From the NCBI RefSeq assembly GCF_016432865.1, contig NC_067400.1, forward strand, positions 555,024,001-555,088,000: 64,000 nt of DNA, in the 5' to 3' direction. Shown piece by piece: positions 1-64,000 of this stretch; the stretch's first letter is position 1; every line of letters starts with the position of its first letter. The position numbers and the translations under genes are program-made. Origin of the DNA: Antechinus flavipes (Eukaryota). The notes beneath the pieces were generated by a model that had not been told where the DNA came from, made no database searches, and was given only the letters and a program-made list of their open reading frames with translations.

Positions 1-50
1 TGTGGCCCTGGGCAAGTCACTTTACCCCAATTGCCTCAGGAAAAAACAAA
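1..50 (+). mobile_element. 3' end of a WSINE1-like CORE-SINE
   Basis: TGTGGCCCTGGGCAAGTCACTTTACCCCAATTGCCTCAG followed by an A-rich tail; same 3' end as the complete copy at 33731-33874. Confidence 0.7.
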
Positions 51-2166
51 TTCAAATATACACTGATTTATAGACATTGATATGTGTGAACATAAGCACA
101 CAGTTATTCATCTGTAAATGTTATAATGCATATGCAGAAACTGGCCTGTTTTCATATGAATAGGTCACACTACAACTAGCTTTGTGGAAAGGGAAAGAAC
201 TACTATTCAGAGTTGTTAAGAATGATGAGATATGTTGACTAGGACTAACCTGGCTACCATAACAATTAGTTTCCCTTCTTTAGTCTCAACTTTCCCACCA
301 ATAAAATGGAGATTGTATTACTTATATTACTCTGGTAGCACTTATCTTTGTTCTGTGACCAGGAAATGGAAAGAGATCCTGCAACTCCTCTCACACAATG
401 CTGATTACAAATACAAGAAGGGAGACAAAGACCTCTCTGAGTTATCTAGGGGACAGAATCTATTCCATATTTAAGTGTATCTTGGGCAAAACTTACCTGG
501 ATAAAGTATTTCTATTACCAGTTTAATCCTAGTTATCTACCACATTTGCACTAAACATAAAGTAGAAAAAGTTGCCAGATGTCTGACCTTTGGACATACC
601 TAAAACATATCTTCTACAGTGACTGATATTCATCATAATATTATAATCAAAAGCAAGAAAACTATATATACAATGATTGCAACAATGTAAATTACTACCG
701 TGAAAGTTGAAAGTCTGTTAACAAACTACAAATAAAATAAGACTTGTAAATAAAATAAAGAAAAGATACAAATAGACATTTCACTCATTTCCTTTTTAGA
801 TATATAGACATGTTTTCATATTAGTTGGATATATTGACCCATTTTATTGATTAATGTTTCTCTCTTTGAAATATTCTTTAAGATATGGCTTAACATTCTG
901 GGATGAAAATGCATGAAAAAAATTAGACATTAAAAGCAAAGCATATCAATAAAATGTACTTCATTAGAAAAAAATATTTATCTTTATATCTTTTTAGGGT
1001 TTGATAATGTAATATCATATGGATCCACTTGGAAAATGTTGCCATGGGCAAAACTCCTTTCCACAGAAACCACACTCTCCTTTGCTAAAACCATTCATGT
1101 CATCCCCATCCTCCTTGTGTCTATATCCTACTTTTTCTCTACCTTCCTATTGTATAATAATAATACTGTTTTATTATTGACAAACTTCTTGTAATATCAA
1201 ATATATGCCTCTATACCAGTTATGTGGTACATATTTTATATTCATTTAATGTACACATGCTATGCTATCTCTCTACCATCTTAGAACTAAGCTTCTTGAG
1301 AGTAAAAACTCTTTTGCTTCATGGGCAATCATCTTTTTTTATTATATACTATGTGATCTAAATGCTTGTACGACTTCATAAATTAAAATAAAATAATTGT
1401 ATTTATAGCTTGCACAGGTCCTGGTGCTTAGTAGCTGCTCCATAAATTCTTATCAGTTGAATTATTTGACTCACAGGATTGCTGACAAAAATATCTCATT
1501 AACTGTCCATTGCTATAGGAACACACAGTTTACTGCTACTTCAGTGTAGCTACTCATTGCTCTATTCCTACTAATGACATTGTGATGAGACACAGTTGAA
1601 TGTAATCAACTTTTGTAATAGCTTTTGATCCATGAATTTTCATTTTCATTGTAGAGATGAGACATAGAGTCAAATGTATAAGATACATTGTCAAGTAGAA
1701 GCATGTGCAAAGAGCTGGGAGAAGACTAGATCACTTTTTGTGATGATAATTTAAAAAAACTATATGGAGGGAGTAGCATTTGAACTGATCCTAGATCCTA
1801 GAGGGAGGAATAAGAGTACACCTGGTACAGAAAGGAACCCAGACACTAAGACCAAATTGAGAAATGACACATTTATGGATTTATGTCATTAATTTGAACA
1901 CATTTAGAGTTTCTTATACACAAACTCAGAAATATCCAGATAGATTCATCCTAGGCACAAATAAGTAAATGAATGCATGAATGAAAAAGAAAAACATTTT
2001 AAATAATTATTTTCTTGTTCTATGTCAATTGCTGGGCTAAGCACTGAGAAAACAAATATAAGTAAATACACCTTACTATTCCACAGAAATGTACAAACTT
2101 TCATACTCACTATGACTATAAGGTCTCTCTCAGACTCTCCTCTACAATTCATGGACAACTACATAT

Positions 2167-2397
2167 TCTGTTCAGTCATGTCTGATTCTTCCTGATCCTA
2201 TTTAGGGTTTTCTTGGCAAAGGAACTGGAATGATTGGCCATTTTCTTTTCCAAGTAATTTTACAGATGAGGAACTGAGGCAAACAAGATTAAGTGACTTT
2301 TCTGGAGTCACACATCTAATAAGTATTTGAGGCCAGATTTGTGATGTTTTCTTACTTATGGTCTGGGACCTAATGCCACTGTGCTAGCCAGCTGCTT
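2167..2397 (-). mobile_element. MAR1-like CORE-SINE with 11-bp TSD
   Basis: Reverse complement of CORE plus GAAAATGGCCAATCATTCCAG...CAAGAAAACCC tail; TSD CAACTACATAT at 2156-2166 and 2398-2408. The same insertion is in module B (about 41350-41570). Confidence 0.8.
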
Positions 2398-3309
2398 CAA
2401 CTACATATGCTCCTATATAAATGTTCTCATACATACAGCTGTGTCCTTTATCACCAATACATAGATACAAATACTTGTATATGAATAAAATGAACTTGTC
2501 ATGCACGGAAAACAAACATATATTTTGTCTACCTCTGTCTCTCTCTTGTCTGTTTCCTCTTTTCTCTGTGTCATTCTTTCTCTCTCATTCACATTCAAAC
2601 ACAGGTATCCACATTCTTCTGCTTTTTCCACAAAGGGGCTATGTACTTCTATGCACAAATACTCTCCATGATCTCAACAGGAAACTCCCCACATAATTCC
2701 CTCTTGTTTTCACACTCTGTTTCTTTCCTTTAATTTCTTCTCTCAAGGCAAAAAGATCTCACCAATCTTTCCTTGTTATTTAGTTGCTCAGCAGTCAATC
2801 GATGGGAAAAGATGAATCTCTTGGAATTTATTTATATGTTATGTGTGTCTTTTTCAAGTTCTGCTCTTTCAATCTGTGGACAATTGAAAGCCAGCTATAT
2901 TTCTATTTTTCCATCTTCTATCTATTAATAGGAACTTAAGCTATATATAGACAACCTTCAGCAAAACAGTGATGATGCTCCTTCTTTTTTAATGTTAATA
3001 GACTGTCCCTTTCTTTGTTTTGTTTCTTCCTTTTGGTGATATCCATCCACCTCAGGACTCTCTGTTTATAACTTCTGGATATGCTTTATGTTAGTGAAAT
3101 GAATTGTAATATTAAGTGTCATAGAAATCCCTCACACTGATGTTTAATTTTTCTCTAATTTCTGACTATGGAATGAATGGCCACATCCCCTTGAAAGCAT
3201 ACTCAGGATTTGGCCAGGAAACGTGGAGTTCAGGACTGAGACCTGCAAAGGAACTTTGCATCACCTCTGGAATTCTATTGAGCACCTATTGATTCTACCT
3301 GTTTTTAAG

Positions 3310-3535
3310 TTTTATGTTTTCTCTGACTCTTTGTGATCTTATTTGGGGTTTTCTAGGTAAAGATGACAGAGTAATTTGCCATTTCCTTCTCCAAGTTTTT
3401 TTTACAGATGACAAACAGGGTTAATTCATTTGTGCAGTGTCACACAGCTGTTTTAAGTGTGTGATGCCGTGTTTGAAATCAGGTAGAGGAGTGTTTCTGA
3501 CTCCATGCACAACATCTATTGCACCCCCTAATTGC
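3310..3535 (-). mobile_element. MAR1-like CORE-SINE
   Basis: GTTTTCTAGGTAAAGATGACAGAGTAATTTGCCATTTCCTTCTCC...GTGTCACACAGCTG; the paralogous copy is at about 40210-40440. Confidence 0.7.
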
Positions 3536-6057
3536 CTTCTGATTCTATCTATGAATGTAATCTAGGCATTAATGAATGTAAATCTAGGCATGGCTAGGAG
3601 TTATTAAACTTCATACAAATTCAGTTATGTGCAATGACCCATCCCATCCCTCTTTAAAGAAATCAAAATAGATGCCTACGTTGATACTAAAAATGAATGA
3701 ATAAGTAGGGTCTGCATATGGTGCTCTCTGAGTGTGATTTTGCTTCATAGCTTGATGGATCTGCAAGCAGAAATCCTTGAAGTTAGACTTAAAAGCTAGT
3801 CTGCCTAGCTCTGTGAATCAACTCCTTGGAAAAAGTCTAGTTCAACACATTCTAGTTGTGATTCTGTTTCTGAATCATTAGCTTAGCAGGACAAATTGTT
3901 GGAAAGAACTCTAAACACAGAATAAGAAGATATGACTTTGAATCCTGCCTCTGACTTAAGTTATCTATGAGATCTTGCCTAAGTCCTTGCCATTTCTCTC
4001 TGACACTTTTCTGTAAAATGAAGAAGATACTTCATTCACTTAATTAACCAAAACACCATAAAGATGATGCTGTCAACCTTGGGGTTCTAAAGAAGTTAGA
4101 TGTTCCACTCTAATCTCTACATTTTATTCTTTATCTTGTTTTCTGAGAAATCATGGCATTCTGGATCTGGCTGTTCCAGGGATGTGTCTCAATATTCTGT
4201 CTATGTGATTTCCACTTTCCTTAGATTTACTTTCTGTCTTCTCTTTGTCTCTCTCTCTCTGTTTCTATGTCTTACAGACATACATACATATTCACACAGA
4301 TGCATGCACACACATCCATGTACATACTCACACAATCCTTAAGTATTTTCCTGGCAAATTATAGGAGGCAGTAATCTTTGGGGAAAAGACTGATTGTGGG
4401 TGAATGGGTTAAAGAAGCCTGGAGAGAAATAACTGTTTCATTAGCTTCTATCTGTTCTCATCAAGGTTTCAATCCTTGTTCCCTCTTTAATTTAATTCAG
4501 TCTTATCTGTTTGTAAGCATTTCATTGTTATTAAGCCTGAACTGGCTAGACCTAAGCTCATCAGACTTTAAGCAGGATAGTAAAATGTACCCTTGAGAAC
4601 ACTTTTGTTCCCAAACTAACAGGCTGTTTAATAGTTGGTTAATAGGAGCCATTATCCCCATCAAATGCAATTTTTTATAACCACTATTTGACTGAATGGT
4701 CAGCCTTTTATTTTTAAAGTAGTTTGAATTGAGTTTATCGACCTAGATAAGAGTACAGTTTTGTACTTTTATTTTTTGTTCTATTTCTTAAGATACTGAG
4801 AGGAAGAGAATAGTAAAAGCCATCTGTATGTCAGTTAGATTGTTCATTATCTTGTAGTTATCCAGTGATCAAAGAAGAAATTTCTGCTCACTACATCCAA
4901 TTACTTTCATGCCTAATTCTCACTGTATTATCATGGGATGAAATCTGTTTTTTTTTTTTTTTTTAAACAATATGTTCTAAATAGTCAATTCCTGCTCCCT
5001 TGCCCCCAGGAGTTCCACTTTGCTTAAAGGAAGATTAATGCTTACTTTTACCCCTATTATAATTTTTTTTTGTTCTTGATTTCTAGTTCCTTCTTCCTTC
5101 TTCTTCTGAGTTCATTCCCTGTTGCCTATAGTATTTGTATGTATTTTTGTGACTGAAAATGAAAATAAAAACATCATGATGTATATTCTTACCAACCTCA
5201 ATTTCCTATTCCCGAAGTACCTCATCTCTTTGATGCTTTCTCCACTGAATTTGTTTCACACTCCTAGGTGATTATTTAGCATCCCCTTTCCATATCACAT
5301 GTAATTCATTCATTAGTTTTTATTGTGCTCTTTTTTGTTATTCTTACCTGCCTTTCTTTTCCTGATACAAATTCTACCTCTTCCTTCACCAAGGTGATGA
5401 TTCTGAGCTCTTATGTTAGCATTTTAAATCCCAAGGGGCACCCTAAGTGTCTAGAAGGCCCTGATAATTCCCTAGCTCCCAATCAAACAAAATCGGCTAT
5501 TCTTTACAGAAATTTCTCCTTCTAGCATATATGGGAGAGGTGGAGATGGGAAGACAGATTCATATACCTACCAAATCATTAATGGAATTTCATATGCTTC
5601 AAAATAATTTCAAAGCCCTGATTTCCTCAGAATAGTCATTCTCTCTACTAACACTAGTTATATCTTTTTCATATTTTTTGTGAGATTCTCAACCAGGTCT
5701 ACCCATACTAAAAGTAAACTCAAACCAGACAGACAAAAAGCCAATGAGTGCCTTGCTACACTAGCCTCTAAAACCAATTGCTTAAATTAAATTTGAGGGA
5801 TGTGTGGAGGGAATTATTCAGATAAAAGGAAGAGCTTGAGAATGTCAGATACTATGACATATCAGACAGATTGTTTTCTTTACTGAATAAAATCTGGATA
5901 TTTCTGTTTCTAAGTCTCCTTTGAAGTCCTCAGGTCAGAGATGCCAATTCTTGTTTTGATCAAAGTCTATCTAGGCTGTTTTAACCCTTAAATGGATAAT
6001 CTAAATGCAGGCTATGACCAGACGACAGGTAATGTCTCAGAAGCTTTACTGACTTTA

Positions 6058-6270
6058 CACCAGCACTCCAAATTCCATGATAATAAATGTATATATAAAG
6101 AATATCTGAGTGTTACAAATGTCAAAATGAATTTCCAGAGCATGGAATCAGAAAATTCTGAGCATAGAGGACAGGGCTGACATGGAGAGACCCATATCAG
6201 TCAGGGCCTAAATAGAGAGGAAGTAGTACATGGTCTCATGGATGTTGCCATCCATCTTAATAATTGCAGT
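6058..6270 (-). pseudogene. Internal OR51-family fragment (end of TM1 to TM3), copy A
   Basis: Minus strand reads TAIIKMDGNIHETMYYFLSI*ALTDMGLSMSALSSMLRIF*FHALEIHFDICNTQIFFIYTFIIMEFGVLV; HEPMYYFL-like and ESGVLV-like motifs; TAG stop at 6208-6210. Confidence 0.85.
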
Positions 6271-7139
6271 GAGGGGATATCTTAGGAACTTTACAGAAGG
6301 GAGAGCAAGCTGGAGTTTGTTCCTAGATCCTTTAAGCTATCTTGCTGCTAAACCATTAAGGATGTATACACAATTCTGAATAGAAATGTCTTGAGAGGGG
6401 TAACACAGAAAGAAATCATGAAGTTACTGGAGGACAGAGTTCTTAAAATCTAATGTTTTAATATCCATGAGAAATAGGATAATGATAGTGAATATCTGTA
6501 GAAAGACAGTTCAGTCTATTGATATCTCTCATAGGTCCAAGCAAATATGAATTGTCTTTTAGGGCAACTGGGATTAAAAAAGAAGACACTACAGAGGCCA
6601 ACCCAATGGTAAAGCCTAGGGGGTACAAGGTGAAACAAAGCATGAGGCATTGGTATGATAGATATTCTGAATATTACAATAGTATTAATCAATTATGTAC
6701 AAGTTTCCAGTCCCTTGCACCAGACTTACCATGATTTTAGAATACTTATAATGCTGATAGACTACACAAGAGTCCTTTGAACACCTCAGCTCAATATTTC
6801 CATTTTCTGCCTATGAATTTCAGCTGCATTTTAAGGGTATGCTGGGGACTTTTCTAATTGACTCTCAAGAAAATTTGGCTCAGATCCAAAAGCATTTTAT
6901 ATATTATCTAGTTAAATCTTTTTATTTTATAGAGCAGGGGATATAAGGCCTAAGTGACTTGCCTAAATTTATGTAAGGTATAAGAAGGCATATATATATG
7001 AAAAGCCAGTAAGAAGTAAAATACAGGTTTTTTGACTTCAAACTAAGGAAACATTTCCTATATCAGTAATAATTCACATTGCAGTTTATTAATGGAACAG
7101 GGAATGTAGAAGATAGTTATGATGTTCATATCCAACTTT

Positions 7140-7370
7140 ATATGCACAGGTGTGTGTGTATATACATGTTGTTTATGTAGATATTTGTGTATATCCACAT
7201 ATATTATACATCATACTCATGGATGTATATACATTTGCATATATATATATATATATATATAAATTCATATATACACACACAGGATATGTGTGTCTGTATA
7301 CATGTATATATGTGTTTGTATATATCTACTTATATACACATATATCACATACATACACACATATCATCCA
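7140..7370. repeat. Degenerate (TA)n/(TG)n/(CA)n microsatellite block
   Basis: Direct inspection; it generates the spurious ORFs 7150-7446 and 7187-7474. Confidence 0.85.
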
Positions 7371-7859
7371 GTATAAAAATCAGCTCATTGGAGCATTTCA
7401 GTATGGTATATATCTTTATACTTTATGTGGAGTCAGAATATTTTAATGTAAATCCTAGTTATTCCATTTACTAAAAGTGATATTTGACAATTACTTTATT
7501 TCTCTGTTCCTCATTTGTTCATTTGTAAAAACAGAAAAATAATCTTTGTTCTGCCTACTTCATAGTATTATTCAGGTTCTTCAAATGCAGAACAAATTCC
7601 TTTCAAAGATATTCTTGCCAGGATTTATGCTTTATTCAATAGTAGACCTAGATAATAATCCTTTCCACTGTAGGAATCTACAAATCTATGAAAATCACAT
7701 GGAACCATGTATATGTAAGATCTTTATAATCATAAAATGATACATAAATTCAGTAATATTGGGATAAATTCTGATAGCAATCTCTTTATTCATTCCCCTT
7801 TAATTGTCCAAATCAATCAGTAGTTTCAGTATTATTTACTTGATACAAATAAGAACCAA

Positions 7860-8110
7860 TAGATGGCCCAGTAAATAGAGTACTCAGCCAGGAGTCAGAA
7901 AGACTTGAATTTAAAATATGGTTTCAGATCCAGCTATGTGACTCTGGACAAGGCACTTCTGTTTTTTTTTTTTTTTTTATTTTCCTCAAATGCAAATTGG
8001 ATATTATGATAGCACTTACCTTCCAAGGATACTGTAAGGATTATTTAAAATAATATTTCTAAAGCTCTTAGCCCAATGCCTAGCATACAGCGGGTATGAT
8101 ACAAAGGTTT
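7860..8110 (+). mobile_element. MIR-like CORE-SINE with internal poly-T
   Basis: GGAGTCAGAAAGACTTGAATTTAAAA...TGTGACTCTGGACAAG...TTTCCTCAAATGCAAA...GCACTTACCTTCC CORE pattern. Confidence 0.65.
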
Positions 8111-8183
8111 ATTGCTTTTTCTACCCTAACCCCTCGTCTACCCTACTCAGTATTATCATTCACCTTCCCAGTCCAAGCATCCA

Positions 8184-9134
8184 CTAAATTGTGCTCTTTC
8201 TTCTAAAGAATACTTGGACTATCCTCTTACGAATCTGCTTAGTCTTTATACTGTAGATGATGGGGTTAAGCACAGGTGGGAGTAACAGGTACACATTAGC
8301 CATCAGTGTGTGTACAATGGGTGACAGGTGCTTTCCAAAGCGGTGGATCATAGTGACACCAATAAGGGGTACGTAGAAGAGTAGCACAGCACAGATGTGA
8401 GAGAGACAGGTATTGAAGGCCTTGAGCCTCTCAGCCCATGAGGCAATCCCCAGCACAGTCTTCAAGATGAGTACATAAGAGAAAAGAATAATAAGGGCAT
8501 CCAATCCCAGAGTAAAAATAACAATGATAAGGCCATAAAGAATATTGACACGTGTGCTAGCACAGGCAAGTCGCATGGCATCCTGGTGAAGACAATAAGA
8601 GTGGGAGAGGACATTAGAGCGGCAGAAAGGCAATCTCTTGATAAGAAAGGGTACAGGAAGGACTACACAGACAGCACGGGCAAGGACCACTATTCCAATC
8701 TTGCCAATGACCCCAGAGGTGAGAATGGAAGCATAACGCAATGGATCCCGAATGGCTACAAAGCGATCAAAAGCCATGGACACCAACACTCCAGATTCTA
8801 CCACTCCAAACCCATGGATAAAGAACATCTGAGTGATGCAGGCATCAAAGGGGATTTCAGGGGAATTGAACCAGAAAATGCTGAGCATAGAGGGCAAGGT
8901 GGACATGGATAGACCCACATCAGTCAGTGCCAAAATGGAGAGGAAATAATACATGGGCTCATGGAGGCTACTATCCAGCTTGATAATGGATAAGATGGTT
9001 CCATTGCCAAGAAGAGTGAGAGTGTAAAGGAGCCCCAATGGGAATGCCATCCAGGGGTTTTTCTCTGGCATTCCTGGTATTCCTGTCAGCAAAAAACTAT
9101 GATGATGGATGTGAGAGGCATTCCAGGTATGCAT
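8184..9134 (-). CDS. OR51H1: Class I olfactory receptor, OR51H1-like (316 aa, intact)
   Basis: Motifs LTGIPG, LHEPMYYFL, MAFDRFVAIRDPLRY, SHSYCLHQD, KAFNTCLSH, HRFGKH and PPVLNPIIYSIKTKQIR. The N-terminal segment KNPWMAFPLGLLYTLTLLGNGTIL closely matches human OR51H1 as recalled. Acceptor TTTCATTTCAG (AG at 9176-9177) lies 41 nt upstream of the ATG. Orthology is one-to-many. Confidence 0.95.
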   Translation of the reverse strand: MHTWNASHIHHHSFLLTGIPGMPEKNPWMAFPLGLLYTLTLLGNGTILSIIKLDSSLHEPMYYFLSILALTDVGLSMSTLPSMLSIFWFNSPEIPFDACITQMFFIHGFGVVESGVLVSMAFDRFVAIRDPLRYASILTSGVIGKIGIVVLARAVCVVLPVPFLIKRLPFCRSNVLSHSYCLHQDAMRLACASTRVNILYGLIIVIFTLGLDALIILFSYVLILKTVLGIASWAERLKAFNTCLSHICAVLLFYVPLIGVTMIHRFGKHLSPIVHTLMANVYLLLPPVLNPIIYSIKTKQIRKRIVQVFFRRKSTI

Positions 9135-9776
9135 GGTATCAACAGCAGGGGATTTCTTTGCTTAGGAGACAGCTCCTGAAATGAAAAAAACATTCTCTTA
9201 TGGGATAGGTAGAAAGCTACAGTTAAGTCAGGGCAGAGGGGGAAGAGAGACAAGTTTTTTTTTTTTTTTTTTTTTTTTTAACCCTGATTTTACCTCTCAT
9301 TTCCTTGGGGATCTCAAATATGGTAACTAATTTTTTTTTTTTGGTTTTGGTTTGTTTGTCTGCAAAAATAAGAATACAAATAGAAAAGAGTAACCTTAAG
9401 AGTTAAATAATACCAGAATCCAGACATACAGTAAGTTGGAAGTATGTAATACTGAGGATATACTAACTCAAAACATCCTTCCCCTTTAAAAACACTCCCT
9501 AAAAACATACATATATTTTATACTCTTGAAAATTTCCTAAGCACTTAAACCCATATTATTATATAAACATATTCTATACATATATTAATATGGTTATTAA
9601 TTCAAATAATTCAATATATGTTCAATTCCAAGCATTTGCTATGTGTGAACATAAATACACAGTGATTCCTCTATAAATGTCATTACTAATTTATGGAAAC
9701 TGTCCAGTTTTCATATGGATAAGTCACACTACCATTACTGCAGAAATGTAAAGAACTATTCAGAGGTATCAAGAAT

Positions 9777-10255
9777 TGTAGAGAGCCAGAACTCTGGGGA
9801 AGTATATTTGAAACAAGGTGTTAACTCAATGAAATTGATGAGATGATTGTTCTCTAGTTCATATATATTCTTAGTACTTAGTATGGTGTTGTAATGGTTC
9901 TCTAAGTTCACATATTATCAGTATGTTGTAATCATGTGATTACAATAAGCTCTATTAGAGTTAACATGGATTGGAAGAGATATATTCTATCTTGGACTAT
10001 CCCCATGGTGGTTCTCCTGCCTCCTGCACTACTGGGGAGACTGGCAGACTGGCAGACTACTGGAAGTAACTGAAGATAGTCAGTCAGACTGAGTCAGACT
10101 ACTGTAAGAGAAGATGGAGCAGACTGGTTCAGACTGGGAGACTGAAGGAGACAATAAAGACTTTGAACTTTATTTCTGACTATTCTCCTGTTGATTATTT
10201 TGCTGAGACCAAGGCTGATCCCAAGATCCTTCAGAAAGCTTGTCTGGACATTACA
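9777..10255 (+). mobile_element. ERV solo LTR with 6-bp TSD
   Basis: TGTAGAGAGCC...GACATTACA; TSD AAGAAT at 9771-9776 and 10256-10261; AATAAA near 10153. The empty site AAGAATGATGAG is visible in module A (about 218-230). Confidence 0.92.
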
Positions 10256-11954
10256 AAGAATGATGAGATATATTGACTCTGACTAACTTTGCTACCATGA
10301 CAATTAACTTCTCTTCTTTGACCTTGACTATCAATAAAATGGGAGTAGTATTATTTATACTACTTCAGGACTCTGCTAATCCCTGTCTTCATTATCTGAC
10401 CAAGAACTGGACATGTGTACTGGTATCTCCCTCATACCATTTTGATCACCAGTCCAAGAAGGGAAGGAATGAGTCTCCTGAGTAACTTAAGGGAGAGAAT
10501 CTACTCAGTATTTAGGTAAATTTATCTGGGTGAAGGTGAGTTCTCAGATAAGCCTGTCTTCTACAGTTTGAACCCAGTAATCAATCATATCAATTTTGAA
10601 TATAAAGCAGGATGAGGTACTGGAAATCTGACCTTTTGATGTATCCTATCTATCTTTTTTACAGTGATTGATATTCAAATCAATATTATCTTTGTTATTA
10701 TCTTTGCTAGTAATCAGGAGCAAAAAAAATACACAATGATCACAACAATGCAAATAATGGAAAACTGAAATTTTCTGTTGCAAGATTACAAAGAATAAAC
10801 CAAGAGCTAAAGAAAAGCTATGAAGCTTTGCATACATTTCCATGATGTTTTGATCTATTTTATTTATTGTTTTCATAATTTTTTTCTTAAAATATTCTTT
10901 GATACATGGAATAGCCTGAGGAAAATTTGGGCAAATTAAAAACACATGCTAATAAAACTTATTTTATTAGAAAAGTAATTATTTTGATTTTTTAAAGAGC
11001 TTAACTATTTGATAGTATATGACTCTATTCAAAAACTGTTGTCATGGTCAAAACTCCCTTCCATGAAAACCACTTTTTAGTTGCTTAAAACCATTTGTGC
11101 CATCTCCATTTTTCTAGTGTCCATGCCCCACTTTTCTCTCCTCTTCTATTTTAGAATATTTGTTCTATTATTAAGAAATTTCCTATAATTTTAAATACAT
11201 GCCACCTCATGCCAATTATTTTGTACATACTTTACATTAATTTATGTGAACACATGCTACTCTAGCTCTCCAACATCTTAGAACTAAACTTCCTGAAGGT
11301 AAGGACTCTTTTACTTTGTATTCATACTACCTACCATAAGTTCTAATTCTTCGTAGTTGCTCCATACATTCTTTTCAGATTGATTACTTGATTCACAGAA
11401 TTGCTGAGAGAAAAAATATCTCATAAAATGTCAATTGCTATAGGAATGCGAATCACTGTTACTTAATGCAACCTCCCTGTCCCCTATTCCTATTAATGGC
11501 TTTGTGATGAGACACAGTTGAATATGATAATGGCTTTTCATTCTCATTATAGAGATGAGATATAGATTCAAACTTATTATGTGTCATTTGTAAGCAGTGG
11601 TGAAATAAATACAAGTAAATGCACATTGCTCTTTCATAGAAACATGCAAATGTTCATATAGATATATAGTTATGTCTATAAGGACAGTTTCAGACACTCA
11701 TCTACATTTCATGCTCAAACAAATAAACTTATTCTGCATTTTTTATCAGGAATATATACTAGTACCTGAATGAAATTGTCATATGCAGAAAAGTATGTTC
11801 TTTGTCTTCCTCCCTCTCATGTTCCCTCTCTTCCTCTATCTTGTCTGTCCTTCTATTTGCTCCTTTTGTCCTTTTCTGTGTATGTCTATCTCTGCCTTTC
11901 CCCCATCTTTGTATCTCCCTGTTTCTGTCTCTCATTCATCCTCACTTATGTTTG

Positions 11955-12200
11955 TTGTTATCCTTCAGTTATGCTGACTCTTCACAATCCTATTTGGAGT
12001 TTTCTTCACAAAAATACTGGAACAGTTTGCTATATCCTTTTTAAGTTCATTCTATAGATGAGGAAGTTGAGATAAACAGGATTAAGTGACTTGTCCAGGG
12101 TTACAAAGTTATTAAGTGTCTTAGGTCAGATTTGAACTCAGGGAGTTGAGTTTTCCTTACTTCAGAACTAGTGCTCTATCCACTATTTCACCAGGGTGCC
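11955..12200 (-). mobile_element. MAR1-like CORE-SINE specific to module C
   Basis: TTCAGTTATGCTGACTC...GGAGTTTTCTT...GATGAGGAAGTTGAG...AGATTTGAACTCAGG pattern. Confidence 0.7.
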
Positions 12201-15200
12201 TACATATTCTTCCAATTCTTCAAAAAGGGATTTATGTACTCCTATGTATAAATACTCTCCTATACAATAAAAGGAACATTTCCTTGCACCTTTCCTTCTT
12301 ACTCTCACACTCTACCTCTTTCCTTTCCTGATAATTCCTCTTCCCAATATTGCTTTGTTATTTATTTGCTCAATGGAAAACAAACCTCTGAGGGTTATTT
12401 GTCAATTATGCTTTTCAGGTTCTTTTGCTCTTTCAATATGTAGGTAATTGAAAGCCTCTACCTTGCCAAAAGTTTTTTTTTTTTTATCTTTAATATTCTA
12501 TCCATTCAAAGAAGCTTAATCTCTACAACCAAGCCAACCTTCAACAAAAGTTTCTTTCTTTTTAAGTGTTACCAGACCATACCCTTCTTTGATTTGTTTC
12601 TTCCTTTTGATGATACCTCCCATTTGAGGGCTCTGTCATCCATTTATAGATACACTGAATTTTAGCCAAGTAAATTGGAAATTACTAAGTGCCATAGAAA
12701 TTCCTTATCCAGAGGATTTTAAGTTTTTGTCTGATCTCTGATTTCTGAATGGATGATCATATTCCTTTGAAAGGAAACCAAGAGACAGGTGGTGCTGGAT
12801 TCAAACTGAGAGCTGAAAAAGAACTTTTCATTCCCTTTAGTATTCTGTTGAGTAAATAATCATTGACTCTAACTACTCACATATAAATCTAGGTATACCT
12901 AGATAGTCACCCAAAAAACTTTTTTGAACTTCATATAAATTCAATGGAGTGATCAATCCCATCCCTCTTCAGCTAACTAGCTAAATGAATTCATACATAT
13001 ATACTTTCAAAATGAATAAGTGGGATATACATGTGGTAAACTCTGAGTGTGATAATCTATCATTGTAGGACAGAGGAGAAAACAGAGAGCCTTGAGTTGA
13101 GATTTAGCAGATAGGAAGTGTGTATTCCCATGAAACAATTCCTTACAAAACCCTAGTTCAACCTTGTGATTTATATTTCTGTGACTTAATTGTTTGCTTA
13201 GCAGGATGAATTAATGGAAAAGAGCTCTAGACACAGAATAAAAAGATATGATTTTGAATCCTGTCTATGTCCTAGACCAGTTATAGGACTTTGGAATAAA
13301 TGAAGATGATATTTCAATCATTTAACTAACTATAATGCTCTAGAATAGTGCTCTGTCAACCTTAGAGCCCTAAAAAAGTGAGATATTCCACTATAATCTC
13401 TATATTTCATCCTTTATATTCTTCTCAGTGAAGTCACAATATGCTGACTCTCATCCAGGTTCTGGCTGACACATCCAGAAATGTGTCTCAGCAATTTGTC
13501 TACCTGTTTAAATATTTTCTTATGAGTTTTGTCATAGAGAAACTTGTGCATATACAAACATATTTTCACAGTTCCTGGACATTTTCTCGGTAATTCACAG
13601 GCAAAAGTAATCTTCTGGGACAAAAGGAATTGTTGTTGGGGAAAGGAAAGAAGGAAAGAAGAGAGCAAATTTGGATAATAATTCCTTGACATGTACATTT
13701 TTTAGTTATTAACTTTTAACTGGATAATACTAAGTTCAACAGTGTTTCAGAATTTAGTAAAATGTACCTTTGGGGTCAATTTTGTTCTGAACTAACTGGC
13801 TATTTATTTAATTATTATTATTATTATTAGGATCCATTAAACCATCAAATGCAATTTATCATAGCTACTGTTTGCTAGCCACAGAGTGGATGGTTAACAT
13901 TTCATTTTAAAAAGTTAGTTGAATTGAGTTTATTGATCTAGATAAAACACTTGTAATTTTTGCTTATTTGTTCTAGTTCTTAAGGCATCGAAAGGAGAAG
14001 GATGACAAAAGCCAACTAGGTATTTGATTATTCATTACCTTATATCTATCTATCTATCTATCCCAAAGGACAATATTCTGCTCAATGCACTTAATCAATG
14101 TGAAATCTAATTCTCACTGGATTATTGTGGCCTGAAATACCTAGAAAAATAAAAGTATTTTGTAAATAGCCAGTTTTTTTCAGAAGTTCATACCTTTGCT
14201 CACAGAAAGTATGTCTGTTTTTGCCACATTCTAATTTTTTTGACTTACAATTTCTTCTCCTTCCTTCTTTTTTCTTTATACCCTTTTAGCAATAATATTT
14301 GTATGTGTTTGTGACTGAAAATAAAAATAAAATCATGATGTATGTTTTCAGCAACTTCAATTCCTTATCCCTCATTTCCTTGATTCTTATTTCACTGAAT
14401 TCACTTCATATTCCTAAGTGCTTCTTCAGTATCTTCTCCTACTGCATGTTACTCATAATTAGTCTGTATTGTGTTCTTTTTCTGTTATTCTTACCTGCCT
14501 TTCTCTTCTTGATAGGATTCCACTTCTTCCCTGACCAAAGTGCTGGCACTGAGTTCTTATACTGCCATTTTAAATCTCATGGGTCACCTTAAGCCTCCAG
14601 GGAGCCCTGATGATTGCCTAGATCCCTATTAAACAAAATGGGTTGTTTTTTACAGAAATTTCTTTTTCTAGTATATATGAGAGGGGTGGAGGCCAATAGT
14701 CAAACTCATATATGTGCTAATTAATTAAAGGAATTTCAGATACTTCAAAATAATCTCATAGCCTTTATCCATTTATGAAGTCACAATCTTCTCTCACCAG
14801 GGATAACTTCTATTTTCTCACCCAAAAACAAACAAACAAATATATGAATCATTTGGAAAATACTCTTTCCTCTGATGTGTACATATTGCACATTTATATT
14901 GCCTTTCTGTATTTATTCTATTATGTTTTATGTAATATCTGTATAAATCCCAACTAATCAATGGAATTCAACAAAATTCATTAAACATTTATTAAAAACA
15001 TTTTGTTGATACGATGGACAACAGCTAGAAGTGTAATTAGGAAGAGCTGAAGTCTAATTTGCACTTGGGCATTTTCTATTTGAGTAATCTTGTTCAAGTC
15101 ATTTAACCTCTGTTTGCCTTGTTTTTCTCATCTATAAAATGAGGACAATAATAGCAATTACCACCTAGTGCTGTTTTGTGAATTAGATAGGTAACATGTC

Positions 15201-15899
15201 TAAAGTGCTCAGCAAGCCTTTATGTATTATATAAATGCTATTATTTTTCATGCTTTGTCATTGTCATCACCATTATTACCTTTATCTTCATCATCATCAT
15301 TATCATCCTCATGTGTTGAGTAATGTGCAAAGTGCTAAAAATGTATTTCTCGTCAACTAGTGATTGAATTCTAAGGGAAGAAAGAGGATTAATTAAAGAT
15401 GGGGACAATCAGGGAAATTAAGTCAGAAGGAATTCAGCAAACAAAAAGGAAATGAAGAACACTAAGCATAGCTGGAACAAAGTCATAGAGGCTGGGAAAC
15501 GATAGGACATTTTAAAGGTGGCAATTAATTTCAACAAGTATTGTTAAATTCTAATTTTATATAGGACACTGTGTTGAAGGATGGAGGTAGAAAAATATTT
15601 AACATTAAAATTTGCTCCAAAGAACTCCAAAGAAATAGCTATTACACAAAAGTCATATATTAATGATGTGAATAAATCTAGGAAAAAATAATAATATGAT
15701 AAAGAAAAATTAATTTCATGTATAACAAGGTTGGGAGAGAATCTAAGTCTTATAGTAGATTGAAAGCTTTAATAAGTGAAAATTGAAAATGGCAGTCTAA
15801 AATGGCAAATCAATACTATAAAAGGTTAAAATATTTAAAAAGTATGAACTCCAGAATAAGAAACAATTTTGCTGTGTTTGGTCAGAACATGTCTTAAGC

Positions 15900-18170
15900 T
15901 TTCAGTTTTGATTGCCACATTCTGTTTAATTAAAAAAAATCATTTAGCATTCACTTAAAAATGATTTCTAAATTATCAGTCTCCCTAATAAGCCCTCCCT
16001 AACCCATTGAAAAAGCAATAAAAAGAGTAACTGTGCATGCAAAATCATGTAAAATATTTCTGAATTAACTATTGCAAAAAAAAAAAAAGGAAGTGGAAAA
16101 ATATGCTTCAATATGGACTCAGACTCTATCAGTTATTTCTGTGGGAGTGGAAAGAATTTTTCATCATATGTCTTTCAGCACTGTGTTGGATCATTACATT
16201 ACAAAGAATAACCAAGTCATTCACAGTTGATTATCTTATAATATCATTTTTACTATGTACAATATTTTCATGATTTTGATGACTGCACTTTGCATGAGTT
16301 CCTATAAATCTTCAGATTTTTCTGAAAGCATCCTGCTTTAACTTTTTACAGCACAATAGCATTCCATCACAATTATATCCACAATTTGTTCAGTTATTTT
16401 TTAATTGATTTTTAATTAATCACAATTAATTAAGAGGATGGCATCCTCTTAATTTCCATTTCTTTGCCATCACAAAAAGAGCTGTTACAAATATTTTTAT
16501 GCACAAGGGTTCTTTTGCTTTTCCTTTGATCTCTTTAGTATTCAGATTTTAGCAGTGGTACTGCTGACTTAAAATGTATGCGCAGTTTTATAGCCCTTTC
16601 CAATTCTTTATAGTTTTCATAGTTGCAAATTGTTCTCCAAAATGATTGGATTAGTTCACAATTCCATTAATAATATATTAGTGTCCCAATTTTTCCATAT
16701 ACCCATCCAATATTTATCACCTTTTTCTGTCATATTAGCTGATAGGGTAGGTGTGGGATTGTCTTGGCAGAGAGATTTCAAGTGGTTTTAAGTGGAATTT
16801 CTCTTTTTATCTCTTACTCCTGGACTTTGTTAGGATTATGTAGAAATGCTGATCATTTGTGTGTGGGTTTTTTATGTCCTGCAACTTTGTCAAAGTTGTT
16901 AATTGGTTCAACTAGTTTTTTTAAATTGATATTATTCATTATTTTAAGGAAAATTCCATTTGCTTCTGTTTTCTAGTGCTTTTTAATAGGAATTAGTCTT
17001 GTATTTTTTCAAAATGCTTTTCTGCATTACTGAGATAATTATATGATTTTTAAAATTAATTGAATATATATGCTGTTAGTTTTCCTACTATTCAACCATT
17101 TTTGCATTCTTAATATAAATATCACCTAGTCAGAGTATATAATCATCACGATATATTGGTGTAATCTCCTTGATAATATTTTGCTTAAAATTATTGCTTA
17201 GGAAACTTGATCTATAGTTTTCATCCTCTGTTTTCTCTCTTCTGTTTGAGATATTAGCAATATATTTATGTTATAAAAGGAAGTTGGTAGAACTCCTTTG
17301 CCTATGTTTTCAAATAATTTTTGTAGCATTGGAATTACTTGGAATTCACTTGTGAATTCATCTAGTCTTGGAAATTTTTTTCTTAAAACCCAATTTATTA
17401 TTTGTTCAATTTTTCTAAAATATTTTAAGATGTTTAAGCATTCTATTTAGTCTTCTATTAATTTGGAAATTTTATATTTTTGTAAATATTTGTCTATTCC
17501 TTTTAAATTGTCAGATTTATTAGCATACAATTAGGTAAAATAGCTCCTAATCATTAATTTCATCTTCATTAGTAATCCACTCATCTTTTTCACTTTTGAT
17601 ACTAGTAATTTATTTTTCTTTTTTCTTTATAAAATCAAATTAACCAATGATTATTTATTTTTTCATAAAACTAAGTCTTTGCTTTAATTATTATTTTAGT
17701 TTTTACAATTAATTTTATTTTCAGGACTTCCAATTAAATTGGAAGTTAGAATTGATATTTCAGATTTATTGTTTTTCTAGTTTTTTTTTAATTGTATGCC
17801 TTATTTATTAATTTGCTCTTACTCAGTTTTATTAATGTATGTATTTAGAGGTATAAATTTTTCTCTTAAGTACAACTTTGGCAAAATTGCACAAACTTTG
17901 GTATGTTGTTTCATTGTTGTCATTCTCTTTAATGAAATTATTTATTCTATGATTTCCTTTTTGAACCACTCATTCATTGAATAATTTTGTTTCCAATTAA
18001 TTTTTAATCTGTTTCAATGTTCATTTACTGATCATAATTTTATTGCATTATGGTTTGAAAAGGATGTATTTATTTCTGTTTTTCTACATTTGTTTTTAAT
18101 GTTTTTATGCCAGAATACATAGTGAACTTTTGTGAAGGTGTCAGAATCGCTGAGGGAAAAAAAAGGTCTA
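15900..18170 (-). mobile_element. Old, fragmented L1 (3' UTR and ORF2 pieces)
   Basis: Reverse-complement L1 3' UTR and ORF2-derived sequence (e.g. CACAATAGCATTCCATCACA, GCTTTTCTGCATTACTGAGATAATTATATGATTTT); no long ORF. Confidence 0.75.
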
Positions 18171-18286
18171 TGTCTTTCTCTTTCCATTCAATTTTCTCTG
18201 TCTCTCTATCTCTTTTTCTCTGTTTCTGTCTTTGTCTATCTCTGTATCTGTTTAGCCCAGTGCCTGGTACATAACATGTGCTTAAT

Positions 18287-18674
18287 TGTAGAGGGCTGAA
18301 ACTCCAAAAAGGTATGTTTGAATCAGGCAAGGGAGCACTTAAGGCTAATTACCTATTTGATGTGAGACAATGACTCTAGTAGCATATATTTGGATAAATG
18401 GCTCTTCTCATTGTTGATGCTTGCTGAATGTTTGGTGTTAAGATAATCAGAGGCAAGGATTGGGGATGGAGGGAGAGAGGCAAGAGTGCTTGGTGGCAAG
18501 ACAAGGAGGAGAGAGGCTGGTGACTCAGAACTCTAGAATCAAGGAGAGATCTTTGTCAAGCCATGTGGCAGTTTGCCTGCCTCCTTCACTTCTCTCACTA
18601 AAGACCAAGGACTTTGATTTGTCTTGACTCTGGCTGACCCTGAAGCCCTCCAAAGAACTAACCTGTGCTCTACA
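18287..18674 (+). mobile_element. ERV solo LTR inserted in an L2 3' end, 6-bp TSD
   Basis: TGTAGAGGGC...GCTCTACA; TSD CTTAAT at 18281-18286 and 18675-18680. The flanks rejoin as an L2 tail (CCCAGTGCCTGGTACATAACATGTGCTTAATAAC). Confidence 0.92.
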
Positions 18675-19718
18675 CTTAATAACTTTTTTGTTGATTCAGA
18701 CCAACATTATGTTTCAGCAAAACTGTTCTCCAGATGTGATTCCTCTTTCCACTTCCAGGCATTCACAAAAACTATCTCTTCTGTCTAGAACCACTCCATG
18801 ATCATTTTTACCTTTCATAATCCTTATTTCAAGCTACTTTCATAGGTCAGTTAAAGTTCCACCCTACTCTGTAGTATACTAAAGGATATTTTTTTTGCCT
18901 TTCCTCAAATGTTCTTAGAGCATTGTATATGGCTTTCTTCTCTGGTCGCCTTTGTAGAATTGATTTCCAAAAATGTTTTTTCTCTCTCTCATTAGAATGG
19001 AATTCCTTGAGATCATTTATTCTACCTTTTCCCTCCCTAGGTATCCTTGGTATCTAGTCACAATATTTTATACATTATTATATTCTTTATAAATAATGGT
19101 TGATTTGTTGGAATTCATACATGTTACATTTCATATATTTTTCTGATCTGATTGTCTAATCATCTTGAGGGTAGAAACAAAGAAGTGAGATGTTGGGCAT
19201 AACTTTGTTGATGATCACAAGTTGACTTATAGTAATCACCACTTCTTTTTCTAAGTGCTCACAAAGCATACCTTTTAATAATTTATGACATCATCTCCTC
19301 TCCCTCCTCCTTTCCCCCCTTCACTGTTGTTTAATACCAAATCCATTGGCCTATATGTCTAGATCAGAATAAGGATCTAATCTTGTATGAAAATTCACTT
19401 AAGGTTGTTTCTAGGAGCTTTCCCACAAATCCCCCTCACACACATACTAACATGTAAAATGTTAGTAACACTTTTACAAAGGTGCACAGACAAAATTACA
19501 TGTGTATCCAAAAAATCTGATTCTTAGGTTAATTTTTTTTTCAGTTTGATGTAATAAACTGAATTATGATTGGGAGCAATATCCTTGCCAGTCCATATAT
19601 GAACCTCAGAGAAGTATGAAAGTTTAATCTCTTATTTCTGGGAGTAAAATTAGGAATAGTTTTTTTTTTTTTTTTTTTTTTTTTTTCTGCTTGCTAATTA
19701 TAAAACTTTCACCCTTTC

Positions 19719-20093
19719 TATAGAGGGCCAAAACTCTGAAAAGATGTACTTGAATCTAGGTCAGCAAGGTACTTATAGTTAAGCATATACTTAGAACTTA
19801 GTATGATGAGGTAATGGTTCTATGGCTTGTGCTCAGTGTGCTCTAGTGATATAATCATACTGAAGTATTTAAGGGCTGGGAGAACTGGGAACTAATCTCT
19901 CTCTCTTAGCCACAGACACAAAGGACACTCTCAGCCACAGACACAAGAGAAGACGCCAGACTTCAGATTCCAGACTTGGGACTCCAACTTTGACTAGGCT
20001 TGTGGTGGCCCTCCTGCCTCCTTCACTCTTCCACTAAGACCAAGGACTAAGGCTGATTCTGAGGTCTTCCAAAGAGCTAGTCCAGACATTATA
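19719..20093 (+). mobile_element. ERV solo LTR, 5-bp TSD
   Basis: TATAGAGGGCC...GACATTATA (decayed TG...CA); TSD CTTTC at 19714-19718 and 20094-20098. Confidence 0.85.
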
Positions 20094-20292
20094 CTTTCAA
20101 CCCAAAGACTAAAAATATTATCTTCCTTTATCTCTCTTTGATTCCCTGAGATTTCATTATTTATGTCTAGGTGCTTCCTCTTCTTTTACTTGAGAAAATG
20201 AAAAAATGGAGTAACTACCTAAGGGACTATTGATAATTATAACTGGATTTCCTGACCAAATGAGGTTAAATAAGGGAAAGGAAGAAGAAACT

Positions 20293-20617
20293 TGTAAAGG
20301 TCTGAAACTCTTGAGTTAATGGACTGAGGTCGGACAACCAAGCACTTAAGGCTAATTACTGATTGGACAATACTCTGTAAGCATATGCTTGGAAAATGGC
20401 CTTTCCCACTATTCTGTGCTGGCTCAATAATAGGTATATACAGAGAATTGTAGGAGGGAAGGGAATGGAGTAAGACTAACCAGAGTCACTTCTGGGCGGG
20501 AGATAAAGAGGAGAGGTCGTGGAGATTCTGCATCCATCCAATACTCCTACCTCTAAAGATCAAGAATAAAGACCAAGGACTTTTGCTTATCCTGACTCTG
20601 GCTGATTCTAAAGTATC
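20293..20617 (+). mobile_element. ERV LTR truncated at its 3' end
   Basis: TGTAAAGGTCTGAAAC...AATAAAGACCAAGGACTTTTGCTTATCCTGACTCTGGCTGATTCT. It stops roughly 30 bp before the family's ...TACA end and has no right TSD. Confidence 0.85.
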
Positions 20618-21375
20618 CAATCAGAGAATGGTTCTCAACCTCCTACCAAAGCAAAACCCTCTATTTTCAATTCTGACATTCTACTGTGGTGACTAGATGA
20701 TAGTGAAGTATGGAAAACTAAGGATGAGTAGTTTATGGAGGGTAATGGAGATGCAGTCAATATGAGCCAGCCACTATAAAATATTAAGGATGATACATGA
20801 AGTAGAGAGATGAATTCAAGGGATTTTATTATAGGCAAAGAAGATGGGTTGGTCATATACAAGAATGAGAACTCATTACCAGACAGTCTTGAGTGTCAAA
20901 CTATTACCCTCTCAATGTCAACAAAATGAGGAAGTTCTTCAATATACTGAGTGAATCTTCTGTACTAAACTTTTGGAAGAACATAGACAAGAGTCCCATA
21001 AAGTGAATAAGTATAAATGGATTGGGAAAAAAAAAGTTTAAAATCAATGAGATCACAAATTCAATATATATGTGAGTAGTGTCAGCTAGGCAGCATGGTG
21101 AGCCCCAGAATCAGGTACACTTAGTTTAAATTGCCTCCTCTAACAAATACTAATAAGAAATCCTCTGTAAGTCACTCAACTCCTTTTTTTCCCCTTAGGG
21201 TTTCACCTAGTAAATTACCAAATTAAATGTTTATTTTTTTTTTTTTAATTTTAGGAAGACATGTAATAAAACAAAAACTAAAACTTCACTCAGATGCTAC
21301 TACAATTTAAGCAGTTTCTTGTTTTGTTTACAATTAGATTGACAACTATCTATGTGTCTAGAACTATATATCTGC
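20618..21375. repeat. About 760-bp direct duplication of 54274-55080
   Basis: CAATCAGAGAATGGTTCT...CTATGTGTC(T/C)AGAA collinear match between the two loci. Confidence 0.9.
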
Positions 21376-22299
21376 CCTATGCAGATCACATATGAAGCAT
21401 TTCATTCAGTTTTTAAGGCCACACAATTGTTAGATTATTGACAATGATATGAGGAAAACAGAAATTTATATAACACTTTAAATTTTGCAGAATATTCTAA
21501 ACATTTAAAAACAATTCTTTCAGATAGAAATCATAAATATCATTACCTCTATTTCACAGAAGAGGGAACTGGATGGAAGGAAATAAGCTTTTATTAATTA
21601 CCTGCTATGCTGAAGGCACTATGCTTGGCATTTAAAAAATACATTTTGAGATTCATAACAACCCTATGGGTAAGCACTATTATCCCCATTTTGTATTTCA
21701 GGAAACTGAGGTAGGCAGCAATTAAGTGAATTTCCTAGGTCATATGTCTAGGAAGCATCTGAGCATAGAATTGAACTGAGAACTTCTTGACTCTAGGCTC
21801 AGTGCTCAACCCACAGTGGCATCAACTGCCTCTAGCAAGCCAACTTATTCCTGTTTAGAGAGTCTTAGAGATTAAGTATGTTTTTCACACACAAATAATA
21901 TGTAGCAGAGGTTGAACTTAAATCAAGATCTTCCTGACCCTGTCCAGCACTCTATCCACCAGAACAAGCTGGAACACATTGGGAAAAAAATATTGGTGGA
22001 AGGGGAGATGAATATAAGGGATTCTGTAACAAAATTAATTCAAAGGACTTTTTGTGATTAGCTAGATATGACAAAATAGTAAAACACTTAGTAATTACAT
22101 GATCTTTATCTTTAAATATTTAAGGACTCTTATTTAGAAGATGGATTAAATAAATTCTGCTGGGCCTAAAAGATGTGATGAGGATCAATCAACTATAAAT
22201 TAGCTGTTTATTTAAGAGACAATGAGGCATCTTTAATTTAAGAAAGGGAACTTCATATTTTTGTTCTCACTCTCTGCTCCTGCCCACCCTTTCACACAC

Positions 22300-23241
22300 A
22301 TTGTTCCTCCAAAGACACAACACTTCAGGGCTTCTTTGTTTTGAAGCAGACTAAGCACAGCTTGTCAAATCAATTTGGTTTTGAAATTATAGGTTCAGGA
22401 CAAGTGGGAGTAACAGGTAGCTGTAGGCCATTATGACTAAAACAATTCATGGGGAAGTAACATAGATGATGTATAAGTGAAACACTAATTATGAGCACAA
22501 AAATTATGGCAACAGCAACAATGTGAAAAAAAACAAACAAGTACTGAAGGCCTTTTGCTGCTCCTCGGGGGAGGTGATGTTCAGGATGGTGCAAAGGATC
22601 AGGATGAAGGAGAGGAGGTTAAAAAGCAAGTCCATACCAGAGTTGGAGAGGAGAAAATATAAGTCAATCAGACTTCTAAGCCAAGTCTCAGAGTGATAGC
22701 AATAGGGGGTGGAAAGTTCATGTTCTCTGTGGAAGGACAATTCTTTCAAGGTCAAGGCAATTGGAATTATGGAGACTATTTGCTTCATGAAGATCACCAA
22801 ACCAAAAAGCATTATGGTTGAATTAATGAGAAATGCTGCATGCCTTAATGCGTCACAAATGACCATGAAATGATCAAAGGCCATTGTTAAAAGCAGGGAG
22901 GACTCCAGAAAAGAGAAGAGATAGAGGAAGAACATCTGGATGATGCAGGCATTCAAACCGATTTCTTGCAAATTGAACCAGAGTTCACCCAGAACAGTGG
23001 GGAGGGTTGCAATTGTCAAGTCTATGTCAACAGTTGATAACATAGACACAAGGTAGTATATAGGTTTGTGGAGGCTTCGCTCAACAATTATCACAAAAAA
23101 GGACCATGCTATTCTCCAAGGGGTCAATAGCATAGAGACAAGAAAAAGATATGGAAAGACACACATGATTACCTTCTAGCCAAGGGAAAGTAGTGAAGAG
23201 GAAGATTAGGGATAAAAATGTGGATTATTGAGAACCAACAT
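22300..23241 (-). pseudogene. OR51T1: OR51T1-like pseudogene (multiple frameshifts, stops and an ECL2 deletion)
   Basis: ATG at 23241 in a CCTACCATG context with acceptor AG at 23260-23261. Diagnostic SLHKP.YY, SFH..HELS.PYCYH.E, QQKAFSTC and C-terminal KTKLI*QAV segments resemble human OR51T1 as recalled. The frame breaks near the N-terminus, in TM1, in TM6 and in TM7. Confidence 0.8.
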
Positions 23242-25733
23242 GGTAGGCTGAGGTTTCACCTTGAAAGAGGAAAAAAAAAATGTTGAGTCCTCATAATATC
23301 CCACTTGTTACTTATCATGAATCCAAGTGTTCTTCCCTCCATAAAAATCTTCATCTCCAACTAATCCAGCTCACGTATCTTTATTTTCTTCATTCCTGTT
23401 AAACTTATTATCTCTATTGTGTTAACAAAATTCTTAATTATGTACATATTTATACTGCTTTTTGCTATATACTTTCCAATCATATTCAAAAATTTTTAAC
23501 ATTCATTTTTTTAAATGTGGAGTTCTAAATTCCCTCTGATTCTCCTTTTTCCTCCCTCACCCTCTGAGAAAACAAGCAATATCATATCAATGATACCTGT
23601 GAAGTCATGCAAAACATATTTCCATTTTAACCATGTTGCCAAAAACAACACACACAAAAAAAATCACGAATAAGGAAAATGAAAAAAAAGTGTTCCAATC
23701 TACACTTAGTATTTCTAAAAATATTAGATTTTAAAATGAGCTTAGAATTTCATCCATCTTTTTTACATGATCCCTAAGATGACAATCATTCTACCAATTT
23801 CCGTTTAAATACTTCCAGTGTCCAGAGAAGTAATTACTTCCTAAGGCAATCTATTCCATTTTTAAAATAACTCTATTCTTTGAAGGTCTAAGAAGATCTT
23901 TAACTTACATTGATTTCCATTTTCCAAACATAGAGAAGAATCATTTTTTCTACATGTTAATTCTTTAAATGTTTCAGGCAATGATAATATCTTCCCTAGA
24001 CCTTTTCTACTCCAGAATGAAAATATTCCATTACTTCATTTATTTCTCATAGTTTCTGGTTTTTTTTTTTTATTTTTCACTGTATTTACCAGTTAATAAA
24101 ACAATGTAACTCTCTTGCATACAAAAAGTTCTTTATAACAGTAGAATAAAACTCAATTTTACAAACAAAAATGGAATGTCACTAAGTACTTTGCAATTCA
24201 GTCAAAAATTTGATTTTAAAATGGTAAACAGGTTTTAAATCTCAGCTTTCTCTGCTTTGAACACATACCAGGTTAAAACAGGAATATAATCAACTTCTCT
24301 GTAACTTACTAAATTTCAATCTGTCACTCAACTCATTGCTGTATATTAAATTTGTTAATTTCAAACTCTATAGTGAGATAGGAATATGTTGGATAATTTA
24401 TTTCTTAATGATACATTTCAATCTCTTCTCACTAATAATTCTCTATCCATGAATTATAGAACACATCTTTTCTAGTAGTAACCAGCCTTATTTAGCCATA
24501 TTCAAAAATATATTAAAATTACTATACAAAGAACTATTAAGAAATGAAAGTAATAATAAAAATATGCATATACATATATAATTATAATCATATAATCAAT
24601 GAATTCAACAAATTCCTCTCAAACTCTCTAAAGTCTATTAAGCATTTAAAAAAAAAACATTTCTCTTCAGGATTATGCCTTTCTCTTTGCCCTTTTAAAA
24701 TAAACATAATCGTCACTCTTTCTTCAAATGTGCTATACTCTTAGCTCCTCACATTTCTTCATAACACTTTATAATAATTTTTATAGAATATTCTCATAAA
24801 ATATCACTGATGATAGTTTTCATAAGAATCATTAATCGCTTTATGTCACTATTATAATAATTAATTATTATTATTATTTTCATTATTAATGTAGTGAATA
24901 TCTCCCAAAATAACATTTCCATATGCAAAGTTGAACAGTAAAGGTGAATTATGAAAAAGCAAATCTCTATCAAAATCAGTTTGCTTTCATTAAGATAAAT
25001 AATAGGTTGAACACATTACTTTCAAAGCTGTAATGCCGCTTTCTTGGTAATCTATCAGTGAAATAAAACATGAGGTTTTATTTAGTTACAAATTATGTAT
25101 CTTGTTCTATGTTGCTAATCCTTCTCCAATTACTTGCGAGAGGTAGCTGTACTTATTTACCATCATACTATAAGTGAGTTTCAACTATGGATACAGTTTT
25201 TTCCTTAGCCTTTCCTAAATCATTATCTTCCAGTCTGAAAATTATAGGTATCTCTTTGCCTAATGCAGGAAATTCAATGTTGATTTTATGTAAGACCATA
25301 CTCTGAGGGGTGACTATGTGTCAAGAAATCTCTGGTTATATAGGAAGATATGTCTTGGATCATCTGACCTTCTTGTCAAATGTATATTCACTCACATATA
25401 CTTTCATGGATAAGGGGGAACACATACATATATGCATGCATATATACATATACAGCACACATATGTGGAAATATATGAATTGAAAGAAAAATAATTCTGT
25501 GTGTACAGAGCTACTTTCCCACATAATCAGAAGAATTAGGGATAATTTCCTGATGAAACATACCATGTTCAGATTTGAAAGACAAGAAGGATATGATTTT
25601 CTTGTTACATGTGTGAAGGACATTCTTTTTTCATATCTACATCCCTTCTTATAACATTTTTTGAGAGGACAGATCTCTAGTAGAATTAATTCTCTAAAGT
25701 TGTTGAGTTGATAGAACATGAAATATGAGGCTC

Positions 25734-26678
25734 TCAGGAACTAGTTCTCCATAACACTCGGACAATTTGCCTTCGGATCTCTCTGGTCCTGATACTGTAG
25801 ACTATAGGATTGAGTACAGGAGGGAGCAGTAAGTAAACATTTGCCATGAATGTATGTACTATGGGTGACAAGTGTTTCCCAAAGAGATGTAGCAATGTCA
25901 TGGCAATAAGAGGTACATAGAAGAGTAGCACAGCACAGATGTGGGAGAAACAGGTGTTGAGTACTTTGAATCGCTCCTCTCTTGATGCAATACCCAGAAC
26001 TGCCTGGAGGATGAGGATGTAGGACAAGAGAAGAACCAAAGCATCCAATACAATAATGAAGATAACAGCCAGCAGACCATAGAGGCTATTGATGTGAGTG
26101 TCAGCACAAGCAAGCCTCATGGCATCCTGGTGGAGACAGTATGCATGGGAGAGAACATTAGAGTGGCAAAAAGGTAACCTTTTGATGAGAAAGGGAACAG
26201 GAAGTACAGCAACCACACTCCTTAATAAAATAGTTACTCCAATTTTGCTTATGACACCATGGGTAAGAATGATAGCATAGTGCAGAGGGAAACGGATGGC
26301 TACAAAACGGTCAAAGGCCATGGCTACCAGAACTCCTGACTCCACTCCTCCAAAGGTATGGATAAAAAACATCTGGGTGATGCAAGCATCAAAGGTCACT
26401 GAATATTGACCAAACCAGTGAACTTCGAGCATAGTTGGTAGTGAGGATAAGGAAAGGCTAAGGTCAGTTGCAGCCAGCATAGCCAAAAAATAATACATGG
26501 GCTCATGGAGGCTCTGTTCATGTTTGATAACTATGAGGATAGTAATATTTCCTAACAAAGTGATACTATAGAGGAAGAAGAGTGGCAGGGCTATCCAATA
26601 ATCCTTCTCAGGCATTCCTGGGATCCCAGTCAGAGTGAAAGTCTGATGATTGAATCTTGTGTGATTAAGAACTGACAT
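25734..26678 (-). CDS. Class I olfactory receptor, OR51H-subfamily-like (314 aa, intact)
   Basis: All OR51 motifs are present (LHEPMYYFL, MAFDRFVAI, SHAYCLHQD, PPVLNPIVY). The true start is taken as MSVLNHT at 26678 because the acceptor TTTTTCTCCAG (AG at 26698-26699) lies between it and the upstream ATG of the ORF track. Confidence 0.92.
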   Translation of the reverse strand: MSVLNHTRFNHQTFTLTGIPGMPEKDYWIALPLFFLYSITLLGNITILIVIKHEQSLHEPMYYFLAMLAATDLSLSLSSLPTMLEVHWFGQYSVTFDACITQMFFIHTFGGVESGVLVAMAFDRFVAIRFPLHYAIILTHGVISKIGVTILLRSVVAVLPVPFLIKRLPFCHSNVLSHAYCLHQDAMRLACADTHINSLYGLLAVIFIIVLDALVLLLSYILILQAVLGIASREERFKVLNTCFSHICAVLLFYVPLIAMTLLHLFGKHLSPIVHTFMANVYLLLPPVLNPIVYSIRTREIRRQIVRVLWRTSS

Positions 26679-27399
26679 GGTAGACTGAAGATATATTCTG
26701 GAGAAAAAGCACAAGGATAAAACAAATCCCAAATGCAATAATTATTAATAAAGGCATAATATACTAGGCATTAAAGGAGATAAAAGAATTAAATGAAACA
26801 TTGTTCTGCTCATAGAAGTGAGAGACTTGAAATGGAATAACATCCCAATAAAAATACCAAAAAAGCATGATTATTATTATATATACATAAGGGATTTATC
26901 CTTAAATATGCTGTTACCCAAGTAAAAAAATTGTTACCAGCCATGGGAATCAAGGAAGTGATGGAGGAAGTGACATTTAGATGTACTCTAAAGTAGAAGT
27001 GTCAAATGCACATATCTTAATATTTCCAAATATGTCTTGAGATAAATTAAAATAGTAAAAATAAAAAAAAAAGTATAATAAACACTGGTCATGTTAATTT
27101 GTGGTTTTCTAATATGTGGTTATCAGAATTTTTATTCAGGATTCTGTGACGCCCATTTCTATTTGAATTTGAAGTCATTCATTTTAAGGGATAAATATTT
27201 TAACATGTAAATAGAGAGAGGGAAGAAATTTCTAGAATATGAAAGAACTCCAAGTAAGTAAAGAGGTATAAGGATATGATACATGGTTCATAGGAGTAGG
27301 GATAATTTAGTTTGGCTTTAGTACAAAGGGAGTAACATGAAAAGTCAGATGGCACTACTGTGTTAAAGTCCTTAAATATTAGGCTGATAGATAAACAGC

Positions 27400-28010
27400 T
27401 AACCTGAGATCATAAAGTCTTGCTTTCAAATCCAGTCTCAGACAGTAGCTAAGCAACTATGGGCAACTCATTTAACCTCTGGTCTGCCTTATTTTCCTCA
27501 AATGTAAAATGAGAATAATGATGGCACCTGCCTGTTATGGGCCAGAACCCCGTACTTAAAACAAGGATTCTTACAAAGTGCTAACTCAGTAGAATTGATG
27601 AGAACACCATGGTCCTGTAAGGTGGAGTGAATGAATCTGTCTCTGATTCCCTTCCGAGTCTGTGTTTGGCTCTTCTGAGTCTCTCTCTGAGCTCTTCTGC
27701 GTCTGTCTCTGGCTCCACTCTGGCTGAGTTTGTTGCAGCTTTATATGATCTATTTTGAGTATAAACCAATTATTATAACACTAGGAAACCATTATTTGTT
27801 GTAAGATTAAATCAATCATACTGAATTATTAACTATTAATCACCATGCTAAACTAGATAACCATTGTGTCATCAATTCCACTGACCTAGCACCTTGTAAG
27901 AATCCTTGTTTCAAGTATAGAGTTCTGGCCCATAACACCTGCCTCCCAAGGTTGTTATGAGAATGAAATGAGATAACATTTGTAAATCACTTTACAAATA
28001 TTACAGAGTT
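27400..28010 (+). mobile_element. MIR-like CORE-SINE interrupted by the 27533-27937 element
   Basis: The flanks rejoin as ...GTAAAATGAGAATAATGATGGCACCTGCC|TCCCAAGGTTGTTATGAGAATGAAATGAGATAACATTTGTAAA. Confidence 0.8.
27533..27937. mobile_element. LTR-derived 405-bp element with 69-bp terminal inverted repeats and 6-bp TSD
   Basis: Starts TGTTATGGGCCAGAAC and ends GTTCTGGCCCATAACA; TSD CCTGCC at 27527-27532 and 27938-27943. Both arms resemble the 5' (U3) end of the LTR at 9777. Confidence 0.9.
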
Positions 28011-28017
28011 ATACAGG

Positions 28018-28190
28018 TACTAACTACTACTATTACTGCTATTGCTCCTACTCCAATTACTATTAGTACTACTACTACTTTTACTACTACTACTTCTATC
28101 ACTACTATCACTACTATTACTATTGCTACTACTAGTACTACAACTATCACCATTATCACTACTAGTACTACTACTACTACTATTACAACT
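28018..28190. repeat. Degenerate (ACT)n trinucleotide repeat
   Basis: CTACTACTACTATTACT... array; it explains the poly-V and poly-S ORFs 28001-28201 and 28020-28211. Confidence 0.9.
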
Positions 28191-29084
28191 TGAAAGTTCA
28201 TAGGAATTCACTTAAAATATTGGAATGGAAGAAAGATATGAAAATATGAATAAGAAATGTTATTGGAACATATGAATTAGGCATTAAGGTATCTTAGAAC
28301 AACTCATATACTTTCATTCAAATCCAATTTTACCTATACTATACTATCTTATTCTGTGTATCAAGGATATATGAAAGAGATAAGAAATATGAATAATAAG
28401 GGGATATAGTCTTAGTGTTAAAGAGGGCCTGTGCTTGTCTGATGGCAATGGCAAAAGAAAAAAGTTGACAAAGAGAAGGAAACTAAAGATGGAATTCAGA
28501 GCAGCTGATAAATGATTAGAACAAAAAAGCACAAATGTAACCATAGGAGGTTCTATCACTGTAGTGTACTAAACAAAAATAATGAAGTCAGAAGAAGGAG
28601 CATTTAAAGGGAAAGATAATGATCTTATTTGGAGGTATATTCAGTTAAAGATGGGTCATTCATGTGGAGATGTAATAGCTCTATTTCAAATTCAAAGGAG
28701 GTTAGAACAAGAGGAAGAAATTTGAGAGTAATATGCTTTTACTGTATTTTGTAGTTGAAGTTCTGGGAATAAACAAGATTTCCAAGAAGGATAGTAGAGA
28801 GAAGTAGGAAGAAAACCAAAGACAGATAATAAACAACCACATGAATGGATCACAAAAAGTGCCAAGAAAATAAGACAAAAATTGTATGTGATTAGAAATA
28901 GGGAAGAACTTAATATATCTACAAGCATGTGGAAGGGATTCAACATCAAAGGAGAGATCAAAAATATTGAGGAACTTCAGTGAACATGTTCTAAAAGAGG
29001 TGAGGGAATAAAATTTAAAGCAGAGAAGTAAAGGCTGTGGTTCTTCAAGATTTTTCTTGTTTTGAACAGTGATGAAGATTAGGG

Positions 29085-29250
29085 AAGAGATACAAAGACA
29101 AAGACAGAAATAGAGACAGAGACAGAGACAGACATAGAAAGAAAGAGACATACAAAGTACAGAGAGACAGGGGACAAAGAGGGACAGAGAAAGAGACAGA
29201 CAGACTGACAGTGACAGAGACAGTCAGAAAGAGAGAAAGACAGAGAGAGG
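29085..29250. repeat. (AGAC/AG)n purine-rich simple repeat
   Basis: Direct inspection. Confidence 0.8.
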
Positions 29251-31904
29251 ATAGTTAGGAAAAGAGCAGAGATGATGCTTAAGTTTGAGAATGAAAAATG
29301 AGCAATAAGGGAATTCACTTCATGTTGGAAAAGTTAGATCATCTGCTTTTAAGAAAATGAGATATAGCTAGTGCAAGGAGAAAGGAAAAAAGGATCCGGG
29401 ATAGAAAATTTGGGAAACAAAACATAAACACAACCCAAACCTTGTCCTGAGAAATCTACTTGGAATCAATCTCAGCTCTTCTACTTACCAATTATCTGAT
29501 TTTGAACAAACCCACTTAGTTTTTCTGAACATAGTTTCATAAATTCAATATTAATTTAGAAAAACCATTTCCTTTCTCTTGTTTTTCCTATGTAAAATGT
29601 AAATTTGAGTTGATATGCTCTCTAAAGTCTCTGTAGGCTTTCAGATTTTTGAAAAGGGATCAGAATGAAATTGTCCTTGATTCCCCAACTTCTTCACAGC
29701 ATTTTCTACCTGAGCTAACATAATATTGTGCCAAGACATAGTCCTTCCTCTATGGCACATACAGGGCCAGAAGAGTAGGATTGCTTTTTTACTCCCTTGG
29801 ATATTTCTTTCTGAATGCCTTGATATCTTCACTAGCACTATCAGATATTCTCTGCTGGATGCTTACTTTCCCTAGATCCATGATGTTTTTTAGAATACAG
29901 GTTTTATCTCCCTCCACCCTCTTCCTGCCAAGCCCTTTTAAGAAGAGTATAAAATATAAAAACATGGAAACCTGACTTTCCCATTCTGGTCATTCCAAAC
30001 TGATATATCAATGTCAGTAAGACTGACATATATAGCTCTATCCTGATGAAAATGAAAAATGAGATCCAGAGAAGAGTCATCCAGAATAGAGTGAGCCATT
30101 TCCATTTCCATTGCTTTGGGTTATGTCTCAGATCACAAACACACTTTTAGGGATTGGAAGAAATCTCAGTCAGTGTTTTCAAACATGAAGAATAGACTGA
30201 ACTTGAAATGCTATTTTATTGCACATAATCCTTCTACATAAATGACTTCCCTTACTCACTGTGTGATTGACTATCAAATTTAGTTAAAATATATGCAATA
30301 TATAGCACATAGATTAAAATACACAGACATAGAAAAATACTTTTCAATTATTACATTCAAAATGCTTTCAAGAAAAAGATAGAGTAGTCACAGAAGAGGA
30401 GATGCCTGGTCATAGCTTCAATTATACCTTTCTGGGAAGGAGATGCATTCAGATTAAGCAGCAAAATTAAGGATACTATCAAAGGGAGCAGCTTAGAACT
30501 AAAATGGTTTTGTTTATCTGGTCAGTGTAAAGATCTGAAATACCACTATTTCAGGAAAATTCACTAATGATGTGAGCAAGTCTTAATCATATGCTTTCCT
30601 CCCTGTGCTGTTAGACTATTTATGCCCAAAGTTATAAGGATAACAGGTAATAGTAATCAACTCTTATCTTTTTTTTTTTTTAAATACTTGGGTTTGCCAG
30701 TTTCCTCTGATAGAAATGGTGACTTTATCACAAAGTTATCTAACAAGATAACTTCTTACTTGTGGCCCATCTGGCTTTTTCAAAGCCTAAACATTAGATG
30801 GGCATCTTAGTAGACTCATTTCTTGAGGTCAAAGCATCACCTATATTCTCTTCCCAGTCCATATTCTGCAGCACCCAAAAAGTGTCATTGCCTTTTAATC
30901 AGCATTCTAATGGAGGGTCCCTGCATTGCACAAATGGAACTCCAAACTAGAAAGGATTTTAGAGATCATCCAAGCCATCCTCTTCATTTTGCAGTGAGAA
31001 AACTGAGACTAGAAGCAATAAAGTAGTAAGGTGGAAGCACTTACCTCTGTAGTCAGATATGCTCTGTATAAAGCTTACCTTTGACACTTACTCCCTCTGT
31101 GAAAAAAATCCAAGTTAGTTAGCCTCTTTGAGCTTTAGGTTCTTCATCTGTAAACTGAAAGAGTTGAAGTAATAACTCCTCAGATCACCTCCAGCTCTAT
31201 GTCTATGAGCTTGTGTTTAGTGAGTTTCCCAAATCATAGAGTTAATAAAAACTGAATGGAAAATTCATGGCCAGCTTTCATCCTGGCAATAGAAGAATTC
31301 TACAGTGGGGTTTTCACAAGGCACAGACTTGTGGCATCATCAGTCGATTTTCCTTGATGATACTGGTATTTCAGATCTTTACATTGATTACTTTGGCAGC
31401 TCCAGATAGACATAACCATTTTAGTTCTAAGCTGCTCCCTTTAAAAAAAGAAAATTTACCTTTAATTTTGTTTCTTAGGACAATGAGAGATGTCAAATGT
31501 AAGTATCTAACAAAATTTCCATTCCAAAAAAAAAAAGTGGCTCAAATCAGACTATGTAATTAGAAAACATTAATAGAATACAACATAGATAATTCAAATT
31601 TATGATTTTCTAAGTCAATATGTCAAGATGCATTTCTATTTGATTCTGCTGCCATTGATTTAGATCTCAGATCCTAATAAGCCCCCTTCCATATTTTGCA
31701 GGATTGCTCAAATAGCTCAGCGCTCTATTTCATAATATTAGAATTAAAGGGAACTATTTTCTATGATCAGAAGAGAGCTTCTGGGACTTCCTCTCTTTCT
31801 CCAACAATCTGACTCCATATCTGTGTCGAGTAAAAATGTCTTCTGGTATATTCAAGAACGACAAACTCTGAGTACCTGTGTGTTTCTTACTAGAATAGAG
31901 AAGA

Positions 31905-32180
31905 GTTAGGGGAGACATGATAACTATCATCCAATACCTGAAAGGCTATCACGTGAAAGAGGATTAGACTTTATATGTCCTCAGGGAGAAGAACTAAAAA
32001 TTAGTGAACATTGTAAAACCAGGATTTTATTTAACAGAAGGGGGAAAATATCCTGAGACTTAGTTATACAAAATTGAAATAGGTAGCAATATTTGGTAAT
32101 GACTTTCACATCACTGAAACTCAAAAAAGAGGATCACCATATTAGGGATGTTATAGAAAATCCAAATTTATGTTTAATCT
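31905..32180 (+). mobile_element. L3/CR1 3' fragment
   Basis: GGGGAGACATGATAACTATCATCCAATACCTGAAAGGCTATCACGTGAAAGAGG resembles the CR1 ORF2 C-terminal sequence. Confidence 0.55.
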
Positions 32181-32550
32181 TAGCTAAGGTAATTGAGGAA
32201 AGGCAAATGAAAGACAAAAAATTAAGGCAGAGACAAAGGTGGACATTTCAATCTGTATTACTGCTAAGGGATGATCACTATTTTGAATAAATGTGAAAGA
32301 ACTGGCCTTGCTGGGAGGAAATTAGTTTTCTGTCTCAGGAAACTTTTTTCTCTTCTATATAGGCTTTTTGGGTAATAATAGTCTGGAATGAGCTGTACTT
32401 GGGTGAACTGGCCATGATGACATGCTAGCTCTGGTTTGCTTTGCTATTTCTTTAGCCAGTGCATTTTTCTGAAGTTGGAGTTATTTCCCTATTCCCAGCT
32501 TCATTACTCACCCAGGAAGACATTAAATCCAGATTCTAGGTCATCTTCCA

Positions 32551-32865
32551 ACTTACCTGGAATCTGACTTAGGACAAAAAAAAAAAACATTTATTTCTTT
32601 GTGGTAACAGTTATGTTCAGCCTTTAAGGTCTAGTCCTATTCTTCTGACTCTGTTCATTTTAAAGGCCCCAGAAGAACTCAGTGAATCATCGTGAAAACT
32701 CCCCAGGGATGAACCCAAGCAGGTGAAAACATTTCTGACCTCACTGCTGTTAGGGCTTAGAGAGCTTTGCAGCTTGTTTGTCTGGGAGTTGTGGTGATCT
32801 TTTTCTTCTTTAAAATATATAATGATATATGATTCTCTCTGGATGAAAGCAGGTTTCTCAGGGAG
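32551..32865 (-). promoter_or_regulatory. Candidate promoter and non-coding first exon for the OR at 25734-26678
   Basis: O/E (EBF) sites TCCCCAGGGA (32700-32709) and TCTCAGGGAG (32856-32865), followed on the minus strand by the donor CCAG|GTAAGT (32551-32560), in non-repetitive DNA. Confidence 0.4.
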
Positions 32866-33149
32866 ATTTTCTGGAGGCAGCCTTAGTTTCAGTTAAAAAT
32901 AATAATCACCCACTCTTGTTTTGGTCAGTTTGTTTTTGTGTTCCACTGTGTCTATCTCTCTGTCTCTGTCTTTCTGTGTGCTCTACCCTTCTTGGTAATT
33001 ATATATCACCCAATTATATATCATTCCCTCTTCAACCCGTTCTCCATGTGAATGGATTTTCAGAACTACCAGCCCTCCTCTCCCCTTTAGCTAATAGATC
33101 TCATTTGTAGAACATAATGACTATTTTTTACCTTTTCCTAGATGGTTTT

Positions 33150-34095
33150 TAGAATCACATTATGTTCAGCTCTATACCAGCCTTTCTTTTTGGACTATCT
33201 AATTATTGATGTCAATTTTAGACATGTAGTTTACATTTCCACATAAAACATAATGTATTCTTATTTAGTCCTTTGAAATTACCATTTGATGTTGCCTCAT
33301 ATATTAATATTTTTACTGACTTTTTTTTTGAGATAAAATCCAGAAAATCTGACAATTCATTGAATGTTCACTTTCCCCATTCAATACTGTAGTTAGTTTT
33401 GCTGAATATAGCATTTTGAAAATGCTAGTTGTTTTGCTTGTCAATATACAATATTGTAAGACAATATTGTATTGAGCTGTTATTGTAGCTGCTGCTAATT
33501 CCTGTACAATTTTTATTGTAGCCCTAGCATATTTGAATTTTTGTTATTATTATTGCTTGTAACAATTTATCTTTGATCTGGGGATTTTGAAATTTAGCAA
33601 TATTTCCAATTTGTTTTTCTTGTAGGATCTCTTTGAGATGGTGATTGCTGGATTTTATTTTTATTTCTATTTTCTCCTCTTGTTCTATCACCTTCAAGAT
33701 AATTTTCCTTAATTATTTCTTGCATTATTATTATTTTTGCTGAGGCAATCAGAGATAAGTGACTTGCCTGGGGTCATACAGGTAAGACGAGTTAAGTGTC
33801 TGAGGTCAGATTTGAACTCACATCTTCTTGACTTCAGGGCTGGTGCTGTATCCACTGCACCACCTAGCTACCCCTATTTCTTGTATTATTATGTTGATTC
33901 TTTTTTTCATCACTATTTTAGGGGGTCTGATTATTCTTATGTTTTTTCTTATTGATCTGTATTCCAGGTTTATTTTTTTAATGTATTATATCCTCTTTTA
34001 TTTTTTCATTCTTTCTATTTTGTTTTATTATTTCTTGGTTTCTAATAAATTCACTGACTTCCCCTTAACCAATTCTAATTTTCAAAGAGTAATTT
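33150..34095 (-). mobile_element. Old L1 fragment (ORF1/5' ORF2-like region)
   Basis: T-rich reverse-complement L1 sequence (CAATATTTCCAATTTGTTTTTCTTGTAGG, GGGGGTCTGATTATTCTT). Confidence 0.55.
33731..33874 (-). mobile_element. WSINE1-like SINE with 17-bp TSD
   Basis: Reverse complement of GGGGTAGCTAGGTGGTGCAGTGGATACAGCACC...GATTGCCTCAGCAAAAA; TSD TATTTCTTG(C/T)ATTATTA at 33714-33730 and 33875-33891. Confidence 0.85.
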
Positions 34096-34099
34096 TCTT

Positions 34100-36583
34100 C
34101 TTTCTTTTTTGTTTTTGCTTTCTTCTTTTTTTAAATTAAAGTTTTTTATTTTCAAAACATATGCATGGATAATTTTCAACATTCACCTCTGCAAAACCTT
34201 GTGTTCCAAATTTTTTTCCCTCCTTTCCTCCCACCCCCTCCCATACATGGCAAATAATCCATTATATTTTAAATATGTGCAATTCTTCTATACATATTTC
34301 CACAAATATCATCCTGCACAAGAAAAATTCAATCGAAAAGGAAAAAATGAGAAAGAAAACAAAATGCAAGGGAACAACAACAAAAAGAGTGAAAATACTA
34401 TGTTGTGATCCACACTTAGTTCTCAGTTCTCTCTCTGAAACATCTACATTTTGTGATGTAGAGAGGTTCTCTAGATCAGAAAACCATTGGAACTGACCTC
34501 AATTATTTCATTGTGGAAGAGAGCTGTTTCCATCAGAATTGATCATTGTATAATCTTGCTATTGCTGTGTATAATGATCTCCTGGTTCTGTTCATTTCAC
34601 TTAGCATCAGTTCATGTAGGTCTCTCCAAGCCTCTCTGTATTCATCCTGCTGATCATTCCTTACAGAACAATAATATTCCATAACATTCATATACCACAA
34701 TTTACCCAGCCATTCTCCAATTGATGGGCATCCATTCATTTTCCAGTTTCTAGCCGCTACAAACAGGGCAGCACAAACATTTTGGCACATACAGGTCCCT
34801 TTCCCTTCTTTAGTATCTCTTTGGGGCATAAGCCCAGTAATAGCACTGCTGGATCAAAGGTTATGCACAGTTTGATAATTTTTGGGGCATAATTCCAGAT
34901 TGCTCTCCAGAATGGCTGGATTCATTCACAACTCCACCAACAATGCATCAGTGTCCCAGTTTTCCTGCATCCCCTCCAACATTCATCATTATTTTTTCCT
35001 GTCATCTTAGCCAATCTGACAGGTGTATAGTGGTATCTCAGAGTTGTCTTAATTTGCATTTCTCTGATCAATAGTGATTTGGAACACTCTTTCATATGAG
35101 TGGTAATAGTTTCAATTTCATCATCTGAAAATTGTCTGTTCATATCCTTTGACCATTTATCAATTGGAGAATGGCTTGATTTCTTATAAATTAGAGTCAA
35201 TTCTCTATATATTTTGGAGATGAGGCCTTTATCAGAATCTTTAACTGTGAAAATGTTTTCCCAGTTTGTTGCTTTCCTTCTAATCTTGTTTGCATTAGTT
35301 TTGTTTGTACAAAGACTTTTTAATTTGATGTAATCAAAATTTTCTATTTTGTGATCAGTAATGGTCTCTAGTTCATCTTTGGTCACAAATTTCTTCCTCC
35401 TCCATAAGTCTGAGAAATAAACTATCCTATGTTCCTCTAATTTATTTATAACCTCATTCTTTAAGCTTAAATCATGGACCCATTTTGATCTTATCTTGGT
35501 ATATGGTGTTAAGTGTGGGTTAATGCCTAATTTCTGCCATACTAATTTCCAGTTATTCCAGCAGTTTTTGTCAAATAATGAATTCTTATCCCAAAAGTTA
35601 GGATCTTTGGGTTTGTCAAACACTAGATTGCTATAATTGACGATTCTGTCTTGTGAACCTAACTTGTACCACTGATCAACTAATCTATTTCTTAGCCAAT
35701 ACCAAATGGTTTTGGTGACTGCTACTTTATAATATAGTTTTAGATCAGGTACACCTAGGCCACCTTCATTTGATTTTTTTTTTTCATTAATTCCCTTGAG
35801 ATTCTCAACCTTTTATTCTTCCATATGAATTTTGTTGTTATTTCCTCTAGATCATTAAAATATTTTCTTAGAAGTCTGATTGGTATAGCACTAAGTAAAT
35901 AGATTAGTTTAGGGAGTATTGTCATCTTTATTATATTCGCTCGGCCTATCCAAGAGCACTTAATTTTTTTTCCAATTATTTATTTGTGTGGAAAGTTTTT
36001 TGTAATTTTGCTCATATAATTCCTGACTTTCCTTTGGTAGATAGATTCCCCAATATTTTATGCTGTCGACAATTATTTTGAAAGGAATTTCTCTTTGTAT
36101 CTCTTCTTGTTGGATTTTATTGGTGATGTATAAAAATGCTGAGGATTTATGGGGATTTATTTTGTATCCTGCAACTTTGCTAAAGTTATGAATTATTTCT
36201 AATAGCTTTTTAGTAGAATCTCTGGGGTTCTCTAGGTATACCATCATACCATCTGCAAAGAGTGATAGGTTGGTCTCCTCATTGCCTACTCTAATTCCTT
36301 TAATCTCTTTCTCGACTCTTATTGCCGAGGCTAGAGTTTCTAATACAATATTGAATAATAGTGATGATAGTGGGCAACCTTGCTTCACTCCAGATCTTAC
36401 TGAGAAAGGTTCCAGTTTTTGCACATTGCATATAATGCTTACTGATGGTTTTAAATATATGCTCCTGAGTATTTTAAGGAAAAGTCCATTTATTCCTATA
36501 CTCTCAAGTGTTTTTATTAGGAATAGATGTTGGATTTTATCAAATGCTTTTTCTGCATCTATTGAGATGATCATATGGTTTTT
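34100..36583 (-). mobile_element. 5'-truncated L1 (ORF2 RT C-terminal part, zinc-knuckle region, 3' UTR, poly-A)
   Basis: ORFs 35960-36589 ([25 protein letters not shown]), 34922-35623 (CWRGC..TGTL.HCWW.C) and 34533-34829 are frameshifted L1 ORF2 pieces; T-rich tail near 34100-34140. Confidence 0.95.
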
Positions 36584-37423
36584 GTACAAAAACTTTTTAA
36601 TTTAATATAATTAGAATTATCCATTTTGTATTCAATAATGTGCTCCAATTCTGTTTGTCCACAAATTCCTGCCTTCTCCATAGATCTGAGAAGCAAACTA
36701 TCCTTAACGTTTAATTCACATTATTCAAATTTTGTCCATCATTTTCTTAAATCTAAACAATAATTAAAACAATGTATCAAACTGTGGATTCTATTTCAAT
36801 GATATAAGTGCTCAGACTTAAATTAAAAAAAATTTTTCTTTAGTGTCAATTTGAGGTAGCTCCATCATACCTTTAAAATGAAGGTGAAATACATAGGCAG
36901 AAAATGGAAATATGGAGCTGAGTTGTTCAAGGGACTTTTGTGTAGCCTATCACCATTATGAGCATTCTAAAATTATGGTAAGCCTGGTGGAAGGGACTGG
37001 AAAATTATACGTGATCAATTAATACTATTGTAGTACCCAGAATACCTGTTATATCAAAACCTTGCTCTGTTTCACCTTGTACCCCCTAGGCTTTACCATT
37101 GGTTTGGCCTCTGTAGTGTCTTCTTTTTTAATCCTAGTTGCCAATTCATATTTGCTTGGACCTATGAGAGATATCAATATATCTGGACTACCTTTCCATA
37201 TCTATTCACTGTCATTATCCTATTTCTCATATTAAAACATTAGATTTTAAGAACTCTGTCCTCCAGTAATTTGATGATTTCTTTCTTTGTTCTTCTCCTC
37301 CCTCCAAGACATTTCTATTCAGGATTCTGTATACTTAATAGTTTAGCAGCAAGAGAGCTTAAGGGATTTAGGGACAAACTTCAGCTTGCTCTCCCTACTG
37401 TAAAGTTCCTAAGATATCCCCTC

Positions 37424-37636
37424 ACTGCCATTAGTAAGATGGGTGGCAACATCCATGAGTCCATGTACTACTTCCTCGTTATTTAGGCCCTGGCTGATAT
37501 GGGTCTCTACATGTATACCCTGCCCACTCTATTTGGAATTTTCTGGTTCCATGCTCTGGAAATTCCTTTTGATGTTTGCAACACTCAGATACTCTTTATA
37601 CATGCATGTATTATCATGGAATTTGGAGAGTTGGTG
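37424..37636 (+). pseudogene. Internal OR51-family fragment (end of TM1 to TM3), copy B
   Basis: TAISKMGGNIHESMYYFLVI*ALADMGLYMYTLPTLFGIFWFHALEIPFDVCNTQILFIHACIIMEFGELV; TAG at 37484-37486, the same position as in copy A. Confidence 0.85.
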
Positions 37637-39357
37637 TAAGTCTTCTGAGACATTACCTGTCATCTGCTCATTAGCCTGAACTTAGATTATCCATTTAAGG
37701 GTTAGAACAGCCTAGGCTTTGCTCAAAATAAGAATTAGCATCTCTGACCTGAGGGCTTCAAGGGAGACTTAGAAACAGAAATATCCAGATTTTATTCAGT
37801 AAAGAAAACAATCTGTCTGATATGTCATATTATCTGACATTCTCAAGCTCTTCCTTTTATCTGAATAATTCCCTCCACACATCCCTCAAATCTAATTTAA
37901 GCAATTGGTTTTAGAGGCTAGTGTAGTAAGGCACTCATTGGCTTTTTGTCTGTCTGGTTTGAGTTTACTTTAGTATGGGTAGACCTGGTTGAGAATCTCA
38001 CAAAAACTATGAAAAGGATATAACTAATGTTAGTAGAGGGAATGACCATTCTGAGGAAATCAGGGCTTTGAAATTATTTTGAAGCATATGAAATTCCTTT
38101 AATGATTTGGTATGTATATGAATCTGTCTTCCCATCTCCACCTCTCCCACATATGCCAGAAGGAGAAATTTCTGTAAAGAACAGCCCATTTTGTTTGATT
38201 GGGAACTAGGGAATTAACAGGGCCTTCTAGACACTTAGGGTACCCCATGGGATTTAAAATGCTAACATAAGAGCTCAGAATCATCACTTTGGTGAAGGAA
38301 GAGGTGGAATTTGTATCAGGAAAAGAAAGGCAGGTAAGAATAACAAACAAAAAAAAAAAGCACAATAGAAACTAATGAATGAATTACATGTGATATAGAA
38401 AGGGGATGCTAAATAATCACCTAGGAGTGTGAAATAAATTCAGTAAAAGAAGCATCAAAGAGATCAGGAGTTTTGGGAGCAGAGAACTGAGGTGGGTGAG
38501 AATATACATCTTGATGTTTTTATTTTCATTTTCAATCACAAATATACATATAAATACTATAGGTTACAAGGAATGAACTAAGAAGAAGAAGGGAGAAGGA
38601 ACTAGATATCAAGAATAAGAAAAGATTTATAATGGGGGGGGGGGTAAAAGTAAATATTAATCTTTCTTTAAGCAAAGCTGAGCTCCTGGGGGCAAGGGAG
38701 CAGGAACTGACTACTTAGGACATATTGTTTTAAAAAAACAGATTTCATCCCATGATAATACAGTGAGAATTAGACATGAAAGCAATTGGATGTAGTGAGC
38801 ATAATATTCTTCTTTGGTCACTGGATAACTACAAGATAACGAACAATCGAACTGACATACAGATGGCTTTCATTATTCTCTTCCTCTCAGTATCTTAAGA
38901 AATAAAACAAAAATAAAAATACAAAACTATACTTTTATTTAGGTCAACAAACTCAACTCAAAGTACTTTAAAAATAAAAGGCTGACCATTCAGTCAAATA
39001 GTGGTTATAAAAAATTGCACTGATGGGGATAATGGCTCCTACTAAGCAGCTATTAAACAGCCTGTTAGTTTGGGAACAGAAGTGTTCTCAAGGGTACATT
39101 TTACTATCCTGCTTAAATTCTGAAGTGCTTAGGTCTAGCCAGTTCAGGCTTAATAACAATGAAATGCTTGTAAACAGATGAGACTGAATTAAATTAAAGA
39201 GGGAACAAGGATTGAAACCTTTATGAGGACAGATAAGACGCTAATGAAACAGTTATTTCTCTCCAACATGGATTCTTTCTTCCATTCACCCACAATCGGT
39301 CCTTTTCCCAAAGATTACTGCTTTCTATAATTTACTAAGAAAATACTTAAGGATTGT

Positions 39358-39515
39358 NNNNNNNNNNNNNNNNNNNNNNNNNNNNNNNNNNNNNNNNNNN
39401 NNNNNNNNNNNNNNNNNNNNNNNNNNNNNNNNNNNNNNNNNNNNNNNNNNNNNNNNNNNNNNNNNNNNNNNNNNNNNNNNNNNNNNNNNNNNNNNNNNNN
39501 NNNNNNNNNNNNNNN
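39358..39515. other. Assembly gap (158 N)
   Basis: Run of N. Confidence 1.
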
Positions 39516-42500
39516 TTCTAAGGAACGTGGAAATCATATAGACAGAATATTGAGACATGTCCCTGGAACAGCCAGATCCAGAATGCCATGATTTCTCAGA
39601 AAACAAGATAAAGGATAAAATGTAGAGATTAGAGTGGAACATCTCACTTCTTTAGAACCCCAAGGTTGACAGAGCATCATCTTTATGGTGTTTTGGTTAA
39701 TTAAGTGAATGAAGTATTATTTTCATTTTACAGAAAAGTGTCAGACAGAAATGGCAAGGACTTAGGCAAGATCTCATAGATAACCTAGGTCAGAGGCAGG
39801 ATTCAAAGTCATATCTTCTTATTTTGTGTCTAGAGTTCTTTCCAGCAATCTGTCCTGCTAAGCTAGTGATTTAGAAACAAAATCACAACTAGAATGTATT
39901 GAACTAGACTTTTTCCAAGGAGTTGATTCACAGGGATAGATAGTCAAACTTCTAACTTCAAGGCTTTCTGCTTGCAGGTTCATCATACTAATGAAGCAAA
40001 ACCATACTCAGAGAGCACCATAGGCAGACCCCACTTATACATTCATTTTTTACATGTATGTATGTATGCATCTATCTCTGTCTCTTTAAAGAGGGATAGA
40101 ATGGATCACTGCACACAACTGAATTTGTATGAAGTTCAATAACTCCTAGCCATGCCTAGATTTATACATTCATAGATAGAATCAGAAGGAGGTGCGTTTA
40201 TTAGGAAGTGCAATAGATACAGAATTGTGCATGGAATCAGGAACACTCCCCTCCCTGAGTTCAAACATGGCCTTACATACTTAAAACAGCTGTGACCCTG
40301 GGCAAGTTACTTATCCCTATTTGCCTCTGTTTCCTCATCTGTAAAAAGAGCTCAAGAAGAAAATGGCAAGTTACTCTGTCATCTTTACCTGGAATACCCC
40401 AAATAAGATCACAAAGAGTCAGAAAAAAACTTGAAACTAAAAAAACAAGTATAATCAATATGTGCTCAATAGAATTCCAGATGGGATGCAACGTTCTTTT
40501 TTTCTCTAGGCCTCAGAAACCCCATGTTTCCTGGCCAAATACTGAGTATCCTTTCAAGGGGATGTGGCCATTCATTCCATAGTCAGAGATTAGAGAAAAA
40601 ATTTAAAGCATCAGTGTGGGGGATTTCTATGACACTTAGTATTACAATTCACTTCACTACCATATAGCATATCCAGAAGTTATAAACAGAGTCCTGAGTG
40701 GGTGGATAGCACCAAAAGGAAGAAACAAAAGAAAGAACAGTTTGTACCATCAAAGAAGAAGGAGATGCATCATTGTTTTGCTGAAGGTTATCTTGGTTAT
40801 GTAGCTTAAGATCCCATTAATAGACAGAAGATGAAAAAATAGAAATGTAGCAATTGTCCACAGACTGATAGAGCAGAAGAACTTGAAAAAAAAAACATAT
40901 AACATATAAATAAACTCCAAGAGATTCATCTTTTCCCATCAATTGATTGCTGAGCAACTAAATAACAAAGAAAGTTTGATGAGATCTCTTTGCCATGAGA
41001 GAAGAAATTAAAGGAAAGAAGCAGAGTGTGAGAACAAGAGAGAAAGATGGGGGGAGTGTCCTGTTGAGGTCAAGTGGGAGTATTTGTGCATAGAACTACA
41101 TAATCCCTTTGTGGAAAAAGCAAAAGAATGTGGGTACCTGTGTTTGAATGTGAATGAGAGAGAAAACTAGAGACAGAAAGACTGACACAGAGAAAAGAGG
41201 AAACAAACAAGAGAGAGACAGAGGCAGACAAAATATATGTTTGTCTTCCATGCATGACAATTTCATTTTATTCACATACAAGTATTTGTATCTATGTATT
41301 GTTGATAAAGAACACAGCTGTATGTATGAGAATATTTATCTAGGAGCATATGTAGTTGAAGCATCTGTCTGGCACAGTGGCTTTAGATCCCAGGCCATAG
41401 GTAAGAAAACATCACAAATCTGGCCTCAGATACTTAACTAGATATGTGACTCCAGGAAAGTCACTTAATCCTGTTTGCCTCAGTTCCTCATTGTAAAATT
41501 ACTTGGAAAAGAAAATGGCCAATCATTCCAGTTTCTTTGCCAAGAAAACCCCAAATAGGGTCAGGAAGAATCAGACATGACTGAACAGAATATGTCGTTG
41601 TCCATGAATTGTAGAGGAGAGTCTGAGAGAGATCTTATAGTCATAGTGAGTATGAAAGTTTGTACATTTCTGTGGAATAGTAAGGTGTATTTACTTATAT
41701 TTGTTTTCTTAGTGCTTAGCCCAGCAATTGACATAGAACAAGAAAATAATTATTTAAAATGTTTTTCTTTTTCATTCATGCATTCATTTGTTTATTTGTG
41801 CCTAAGATGAATTTATCTGGATATTTCTGAGTTTGTGTATAAGAAACTCCAAATATGTTCAAGTTAATGACATAAATCCATAAATGTGTCATTTCTCAAT
41901 TTGGTCTTAGTGTCTGGGTTCCTTTCTGTACCAGGTGTACTCTTATTCCTCCCTCTAGGATCTAGGATCAGTTCAAATGCTACTTCCTCCATATAGTTTT
42001 CTTTAATTATCATCACAAAAAGTGATCTAGTCTTCTCCCAGGTCTTTGCACATGCTTCCACTTGACAATGTATCTTAGGCATTTGACTTTATGTCTCATC
42101 TCTACAATGAGAATGGAAACTCATGGGTCAAAAGCCATTACAAAAACCATTACATTCAACTGTGTCTCATCACAATGTCATTAGTAGGAATAGAGCAATG
42201 AGTAACTACACTGAAGTAACAATAGACTGTGTTCCTATAGCAATGGACAGTTAATAAGAAATTTTTGTCAGCAATCTTGTGTGTCAAATAATTCAATTGA
42301 TAAGAATTTATGGAGCAGCTACTGAGCACCAGGACCTGTGCAACCTATAAATACAATTATTTTATTTTAATTTATGAAATCATACAAACATTTAGATCAT
42401 ATAGTATAATAATAAAAAAGATGATTGCCCATGAAGCAAAAGAGTTTTTACTGTCAAGAAGCTTAGTTCTAAGATGGTAGAGAGGTAGCATAGTATGTGT

Positions 42501-42716
42501 ACATATAAATGAATATAAAATATGTACCACATAACCAGTATAGAGGCACATATTTGATATTACAAGAAGTTTGTTAATAATAAAACAGGTATTATACAGT
42601 AGAAGGGTAGAGAAAAGTAGGATATGGACACCAGGAGGATGGGGATGACATGAATGGGTTTAGCGAAGAAGAGCGTGGTTTCTGTGGAAAGGAGTTTTGG
42701 CCACAGCAACATTTTC

Positions 42717-43504
42717 TTTTCTTTTTAAAATTTTTTTAATTTTCAGTAATTATTTTATTTTTCCAAATACATGTAAAGATTGTTTTCAATATTTGTTTTC
42801 GTAAGACTTTGTGTTCCAAATTTTTCTCCCTCCCTCCCTTACCTTTCCTCTTCTACATAAATGTTAGTTAGAAAGTATTATTTTCTTTTTTAGGTTTCAA
42901 CATTAATATTTATTTATTTATTTATTATAGCCTTTTATTTACAAGTTATATGTATAGGTAATTTTACAGCATTGACAATTGCCAAACCTTTTGTTCCAAT
43001 TTTTCCCCTCCTTCTCCCCATCCCCTCCCCCCATGATAGGTTGACTAATACATGTTAAATATGTTAAAAGTATAAATTAAATATAATATAAGTATACATG
43101 TCCAAACAGTTATTTTGCTGTACAAAAAGAATTCGACTTTGAAATAATGTACTATTAGCCTGTGAAGGAAATCAAAAATGCAGGCAAACAAAAATATAGG
43201 GATTGGGAATTCTATATAATGGTTCAGTCATCTCCCACAGTTCTTTCACTGGGTGTAGTTGGTTCAATTCATTACTACTCCATTGGAACTGATTTGGTTC
43301 ATCTCATTTCTGGAGATGGCCACATCCATCAGAATCGATCATCATATAGTTTTGTTGTTGAAGTATATAATGATCTCCTGGTCCTCTCATTTCACTCAGC
43401 ATCAGTTCATGTAAGTCTCTCCAGGCCTTTCTGAAATCATTCTGCTGGTCATTTCTTACATAACAATAATATTCCATAATATTCGTATACCACAATTTAT
43501 TTAG
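42717..43504 (-). mobile_element. Composite L1 insertion (young L1 3' end, unique spacer, older L1 3' end) with 15-bp TSD
   Basis: TSD CACAGCAACATTTTC (42702-42716) and CATGGCAACATTTTC (43505-43519). The empty site is present in modules A (about 1031-1045) and C (about 11030-11050). Confidence 0.85.
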
Positions 43505-44999
43505 CATGGCAACATTTTCCAAGTGGAACCATATAGTATTACATTGTCAAGTCCTAAAAAAGATGTAAAGATAATTTTTTTTCTAATGAAGTACATTTTA
43601 TTGATATGCTTTGCTTTTAATGTCTAATTTGTTTCATGTATTTTCATCCCAGAATATTATGCCATATCAAAAAATATTTCAAAGAAAATAGAAACATTAA
43701 TCAATAAAATGGTTGAATACATGCAACAAATATGAAAATATATGTCTCTATGTCTACAAAGGAAATAAATGAAATGTCTCTTTATATCTTTATTTCATTT
43801 GTAATTTGTTAACAGACTTTCAACTTTCATGGTAGTTATTTACATTGCTGTGATGATTGTGCATATAGTTTTCTTGCTCTTGATTACAATATTATGATGA
43901 ATGTCAGTCACAGATATATTTTGGGTATGTCCAAATGTCAGACTTCTGGCAGCTTTTCCTGCCTTATATTTATTGCAAATGTGGTAGATTACTAGGATTA
44001 AACTTGCAATACAAGTACTTCATCCAGGTAAGTTTTGCCCAGGATACACTTAAATATGGAATAGATTCGGTCCCCTAGATAACTCAGAGAAGTCTTTTTC
44101 TCCCTTCTAGTATTTGTAATCAGCATGGTGTGAGATAAGTTGCAGGATCTCTTTGCATTTCTTGGTCATAGAATAAAGATGAGCTAACAGAATCCTGGAG
44201 TAATATAAGTAATACTATCTCCAGTTTTATTGGTGGGGAAGTTGAAACTAGAGAAGAGAAGCTAATTGTTATGGTAGCAAAGTTAGTCAGAGTTAGCATA
44301 TCTCATCATTTTTAACTCTGATTAGTAGTTCTTTCCATTTCTACAAAGCTAATTATAGTGTGACCTATTTATCTGAAAACAGGACAGTTTCTACATATGA
44401 GTAATGATTTTACAAATGTATAACGGTGTGCTTATGTTCACAAGTACAAATGTCTGGAAATAATCCTTTTAATAAATTACCATATGTAAATACATATGCA
44501 GAATAAGTTTGTCCATTATTATCTGTTATGTGCTTAGGAAATTTTCATGAGTATTAAGATAGTTGTAGAGACAGTTGTGTTGTAAAGAGTATATTTCAAG
44601 GGGAATGATAATTTGAGGGACTATTGTCCTAGTATGACATGCTTCAGAATGACTAGGAATTATCCATTTTGCTTTTGCTTTTCTCTGACAATATTTAAAC
44701 TGCAGAAATGAACACAGAAGCAATAGTGTTCCTCAGACTAGGGTCTCTAAATCCTTGTGTCTGGATCCCAAGTGCTACTTAACTTTTTTTCTTTGTTTTA
44801 TGAAATAATACAAGTATTTCCATAACAGCACAATCAAAAAGATGATTGCAAATGAAATACCAAATTTACTATGCACAACATGCTATCTTTTTCAAATATA
44901 CAACAGAATTATCACACAGATTATATAATAACAGTAAATTCCTTTTTTCTTCTTCTCTCCCCTTCTCCTGCTCTAGAGATAGCCATCTTCATATATAGA

Positions 45000-45393
45000 T
45001 AGTTGTGTGGATGGTTGGTTAGTTATTGCCCTTTGTTCATCAAGAGAGCCAAAATGACATCACTATGTTAGAGTGAAGTTACAGTGTGTCTGACTGTGGT
45101 TGATCAAACTAATAAGAGCTCGGAGTGCTCTGCCACCAGTTGAACACAAACAGTCCATAAGAACATTTGGGATGCCTTCTCTACCTACACATCTCACATT
45201 TCTTCTGAGCTAAATCAATTCTGTTTTGCTCATAGAGGACAGAACCTTCTCTGATGAGGGCATGTCATGCTGGGCAGTCCTATGCCAGTGTCTCCCATGT
45301 CAGACAATTGATTCTAAAGTTCTTAAGAGATGCCTTGAGACTGTCCTTATATTGCTTTTTCTGAATATCTTATGAGCACTTGCCCTGTGTGAG
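45000..45393 (-). mobile_element. RTE-clade LINE 3' fragment
   Basis: GTTGGTTAGTTATTGCCCTTTGTTCATCAAGAGAGCCAAAATGACATCAC... resembles marsupial RTE/WallSI 3' ends as recalled. Confidence 0.55.
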
Positions 45394-45415
45394 TAAAAAA
45401 AAAAAAAACTACATA

Positions 45416-45420
<5 letters not shown>

Positions 45421-45450
<30 letters not shown>
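45421..45450. repeat. (GT)15 microsatellite
   Basis: Direct count. Confidence 0.95.
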
Positions 45451-45453
<3 letters not shown>

Positions 45454-45459
45454 AACACA

Positions 45460-46600
45460 TAATATGTATAGACATTTATAAATATTTTTACATGTATAAT
45501 ACAATTATTCTATACACATTTCATTTAATCAGTTCTTTCTCTGAATGTAGACAGTATCTTTCTTCCTATATCCTTTATAGTAAGTTTGGATATTTATGAG
45601 TCAAAAGAACTCATTGCCTCACAGTTGTTCTTATAACAATATTATTGTTACTGTAGACAATGGCTATTCTTCATTGTTTCATACAAGCATTTCCATGTTT
45701 TTTCTAAAATCATTTAACTTTTATAGCACAGTGTAATTTCAGCACAGTCACATACCACTACTTGGCAAACTAATGGGCATTTCTTCAATTTCCAATTCTT
45801 TGCATCAGAGAAAGAGAGTTACTACCCTAATCATCTTTGGAAATGAACCAAGTAGCATTATTTCTGGGTCAAAGGTTATAGGTAGTTTAATAACTCTGGT
45901 CACAATTCTAGATTAGTTTTAGGTCACAATTTTAGCAAAAATGAATTAATATCCCAATTTGTTCACATCCCTTCCAACATTTGTCTCTCCTTTTATCATT
46001 TTAGTCAATCTGGTAGGTATACAATATATCTCAAATTTGTTTTAATTTTTATTTCTTTAATCAATAATGATTTAGAGCATTTTTTCATGTGGTGATAAAT
46101 TGTTTTGATTTCCTCATACTTGTTCATATCTTTTGACCATTTATGAATTAGGGAATGACATATAATTATAGATTTGACAGAGTTCTTTATATAAATTAGA
46201 TTTATTTAAGAAACTATTCATGAATCCCACTCAATTGTCTGTTTTTCTTCAAGTCTTGGCTACATTCATTTGGTTTTCACAAAATCTTTTTAATATAATC
46301 AAATTTGTTCATTTTTATACCTGACTTACCTGTCTTCCTTATGCATCTCTATAAGTCTAATAAAGAATAGGTCCCATATTCTAATTTTCGTTTAATATCT
46401 CTATTTATATCTGGATCATATGAGCATTTTTACTTCATCTTGGTAAATAATATAAACGATTTGTCTATATTCAGTTTCTGCTTTACTACTTTCCAATTGT
46501 CCCAAAAGTTTTTTACCAAGTAATGAATTCTTGATATTAACTCTTAGGGATACTTGCTTTTCTATTTGAAACCTTATTTTTTCAGACAAACCAAAGCTAT
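45460..46600 (-). mobile_element. Old L1 fragments
   Basis: Reverse-complement L1 3' UTR and ORF2 pieces (AATGGGCATTTCTTCAATTTCCAATTCTTTGC, TTGTTCATATCTTTTGACCATTTA). Confidence 0.65.
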
Positions 46601-46796
46601 TAAAGAGAGTTATCATAAATGATATCTTCAAAGAAATAAGAAGTAAAATCAGGGCAAAAAAAAAAAAAAAAAAACACCCTTGTCTCTCTTCCCCTTCTGC
46701 GCTGATCAAATTGTACTTTTCTATCTAACTAATAATAGAATGTTCTTTCATTTCAGGAGCTGTCTCCTAAGCAAAATATCCCGTGCTGGTGATACC

Positions 46797-47747
46797 ATGT
46801 TTACACCGAATGATTCTCATGTCAATCATCACAGTTTTTTGCTGACAGGGATACCAGGAATGCCAGAAAAGAACCCCTGGATGGCATTCTCATTGGGAAT
46901 ACTATACACCCTCACTCTTCTTGGCAACGGAACTATCTTATCCATTATTAAGATCGATAACAGCCTCCATGAACCCATGTACTATTTTCTCTCTATTTTG
47001 GCACTGACTGATGTGGGTCTCTCTGTGTCTACCCTGCCCACAATGCTCAGTATCTTCTGGTTCAATGCTCCTGAAATCCCTTTTGATAACTGTATCACTC
47101 AGATGTTTTTTATACATTTATTTGGAATCATGGAATCTGGAGTATTGGTGTCTATGGCCTTTGATCGCTTTGTAGCGATTCGGGATCCATTGCGTTACAC
47201 TTCCATTCTCACTTCTGGAGTCATTGGCAAGATTGGAGTAGCGGTCCTTGCCCGTGCTGTCTGTGTAGTCCTTCCTGTGCCCTTTCTTATTAAGAGACTG
47301 CCTTTCTGCCGCTCTAATGTCCTCTCCCACTCTTATTGTCTTCACCAGGATGCCATGCGACTTGCCTGTGCTAGCACACGTGTCAATATTCTTTATGGCC
47401 TTTTTGGTGCCATTTTTACTTTGGGGTTGGATGTCCTAATCATTCTCTTTTCTTATGTGCTCATCTTGAAGACTGTGCTGGGCATTGCTTCATGGGCTGA
47501 GAGACTCAAAGCCTTCAATACCTGCTTCTCTCACATTTGTGCTTTGTTGCTTTTATACATACCCTTCATTGGTGTCACCATGGTTCACCGCTTTGGAAAG
47601 CACCTATCACCCATTATACACACAGTGATGGCCAATGTGTATCTGTTACTCCCACCTGTACTTAACCCCATCATCTACAGTATAAAAACTAAGCAGATTC
47701 GTAAGAGGATAGTCCAAGTATTCTTTAGGAGAAAAGTCAGGACTTAG
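46797..47747 (+). CDS. OR51H1: Class I olfactory receptor, OR51H1-like paralog (316 aa, intact)
   Basis: 282/316 aa identical to the OR at 8184-9134. The start is taken as MFTPNDS at 46797 because the conserved acceptor TTTCATTTCAG (AG at 46755-46756) separates it from the upstream ATG of the ORF track. Confidence 0.95.
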   Translation: MFTPNDSHVNHHSFLLTGIPGMPEKNPWMAFSLGILYTLTLLGNGTILSIIKIDNSLHEPMYYFLSILALTDVGLSVSTLPTMLSIFWFNAPEIPFDNCITQMFFIHLFGIMESGVLVSMAFDRFVAIRDPLRYTSILTSGVIGKIGVAVLARAVCVVLPVPFLIKRLPFCRSNVLSHSYCLHQDAMRLACASTRVNILYGLFGAIFTLGLDVLIILFSYVLILKTVLGIASWAERLKAFNTCFSHICALLLLYIPFIGVTMVHRFGKHLSPIIHTVMANVYLLLPPVLNPIIYSIKTKQIRKRIVQVFFRRKVRT

Positions 47748-47799
47748 TAGATATTTAGGCTGAGAAGAAATGAAGTGAAAATAACCAAGTAGGAAGGGT

Positions 47800-48040
47800 A
47801 ATATTTATAGATATCTACTATGTACTAGGCATTGCACTAAGTGCCTTACAAATATCCCAAATGATCCTCACATCATCCCTGCAAAGCAGGTGTTGTTATG
47901 ATTTTTATTTTAAATTTGAGGAAATTATGACACAGATTAAGTGAATTTCCAGGGTCACTTTGCTACTAAAGTTTTGAGACCAGATTTTAAATCAAGTCTT
48001 TCTGACTCCAGGTCAAGTATTCTTTCCCTGTGCCACCTAC
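47800..48040 (-). mobile_element. MIR-like CORE-SINE
   Basis: CTATGTACTAGGCATTGCACTAAG...GAGGAAATT...TCTGACTCCAGGTC pattern. Confidence 0.65.
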
Positions 48041-49424
48041 TGGGTGATATTGCTAGTAAATAATATGGAAACCACTCCAATTTCCTTGCCATTGGGGGGC
48101 AGGGAAAGAGGATATGTAGATTACTACCAAAATTGAGGATAAATTATATGTCACCTAGATACCATAGTATTTCATATCATTTCATGATTGTAAGATTCTT
48201 CCAATACATGCTTCCATGTTATTTTCATAGATCTATATATTCCTATAGTTGAAAGAATTGTTGTCTAGTCATCAAGGTTAACTAATGCCGGAAGCATAAA
48301 TCTTGTCAAGAATATCCCTGAAGGGATTATCCAGTCTGTTCTTGAAAAATCCCAATAATCTTGTGAAATGGAAAGAATAAGGATTATTATTACAATTCTA
48401 CAAATCAGCAAATGGAGAAAATGAAAAGTGAAGTGACTCATACTTCTACTAAGTGGAAAAGTCAGAATTTTCATTAAAATATTCTAATTCCAAATCCAGT
48501 GTATTTCATATATATCTTACTGAAATGCTCCAATGAACTGATTTCTTCTGTTGGAGGCAGTCTATAGATATACATATATAATGCATGTATGAGAGGAGTT
48601 TTATGAATCCATATTTACACACCTACCTACATTTATGTATAGGATATATAATGTATGTGTGTGATATATACAAATGTGCATATATATGCAATGTACATTT
48701 TCACATATATTTACAATAAGTACCTTCTATATTCTTTCTTGAATTAATAAAGTATTACTGACAGAAGGAAATGTTTACTCAATTTTGAATAAAAAAATCT
48801 AGTTTTGAATCCTAACTTTTCTTCTTATACTTTATATAACCTTTGGCAAAATAAAAATAAAACAATTTAACTAGATTATATCTAAAAAGCTTCCAGCTAT
48901 GAATCTCATGACCAATGATCTGACTTATGAACTCCTTGTTATGAATTATATTAGGCATGAGGTCGACAAATAATTACCTGTCATTGCTGGTAAATGTACT
49001 CTTTGGTTGAATCCTTGTGTCTCTTTTTAGAATTGGAGAAGTAAAATCATTTAATCATTCCATTTTCTCAATGAACTACCTATAGCCTAACTCTAACATT
49101 TATTGAGCATTTCTTATGTATATAATTTAACATGTGTACATTTTGTCTCTCCTTCATAGAATGTAAGCTCCTTGAGGACAAGGAATGTTTTTTCCTTTAT
49201 ATCCCCAAGAACTAACATAGTGCTTTGGTATAGAGAGAAAGCAATTAGTAAATGCTTTGTGATTGTTTGTTGATTGTCTCCATTCCAAGTAGAAATCATA
49301 AAATAATATGTGAGAAAAACAAAAAAATTATCCTTGACAGTCATAATTGTTGTTTATAAGAGTGGAAATCTCTCTTCCCTTATCTTTTGCATGAATGGCC
49401 CTAAATCTGTACAGTGATCTTTTT

Positions 49425-50345
49425 CTAGGTAAATATTTGGATAATCTTCCTATTGATCTCCTTGATCTTCATAGTATAGACTCTGGGGTTAAACATAGGA
49501 AGAACATAGAGATAGGTACTGGCCATGAGGGTGTGAGTCAGAAGAGATAGATGCTTCCCAAAGAGATGAATAACAAAACCACCAATGAGTGGCACATAGA
49601 AGATGAACACAGCACAGCATATGGGTAACACAAGTGTTGAGTGCTTTTAGTCGACCCTCTCCAGAGGCAATGGACAATACTATATGTAGAATAAATGTAT
49701 AGGAAAGGAGGATAGAGAGTGAATCTGAACCTTTAGTGAAAATAACAGCAATAAGACCATAAAAGCTACTCACATGGATGCTGGCCTAGGCAAGGCATAT
49801 GACATCCTGGTGGAGACAAAAGGAATGGGAGAAGACATTGAAATAGTAGAAAGGTAGTTGCTTGATTAGAAAGACCACACAGACTGCCCTTGTGCAGTTG
49901 GATGGCTGACCCTATCTTACAAATTACCCCACTGGTAAGGATGGTGCCATATCTTAACGGGCTCCGTATAGCTACAACTCGGTCAAAGGCTATGGCCACC
50001 AGCACTCCCAGACTCAATGGCTGAAAAAGTGTGAATGAAGTATATCTGGACCAGGCAAGCATCAAAGGCAATAACTTTATAATCAAACCAGAAGATTCCT
50101 AACATGGAAGGCAAAGTGCAGAGAGCAAGGTCTGCGAGTGCCAGCACTCACAGGAAGTAGTACATGGGGATGTGCAGGGATGCTTCAGATTTGATGGTGA
50201 AGATGATGATGCCATTGCCTAAGATGGCAATAGCATAGATAAAACTCAGTGGGAGTGCCATCCAATAATACTCTTTTTCTAGTCCAGGGATTCCTGTCAG
50301 GACAAAATGGAAGTGCTGAAAGAAGGAGTGATTGGTGGCTGACTT
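49425..50345 (-). pseudogene. OR51H-subfamily-like pseudogene
   Basis: Reads (K)SATNHSFFQHFHFVLTGIPGLEKEYYWMALP...LHIPMYYFL*...ESG/VLVAIAFDRVVAIRSPLRY...KALNTCVTH/...HLFGKH...PMFNPRVY. The presumed ATG is AAG (50343-50345), there is a TGA at 50148-50150, and there are several frameshifts. Confidence 0.88.
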
Positions 50346-51369
50346 GGGCAGGGTCAGTAAAGATGAAGCTCTTGGAGCATACTCAGTAGCAAACTCTTAA
50401 AAAATGGTGCAGAAACAAGAGCATAGGTAGAACACCTCTGGGCATGTGTTAAATGGTCAGGATTGCTTAATTTAGGTTAGGCTGGGGTGGTAAAAAGTGA
50501 GGAGGAAAAAGGAGAATGTGGAAAAGTGGGTTCCCCTGAGAATCAATCAAATGAACCAGATCTTAATTCATGAACTCCATCTGCTATTGCTTCCTCCCTA
50601 AATTACCTTGTAGGTATGGATAATTGTGGATATGAAAGTTATTTAGTGCAATACTGTATAAACAATTTGAAGGTAGGGAAAGTCTTATTTATTGTACATA
50701 CCATTGCTAACACAGTGTCTGTCTTCCACTGACTTTCCTAGTATTGATAAAAATCTTAGCATTTTCACCATATAGGAATATAACAGTTTAATGTTATTGA
50801 ATGTTATGATTTGTTTCCTGTTTATCTTTTCATAAAATCTTCTCTTTAATCTTATATTAAAAGTCAAATGTTGTTTTTACTTTTGATCCTTCCATCAGGA
50901 ATATTTGAAACTTCTCTTTATCATTAAATATCTATTTTCCATTTGAAGGATTATACTTAGTATTGTGCATTGAAAAGAGTCCTGCCTTTGGAGTAACAGG
51001 AGTTTGGTTCAAAACTCATATCTGAAGTTAATTATTTGTGTGAACCCTAAAGAGTACTATTATGCTTGTTCATTAGTTTCTTTTTCAGTGGTAGTTGTAA
51101 AAGGGTTTCACATACAAAATAAGTGCTTAGAAACTATAAGATGCTCTCTCAGTTCAAGGTGTATCAGAGGCTATTATTAATCTAAGTCTCTTATACTGAA
51201 AAAGTCTCATCATCTGAATGAAACTTTTTATTTTGTCATCAGTGGGGATACTCTGAACACCTATTTAATGCATTGGGGTCTCACAATAAGATCTATTTTA
51301 TTTTTATTTTTTTGTAGAGACCAAACAATCACTAACACCATTGACTTTAAGAACTTTTAGAACTCTTGG

Positions 51370-52240
51370 ATGCTACATCTGGTCATTACTCTGCATTTAA
51401 ATTATCCATGTAAGGTTTAGAACAGCTAAGGTTTTGATCAAAATAAGAACTGGCACCTCTGACCTGAGGTGTGTGAGGGAAACTTAGGAAATAAAAATAT
51501 ATCTGCTTCAATCATAAAGAAAATAATCTATGTGCTATGTCATAGATTATTATAAAGGGCTGAAACTTTGAATAGGTGCACTTGAATCAGACAAGGGAGC
51601 ATTTAAGGCTAATTACCGATTGGCCAATGACTCTATTAGCAGATGTTTGGAATCGCTCCTTTCTCAGTTAATGCTGGCTCAATGTTTGGGGTTAAGAAAA
51701 TTGTAAGTAAAGATTAGGGATTGGAGTGACAGAAGCGAGAGAACTTCACTTTTCGCCAGGTCGAGGAGGAAAAAGGTTGGTGGTGAGCCTGTGACATTTT
51801 GTTTGTCTCCTTCACTTCTCCCCCGAAAGACCAAGGACTTTTACTTATCCTGACTCTGGCTGTTATTGAGGCCTCCAGGGAACTAGCCTGGACTTTACAG
51901 ATTATTTTCTTTACTGATTAAATTTTCTGAATTTCTGAAAATTCTTAAACTCTTCCTTTTATCTGATTATTCTTCAAATCTAATCCCAACACCTGAGCTA
52001 TCCTACAATTAATTGAAGCAACACTTGCTTCTTAGCTTTAGAGGCTTCTGCAAGGCACTCATTGGCTCTTTGGCTCTCTGATTTCTAGTTAATTTCAGTA
52101 TAGGTAGATGAGATGGATTGAGACTCTCACAGAAAATATGAAATGGATGTTACTAATATTAGTGGAGGGATTGCCAACCTTGGAGAAATCAGGGAACTTT
52201 CATATTATTCAAATGATTTACTCATATGAGACTGTCTAGT
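51370..52240. repeat. Module D: diverged partial copy of the distal part of modules A and B, interrupted by an LTR
   Basis: Direct match to about 37660-38130 and inverted match to about 5560-6030 (ATTATCCAT.TAAGG.TTAGAACAG, CTCTGACCTGAGG, AAGGCACTCATTGGCT). Confidence 0.8.
51551..51899 (+). mobile_element. ERV solo LTR with 6-bp TSD
   Basis: TATAAAGGGC...GGACTTTACA; TSD GATTAT at 51545-51550 and 51900-51905. Confidence 0.9.
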
Positions 52241-52801
52241 TGAATATTCCTTCCCCTGACCTTGTTTCACTTTTATAACTACAGTACCTTTGGTCCCCTC
52301 AGACCTAAGGCATATGAACTGAATTGAAATGATTGGTAATTGTTTGAGTAACTATGCTATGTATATATTTTTGTCAGTAACCTTTTTCTTCCACGATATG
52401 CATGCTTTCTATTGATAGGAAATAGTATTTCCCTTGTCCTTAAAATGTCTTTCCCAAATCCTTAGTACAACCTCTGCACATAGTATGATTCTGAGGACAT
52501 AAAGTAACATTAAATAATGAGAAAAGAAATAATGTCCTTCAGGAAAGAAGGGAAATTGAGTATTGAAAGGCCCTTATAAGTACTCATAGTCTCTGAATTC
52601 ATCTTTCTTGACTGAGGCTAAATTATAATAACATCTGGCTTTGATACATCCTCAAATGCATCATGGGTTCAGACCAGATGACTAGAGACCACAAAACTCT
52701 CATCTATATATTTCTGTCCTTACTCTGAGCTGCTAGGTCCCAAAGAGTTAAAATCAAGGCTTTAAATTGTTCTCAATTTTGAGTATTTACCAGAAAGCAT
52801 T

Positions 52802-53001
52802 TCCCCTTGGGAGATAACTTGTTGTTTAATGAAGATGATAAACTTGGAGTAATAAAAATTCCCTGGAGCCTAAGGGACAGAAGAAAAGCCTAATGGGAAA
52901 AATCCTCATAAAACAGAGGAAAGGACAAAGGCAGAAAGAATGAAAAGCAAAGCCTGCAGCCTGAGCCAAACTCCTTTCCCTTTTTGGTATAGCAGGTGAG
53001 A
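52802..53001 (+). promoter_or_regulatory. Candidate promoter and first exon for the OR51A-like gene at 56690
   Basis: O/E sites TCCCCTTGGGAG (52802-52813) and TCCCTGGAG (52860-52868), homeodomain site TAATGA (52827-52832), and donor CAG|GTGAGA (GT at 52996-52997). Confidence 0.4.
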
Positions 53002-54273
53002 TCTAGAAAGTTGTCTAAGGTTCCAACGCAGGTCCTCAAAATATTTTTTTCTTTTTTTTCATCCTAAGGAATCTATGAGGCATAGAGGGGCCTAGGCTTA
53101 AGATTTCAAGAGAAGTTTCACACTAAATGTATGAATCTGGGACACAGATTGAAATGTGGTCATTATGTTTATATGAGGAACAGGGAGACTGGTAAATTGG
53201 AGACAGACTCAAAATCTGTATGAAGTACTAAACAGTAAGGGAACTGTAACATGACTTTACAAAAATTAAAAACAAACCAAAAAAATCATCTATTCAGTAA
53301 CCAAATAATTATTCTGAAGATTTTTCCTAAAATATCCTCAGCAATCAAAGCTTAGAAAGTAGCACATTCCCCTATCACTATCATTAGCCTCTAAAGCCTT
53401 TTTTTTTTAAGTTTCTTTAACTCCTGAAAACAAGGAAAGGGATTGTAAACCTGACACTATTTCTGAGTTCTTACTCCCTTTACCAGCTTGTTCCCTTCAT
53501 TGCTATGACTTTAGCTCTCTATATGTGTTGATGTCTATTGCCTTTATTTTTAATTATCTTTTTACTCATGAGTAATAATTTAATTAACATCTGTTGCCTT
53601 CATTGGACCACTTTGCTACATCTGAAAAAAAAAACTTTACTTGGGGTCTTCCAGGACATTTTCAATATCCCTTCTAGCTCATCAAATATTTAGTGAGGCC
53701 TACTATGTTTAAGTTCAAATATTGGGAGCTTGAGATATAAAAATTGATATAATTGTCTAAGCTTCCAAAGAATTTATGAGTAAACCTTCACACACATACA
53801 CATACACACTCATACACATATATAATGTAATGTTCAATGTATACATATGTAGGATAATTAAATTTATTATTGTTATTATTACTATTATTAATAACCTTTA
53901 ATACTAAATTGAAGTAAATTTTCAGCTCATATGATCTTTCATATTATAGCTTTCTTTTCATGTAATTATTTGGAATTGAGTTCAGTGATACTGGAAACTT
54001 TACATAACTTATACTTTGAGTTTTCAACTTATGAAGGCACACAAAGGAAAGTAGAAACCCTGCCCTAACTTGCAGTGAAATTGGATAAAGAAAATATGCA
54101 TTGTGTTAAAATTGAAGTCTCTTTCAATTTACAATTTTGGATTAGATTTTCATTTGTAAAATTACTAAATTGCTAGATAATCTCTGAAAACGTGATCAGT
54201 CACTCCTTTTCACATATTACAAATTTATTTTCTCTTAAATTTGTAATGAAGAGTGTTTTCCTAATTCTAACCT

Positions 54274-55080
54274 CAATCAGAGAATGGTTCTTAACCTCTA
54301 CCAAAGCAAAACCCCTCTTTTCAATACTGAAATTCTACTGTGGTGACTAGATGATAGTGGAGTATAGAAAAGCAATTACCTATGAAGAACTAAGGGTGAA
54401 TATCTTATGGAGGGTAATGGAGATATAGTCAATATGAGCCAGCCATCATAAAATATTAAGGATGAAATTTGAAGAAGAGATGAATTCAAGGAATTTTATT
54501 ATAGGCAAAGAAGATGGACTGGTCATGTGGCAAGAATGAGAACTCATTACCAGACAATCTTGAGTATTAAACTATTACTCTCTCAATGTCAACAAAATGA
54601 GGAAGGCCTCCAATATACTGAGTGAATCTTCTGCGCTAAACTTTTGGAAGAACATGGATAAGAGTCATATAGTGAATAGATATAAATTGATTGGAAAAAA
54701 AGTTTAAAATCAAAGAGGTCACAAATGCGATGAGTAGTGTCAATTAGTTAGGCAGCATGGTGAGCCCCAGAATCAGGTATACCTAGTTTAAATTGCCTCT
54801 TCTAACAGATACTGGTAAGTAAACCTCTGTAAGTCACTTAATTTCTTTTCCCCTTAGTGTTTCACCTATTAAATTACTGAATAAATTACTGAAAAAAAAT
54901 ACCATTCTATGTTTTTAACTTTAGAAATATATAGAATAAAACAAAAACTAGAACTTCACTCAGAATGCTACTAACAGTTTAAGCCGTTTCTTGTTTTGTT
55001 TACAATAAGACTAGCAACTATCTTTAATCCTCTCTTCCCCCATTTTGTGTCCTATGTGTCCAGAATTATATGTCTATTTT
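54274..55080. repeat. Direct duplication partner of 20618-21375
   Basis: Collinear match; this copy has about 30 extra bases near 55025-55052. Confidence 0.9.
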
Positions 55081-56689
55081 CCCTGTCATCTTCCTGGCAC
55101 CAATTTCCATTTAAAATTCATTTGCATTTTCTTGCTCATTTTCAATTCTATGCCAAACTCATTGTTGATCCAATATTTTGGTCCAAGACACACATAGTGA
55201 TGAACAGACTCAAAAGTTTTAAAATTCACATGCATTATTTAGAGGAACTACATCTATAATTTTATTACTAGAAGGAAATTCAACTTACAGTTATCTTTTA
55301 AATTAATTCATAGTGAGAATGTTGAGATTAAGATGCCTGATTTCCTTTGATTTACCTGGTTACTTTAAAAGAAACTTACATTTATACTACCAATAATTAA
55401 TATTCATAGTTGCCCATTGGAACTGTGTGATTTTCACATTTAACAGTGTCTCTTATCATTGTAGGATTGAAAGGGAAATTTCTTCTCATAAAAAAAATGT
55501 TGCATGTGTTTCAACATAATAAATGGATTTTCCATTGATTAGTTCCCATTCTTGATACATAACTGTTCTACCTCTTTTCTGGATGTACCATTTTTTAGTA
55601 GAATGCCAGTGTCTATAGGAAGAGGTATTATAACAATTAAATATAATAGAAAATAGAAAAACAGCATGTAATAAAATAGTTTTAACTTTATCAATTAAAA
55701 CACACATCTATTGGTCAATTGGCATATTTATATTATCAGAAGTTACTTTAATATTAATAGATGGAATCCAAACTGTTTTATTTTTAATTACTTTCAGTCC
55801 TTTTCTTACAGGCTGTCACCATCCATTCAGAAAGGGAAAAAAAATGAACCTTGTGTGATTGAGGATCATTTTACTTTTTAAAAAAAAATTTTATGGGTAC
55901 CATAACTAAATTGTCAGTATATACTATGATAATAAACCTCTATTTATATATAGAAGTTTCCATGCTAACTCTTTATTTGGAATGATACTATAAAACATTT
56001 CAGCAGGGTAGAATCAATCAGAACTTGTGCTACTCAGCATATCTTCAGGTCATCTTCATGTCATAATGAGATATCAGAATAGGTTCATTTTTTAAGGTAA
56101 TTTTGTGTAGCTGTTACAAAATAAATGAGTTTTAATAAATAAAGCCTCCTTAAAATTTGAGATAGATGTCATAAATGTTATATCTATTTGAAAAAATTTA
56201 TAATTTTTAAATTAAATGAAAATATAGAGATGAAAAAATAACCCACTTTTCCCTCAAAAATGTTTAACGTCTACCAGGATATATATGAATTATACATACA
56301 CAAACAAATATAATTCAAGGTAGAGTATTTTAAAAGTAAAGCAGACATTTAAATAAAGGGGTCTAGGAAACCTTCAGAAAGATAAGCCATTTTTATTCAA
56401 GATTATATAATTACAAATTTCAATTCTAGGGAAAATGGAAGGAAATACATTTTATATAGCATCTTCTATGTACCTGGCCCTAGGCTACATGTCTTACTAA
56501 TAGCATCTTATTTAATCCTCTTCCCAATTAATTTTTTTATTTATTTTAGAAGAATGAACTGCAGAAACATAATTTTCCTTGTTAAACTTCTCATCTCTTC
56601 TTGCTATCAGACCAAAGAAACAGGAGTAAAAAAAAATCCACATTCTATGGCTATCATTTCAGATCTATGACGATATCCTCTGATTAGTC

Positions 56690-57628
56690 ATGTCAGCTGT
56701 CAATTCCTCTGATATTGAGATAACTACCTTCTTCTTGATTGGGATCCCAGGTCTTGAGAACTTCCACATCTGGATCTCAATCCCCATATGTCTCATGTAT
56801 CTAGTTGCCATCCTAGGCAACTGCACCATCCTCTTCATCATCAAGACAGAGACTTCACTCCATGAGCCCATGTACTATTTCCTCTCCATGTTGGCTGTAT
56901 CTGACCTGGGCCTGTCCCTCTCTTCCCTGCCCACTATGCTCAGGATTTTTTTATTCAATGCCACAGGAATCTCACCCAATGCCTGCTTTGCCCAAGAGTT
57001 CTTTATCCATGGCTTCACTGATATGGAATCCTCAGTCCTTTTGATCATGTCTTTTGATCGTTTTTTAGCCATCTGGAACCCTCTGAGATATAGTTCTATT
57101 CTGACTGGAGCCAGAGTCTCTAAAATGGGACTGGTTTTTCTCATTAAGAGCATGCTTTTAGTGCTCCCATTTCCTTTTACTTTAAAGAGGCTGACATATT
57201 GTAAAAAGAGTCTCTTGTCCCATTCTTACTGCCTTCATCAGGATGTCATGAAATTATCATGTTCTGATAATACTGTTAACTTTTTCTATGGTTTCTTTGT
57301 TGCTCTCTGTATGATGTCTGACAGTGTATTCATAGCCATATCATATGTACTTATACTAAAGACTGTAATGGGTATTGGTTCCCACAGGGAACGGCTTAAA
57401 GCCCTCAATACTTGTGTTTCTCATATCTGTGCTGTTCTCATCTTCTATGTGCCCATCATTACTTTAGCCTCTATGCATCGCTTTGGCAAGAAGTCACCAC
57501 TGGCACTGATCCTAATTGCAGATATTTTTCTGCTGGTGCCACCTCTAATGAACCCTATTGTGTATTGTGTGAAGACTAGGCAGATCAGAGAGAAAGTCCT
57601 GGGAAGGCTAGGTCTGAAGCAGAGATGA
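56690..57628 (+). CDS. Class I olfactory receptor, OR51A subfamily (312 aa, intact)
   Basis: Motifs LIGIPG, SLHEPMYYFL, QEFFIHGF, MSFDRF, SHSYCLHQD, HRFGKK and PPLMNPIVYCVKTRQIR; acceptor TCATTTCAG (AG at 56661-56662). Confidence 0.95.
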   Translation: MSAVNSSDIEITTFFLIGIPGLENFHIWISIPICLMYLVAILGNCTILFIIKTETSLHEPMYYFLSMLAVSDLGLSLSSLPTMLRIFLFNATGISPNACFAQEFFIHGFTDMESSVLLIMSFDRFLAIWNPLRYSSILTGARVSKMGLVFLIKSMLLVLPFPFTLKRLTYCKKSLLSHSYCLHQDVMKLSCSDNTVNFFYGFFVALCMMSDSVFIAISYVLILKTVMGIGSHRERLKALNTCVSHICAVLIFYVPIITLASMHRFGKKSPLALILIADIFLLVPPLMNPIVYCVKTRQIREKVLGRLGLKQR

Positions 57629-57719
57629 TGGATCCAGATTTGGGTTGTTATTTATAATGAGAGCAGAAGATTTTAAAAAATATATATGCCATAGAAAATC
57701 CTCTCACCAGCACCAAAAT

Positions 57720-57800
57720 TACCACCATCATCATTGATACCAACATAACCACTGTTATTATCACCACAATCATCACCATCAGTAACAACACCACCACTTT
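57720..57800. repeat. Degenerate (ACC/ATC)n repeat
   Basis: Direct inspection. Confidence 0.7.
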
Positions 57801-60359
57801 GATGGAGTCAAGGACAGACATTATCATCTTCCACTAGAGATTTCCTATCAGTTTAACAACAATCCTGAAAAGGCAAATCTAAAGATTCCCCTTCCTTTTC
57901 AACTCCCCTGCCTCCACCCACCAAAATCGTCATTTCCTATACAACACATCAGGACTTGCACAAAGAGTGGGCGGGGGCTATTCTTTCTCCAAGCTTATAT
58001 ATTAATAGAGTAAGGTCCAATTACTATTTAGCCTCATGTGCTTGGGATCTCAGTGCATCAACTCAAGCCTCAGCCCATTACACAATCCATTAATTATTAT
58101 TCTTTGAGTCAACTATTCTATCAATTTTGTATCCACCTTAATCTATTGCAATCTAGTTCATATCTTTCTATCTTATCTGTAATTAAATCATGAAAGTTAT
58201 TACATATTCTTTGATGAAATCCAAGTATATTGTATTTATGGAATTCCATTGATTGAGCAATATCTAAAGAGAAAATGAAAAGGAACATTTATTTAGCATT
58301 CATTATATTCCAGTACTTTGCTAAGTACTGAAAAACAAATAGAAACAAAAAGAAGACAACTCCTTCCCTTTAGGAATTTATGTATCTAATTATTCAATCC
58401 AATCCAATAAACTAAATGTACCTATTATGAGCAAGACATTGAATTGGCACCAGGAATACAAATAATATTCCTATGGCATGATAGCTATGTAGCCTAATGA
58501 ACGATAAAGGGAGATTTCCTTCTGATAAATCTAAATTGAACCTTAATGATCAGCACTGTACTTCCTCAGTAATGCTAATAAAATTGCTTTTAAATGTTTT
58601 AGAATTTTTCCAGAAATAATATATAAATTTACTGACTTAATTCTTTCTGAATGTTTCCTATTATTTTTCGAAAACTGAATAAACATTGGATGCCCCTAAA
58701 TCAAACATCATTAATACTGAATCACCAATTACACTTGACTTTTCAGGTTACATTTAAACTCCTATACTTGTCTTACTGATCTCGAGCTTTAAGGAATAAA
58801 TAGATGAAAAATTGAGCTCTCATTTCCAGTTTTGCCTCCTAACTTGTTTTATAATCTTGGGTATGCTCTTCAGCTTCCCTGGACTTCTGGGGATTTTTAT
58901 TTTTTTTAATTGTATAAATGAGAAACTAATGTCTGCGGATAACTAGATTATCCCAGAGGTAATTGAGGAACCCAGGCTTTACCTTTATGTATATTACTAA
59001 ATCCTCATAAAGACTGCTTATCTATCATAGATCAAATCTGAAAATATTCACAGAATGGCCACTTAATTCCAAGCATAGATTAACATTTAAAAATGAACCA
59101 AGGTTAAACCCCAAATTTTACTGGAAGCCATTCTAAATTCTTTCATGACACTACCAAAAAATACCTAACTCAAATTAAGTTCTGAGATAGTCACCTAAAA
59201 AAGAGATGAATATTCCTTACTTTGGACATAGGCTGATCTTCTCCAGCACTTAGGTCAAGAACAGAGCTATGGGCACAAACGAGGAAGAAAAAAATGCAAG
59301 GAATAGTTGAGAGGAAAAAAAAAACTGTAAGAAAGATAATGGAACTGAGATTCTGGTAGAGAAGAAAGAGCACTGATTCTGAATTGAAGTATTCTGTGAT
59401 GGGCAAAAATACTTAAGCTTTCTATACTTTTTCTCTTTATCAGCCCACTTTACAAATTTTTTTGAAAGATCATATGAACTGCTATATGGCAAAAATTCAC
59501 AAGTCATAAATTATATACATATAATACAATTTAGAAATACCTGATGGTGTATTATTTAGCAGAGAGCATATTCACCTATTCAGAGACTGAGAATATAAGA
59601 GATCACGTGAATTCTCAAGTTCACTTCTGACTTAAAAAATTTTAAGAGTGCTAAGGAGTAGTCCAGTCTCTTGCTGATTTCACCTTAATTAGCTGCTGAT
59701 GGAAAGAGAATGACATTTATAGTCATAACAATTGGTTATATATATATAACTTGGACAAGTTAATTATTCTCATCTTCTTCATCTATCAAGTGGGAATAAT
59801 AACTTTCAAATTCTCTGTTTCAGAAGGTTCTTTCTTTCTTTCTTTTTTGTTGCTAATATTTCTTTTTAAAATTTATTTTATTTTACTTCTAATTTATGGA
59901 ATAAAACAAGCATTTCTATAAGTTTTTTTTTTTTTTTTTACAAAAAGGTGACTTCATATCTATATATGACTTGCTATTCCTTTTTAATATATAACAAATT
60001 TATCATGTATATTTCTTTTTTTCCCAATGTAATACATTTAGTTATTCTCAAGTGATGCAATAATTCATTTGTTCACAAGATTATTTCAAGACTCAAAAGA
60101 GACTCAGAAGCATTGTATAACATATGAATTATCATTCTCTCTTTCCTCTTCCTCCTCATCAATTCTACCACCATCATCACATTTGGTACTATTTAAAATA
60201 TTTCAAAGTTACTTGAAAAACCCTTAAGGTCCATCAGCATATATCAAAAACATGAAGCAGTTCTCTCCAAAGACCTGAGCTTGTCCCTTGTAGTAGTTCC
60301 TTGACTACTTGTCCCTTATCTTCCATATCTAGCTGCAAGAATATTAAATCTGTTCCTTG

Positions 60360-60597
60360 AAGGCCTAATTCAGCTCAGGGTTTTATCTCTGGCAAAGCTC
60401 CACATTCACAAATAGGCTGGGGAGATTTCTGCTATTCCCCAGAGAATTTGTGGGAATAGTGTGAAATAGGAGGGGTGATATCTTTGTGGATGGATATAAG
60501 CTTTGGCCAGCAATCTGTTGAGCACAGAGGCTGAAGAGCCTCCATCTTGAGTCCATGCACATTTATCTCTTACATAGAGGTCTAGATCCTGGTAAGT
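60360..60597 (+). promoter_or_regulatory. Candidate promoter and first exon for OR51A7
   Basis: O/E-like TCCCCAGAGA (60436-60445) followed by the donor CTG|GTAAGT (GT at 60592-60593). Confidence 0.3.
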
Positions 60598-60880
60598 TCT
60601 AAATACTCCAGTGAAGTCCAAGAAATTTTCAAGAATAGGAAAATAATTACAGCTGGAAGTGAAGGTGGAAATGAGATCAAATTTTTCCTGAGATTTCAGG
60701 AATAATCCCCAAAATCTGAATCCATTTGAAGGGACCCAAGTATGTATGACTATAAGTGTGAGAAAGAATATATATAAAGGTACTTGGAATATATAGTATG
60801 CAATTGGGTGCTAACAAAGAGCATGAATATTAATATTCAGCTAAACACTGGACAGGATGATCTATGACCTCTGGAATTTT

Positions 60881-60882
<2 letters not shown>

Positions 60883-60918
<36 letters not shown>
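60883..60918. repeat. (GT)18 microsatellite
   Basis: Direct count. Confidence 0.95.
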
Positions 60919-60921
<3 letters not shown>

Positions 60922-62600
60922 AGGGGATTTTTCCTATATAATATATATGTGTAAGAGTGACTATATGTTTTCTCAGGAACACATATGTATGTGTATGGAT
61001 AAATACTAAAGTAAATGAGGAATGAAGTTTTGGAAGTGATTAAAGGTTAGTAGAGCCCTAAATCAGGGGAAAGGATAGGAGGGGAGCACATTCTGTTCAG
61101 TGACCATATAGATCTTAATGAAACTTTTCCTTTAATACTTTCAAGGCCCCAGACTTAAGAGTTTGAAAGATAGCATATACATTTCTGACAAGATGGAGAA
61201 GTAAAGAGGGTGGTGATAGAAAAATCTCAGCTCAGAATCCATGCAGATTATCTAGGAGCCAACTTGTATTGTCTTTGAGGAACTATGTCTTTGAGAAACA
61301 AGCTTTGAATTTTCTCCATGCTATGAAATTTATTAATAAGTCCCCTTGTTGAGTGTCATCAAAGCAATGGAGCAATAACTTTAGGACTTAAAAGAGTTCT
61401 GGAACAAGCAGACAAATACTCATTTTGTATTCTACCTCCAACAGGTCAGATCTAGAGTATTGTGTTCAACTGGGGAGGGTAAAAAGGGACTACCTTTTAA
61501 AAGGACATTGAATAGTTAAAAATTATCCAAAGGAAATGAACCAAGATGGTGAAGAATGAGAGTTTATGTTGCATTAAGATTTGTCGAAGTGAGATGTTTA
61601 AGTTAAAGGAGACTCAGTGGGAAACATGATAGGGCTTAATGTAGTACTGCCATGTCGAAGAAAAAATAGACTAGAATTTATAAATAGAAATAAGTGAAAG
61701 TAGCAAAGAAATAGATATGGGGATGAAGTAGGGGAAAATGTCCTAGAAACAAGTAGATCTAAGATCAAATTCTGGACATTTATTAGCTGTATGAACCTTG
61801 ACAAGTCATATAACCTCTATCTACTTCAGTTTCCTCATCTGTAAAATAAAGATAGTAAAAGTACCTATGCCCCAAGGTTATTGTGAGGATCAGAGGAGAG
61901 CATATTTATAATGCTTTGCAAACCTTAAAGCACTATATATTAATTACTAATATTAACAAAATTTGAGCTATACAAAAGCAGAGTGTGGTGAATTTAAAGA
62001 TAGTTCATTTCTCAAAAGTCCACTCATCTCTAATCGCATTACAGTCATCTGCGACATTTTATTTTGGGGCATAGGATGCCAAAGTTTGAAATTAATGTAC
62101 TTTCAATCTAATCCCCAACAAATTTAGAAATCCTTTCCATACCATGGCTAATGAGTACTTTTAAAATATTTATTTGAAAAACTCCATTGATGATGGGGAG
62201 CTTATTTTCTTATTTCCTCTGTCTTTCTATCTCTCTCCCTGCCTTTTCTCCTTCCCTCCCCTTTTCCTCATCCCTCATTTTCTATCTCTTTCCCTCCCTT
62301 CCTACCTCTCTTCATTCCTTTCTCTCAGTTCAAGGGTTCTTCAACTTTTTTGTGTATAATCTTTTGGAATTGTGGTAAAATTTATGGACCTTTTCTCATC
62401 ATAATGTTTTTTAAATGCATAAAGTAAAATATATAAGATTACAAATGAAATAATTTATATTTAAATATAGTCATCAAAATGTTTTAAAAGATCATTTAAT
62501 ATAAATTATACTGATCCTTTATGTAGCCAAAAGATGCACAGAACAAATCTCCATTCATATCATTTTAGATCTGGAAACAGAATTTGTCTTCCTTCTCATC

Positions 62601-63539
62601 ATGTCAGACCTCAATACCTCTGAGGTTAAGCTCTTTTTCTTGATTGGGATTCCAGGGTTGGAACATATCCACGTATGGATTTCTATTCCTATCTGCCTTG
62701 TGTATTTGATTGCCATCCTAGGAAACTGCACTATCTTGCTTGTGATTAAGACAGAAACTTCTCTTCATGAGCCCATGTATTATTTCCTCTCTATGTTGGC
62801 CATCTCTGACCTGGGTCTTTCCCTCTCCTCCTTACCTACTATGCTGAGAATCTTCTTGTTCAATGCACCAGGAATCTCCCCTGATGCCTGCTTTACTCAA
62901 GAATTCTTCATCCATGGCTTCACTGTTATGGAATCATCCGTGCTTCTGATCATGTCCTTTGATCGTTTCATAGCCATTCACAACCCCCTGAGATACAGCT
63001 CTATCTTAACTACTGCTAGAATTTCCAAAATGGGATTGGTCATGGCAATCAGGAGTTTCCTTTTAGTACTTCCATTTCCTTTGACTCTAAAAAGACTAAG
63101 CTATTGTCATAAAAACCTCTTATCCCACTCCTATTGTCTCCATCAAGATGTAATGAAGTTGGCATGTTCTGACAACAGGGTCAATGTTGTTTATGGCTTC
63201 TTTGTTGCCCTCTGTACCATGATGGACCTGGCATGCATTGCTTTGTCCTATTTACTAATCCTAAAGACAGTTCTTGGCATTGCCTCTGTCTCAGAGAGAC
63301 TCAAAGCCTTCAACACCTGTGTCTCTCATATCTGTGCTGTGCTGATCTTCTATGTACCCATCATCACCCTAGCTGCTATGCACCGCTTTGCCAAGCACAA
63401 ATCTCCACTTGTAGTGATCCTTATTGCCAACATCTTCCTGCTGGTACCACCCCTGATGAATCCCATTGTGTACTGTGTGAAAACTCGGCAGATACGAGAC
63501 AAGATCCTAGGAAAATTGTTTTCCATATGTGGTAAATAA
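62601..63539 (+). CDS. OR51A7: Class I olfactory receptor OR51A7-like (312 aa, intact)
   Basis: MSDLNTSEVKLFFLIGIPGLEH...FAKHKSPLVVILIA...KILGKLFSICGK matches human OR51A7 end to end as recalled; acceptor TCATTTTAG (AG at 62567-62568). Confidence 0.93.
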   Translation: MSDLNTSEVKLFFLIGIPGLEHIHVWISIPICLVYLIAILGNCTILLVIKTETSLHEPMYYFLSMLAISDLGLSLSSLPTMLRIFLFNAPGISPDACFTQEFFIHGFTVMESSVLLIMSFDRFIAIHNPLRYSSILTTARISKMGLVMAIRSFLLVLPFPLTLKRLSYCHKNLLSHSYCLHQDVMKLACSDNRVNVVYGFFVALCTMMDLACIALSYLLILKTVLGIASVSERLKAFNTCVSHICAVLIFYVPIITLAAMHRFAKHKSPLVVILIANIFLLVPPLMNPIVYCVKTRQIRDKILGKLFSICGK

Positions 63540-63640
63540 GGGCTTGGTTAAGATTTTTCTCATTTTGATAAACATTTATAAAATCTGGTATAAAGCATTG
63601 AAAAAATACAAAGCTTAGATTAAATATAGTCCCAGATATC

Positions 63641-63774
63641 AACTGACCTTGTTATGCACCTGTATCCTTCAAGGATAACAGATTTCAAGAGCAACAGAAT
63701 GGAACAGTAATTTGCAGGAAAACTGTACTTTCTAAAGTACCTTTGAAGGATACAGGTGCATAACAAGGTCAGTT
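63641..63774. repeat. Perfect 32-bp inverted repeat with 70-bp spacer
   Basis: AACTGACCTTGTTATGCACCTGTATCCTTCAA (63641-63672) and its exact reverse complement (63743-63774). Confidence 0.97.
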
Positions 63775-64000
63775 ATTTCTGTAACATTATTGCTGAAAAA
63801 AGATTTGGTCAATTATTACTGTGACACTAACTATGCAGTAGACACCACCATGAGCTGTCCAGAGTGCCAAAGTAGTAAAAGTTAAGTTGTTCCTTGCCTT
63901 ACATTCTGGATTTCCATTCAATCATATTGTCCCATAAATTTCTGCTGTTTCTAACTTTGTAATCAATTATATTGTTTTTCCCCATCTGTGATGCCACCTT

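What the first reader, a model, noticed from the sequence alone, without database searches (positions are those of the whole stretch)
27533..27937. LTR-derived element with two U3 ends in inverted orientation and a clean 6-bp integrase-type TSD
Seen: this 405-bp insertion splits a MIR exactly, has a CCTGCC TSD, and carries 69-bp terminal inverted repeats (27533-27601 and 27869-27937; 61/69 identical, first 16 bp perfect). Both arms match the 5' end of the ordinary solo LTR at 9777 (CCAGAAC...TGAAACAAGG...TAACTCA.TG.AATTGATGA). Neither arm matches that family's 3' end (...GACATTACA). Read on the minus strand the element is U3 with a TATA-like CATATAAAG (27739-27747) and the start of R, with no poly-A signal or U5. 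It then switches strand at the 8-bp palindrome ACCATGGT (27606-27613). Known: solo LTRs have only short terminal inverted repeats and one U3 plus one U5 end, and 4-6 bp TSDs with TG...CA ends are the mark of retroviral integrase. Inference: this is either a fold-back or template-switch cDNA with U3-U3 ends that integrase accepted, or one copy of a non-autonomous MITE-like family derived from an ERV LTR.
Basis: partly seen in the sequence, partly recalled or inferred. Interest (0 to 1): 0.8.

Follow-up and report, generated by a model that had tools for sequence, protein, structure and literature searches.

The report
Retroviral LTR with mirror-image ends
A 405-base leftover of an old retrovirus-like element in a mammalian genome has lost its normal tail and carries a flipped copy of its own head instead, so it looks like a small DNA transposon; it is probably a one-off copying error, but it would be a real surprise if many copies share this shape.

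Summary
The 405-bp insert at 27533-27937 has TG...CA ends and 69-bp inverted termini (61/69 identical). Its 6-bp duplication CCTGCC is real: 4 of 4 other SINE copies show a 6-nt flank overlap. Both arms are the 5' (U3) end of an LTR group that has four ordinary, complete solo LTRs in this window.

Three corrections:
- The inverted match runs on across a 3-nt gap to 27613, so ACCATGGT lies in an overlap (microhomology) zone and is not a fold-back centre.
- The missing poly-A signal is not diagnostic: 3 of 5 ordinary LTRs here also lack one.
- Only about 40-105 nt of the 3' end is lost.

Best reading: a solo LTR whose U5 end was replaced by an inverted copy of its own first 71-81 nt through a template switch (about 0.85).

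Copy number and orthologues could not be checked because no animal genomes or Dfam were available. A one-off would be a curiosity; a family would be notable. Interest 0.42.

The parts
27390..27532 (+). 5' part of the host SINE (MIR/CORE-type; name recalled)
   Evidence: 13 non-self hits in the window
27527..27532 (+). left copy of the 6-bp target-site duplication CCTGCC
   Evidence: 6-nt overlap in 4 of 4 other SINE copies
27533..27603 (+). left arm: inverted copy of the first about 71 nt of the LTR (U3 start, TG terminus), standing where the U5 end should be
   Evidence: 61/69 to the right arm; follows LTR-A up to 27603 and then departs
27600..27613 (.). junction zone: inverted microhomology/overlap between the end of the body and U3 positions about 68-78; contains the palindrome ACCATGGT (27606-27613)
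   Evidence: 9 of 10 match to the right arm after a 3-nt gap, chance about 6e-4 over 11 registers; 13 of 14 match to a motif in LTR-A, which alone is not significant (186/2000 shuffles)
27614..27859 (-). LTR body (rest of U3, TATA-like box, R, probably the start of U5), read on the minus strand
   Evidence: element 200-337 vs LTR-A 0/500 shuffles and vs LTR-B 3/500; element 82-200 vs A 8/500 and vs B 4/500; all in the sense orientation
27651..27715 (-). 22-bp unit x3 tandem repeat in the R-like region
   Evidence: 82% matches
27739..27747 (-). TATA-like box CATATAAAG
   Evidence: seen in sequence; function not tested
27860..27937 (-). right arm: the LTR's own U3 start, continuous with the body
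   Evidence: keeps matching LTR-A past the arm, to about position 87; element 1-81 vs LTR-A 0/500 shuffles
27938..27943 (+). right copy of the target-site duplication
27938..28020 (+). 3' part of the host SINE
   Evidence: 4 non-self hits, each in register with a left-flank hit
9777..10255 (+). LTR-A, ordinary solo LTR used for comparison; 6-bp duplication AAGAAT
   Evidence: single copy of the site in the paralogous repeat at 218-223
19719..20093 (+). LTR-B, ordinary solo LTR of the same group; 5-bp exact duplication
18287..18674 (+). LTR-C, more distant ordinary solo LTR; 6-bp duplication, 7/7 terminal inverted bases
51551..51899 (+). LTR-D, more distant ordinary solo LTR; 6-bp duplication

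Best explanation
The element is a solo LTR of an endogenous retrovirus-like family. Its last roughly 40-105 nt (the U5 end) were replaced by an inverted copy of its own first 71-81 nt. SHOWN: the anatomy, the real 6-bp duplication, LTR ancestry of both arms and the body, and an overlap zone at the junction. INFERRED: a DNA 3' end being synthesised late in the LTR annealed, through a short inverted microhomology, to the U3 start of the plus strand. It copied that strand backwards and ran off its 5' end. That places the new end exactly at the LTR tip without needing a second switch. The cDNA then had two identical U3-type integrase attachment ends and was joined concertedly, giving the 6-bp duplication. 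Later LTR-LTR recombination removed the internal genes and left this 405-bp solo LTR. The arms were identical at that moment and have since drifted apart. I put about 0.85 on 'U5 replaced by inverted U3 through a template switch' and 0.40 on this one-off, before-integration timing.
For: The second end lies exactly at the LTR tip, flush against the duplication. The arms share features that LTR-A lacks: the same first 16 nt, an 8-nt gap and a 12-nt internal duplication; the 8-nt gap is also seen against LTR-B. So one arm came from the other or from a sister copy. Both arms have changed: at the 8 differing positions LTR-A sides with the right arm at 6 and with the left at 2, as expected from decay of two once-identical arms. 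The junction shows inverted microhomology. LTR-A and LTR-B share a motif of this type (0/2000 shuffles), lying 81-100 nt from the 3' end in B, C and D. Ordinary relatives give 6-bp duplications in 3 of 4 cases, the length listed for alpha-, beta- and deltaretroviral integrases (PMC3790719, passages). In that paper a single U5-end oligonucleotide gave concerted two-end joining with a correct duplication in 26 of 26 concerted clones, so two identical ends are acceptable in vitro. An intact 6-bp pair has probability 0.48 at the arms' divergence, so it fits an old one-off.
Against: Nothing in this one locus separates before-integration from after-integration timing. The element-to-motif match at the junction is not significant alone (93/2000, 186/2000 and 133/2000 shuffles), and in LTR-A the motif lies 240 nt from the end, not in the collinear place. 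Four weak hints lean to a replicating master instead: first 16 nt perfect (p=0.11), 3 CpGs kept (p=0.14) and clustered mismatches (p=0.16), and the fact that a scan is more likely to hit a multi-copy family than a single event. I found no in vivo report of a U3-U3 provirus in my searches. Uncoordinated joining usually spoils the duplication (PMC2857682, passages).
Confidence: 0.4

Rival explanations
1. Amplified subfamily with symmetric LTRs. The inverted U3 copy became the U5 of a master provirus, next to its primer-binding site. Every daughter then has U3-R-inverted U3 LTRs, and their solo LTRs look like MITEs. The arms diverged in the master lineage, not at this site.
For: Terminal 16 nt perfect while the rest of the arm carries 8 changes (p=0.11). 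CpG o/e is 0.20 against 0.084 for the window (p=0.14). The mismatches cluster (p=0.16). The element is a distinct subfamily, only distantly related to LTR-A to LTR-D. A scan is more likely to land on a multi-copy family.
Against: Each hint is non-significant and was noticed after the fact. There is no second copy in 64 kb, which carries little weight. No such family turned up in 10 literature searches or in the searched supplements of two marsupial papers. U5 normally carries signals for priming and polyadenylation (established knowledge, recalled).
Confidence: 0.27
2. Template switch on the chromosome after a normal integration. During replication or repair, the polymerase left the template at the internal microhomology, copied the U3 start in reverse, and returned at the LTR's natural short terminal inverted repeat. 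The flanks and the duplication were untouched. This is type 3-2-1-4 of the four-point model if the LTR was on the minus strand, or 3-1-2-4 if it was on the plus strand.
For: Ordinary LTRs here have 5, 5, 7 and 6 of 7 inverted terminal bases. The element's first 7 nt match the reverse complement of LTR-A's end at 6 of 7 (B 5, C 4, D 5). The replaced (about 40-105 nt) and inserted (71-81 nt) lengths are of the same order. Types 3-2-1-4 and 3-1-2-4, with their mirror types, make up 31% and 23% of human-chimp events (PMC5453318, passages).
Against: It needs two switches and a jump of about 250-330 nt. In great apes the copied piece has median 12 and maximum 128 nt (PMC7954356, passages), although that search looked only within 100 nt, so longer jumps could not have been found.
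Confidence: 0.22
3. Two separate insertions of the same subfamily in opposite orientation at the same site, followed by a microhomology deletion of everything between them.
For: The arms differ at 8 of 69 positions plus a 3-nt gap. A deletion at microhomology would give the same junction.
Against: The second insertion would have to hit the same 6 bases exactly, since both ends are flush with CCTGCC and the flanks overlap by exactly 6 nt in 4 of 4 SINE copies.
Confidence: 0.04
4. A non-autonomous cut-and-paste element (MITE of a Ginger-like or other DDE transposase) whose inverted repeats were taken from an LTR.
For: The TIR length (69-81 nt) and TGTNR terminus fall within the Ginger description (40-270 bp, TGTNR; PMC2836005, passages and Discussion).
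Against: The duplication is 6 bp and not CCGG/CCGT. Ginger1 and Ginger2 give 4 bp, and TDD-4/5 give 5 bp. Six bp matches 3 of 4 ordinary LTRs nearby. The whole insert is LTR sequence, and no transposase ORF was recognised among the window's 14 long ORFs (read by eye).
Confidence: 0.04
5. Assembly or library fold-back artefact.
For: Fold-back chimeras make inverted repeats (established knowledge).
Against: The arms differ at 12% of sites with changes on both sides, and the flanks join as one SINE with a 6-nt duplication. The only N run is 11 kb away (39358-39515).
Confidence: 0.01

Closest known systems
Solo LTRs of class II (betaretrovirus-like) ERVs, e.g. the marsupial MEBrv clades of PMC11334065 (LTR lengths of 373-469 nt listed for the beta-like clades; passages)
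   Same: TG...CA ends, 6-bp duplication, length 405, U3-TATA-R layout, sequence relatives with ordinary ends in the same window
   Different: The U5 end is replaced by an inverted U3 start, giving 69-81 nt inverted termini instead of 5-7 nt. The link to any named clade was not shown: no motif hit in the one supplementary file searched.
Short template-switch mutations, four-point model (PMC5453318, PMC7954356)
   Same: A new inverted repeat made by copying a nearby stretch in reverse, replacing a stretch of similar length
   Different: The copied piece (71-81 nt) and the jump (about 250 nt) are far above the median, and the end point coincides with an integrase attachment site.
Ginger1/Ginger2 DNA transposons and MITEs (PMC2836005)
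   Same: TGTNR termini and TIRs of tens of bases. The paper proposes that Ginger1 TIRs came from LTRs in opposite orientation.
   Different: 6-bp rather than 4- or 5-bp duplication, no transposase, wholly LTR-derived, no evidence of mobility; here one LTR supplies both arms.
Aberrant proviruses with one defective end (PMC2857682 and references there; RSV work known only from its reference list)
   Same: A provirus whose normal U5 end is missing
   Different: Those have abnormal duplications or deletions; this one has a perfect duplication and a second intact CA end.

Membership tests
ERV solo LTR | TG...CA termini flush with a 4-6 bp target-site duplication | tested here: met
ERV solo LTR | homology to LTRs across U3 and R in one orientation | tested here: met
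   arm and body match LTR-A and LTR-B on the sense strand; C, D and E link through B and do not match the element significantly, apart from weak hits
ERV solo LTR | one U3 end and one U5 end | tested here: not met
   the conserved 3' end of A and B (0/2000 shuffles between them) is absent from 26500-29000; so it is a rearranged derivative, not an ordinary solo LTR
ERV solo LTR | the same LTR found flanking gag-pol with PBS and PPT | not testable with these tools
   no proviral internal region recognised in the window; no animal genome collection
class II (ERVK/beta-like) ERV | 6-bp duplication | tested here: met
   element and 3 of 4 complete relatives; 6 bp is also given for alpha- and deltaretroviruses, so it is not specific
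class II (ERVK/beta-like) ERV | pol phylogeny | not testable with these tools
   no pol linked to this LTR is available
MITE / non-autonomous TIR element | short, non-coding, TIRs plus duplication | tested here: met
MITE / non-autonomous TIR element | many dispersed copies of the same structure with different duplications | not testable with these tools
   1 copy in 64 kb; the prokaryotic genome scan gave 21 hits, none aligning over more than 27 nt
MITE / non-autonomous TIR element | TIRs shared with an autonomous transposase-coding partner | tested here: inconclusive
   the TIRs match LTR U3 starts; no partner seen in the window
Ginger1/Ginger2 | TGTNR termini and TIRs of 40-270 bp | tested here: met
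   TGTTA and 69-81 nt
Ginger1/Ginger2 | 4-bp duplication (CCGG/CCGT for Ginger1; 5 bp for TDD-4/5) | tested here: not met
   6-bp CCTGCC
Four-point template-switch product | ancestral allele explains the locus with two switches | not testable with these tools
   needs an orthologous unswitched allele; no paralogue of this site in the window

The most novel reading that the evidence does not exclude
This is one copy of an amplified ERV subfamily whose LTR is U3-R-inverted U3. Such an element would replicate with two identical U3-type integrase ends and no ordinary U5, and its genomic RNA could pair end to end over 70-80 nt. Its solo LTRs would be natural LTR-to-TIR intermediates, the step proposed but not observed for the origin of Ginger-type DNA transposons.
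Probability: 0.28. Interest if true: 0.75.

Novelty: new variant of a known kind. Interest (0 to 1): 0.42.

Why it matters
As a one-off, it is a clean fossil of a rare reverse-transcription or repair error. It shows how a single template switch turns an LTR into something any annotation pipeline would call a MITE. If the switch preceded integration, it is also in vivo evidence that an integrase joined two U3-type ends with full fidelity. As a family, it would show that U5 can be swapped for an inverted U3 in a replicating mammalian ERV. That would give a concrete route from LTRs to terminal inverted repeats, which PMC2836005 (Discussion) calls unclear. One genome-wide search of the junction decides between these.

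Tried and rejected
- Scan of the prokaryotic genome collection for stray host DNA carrying the arm: 21 loci, 0 of 21 aligning over more than 27 nt, all taken as chance.
- Rfam at E<=1: 2 weak hits, far below the gathering scores, rejected.
- Bacterial promoter scan: irrelevant to a mammalian LTR and at chance level.
- Literature search by short sequence motifs: 2 listings, both unrelated by title.
- Motif searches in supplements: 0 hits in 1 file of PMC11334065 and 0 hits in 4 files of PMC4408412 (one further file could not be searched and might hold LTR sequences).
- Search for Ty1 substrates with two U3 ends: 0 papers, so that precedent is recalled only and is not used as evidence.
- The coelacanth paper that surfaced twice (PMC4255032, passages) treats MITEs and solo LTRs as separate elements; not a precedent.
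- A general excess of inverted head-to-tail similarity in ordinary LTRs: not found (A 133/1000, B 138/1000 shuffles).
- Placing the junction on LTR-B by the short segment alone: ambiguous between about 45 and about 90 nt from the 3' end, hence the 40-105 nt range.
- Fold-back centred on ACCATGGT: rejected, because that would give arms with no spacer.
- An ADAR- or APOBEC-type editing signature in the arm differences: considered and dropped, since 8 changes are too few.
- Unchecked: copy number, orthologues, Dfam/Repbase, the viral and metagenome collections, and the host species.

Full report
Setting. The window is A+T-rich (GC 27-39%) with CpG o/e 0.084. It holds several seven-transmembrane ORFs and L1 ORF2 fragments (the names 'OR51/52 olfactory receptor' and 'L1' are recalled from the translations, not tested), plus dispersed SINEs and LTRs. 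It is a mammalian genome.

The observation. The insert is 27533-27937, begins TG, ends CA and is flanked by CCTGCC on both sides. The arms 27533-27601 and 27869-27937 agree at 61 of 69 positions, and the first 16 are perfect. It is one of only 2 inverted pairs within 1.5 kb of each other in the window. It folds at z = -12.2, against -0.6 for the LTR at 9777. The duplication is genuine. The left flank has 13 non-self hits and the right flank 4. In all 4 copies hit by both flanks, the two flanks overlap by exactly 6 nt.

Relatives in the window. There are three more with both ends located: B 19719-20093, C 18287-18674 and D 51551-51899. There are also two partial ones: E from about 20293, and F on the minus strand near 58082-57956. 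Exact duplications are 6, 5, 6 and 6 bp for A to D. Their tips have 5, 5, 7 and 6 of 7 inverted bases, and only 24-28 of the first 69. So long inverted termini are not a property of the group.

Read on the minus strand, the element matches A and B throughout in the sense orientation. Positions 1-81 vs A: 0/500 shuffles. Positions 82-200 vs A 8/500 and vs B 4/500. Positions 200-337 vs A 0/500 and vs B 3/500. Against C, D and E, which link through B, it has at most weak hits. The conserved 3' end of A and B is absent from 26500-29000. AATAAA/ATTAAA occurs in 2 of 5 ordinary LTRs (A, E), so its absence from the element is uninformative. Projecting the body onto A and B, and using a shared late motif that lies 81-100 nt from the end in B, C and D, puts the lost 3' part at roughly 40-105 nt.

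The junction. The left arm follows LTR-A to 27603 and then departs, while the right arm keeps following it to about position 87. After a 3-nt gap, the next 10 bases of the left side match the right arm at 9 of 10 (chance about 6e-4). Either the copied piece is 81 nt with a small insertion, or it is 71 nt and the last bases are body sequence that already resembled U3 in reverse. The second reading is favoured by a 13-of-14 match of the junction to a motif in LTR-A. That match is not significant alone (186/2000) and is not collinear in A. On either reading the palindrome ACCATGGT lies in the overlap and is not a hairpin centre, because the arms are about 250 nt apart.

Origin and age of the arms. 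The arms share their first 16 nt, an 8-nt gap and a 12-nt internal duplication relative to LTR-A. At the 8 differences, A sides with the right arm 6 times and with the left twice, so both arms have changed, which rules out a library fold-back. Divergence is 11.6% (95% interval 5-22%; 12.6% corrected), about 6% per arm. At a recalled mammalian rate near 2e-9 per site per year, that is some tens of millions of years if the arms were identical at insertion. An intact 6-bp pair has probability 0.48 at that divergence.

Mechanism. All serious readings share one step: a template switch replaced the U5 end with an inverted copy of the U3 start (about 0.85). Three timings give the same sequence.

(a) In the cDNA (0.40). 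A nascent end anneals to the U3 start of the plus strand and runs off its 5' end, so the new end is exact without a second switch. Integrase joins two identical ends, and LTR-LTR recombination later leaves the solo form. A single U5-end substrate gave concerted joining with a correct duplication in 26 of 26 concerted clones of a gammaretroviral integrase, and the same paper lists 6 bp for alpha-, beta- and deltaretroviruses (PMC3790719, passages). The steps inside the cDNA are inference from the standard reverse-transcription scheme.

(b) On the chromosome (0.22). Two switches are needed, with the return guided by the natural terminal inverted bases; the element's first 7 nt match A's reversed end at 6 of 7. 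The event types fit common classes (31% and 23%; PMC5453318, passages). The size is in the far tail (median 12, maximum 128 nt; PMC7954356, passages), although that study searched only 100 nt around each cluster.

(c) In a master provirus that then amplified (0.27). Three weak hints point this way (p = 0.11, 0.14 and 0.16), and a scan is likelier to meet a family than a single event. Two insertions at the same six bases (0.04), a cut-and-paste MITE (0.04) and an artefact (0.01) are unlikely.

Comparison with what is known. It works like an ERV solo LTR and fails one defining feature, the U5 end, so it is a rearranged derivative. It looks like a MITE and like Ginger elements in its termini and TIR length, but fails the Ginger duplication rule (PMC2836005, passages and the Discussion section). 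That Discussion proposes that Ginger1 TIRs came from two LTRs in opposite orientation and calls the chain of events unclear.

Literature coverage. Ten searches, read as listings, showed no natural ERV LTR with long inverted termini. Two marsupial papers were read in passages (PMC11334065; PMC4408412). Those passages describe no such element, and the supplements that could be searched lack the motifs (one file not searchable). PMC2857682 and PMC4255032 were read in passages. The library lacks most subscription and older virology papers and I had no Dfam or Repbase, so absence from print is not established.

Verdict. A real and well-formed oddity, and a new variant of a known kind. It is most likely a single fossil error (interest about 0.3), with a fair chance of being one copy of an undescribed symmetric-LTR family (interest about 0.75). 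Overall 0.42.

Noticed in passing
window 19719-20093, 18287-18674, 51551-51899, about 20293-20620, 58082-57956 (-): Five more LTRs or LTR pieces of the same broad group, so at least 7 in 64 kb counting LTR-A and the element. B, C and E sit within 2.4 kb of each other on the same strand.
   Followed up: partly
window 19719-20093: LTR-B has TA rather than TG/CA at both tips and an exact duplication of 5 bp, where its relatives have 6.
   Followed up: partly
window 9996-10034: In LTR-A, a motif that lies 81-100 nt from the 3' end in B, C and D sits 240 nt from the end, suggesting an internal duplication or recombination in LTR-A.
   Followed up: no
window 27938-27946: The right flank CCTGCCTCC is identical to a 9-mer in the late part of LTR-A, LTR-B and LTR-C. 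Probably a coincidence between SINE and LTR, but it could offer homology in a post-integration route.
   Followed up: partly
window 30481-30583 and 31325-31442: A second inverted pair (76% over 119 columns) with no other match in the window; not identified.
   Followed up: no
window 8184-9161, 22504-23175, 25734-26741, 46647-47747 and others: Cluster of olfactory-receptor-like ORFs, some intact and some broken (class I, OR51/52-like by recall). 7377-9406 and 46537-48544 are an inverted paralogous pair at 78%.
   Followed up: no
window 66-6876 and 36831-44461: A roughly 7-kb inverted pair of long repeats at 84-89% identity (L1-like by the ORF2 fragments nearby); the only N run (39358-39515) lies inside the second copy.
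   Followed up: no
window 28018-28190: (TAC)n-type simple repeat directly after the host SINE's 3' end.
   Followed up: no
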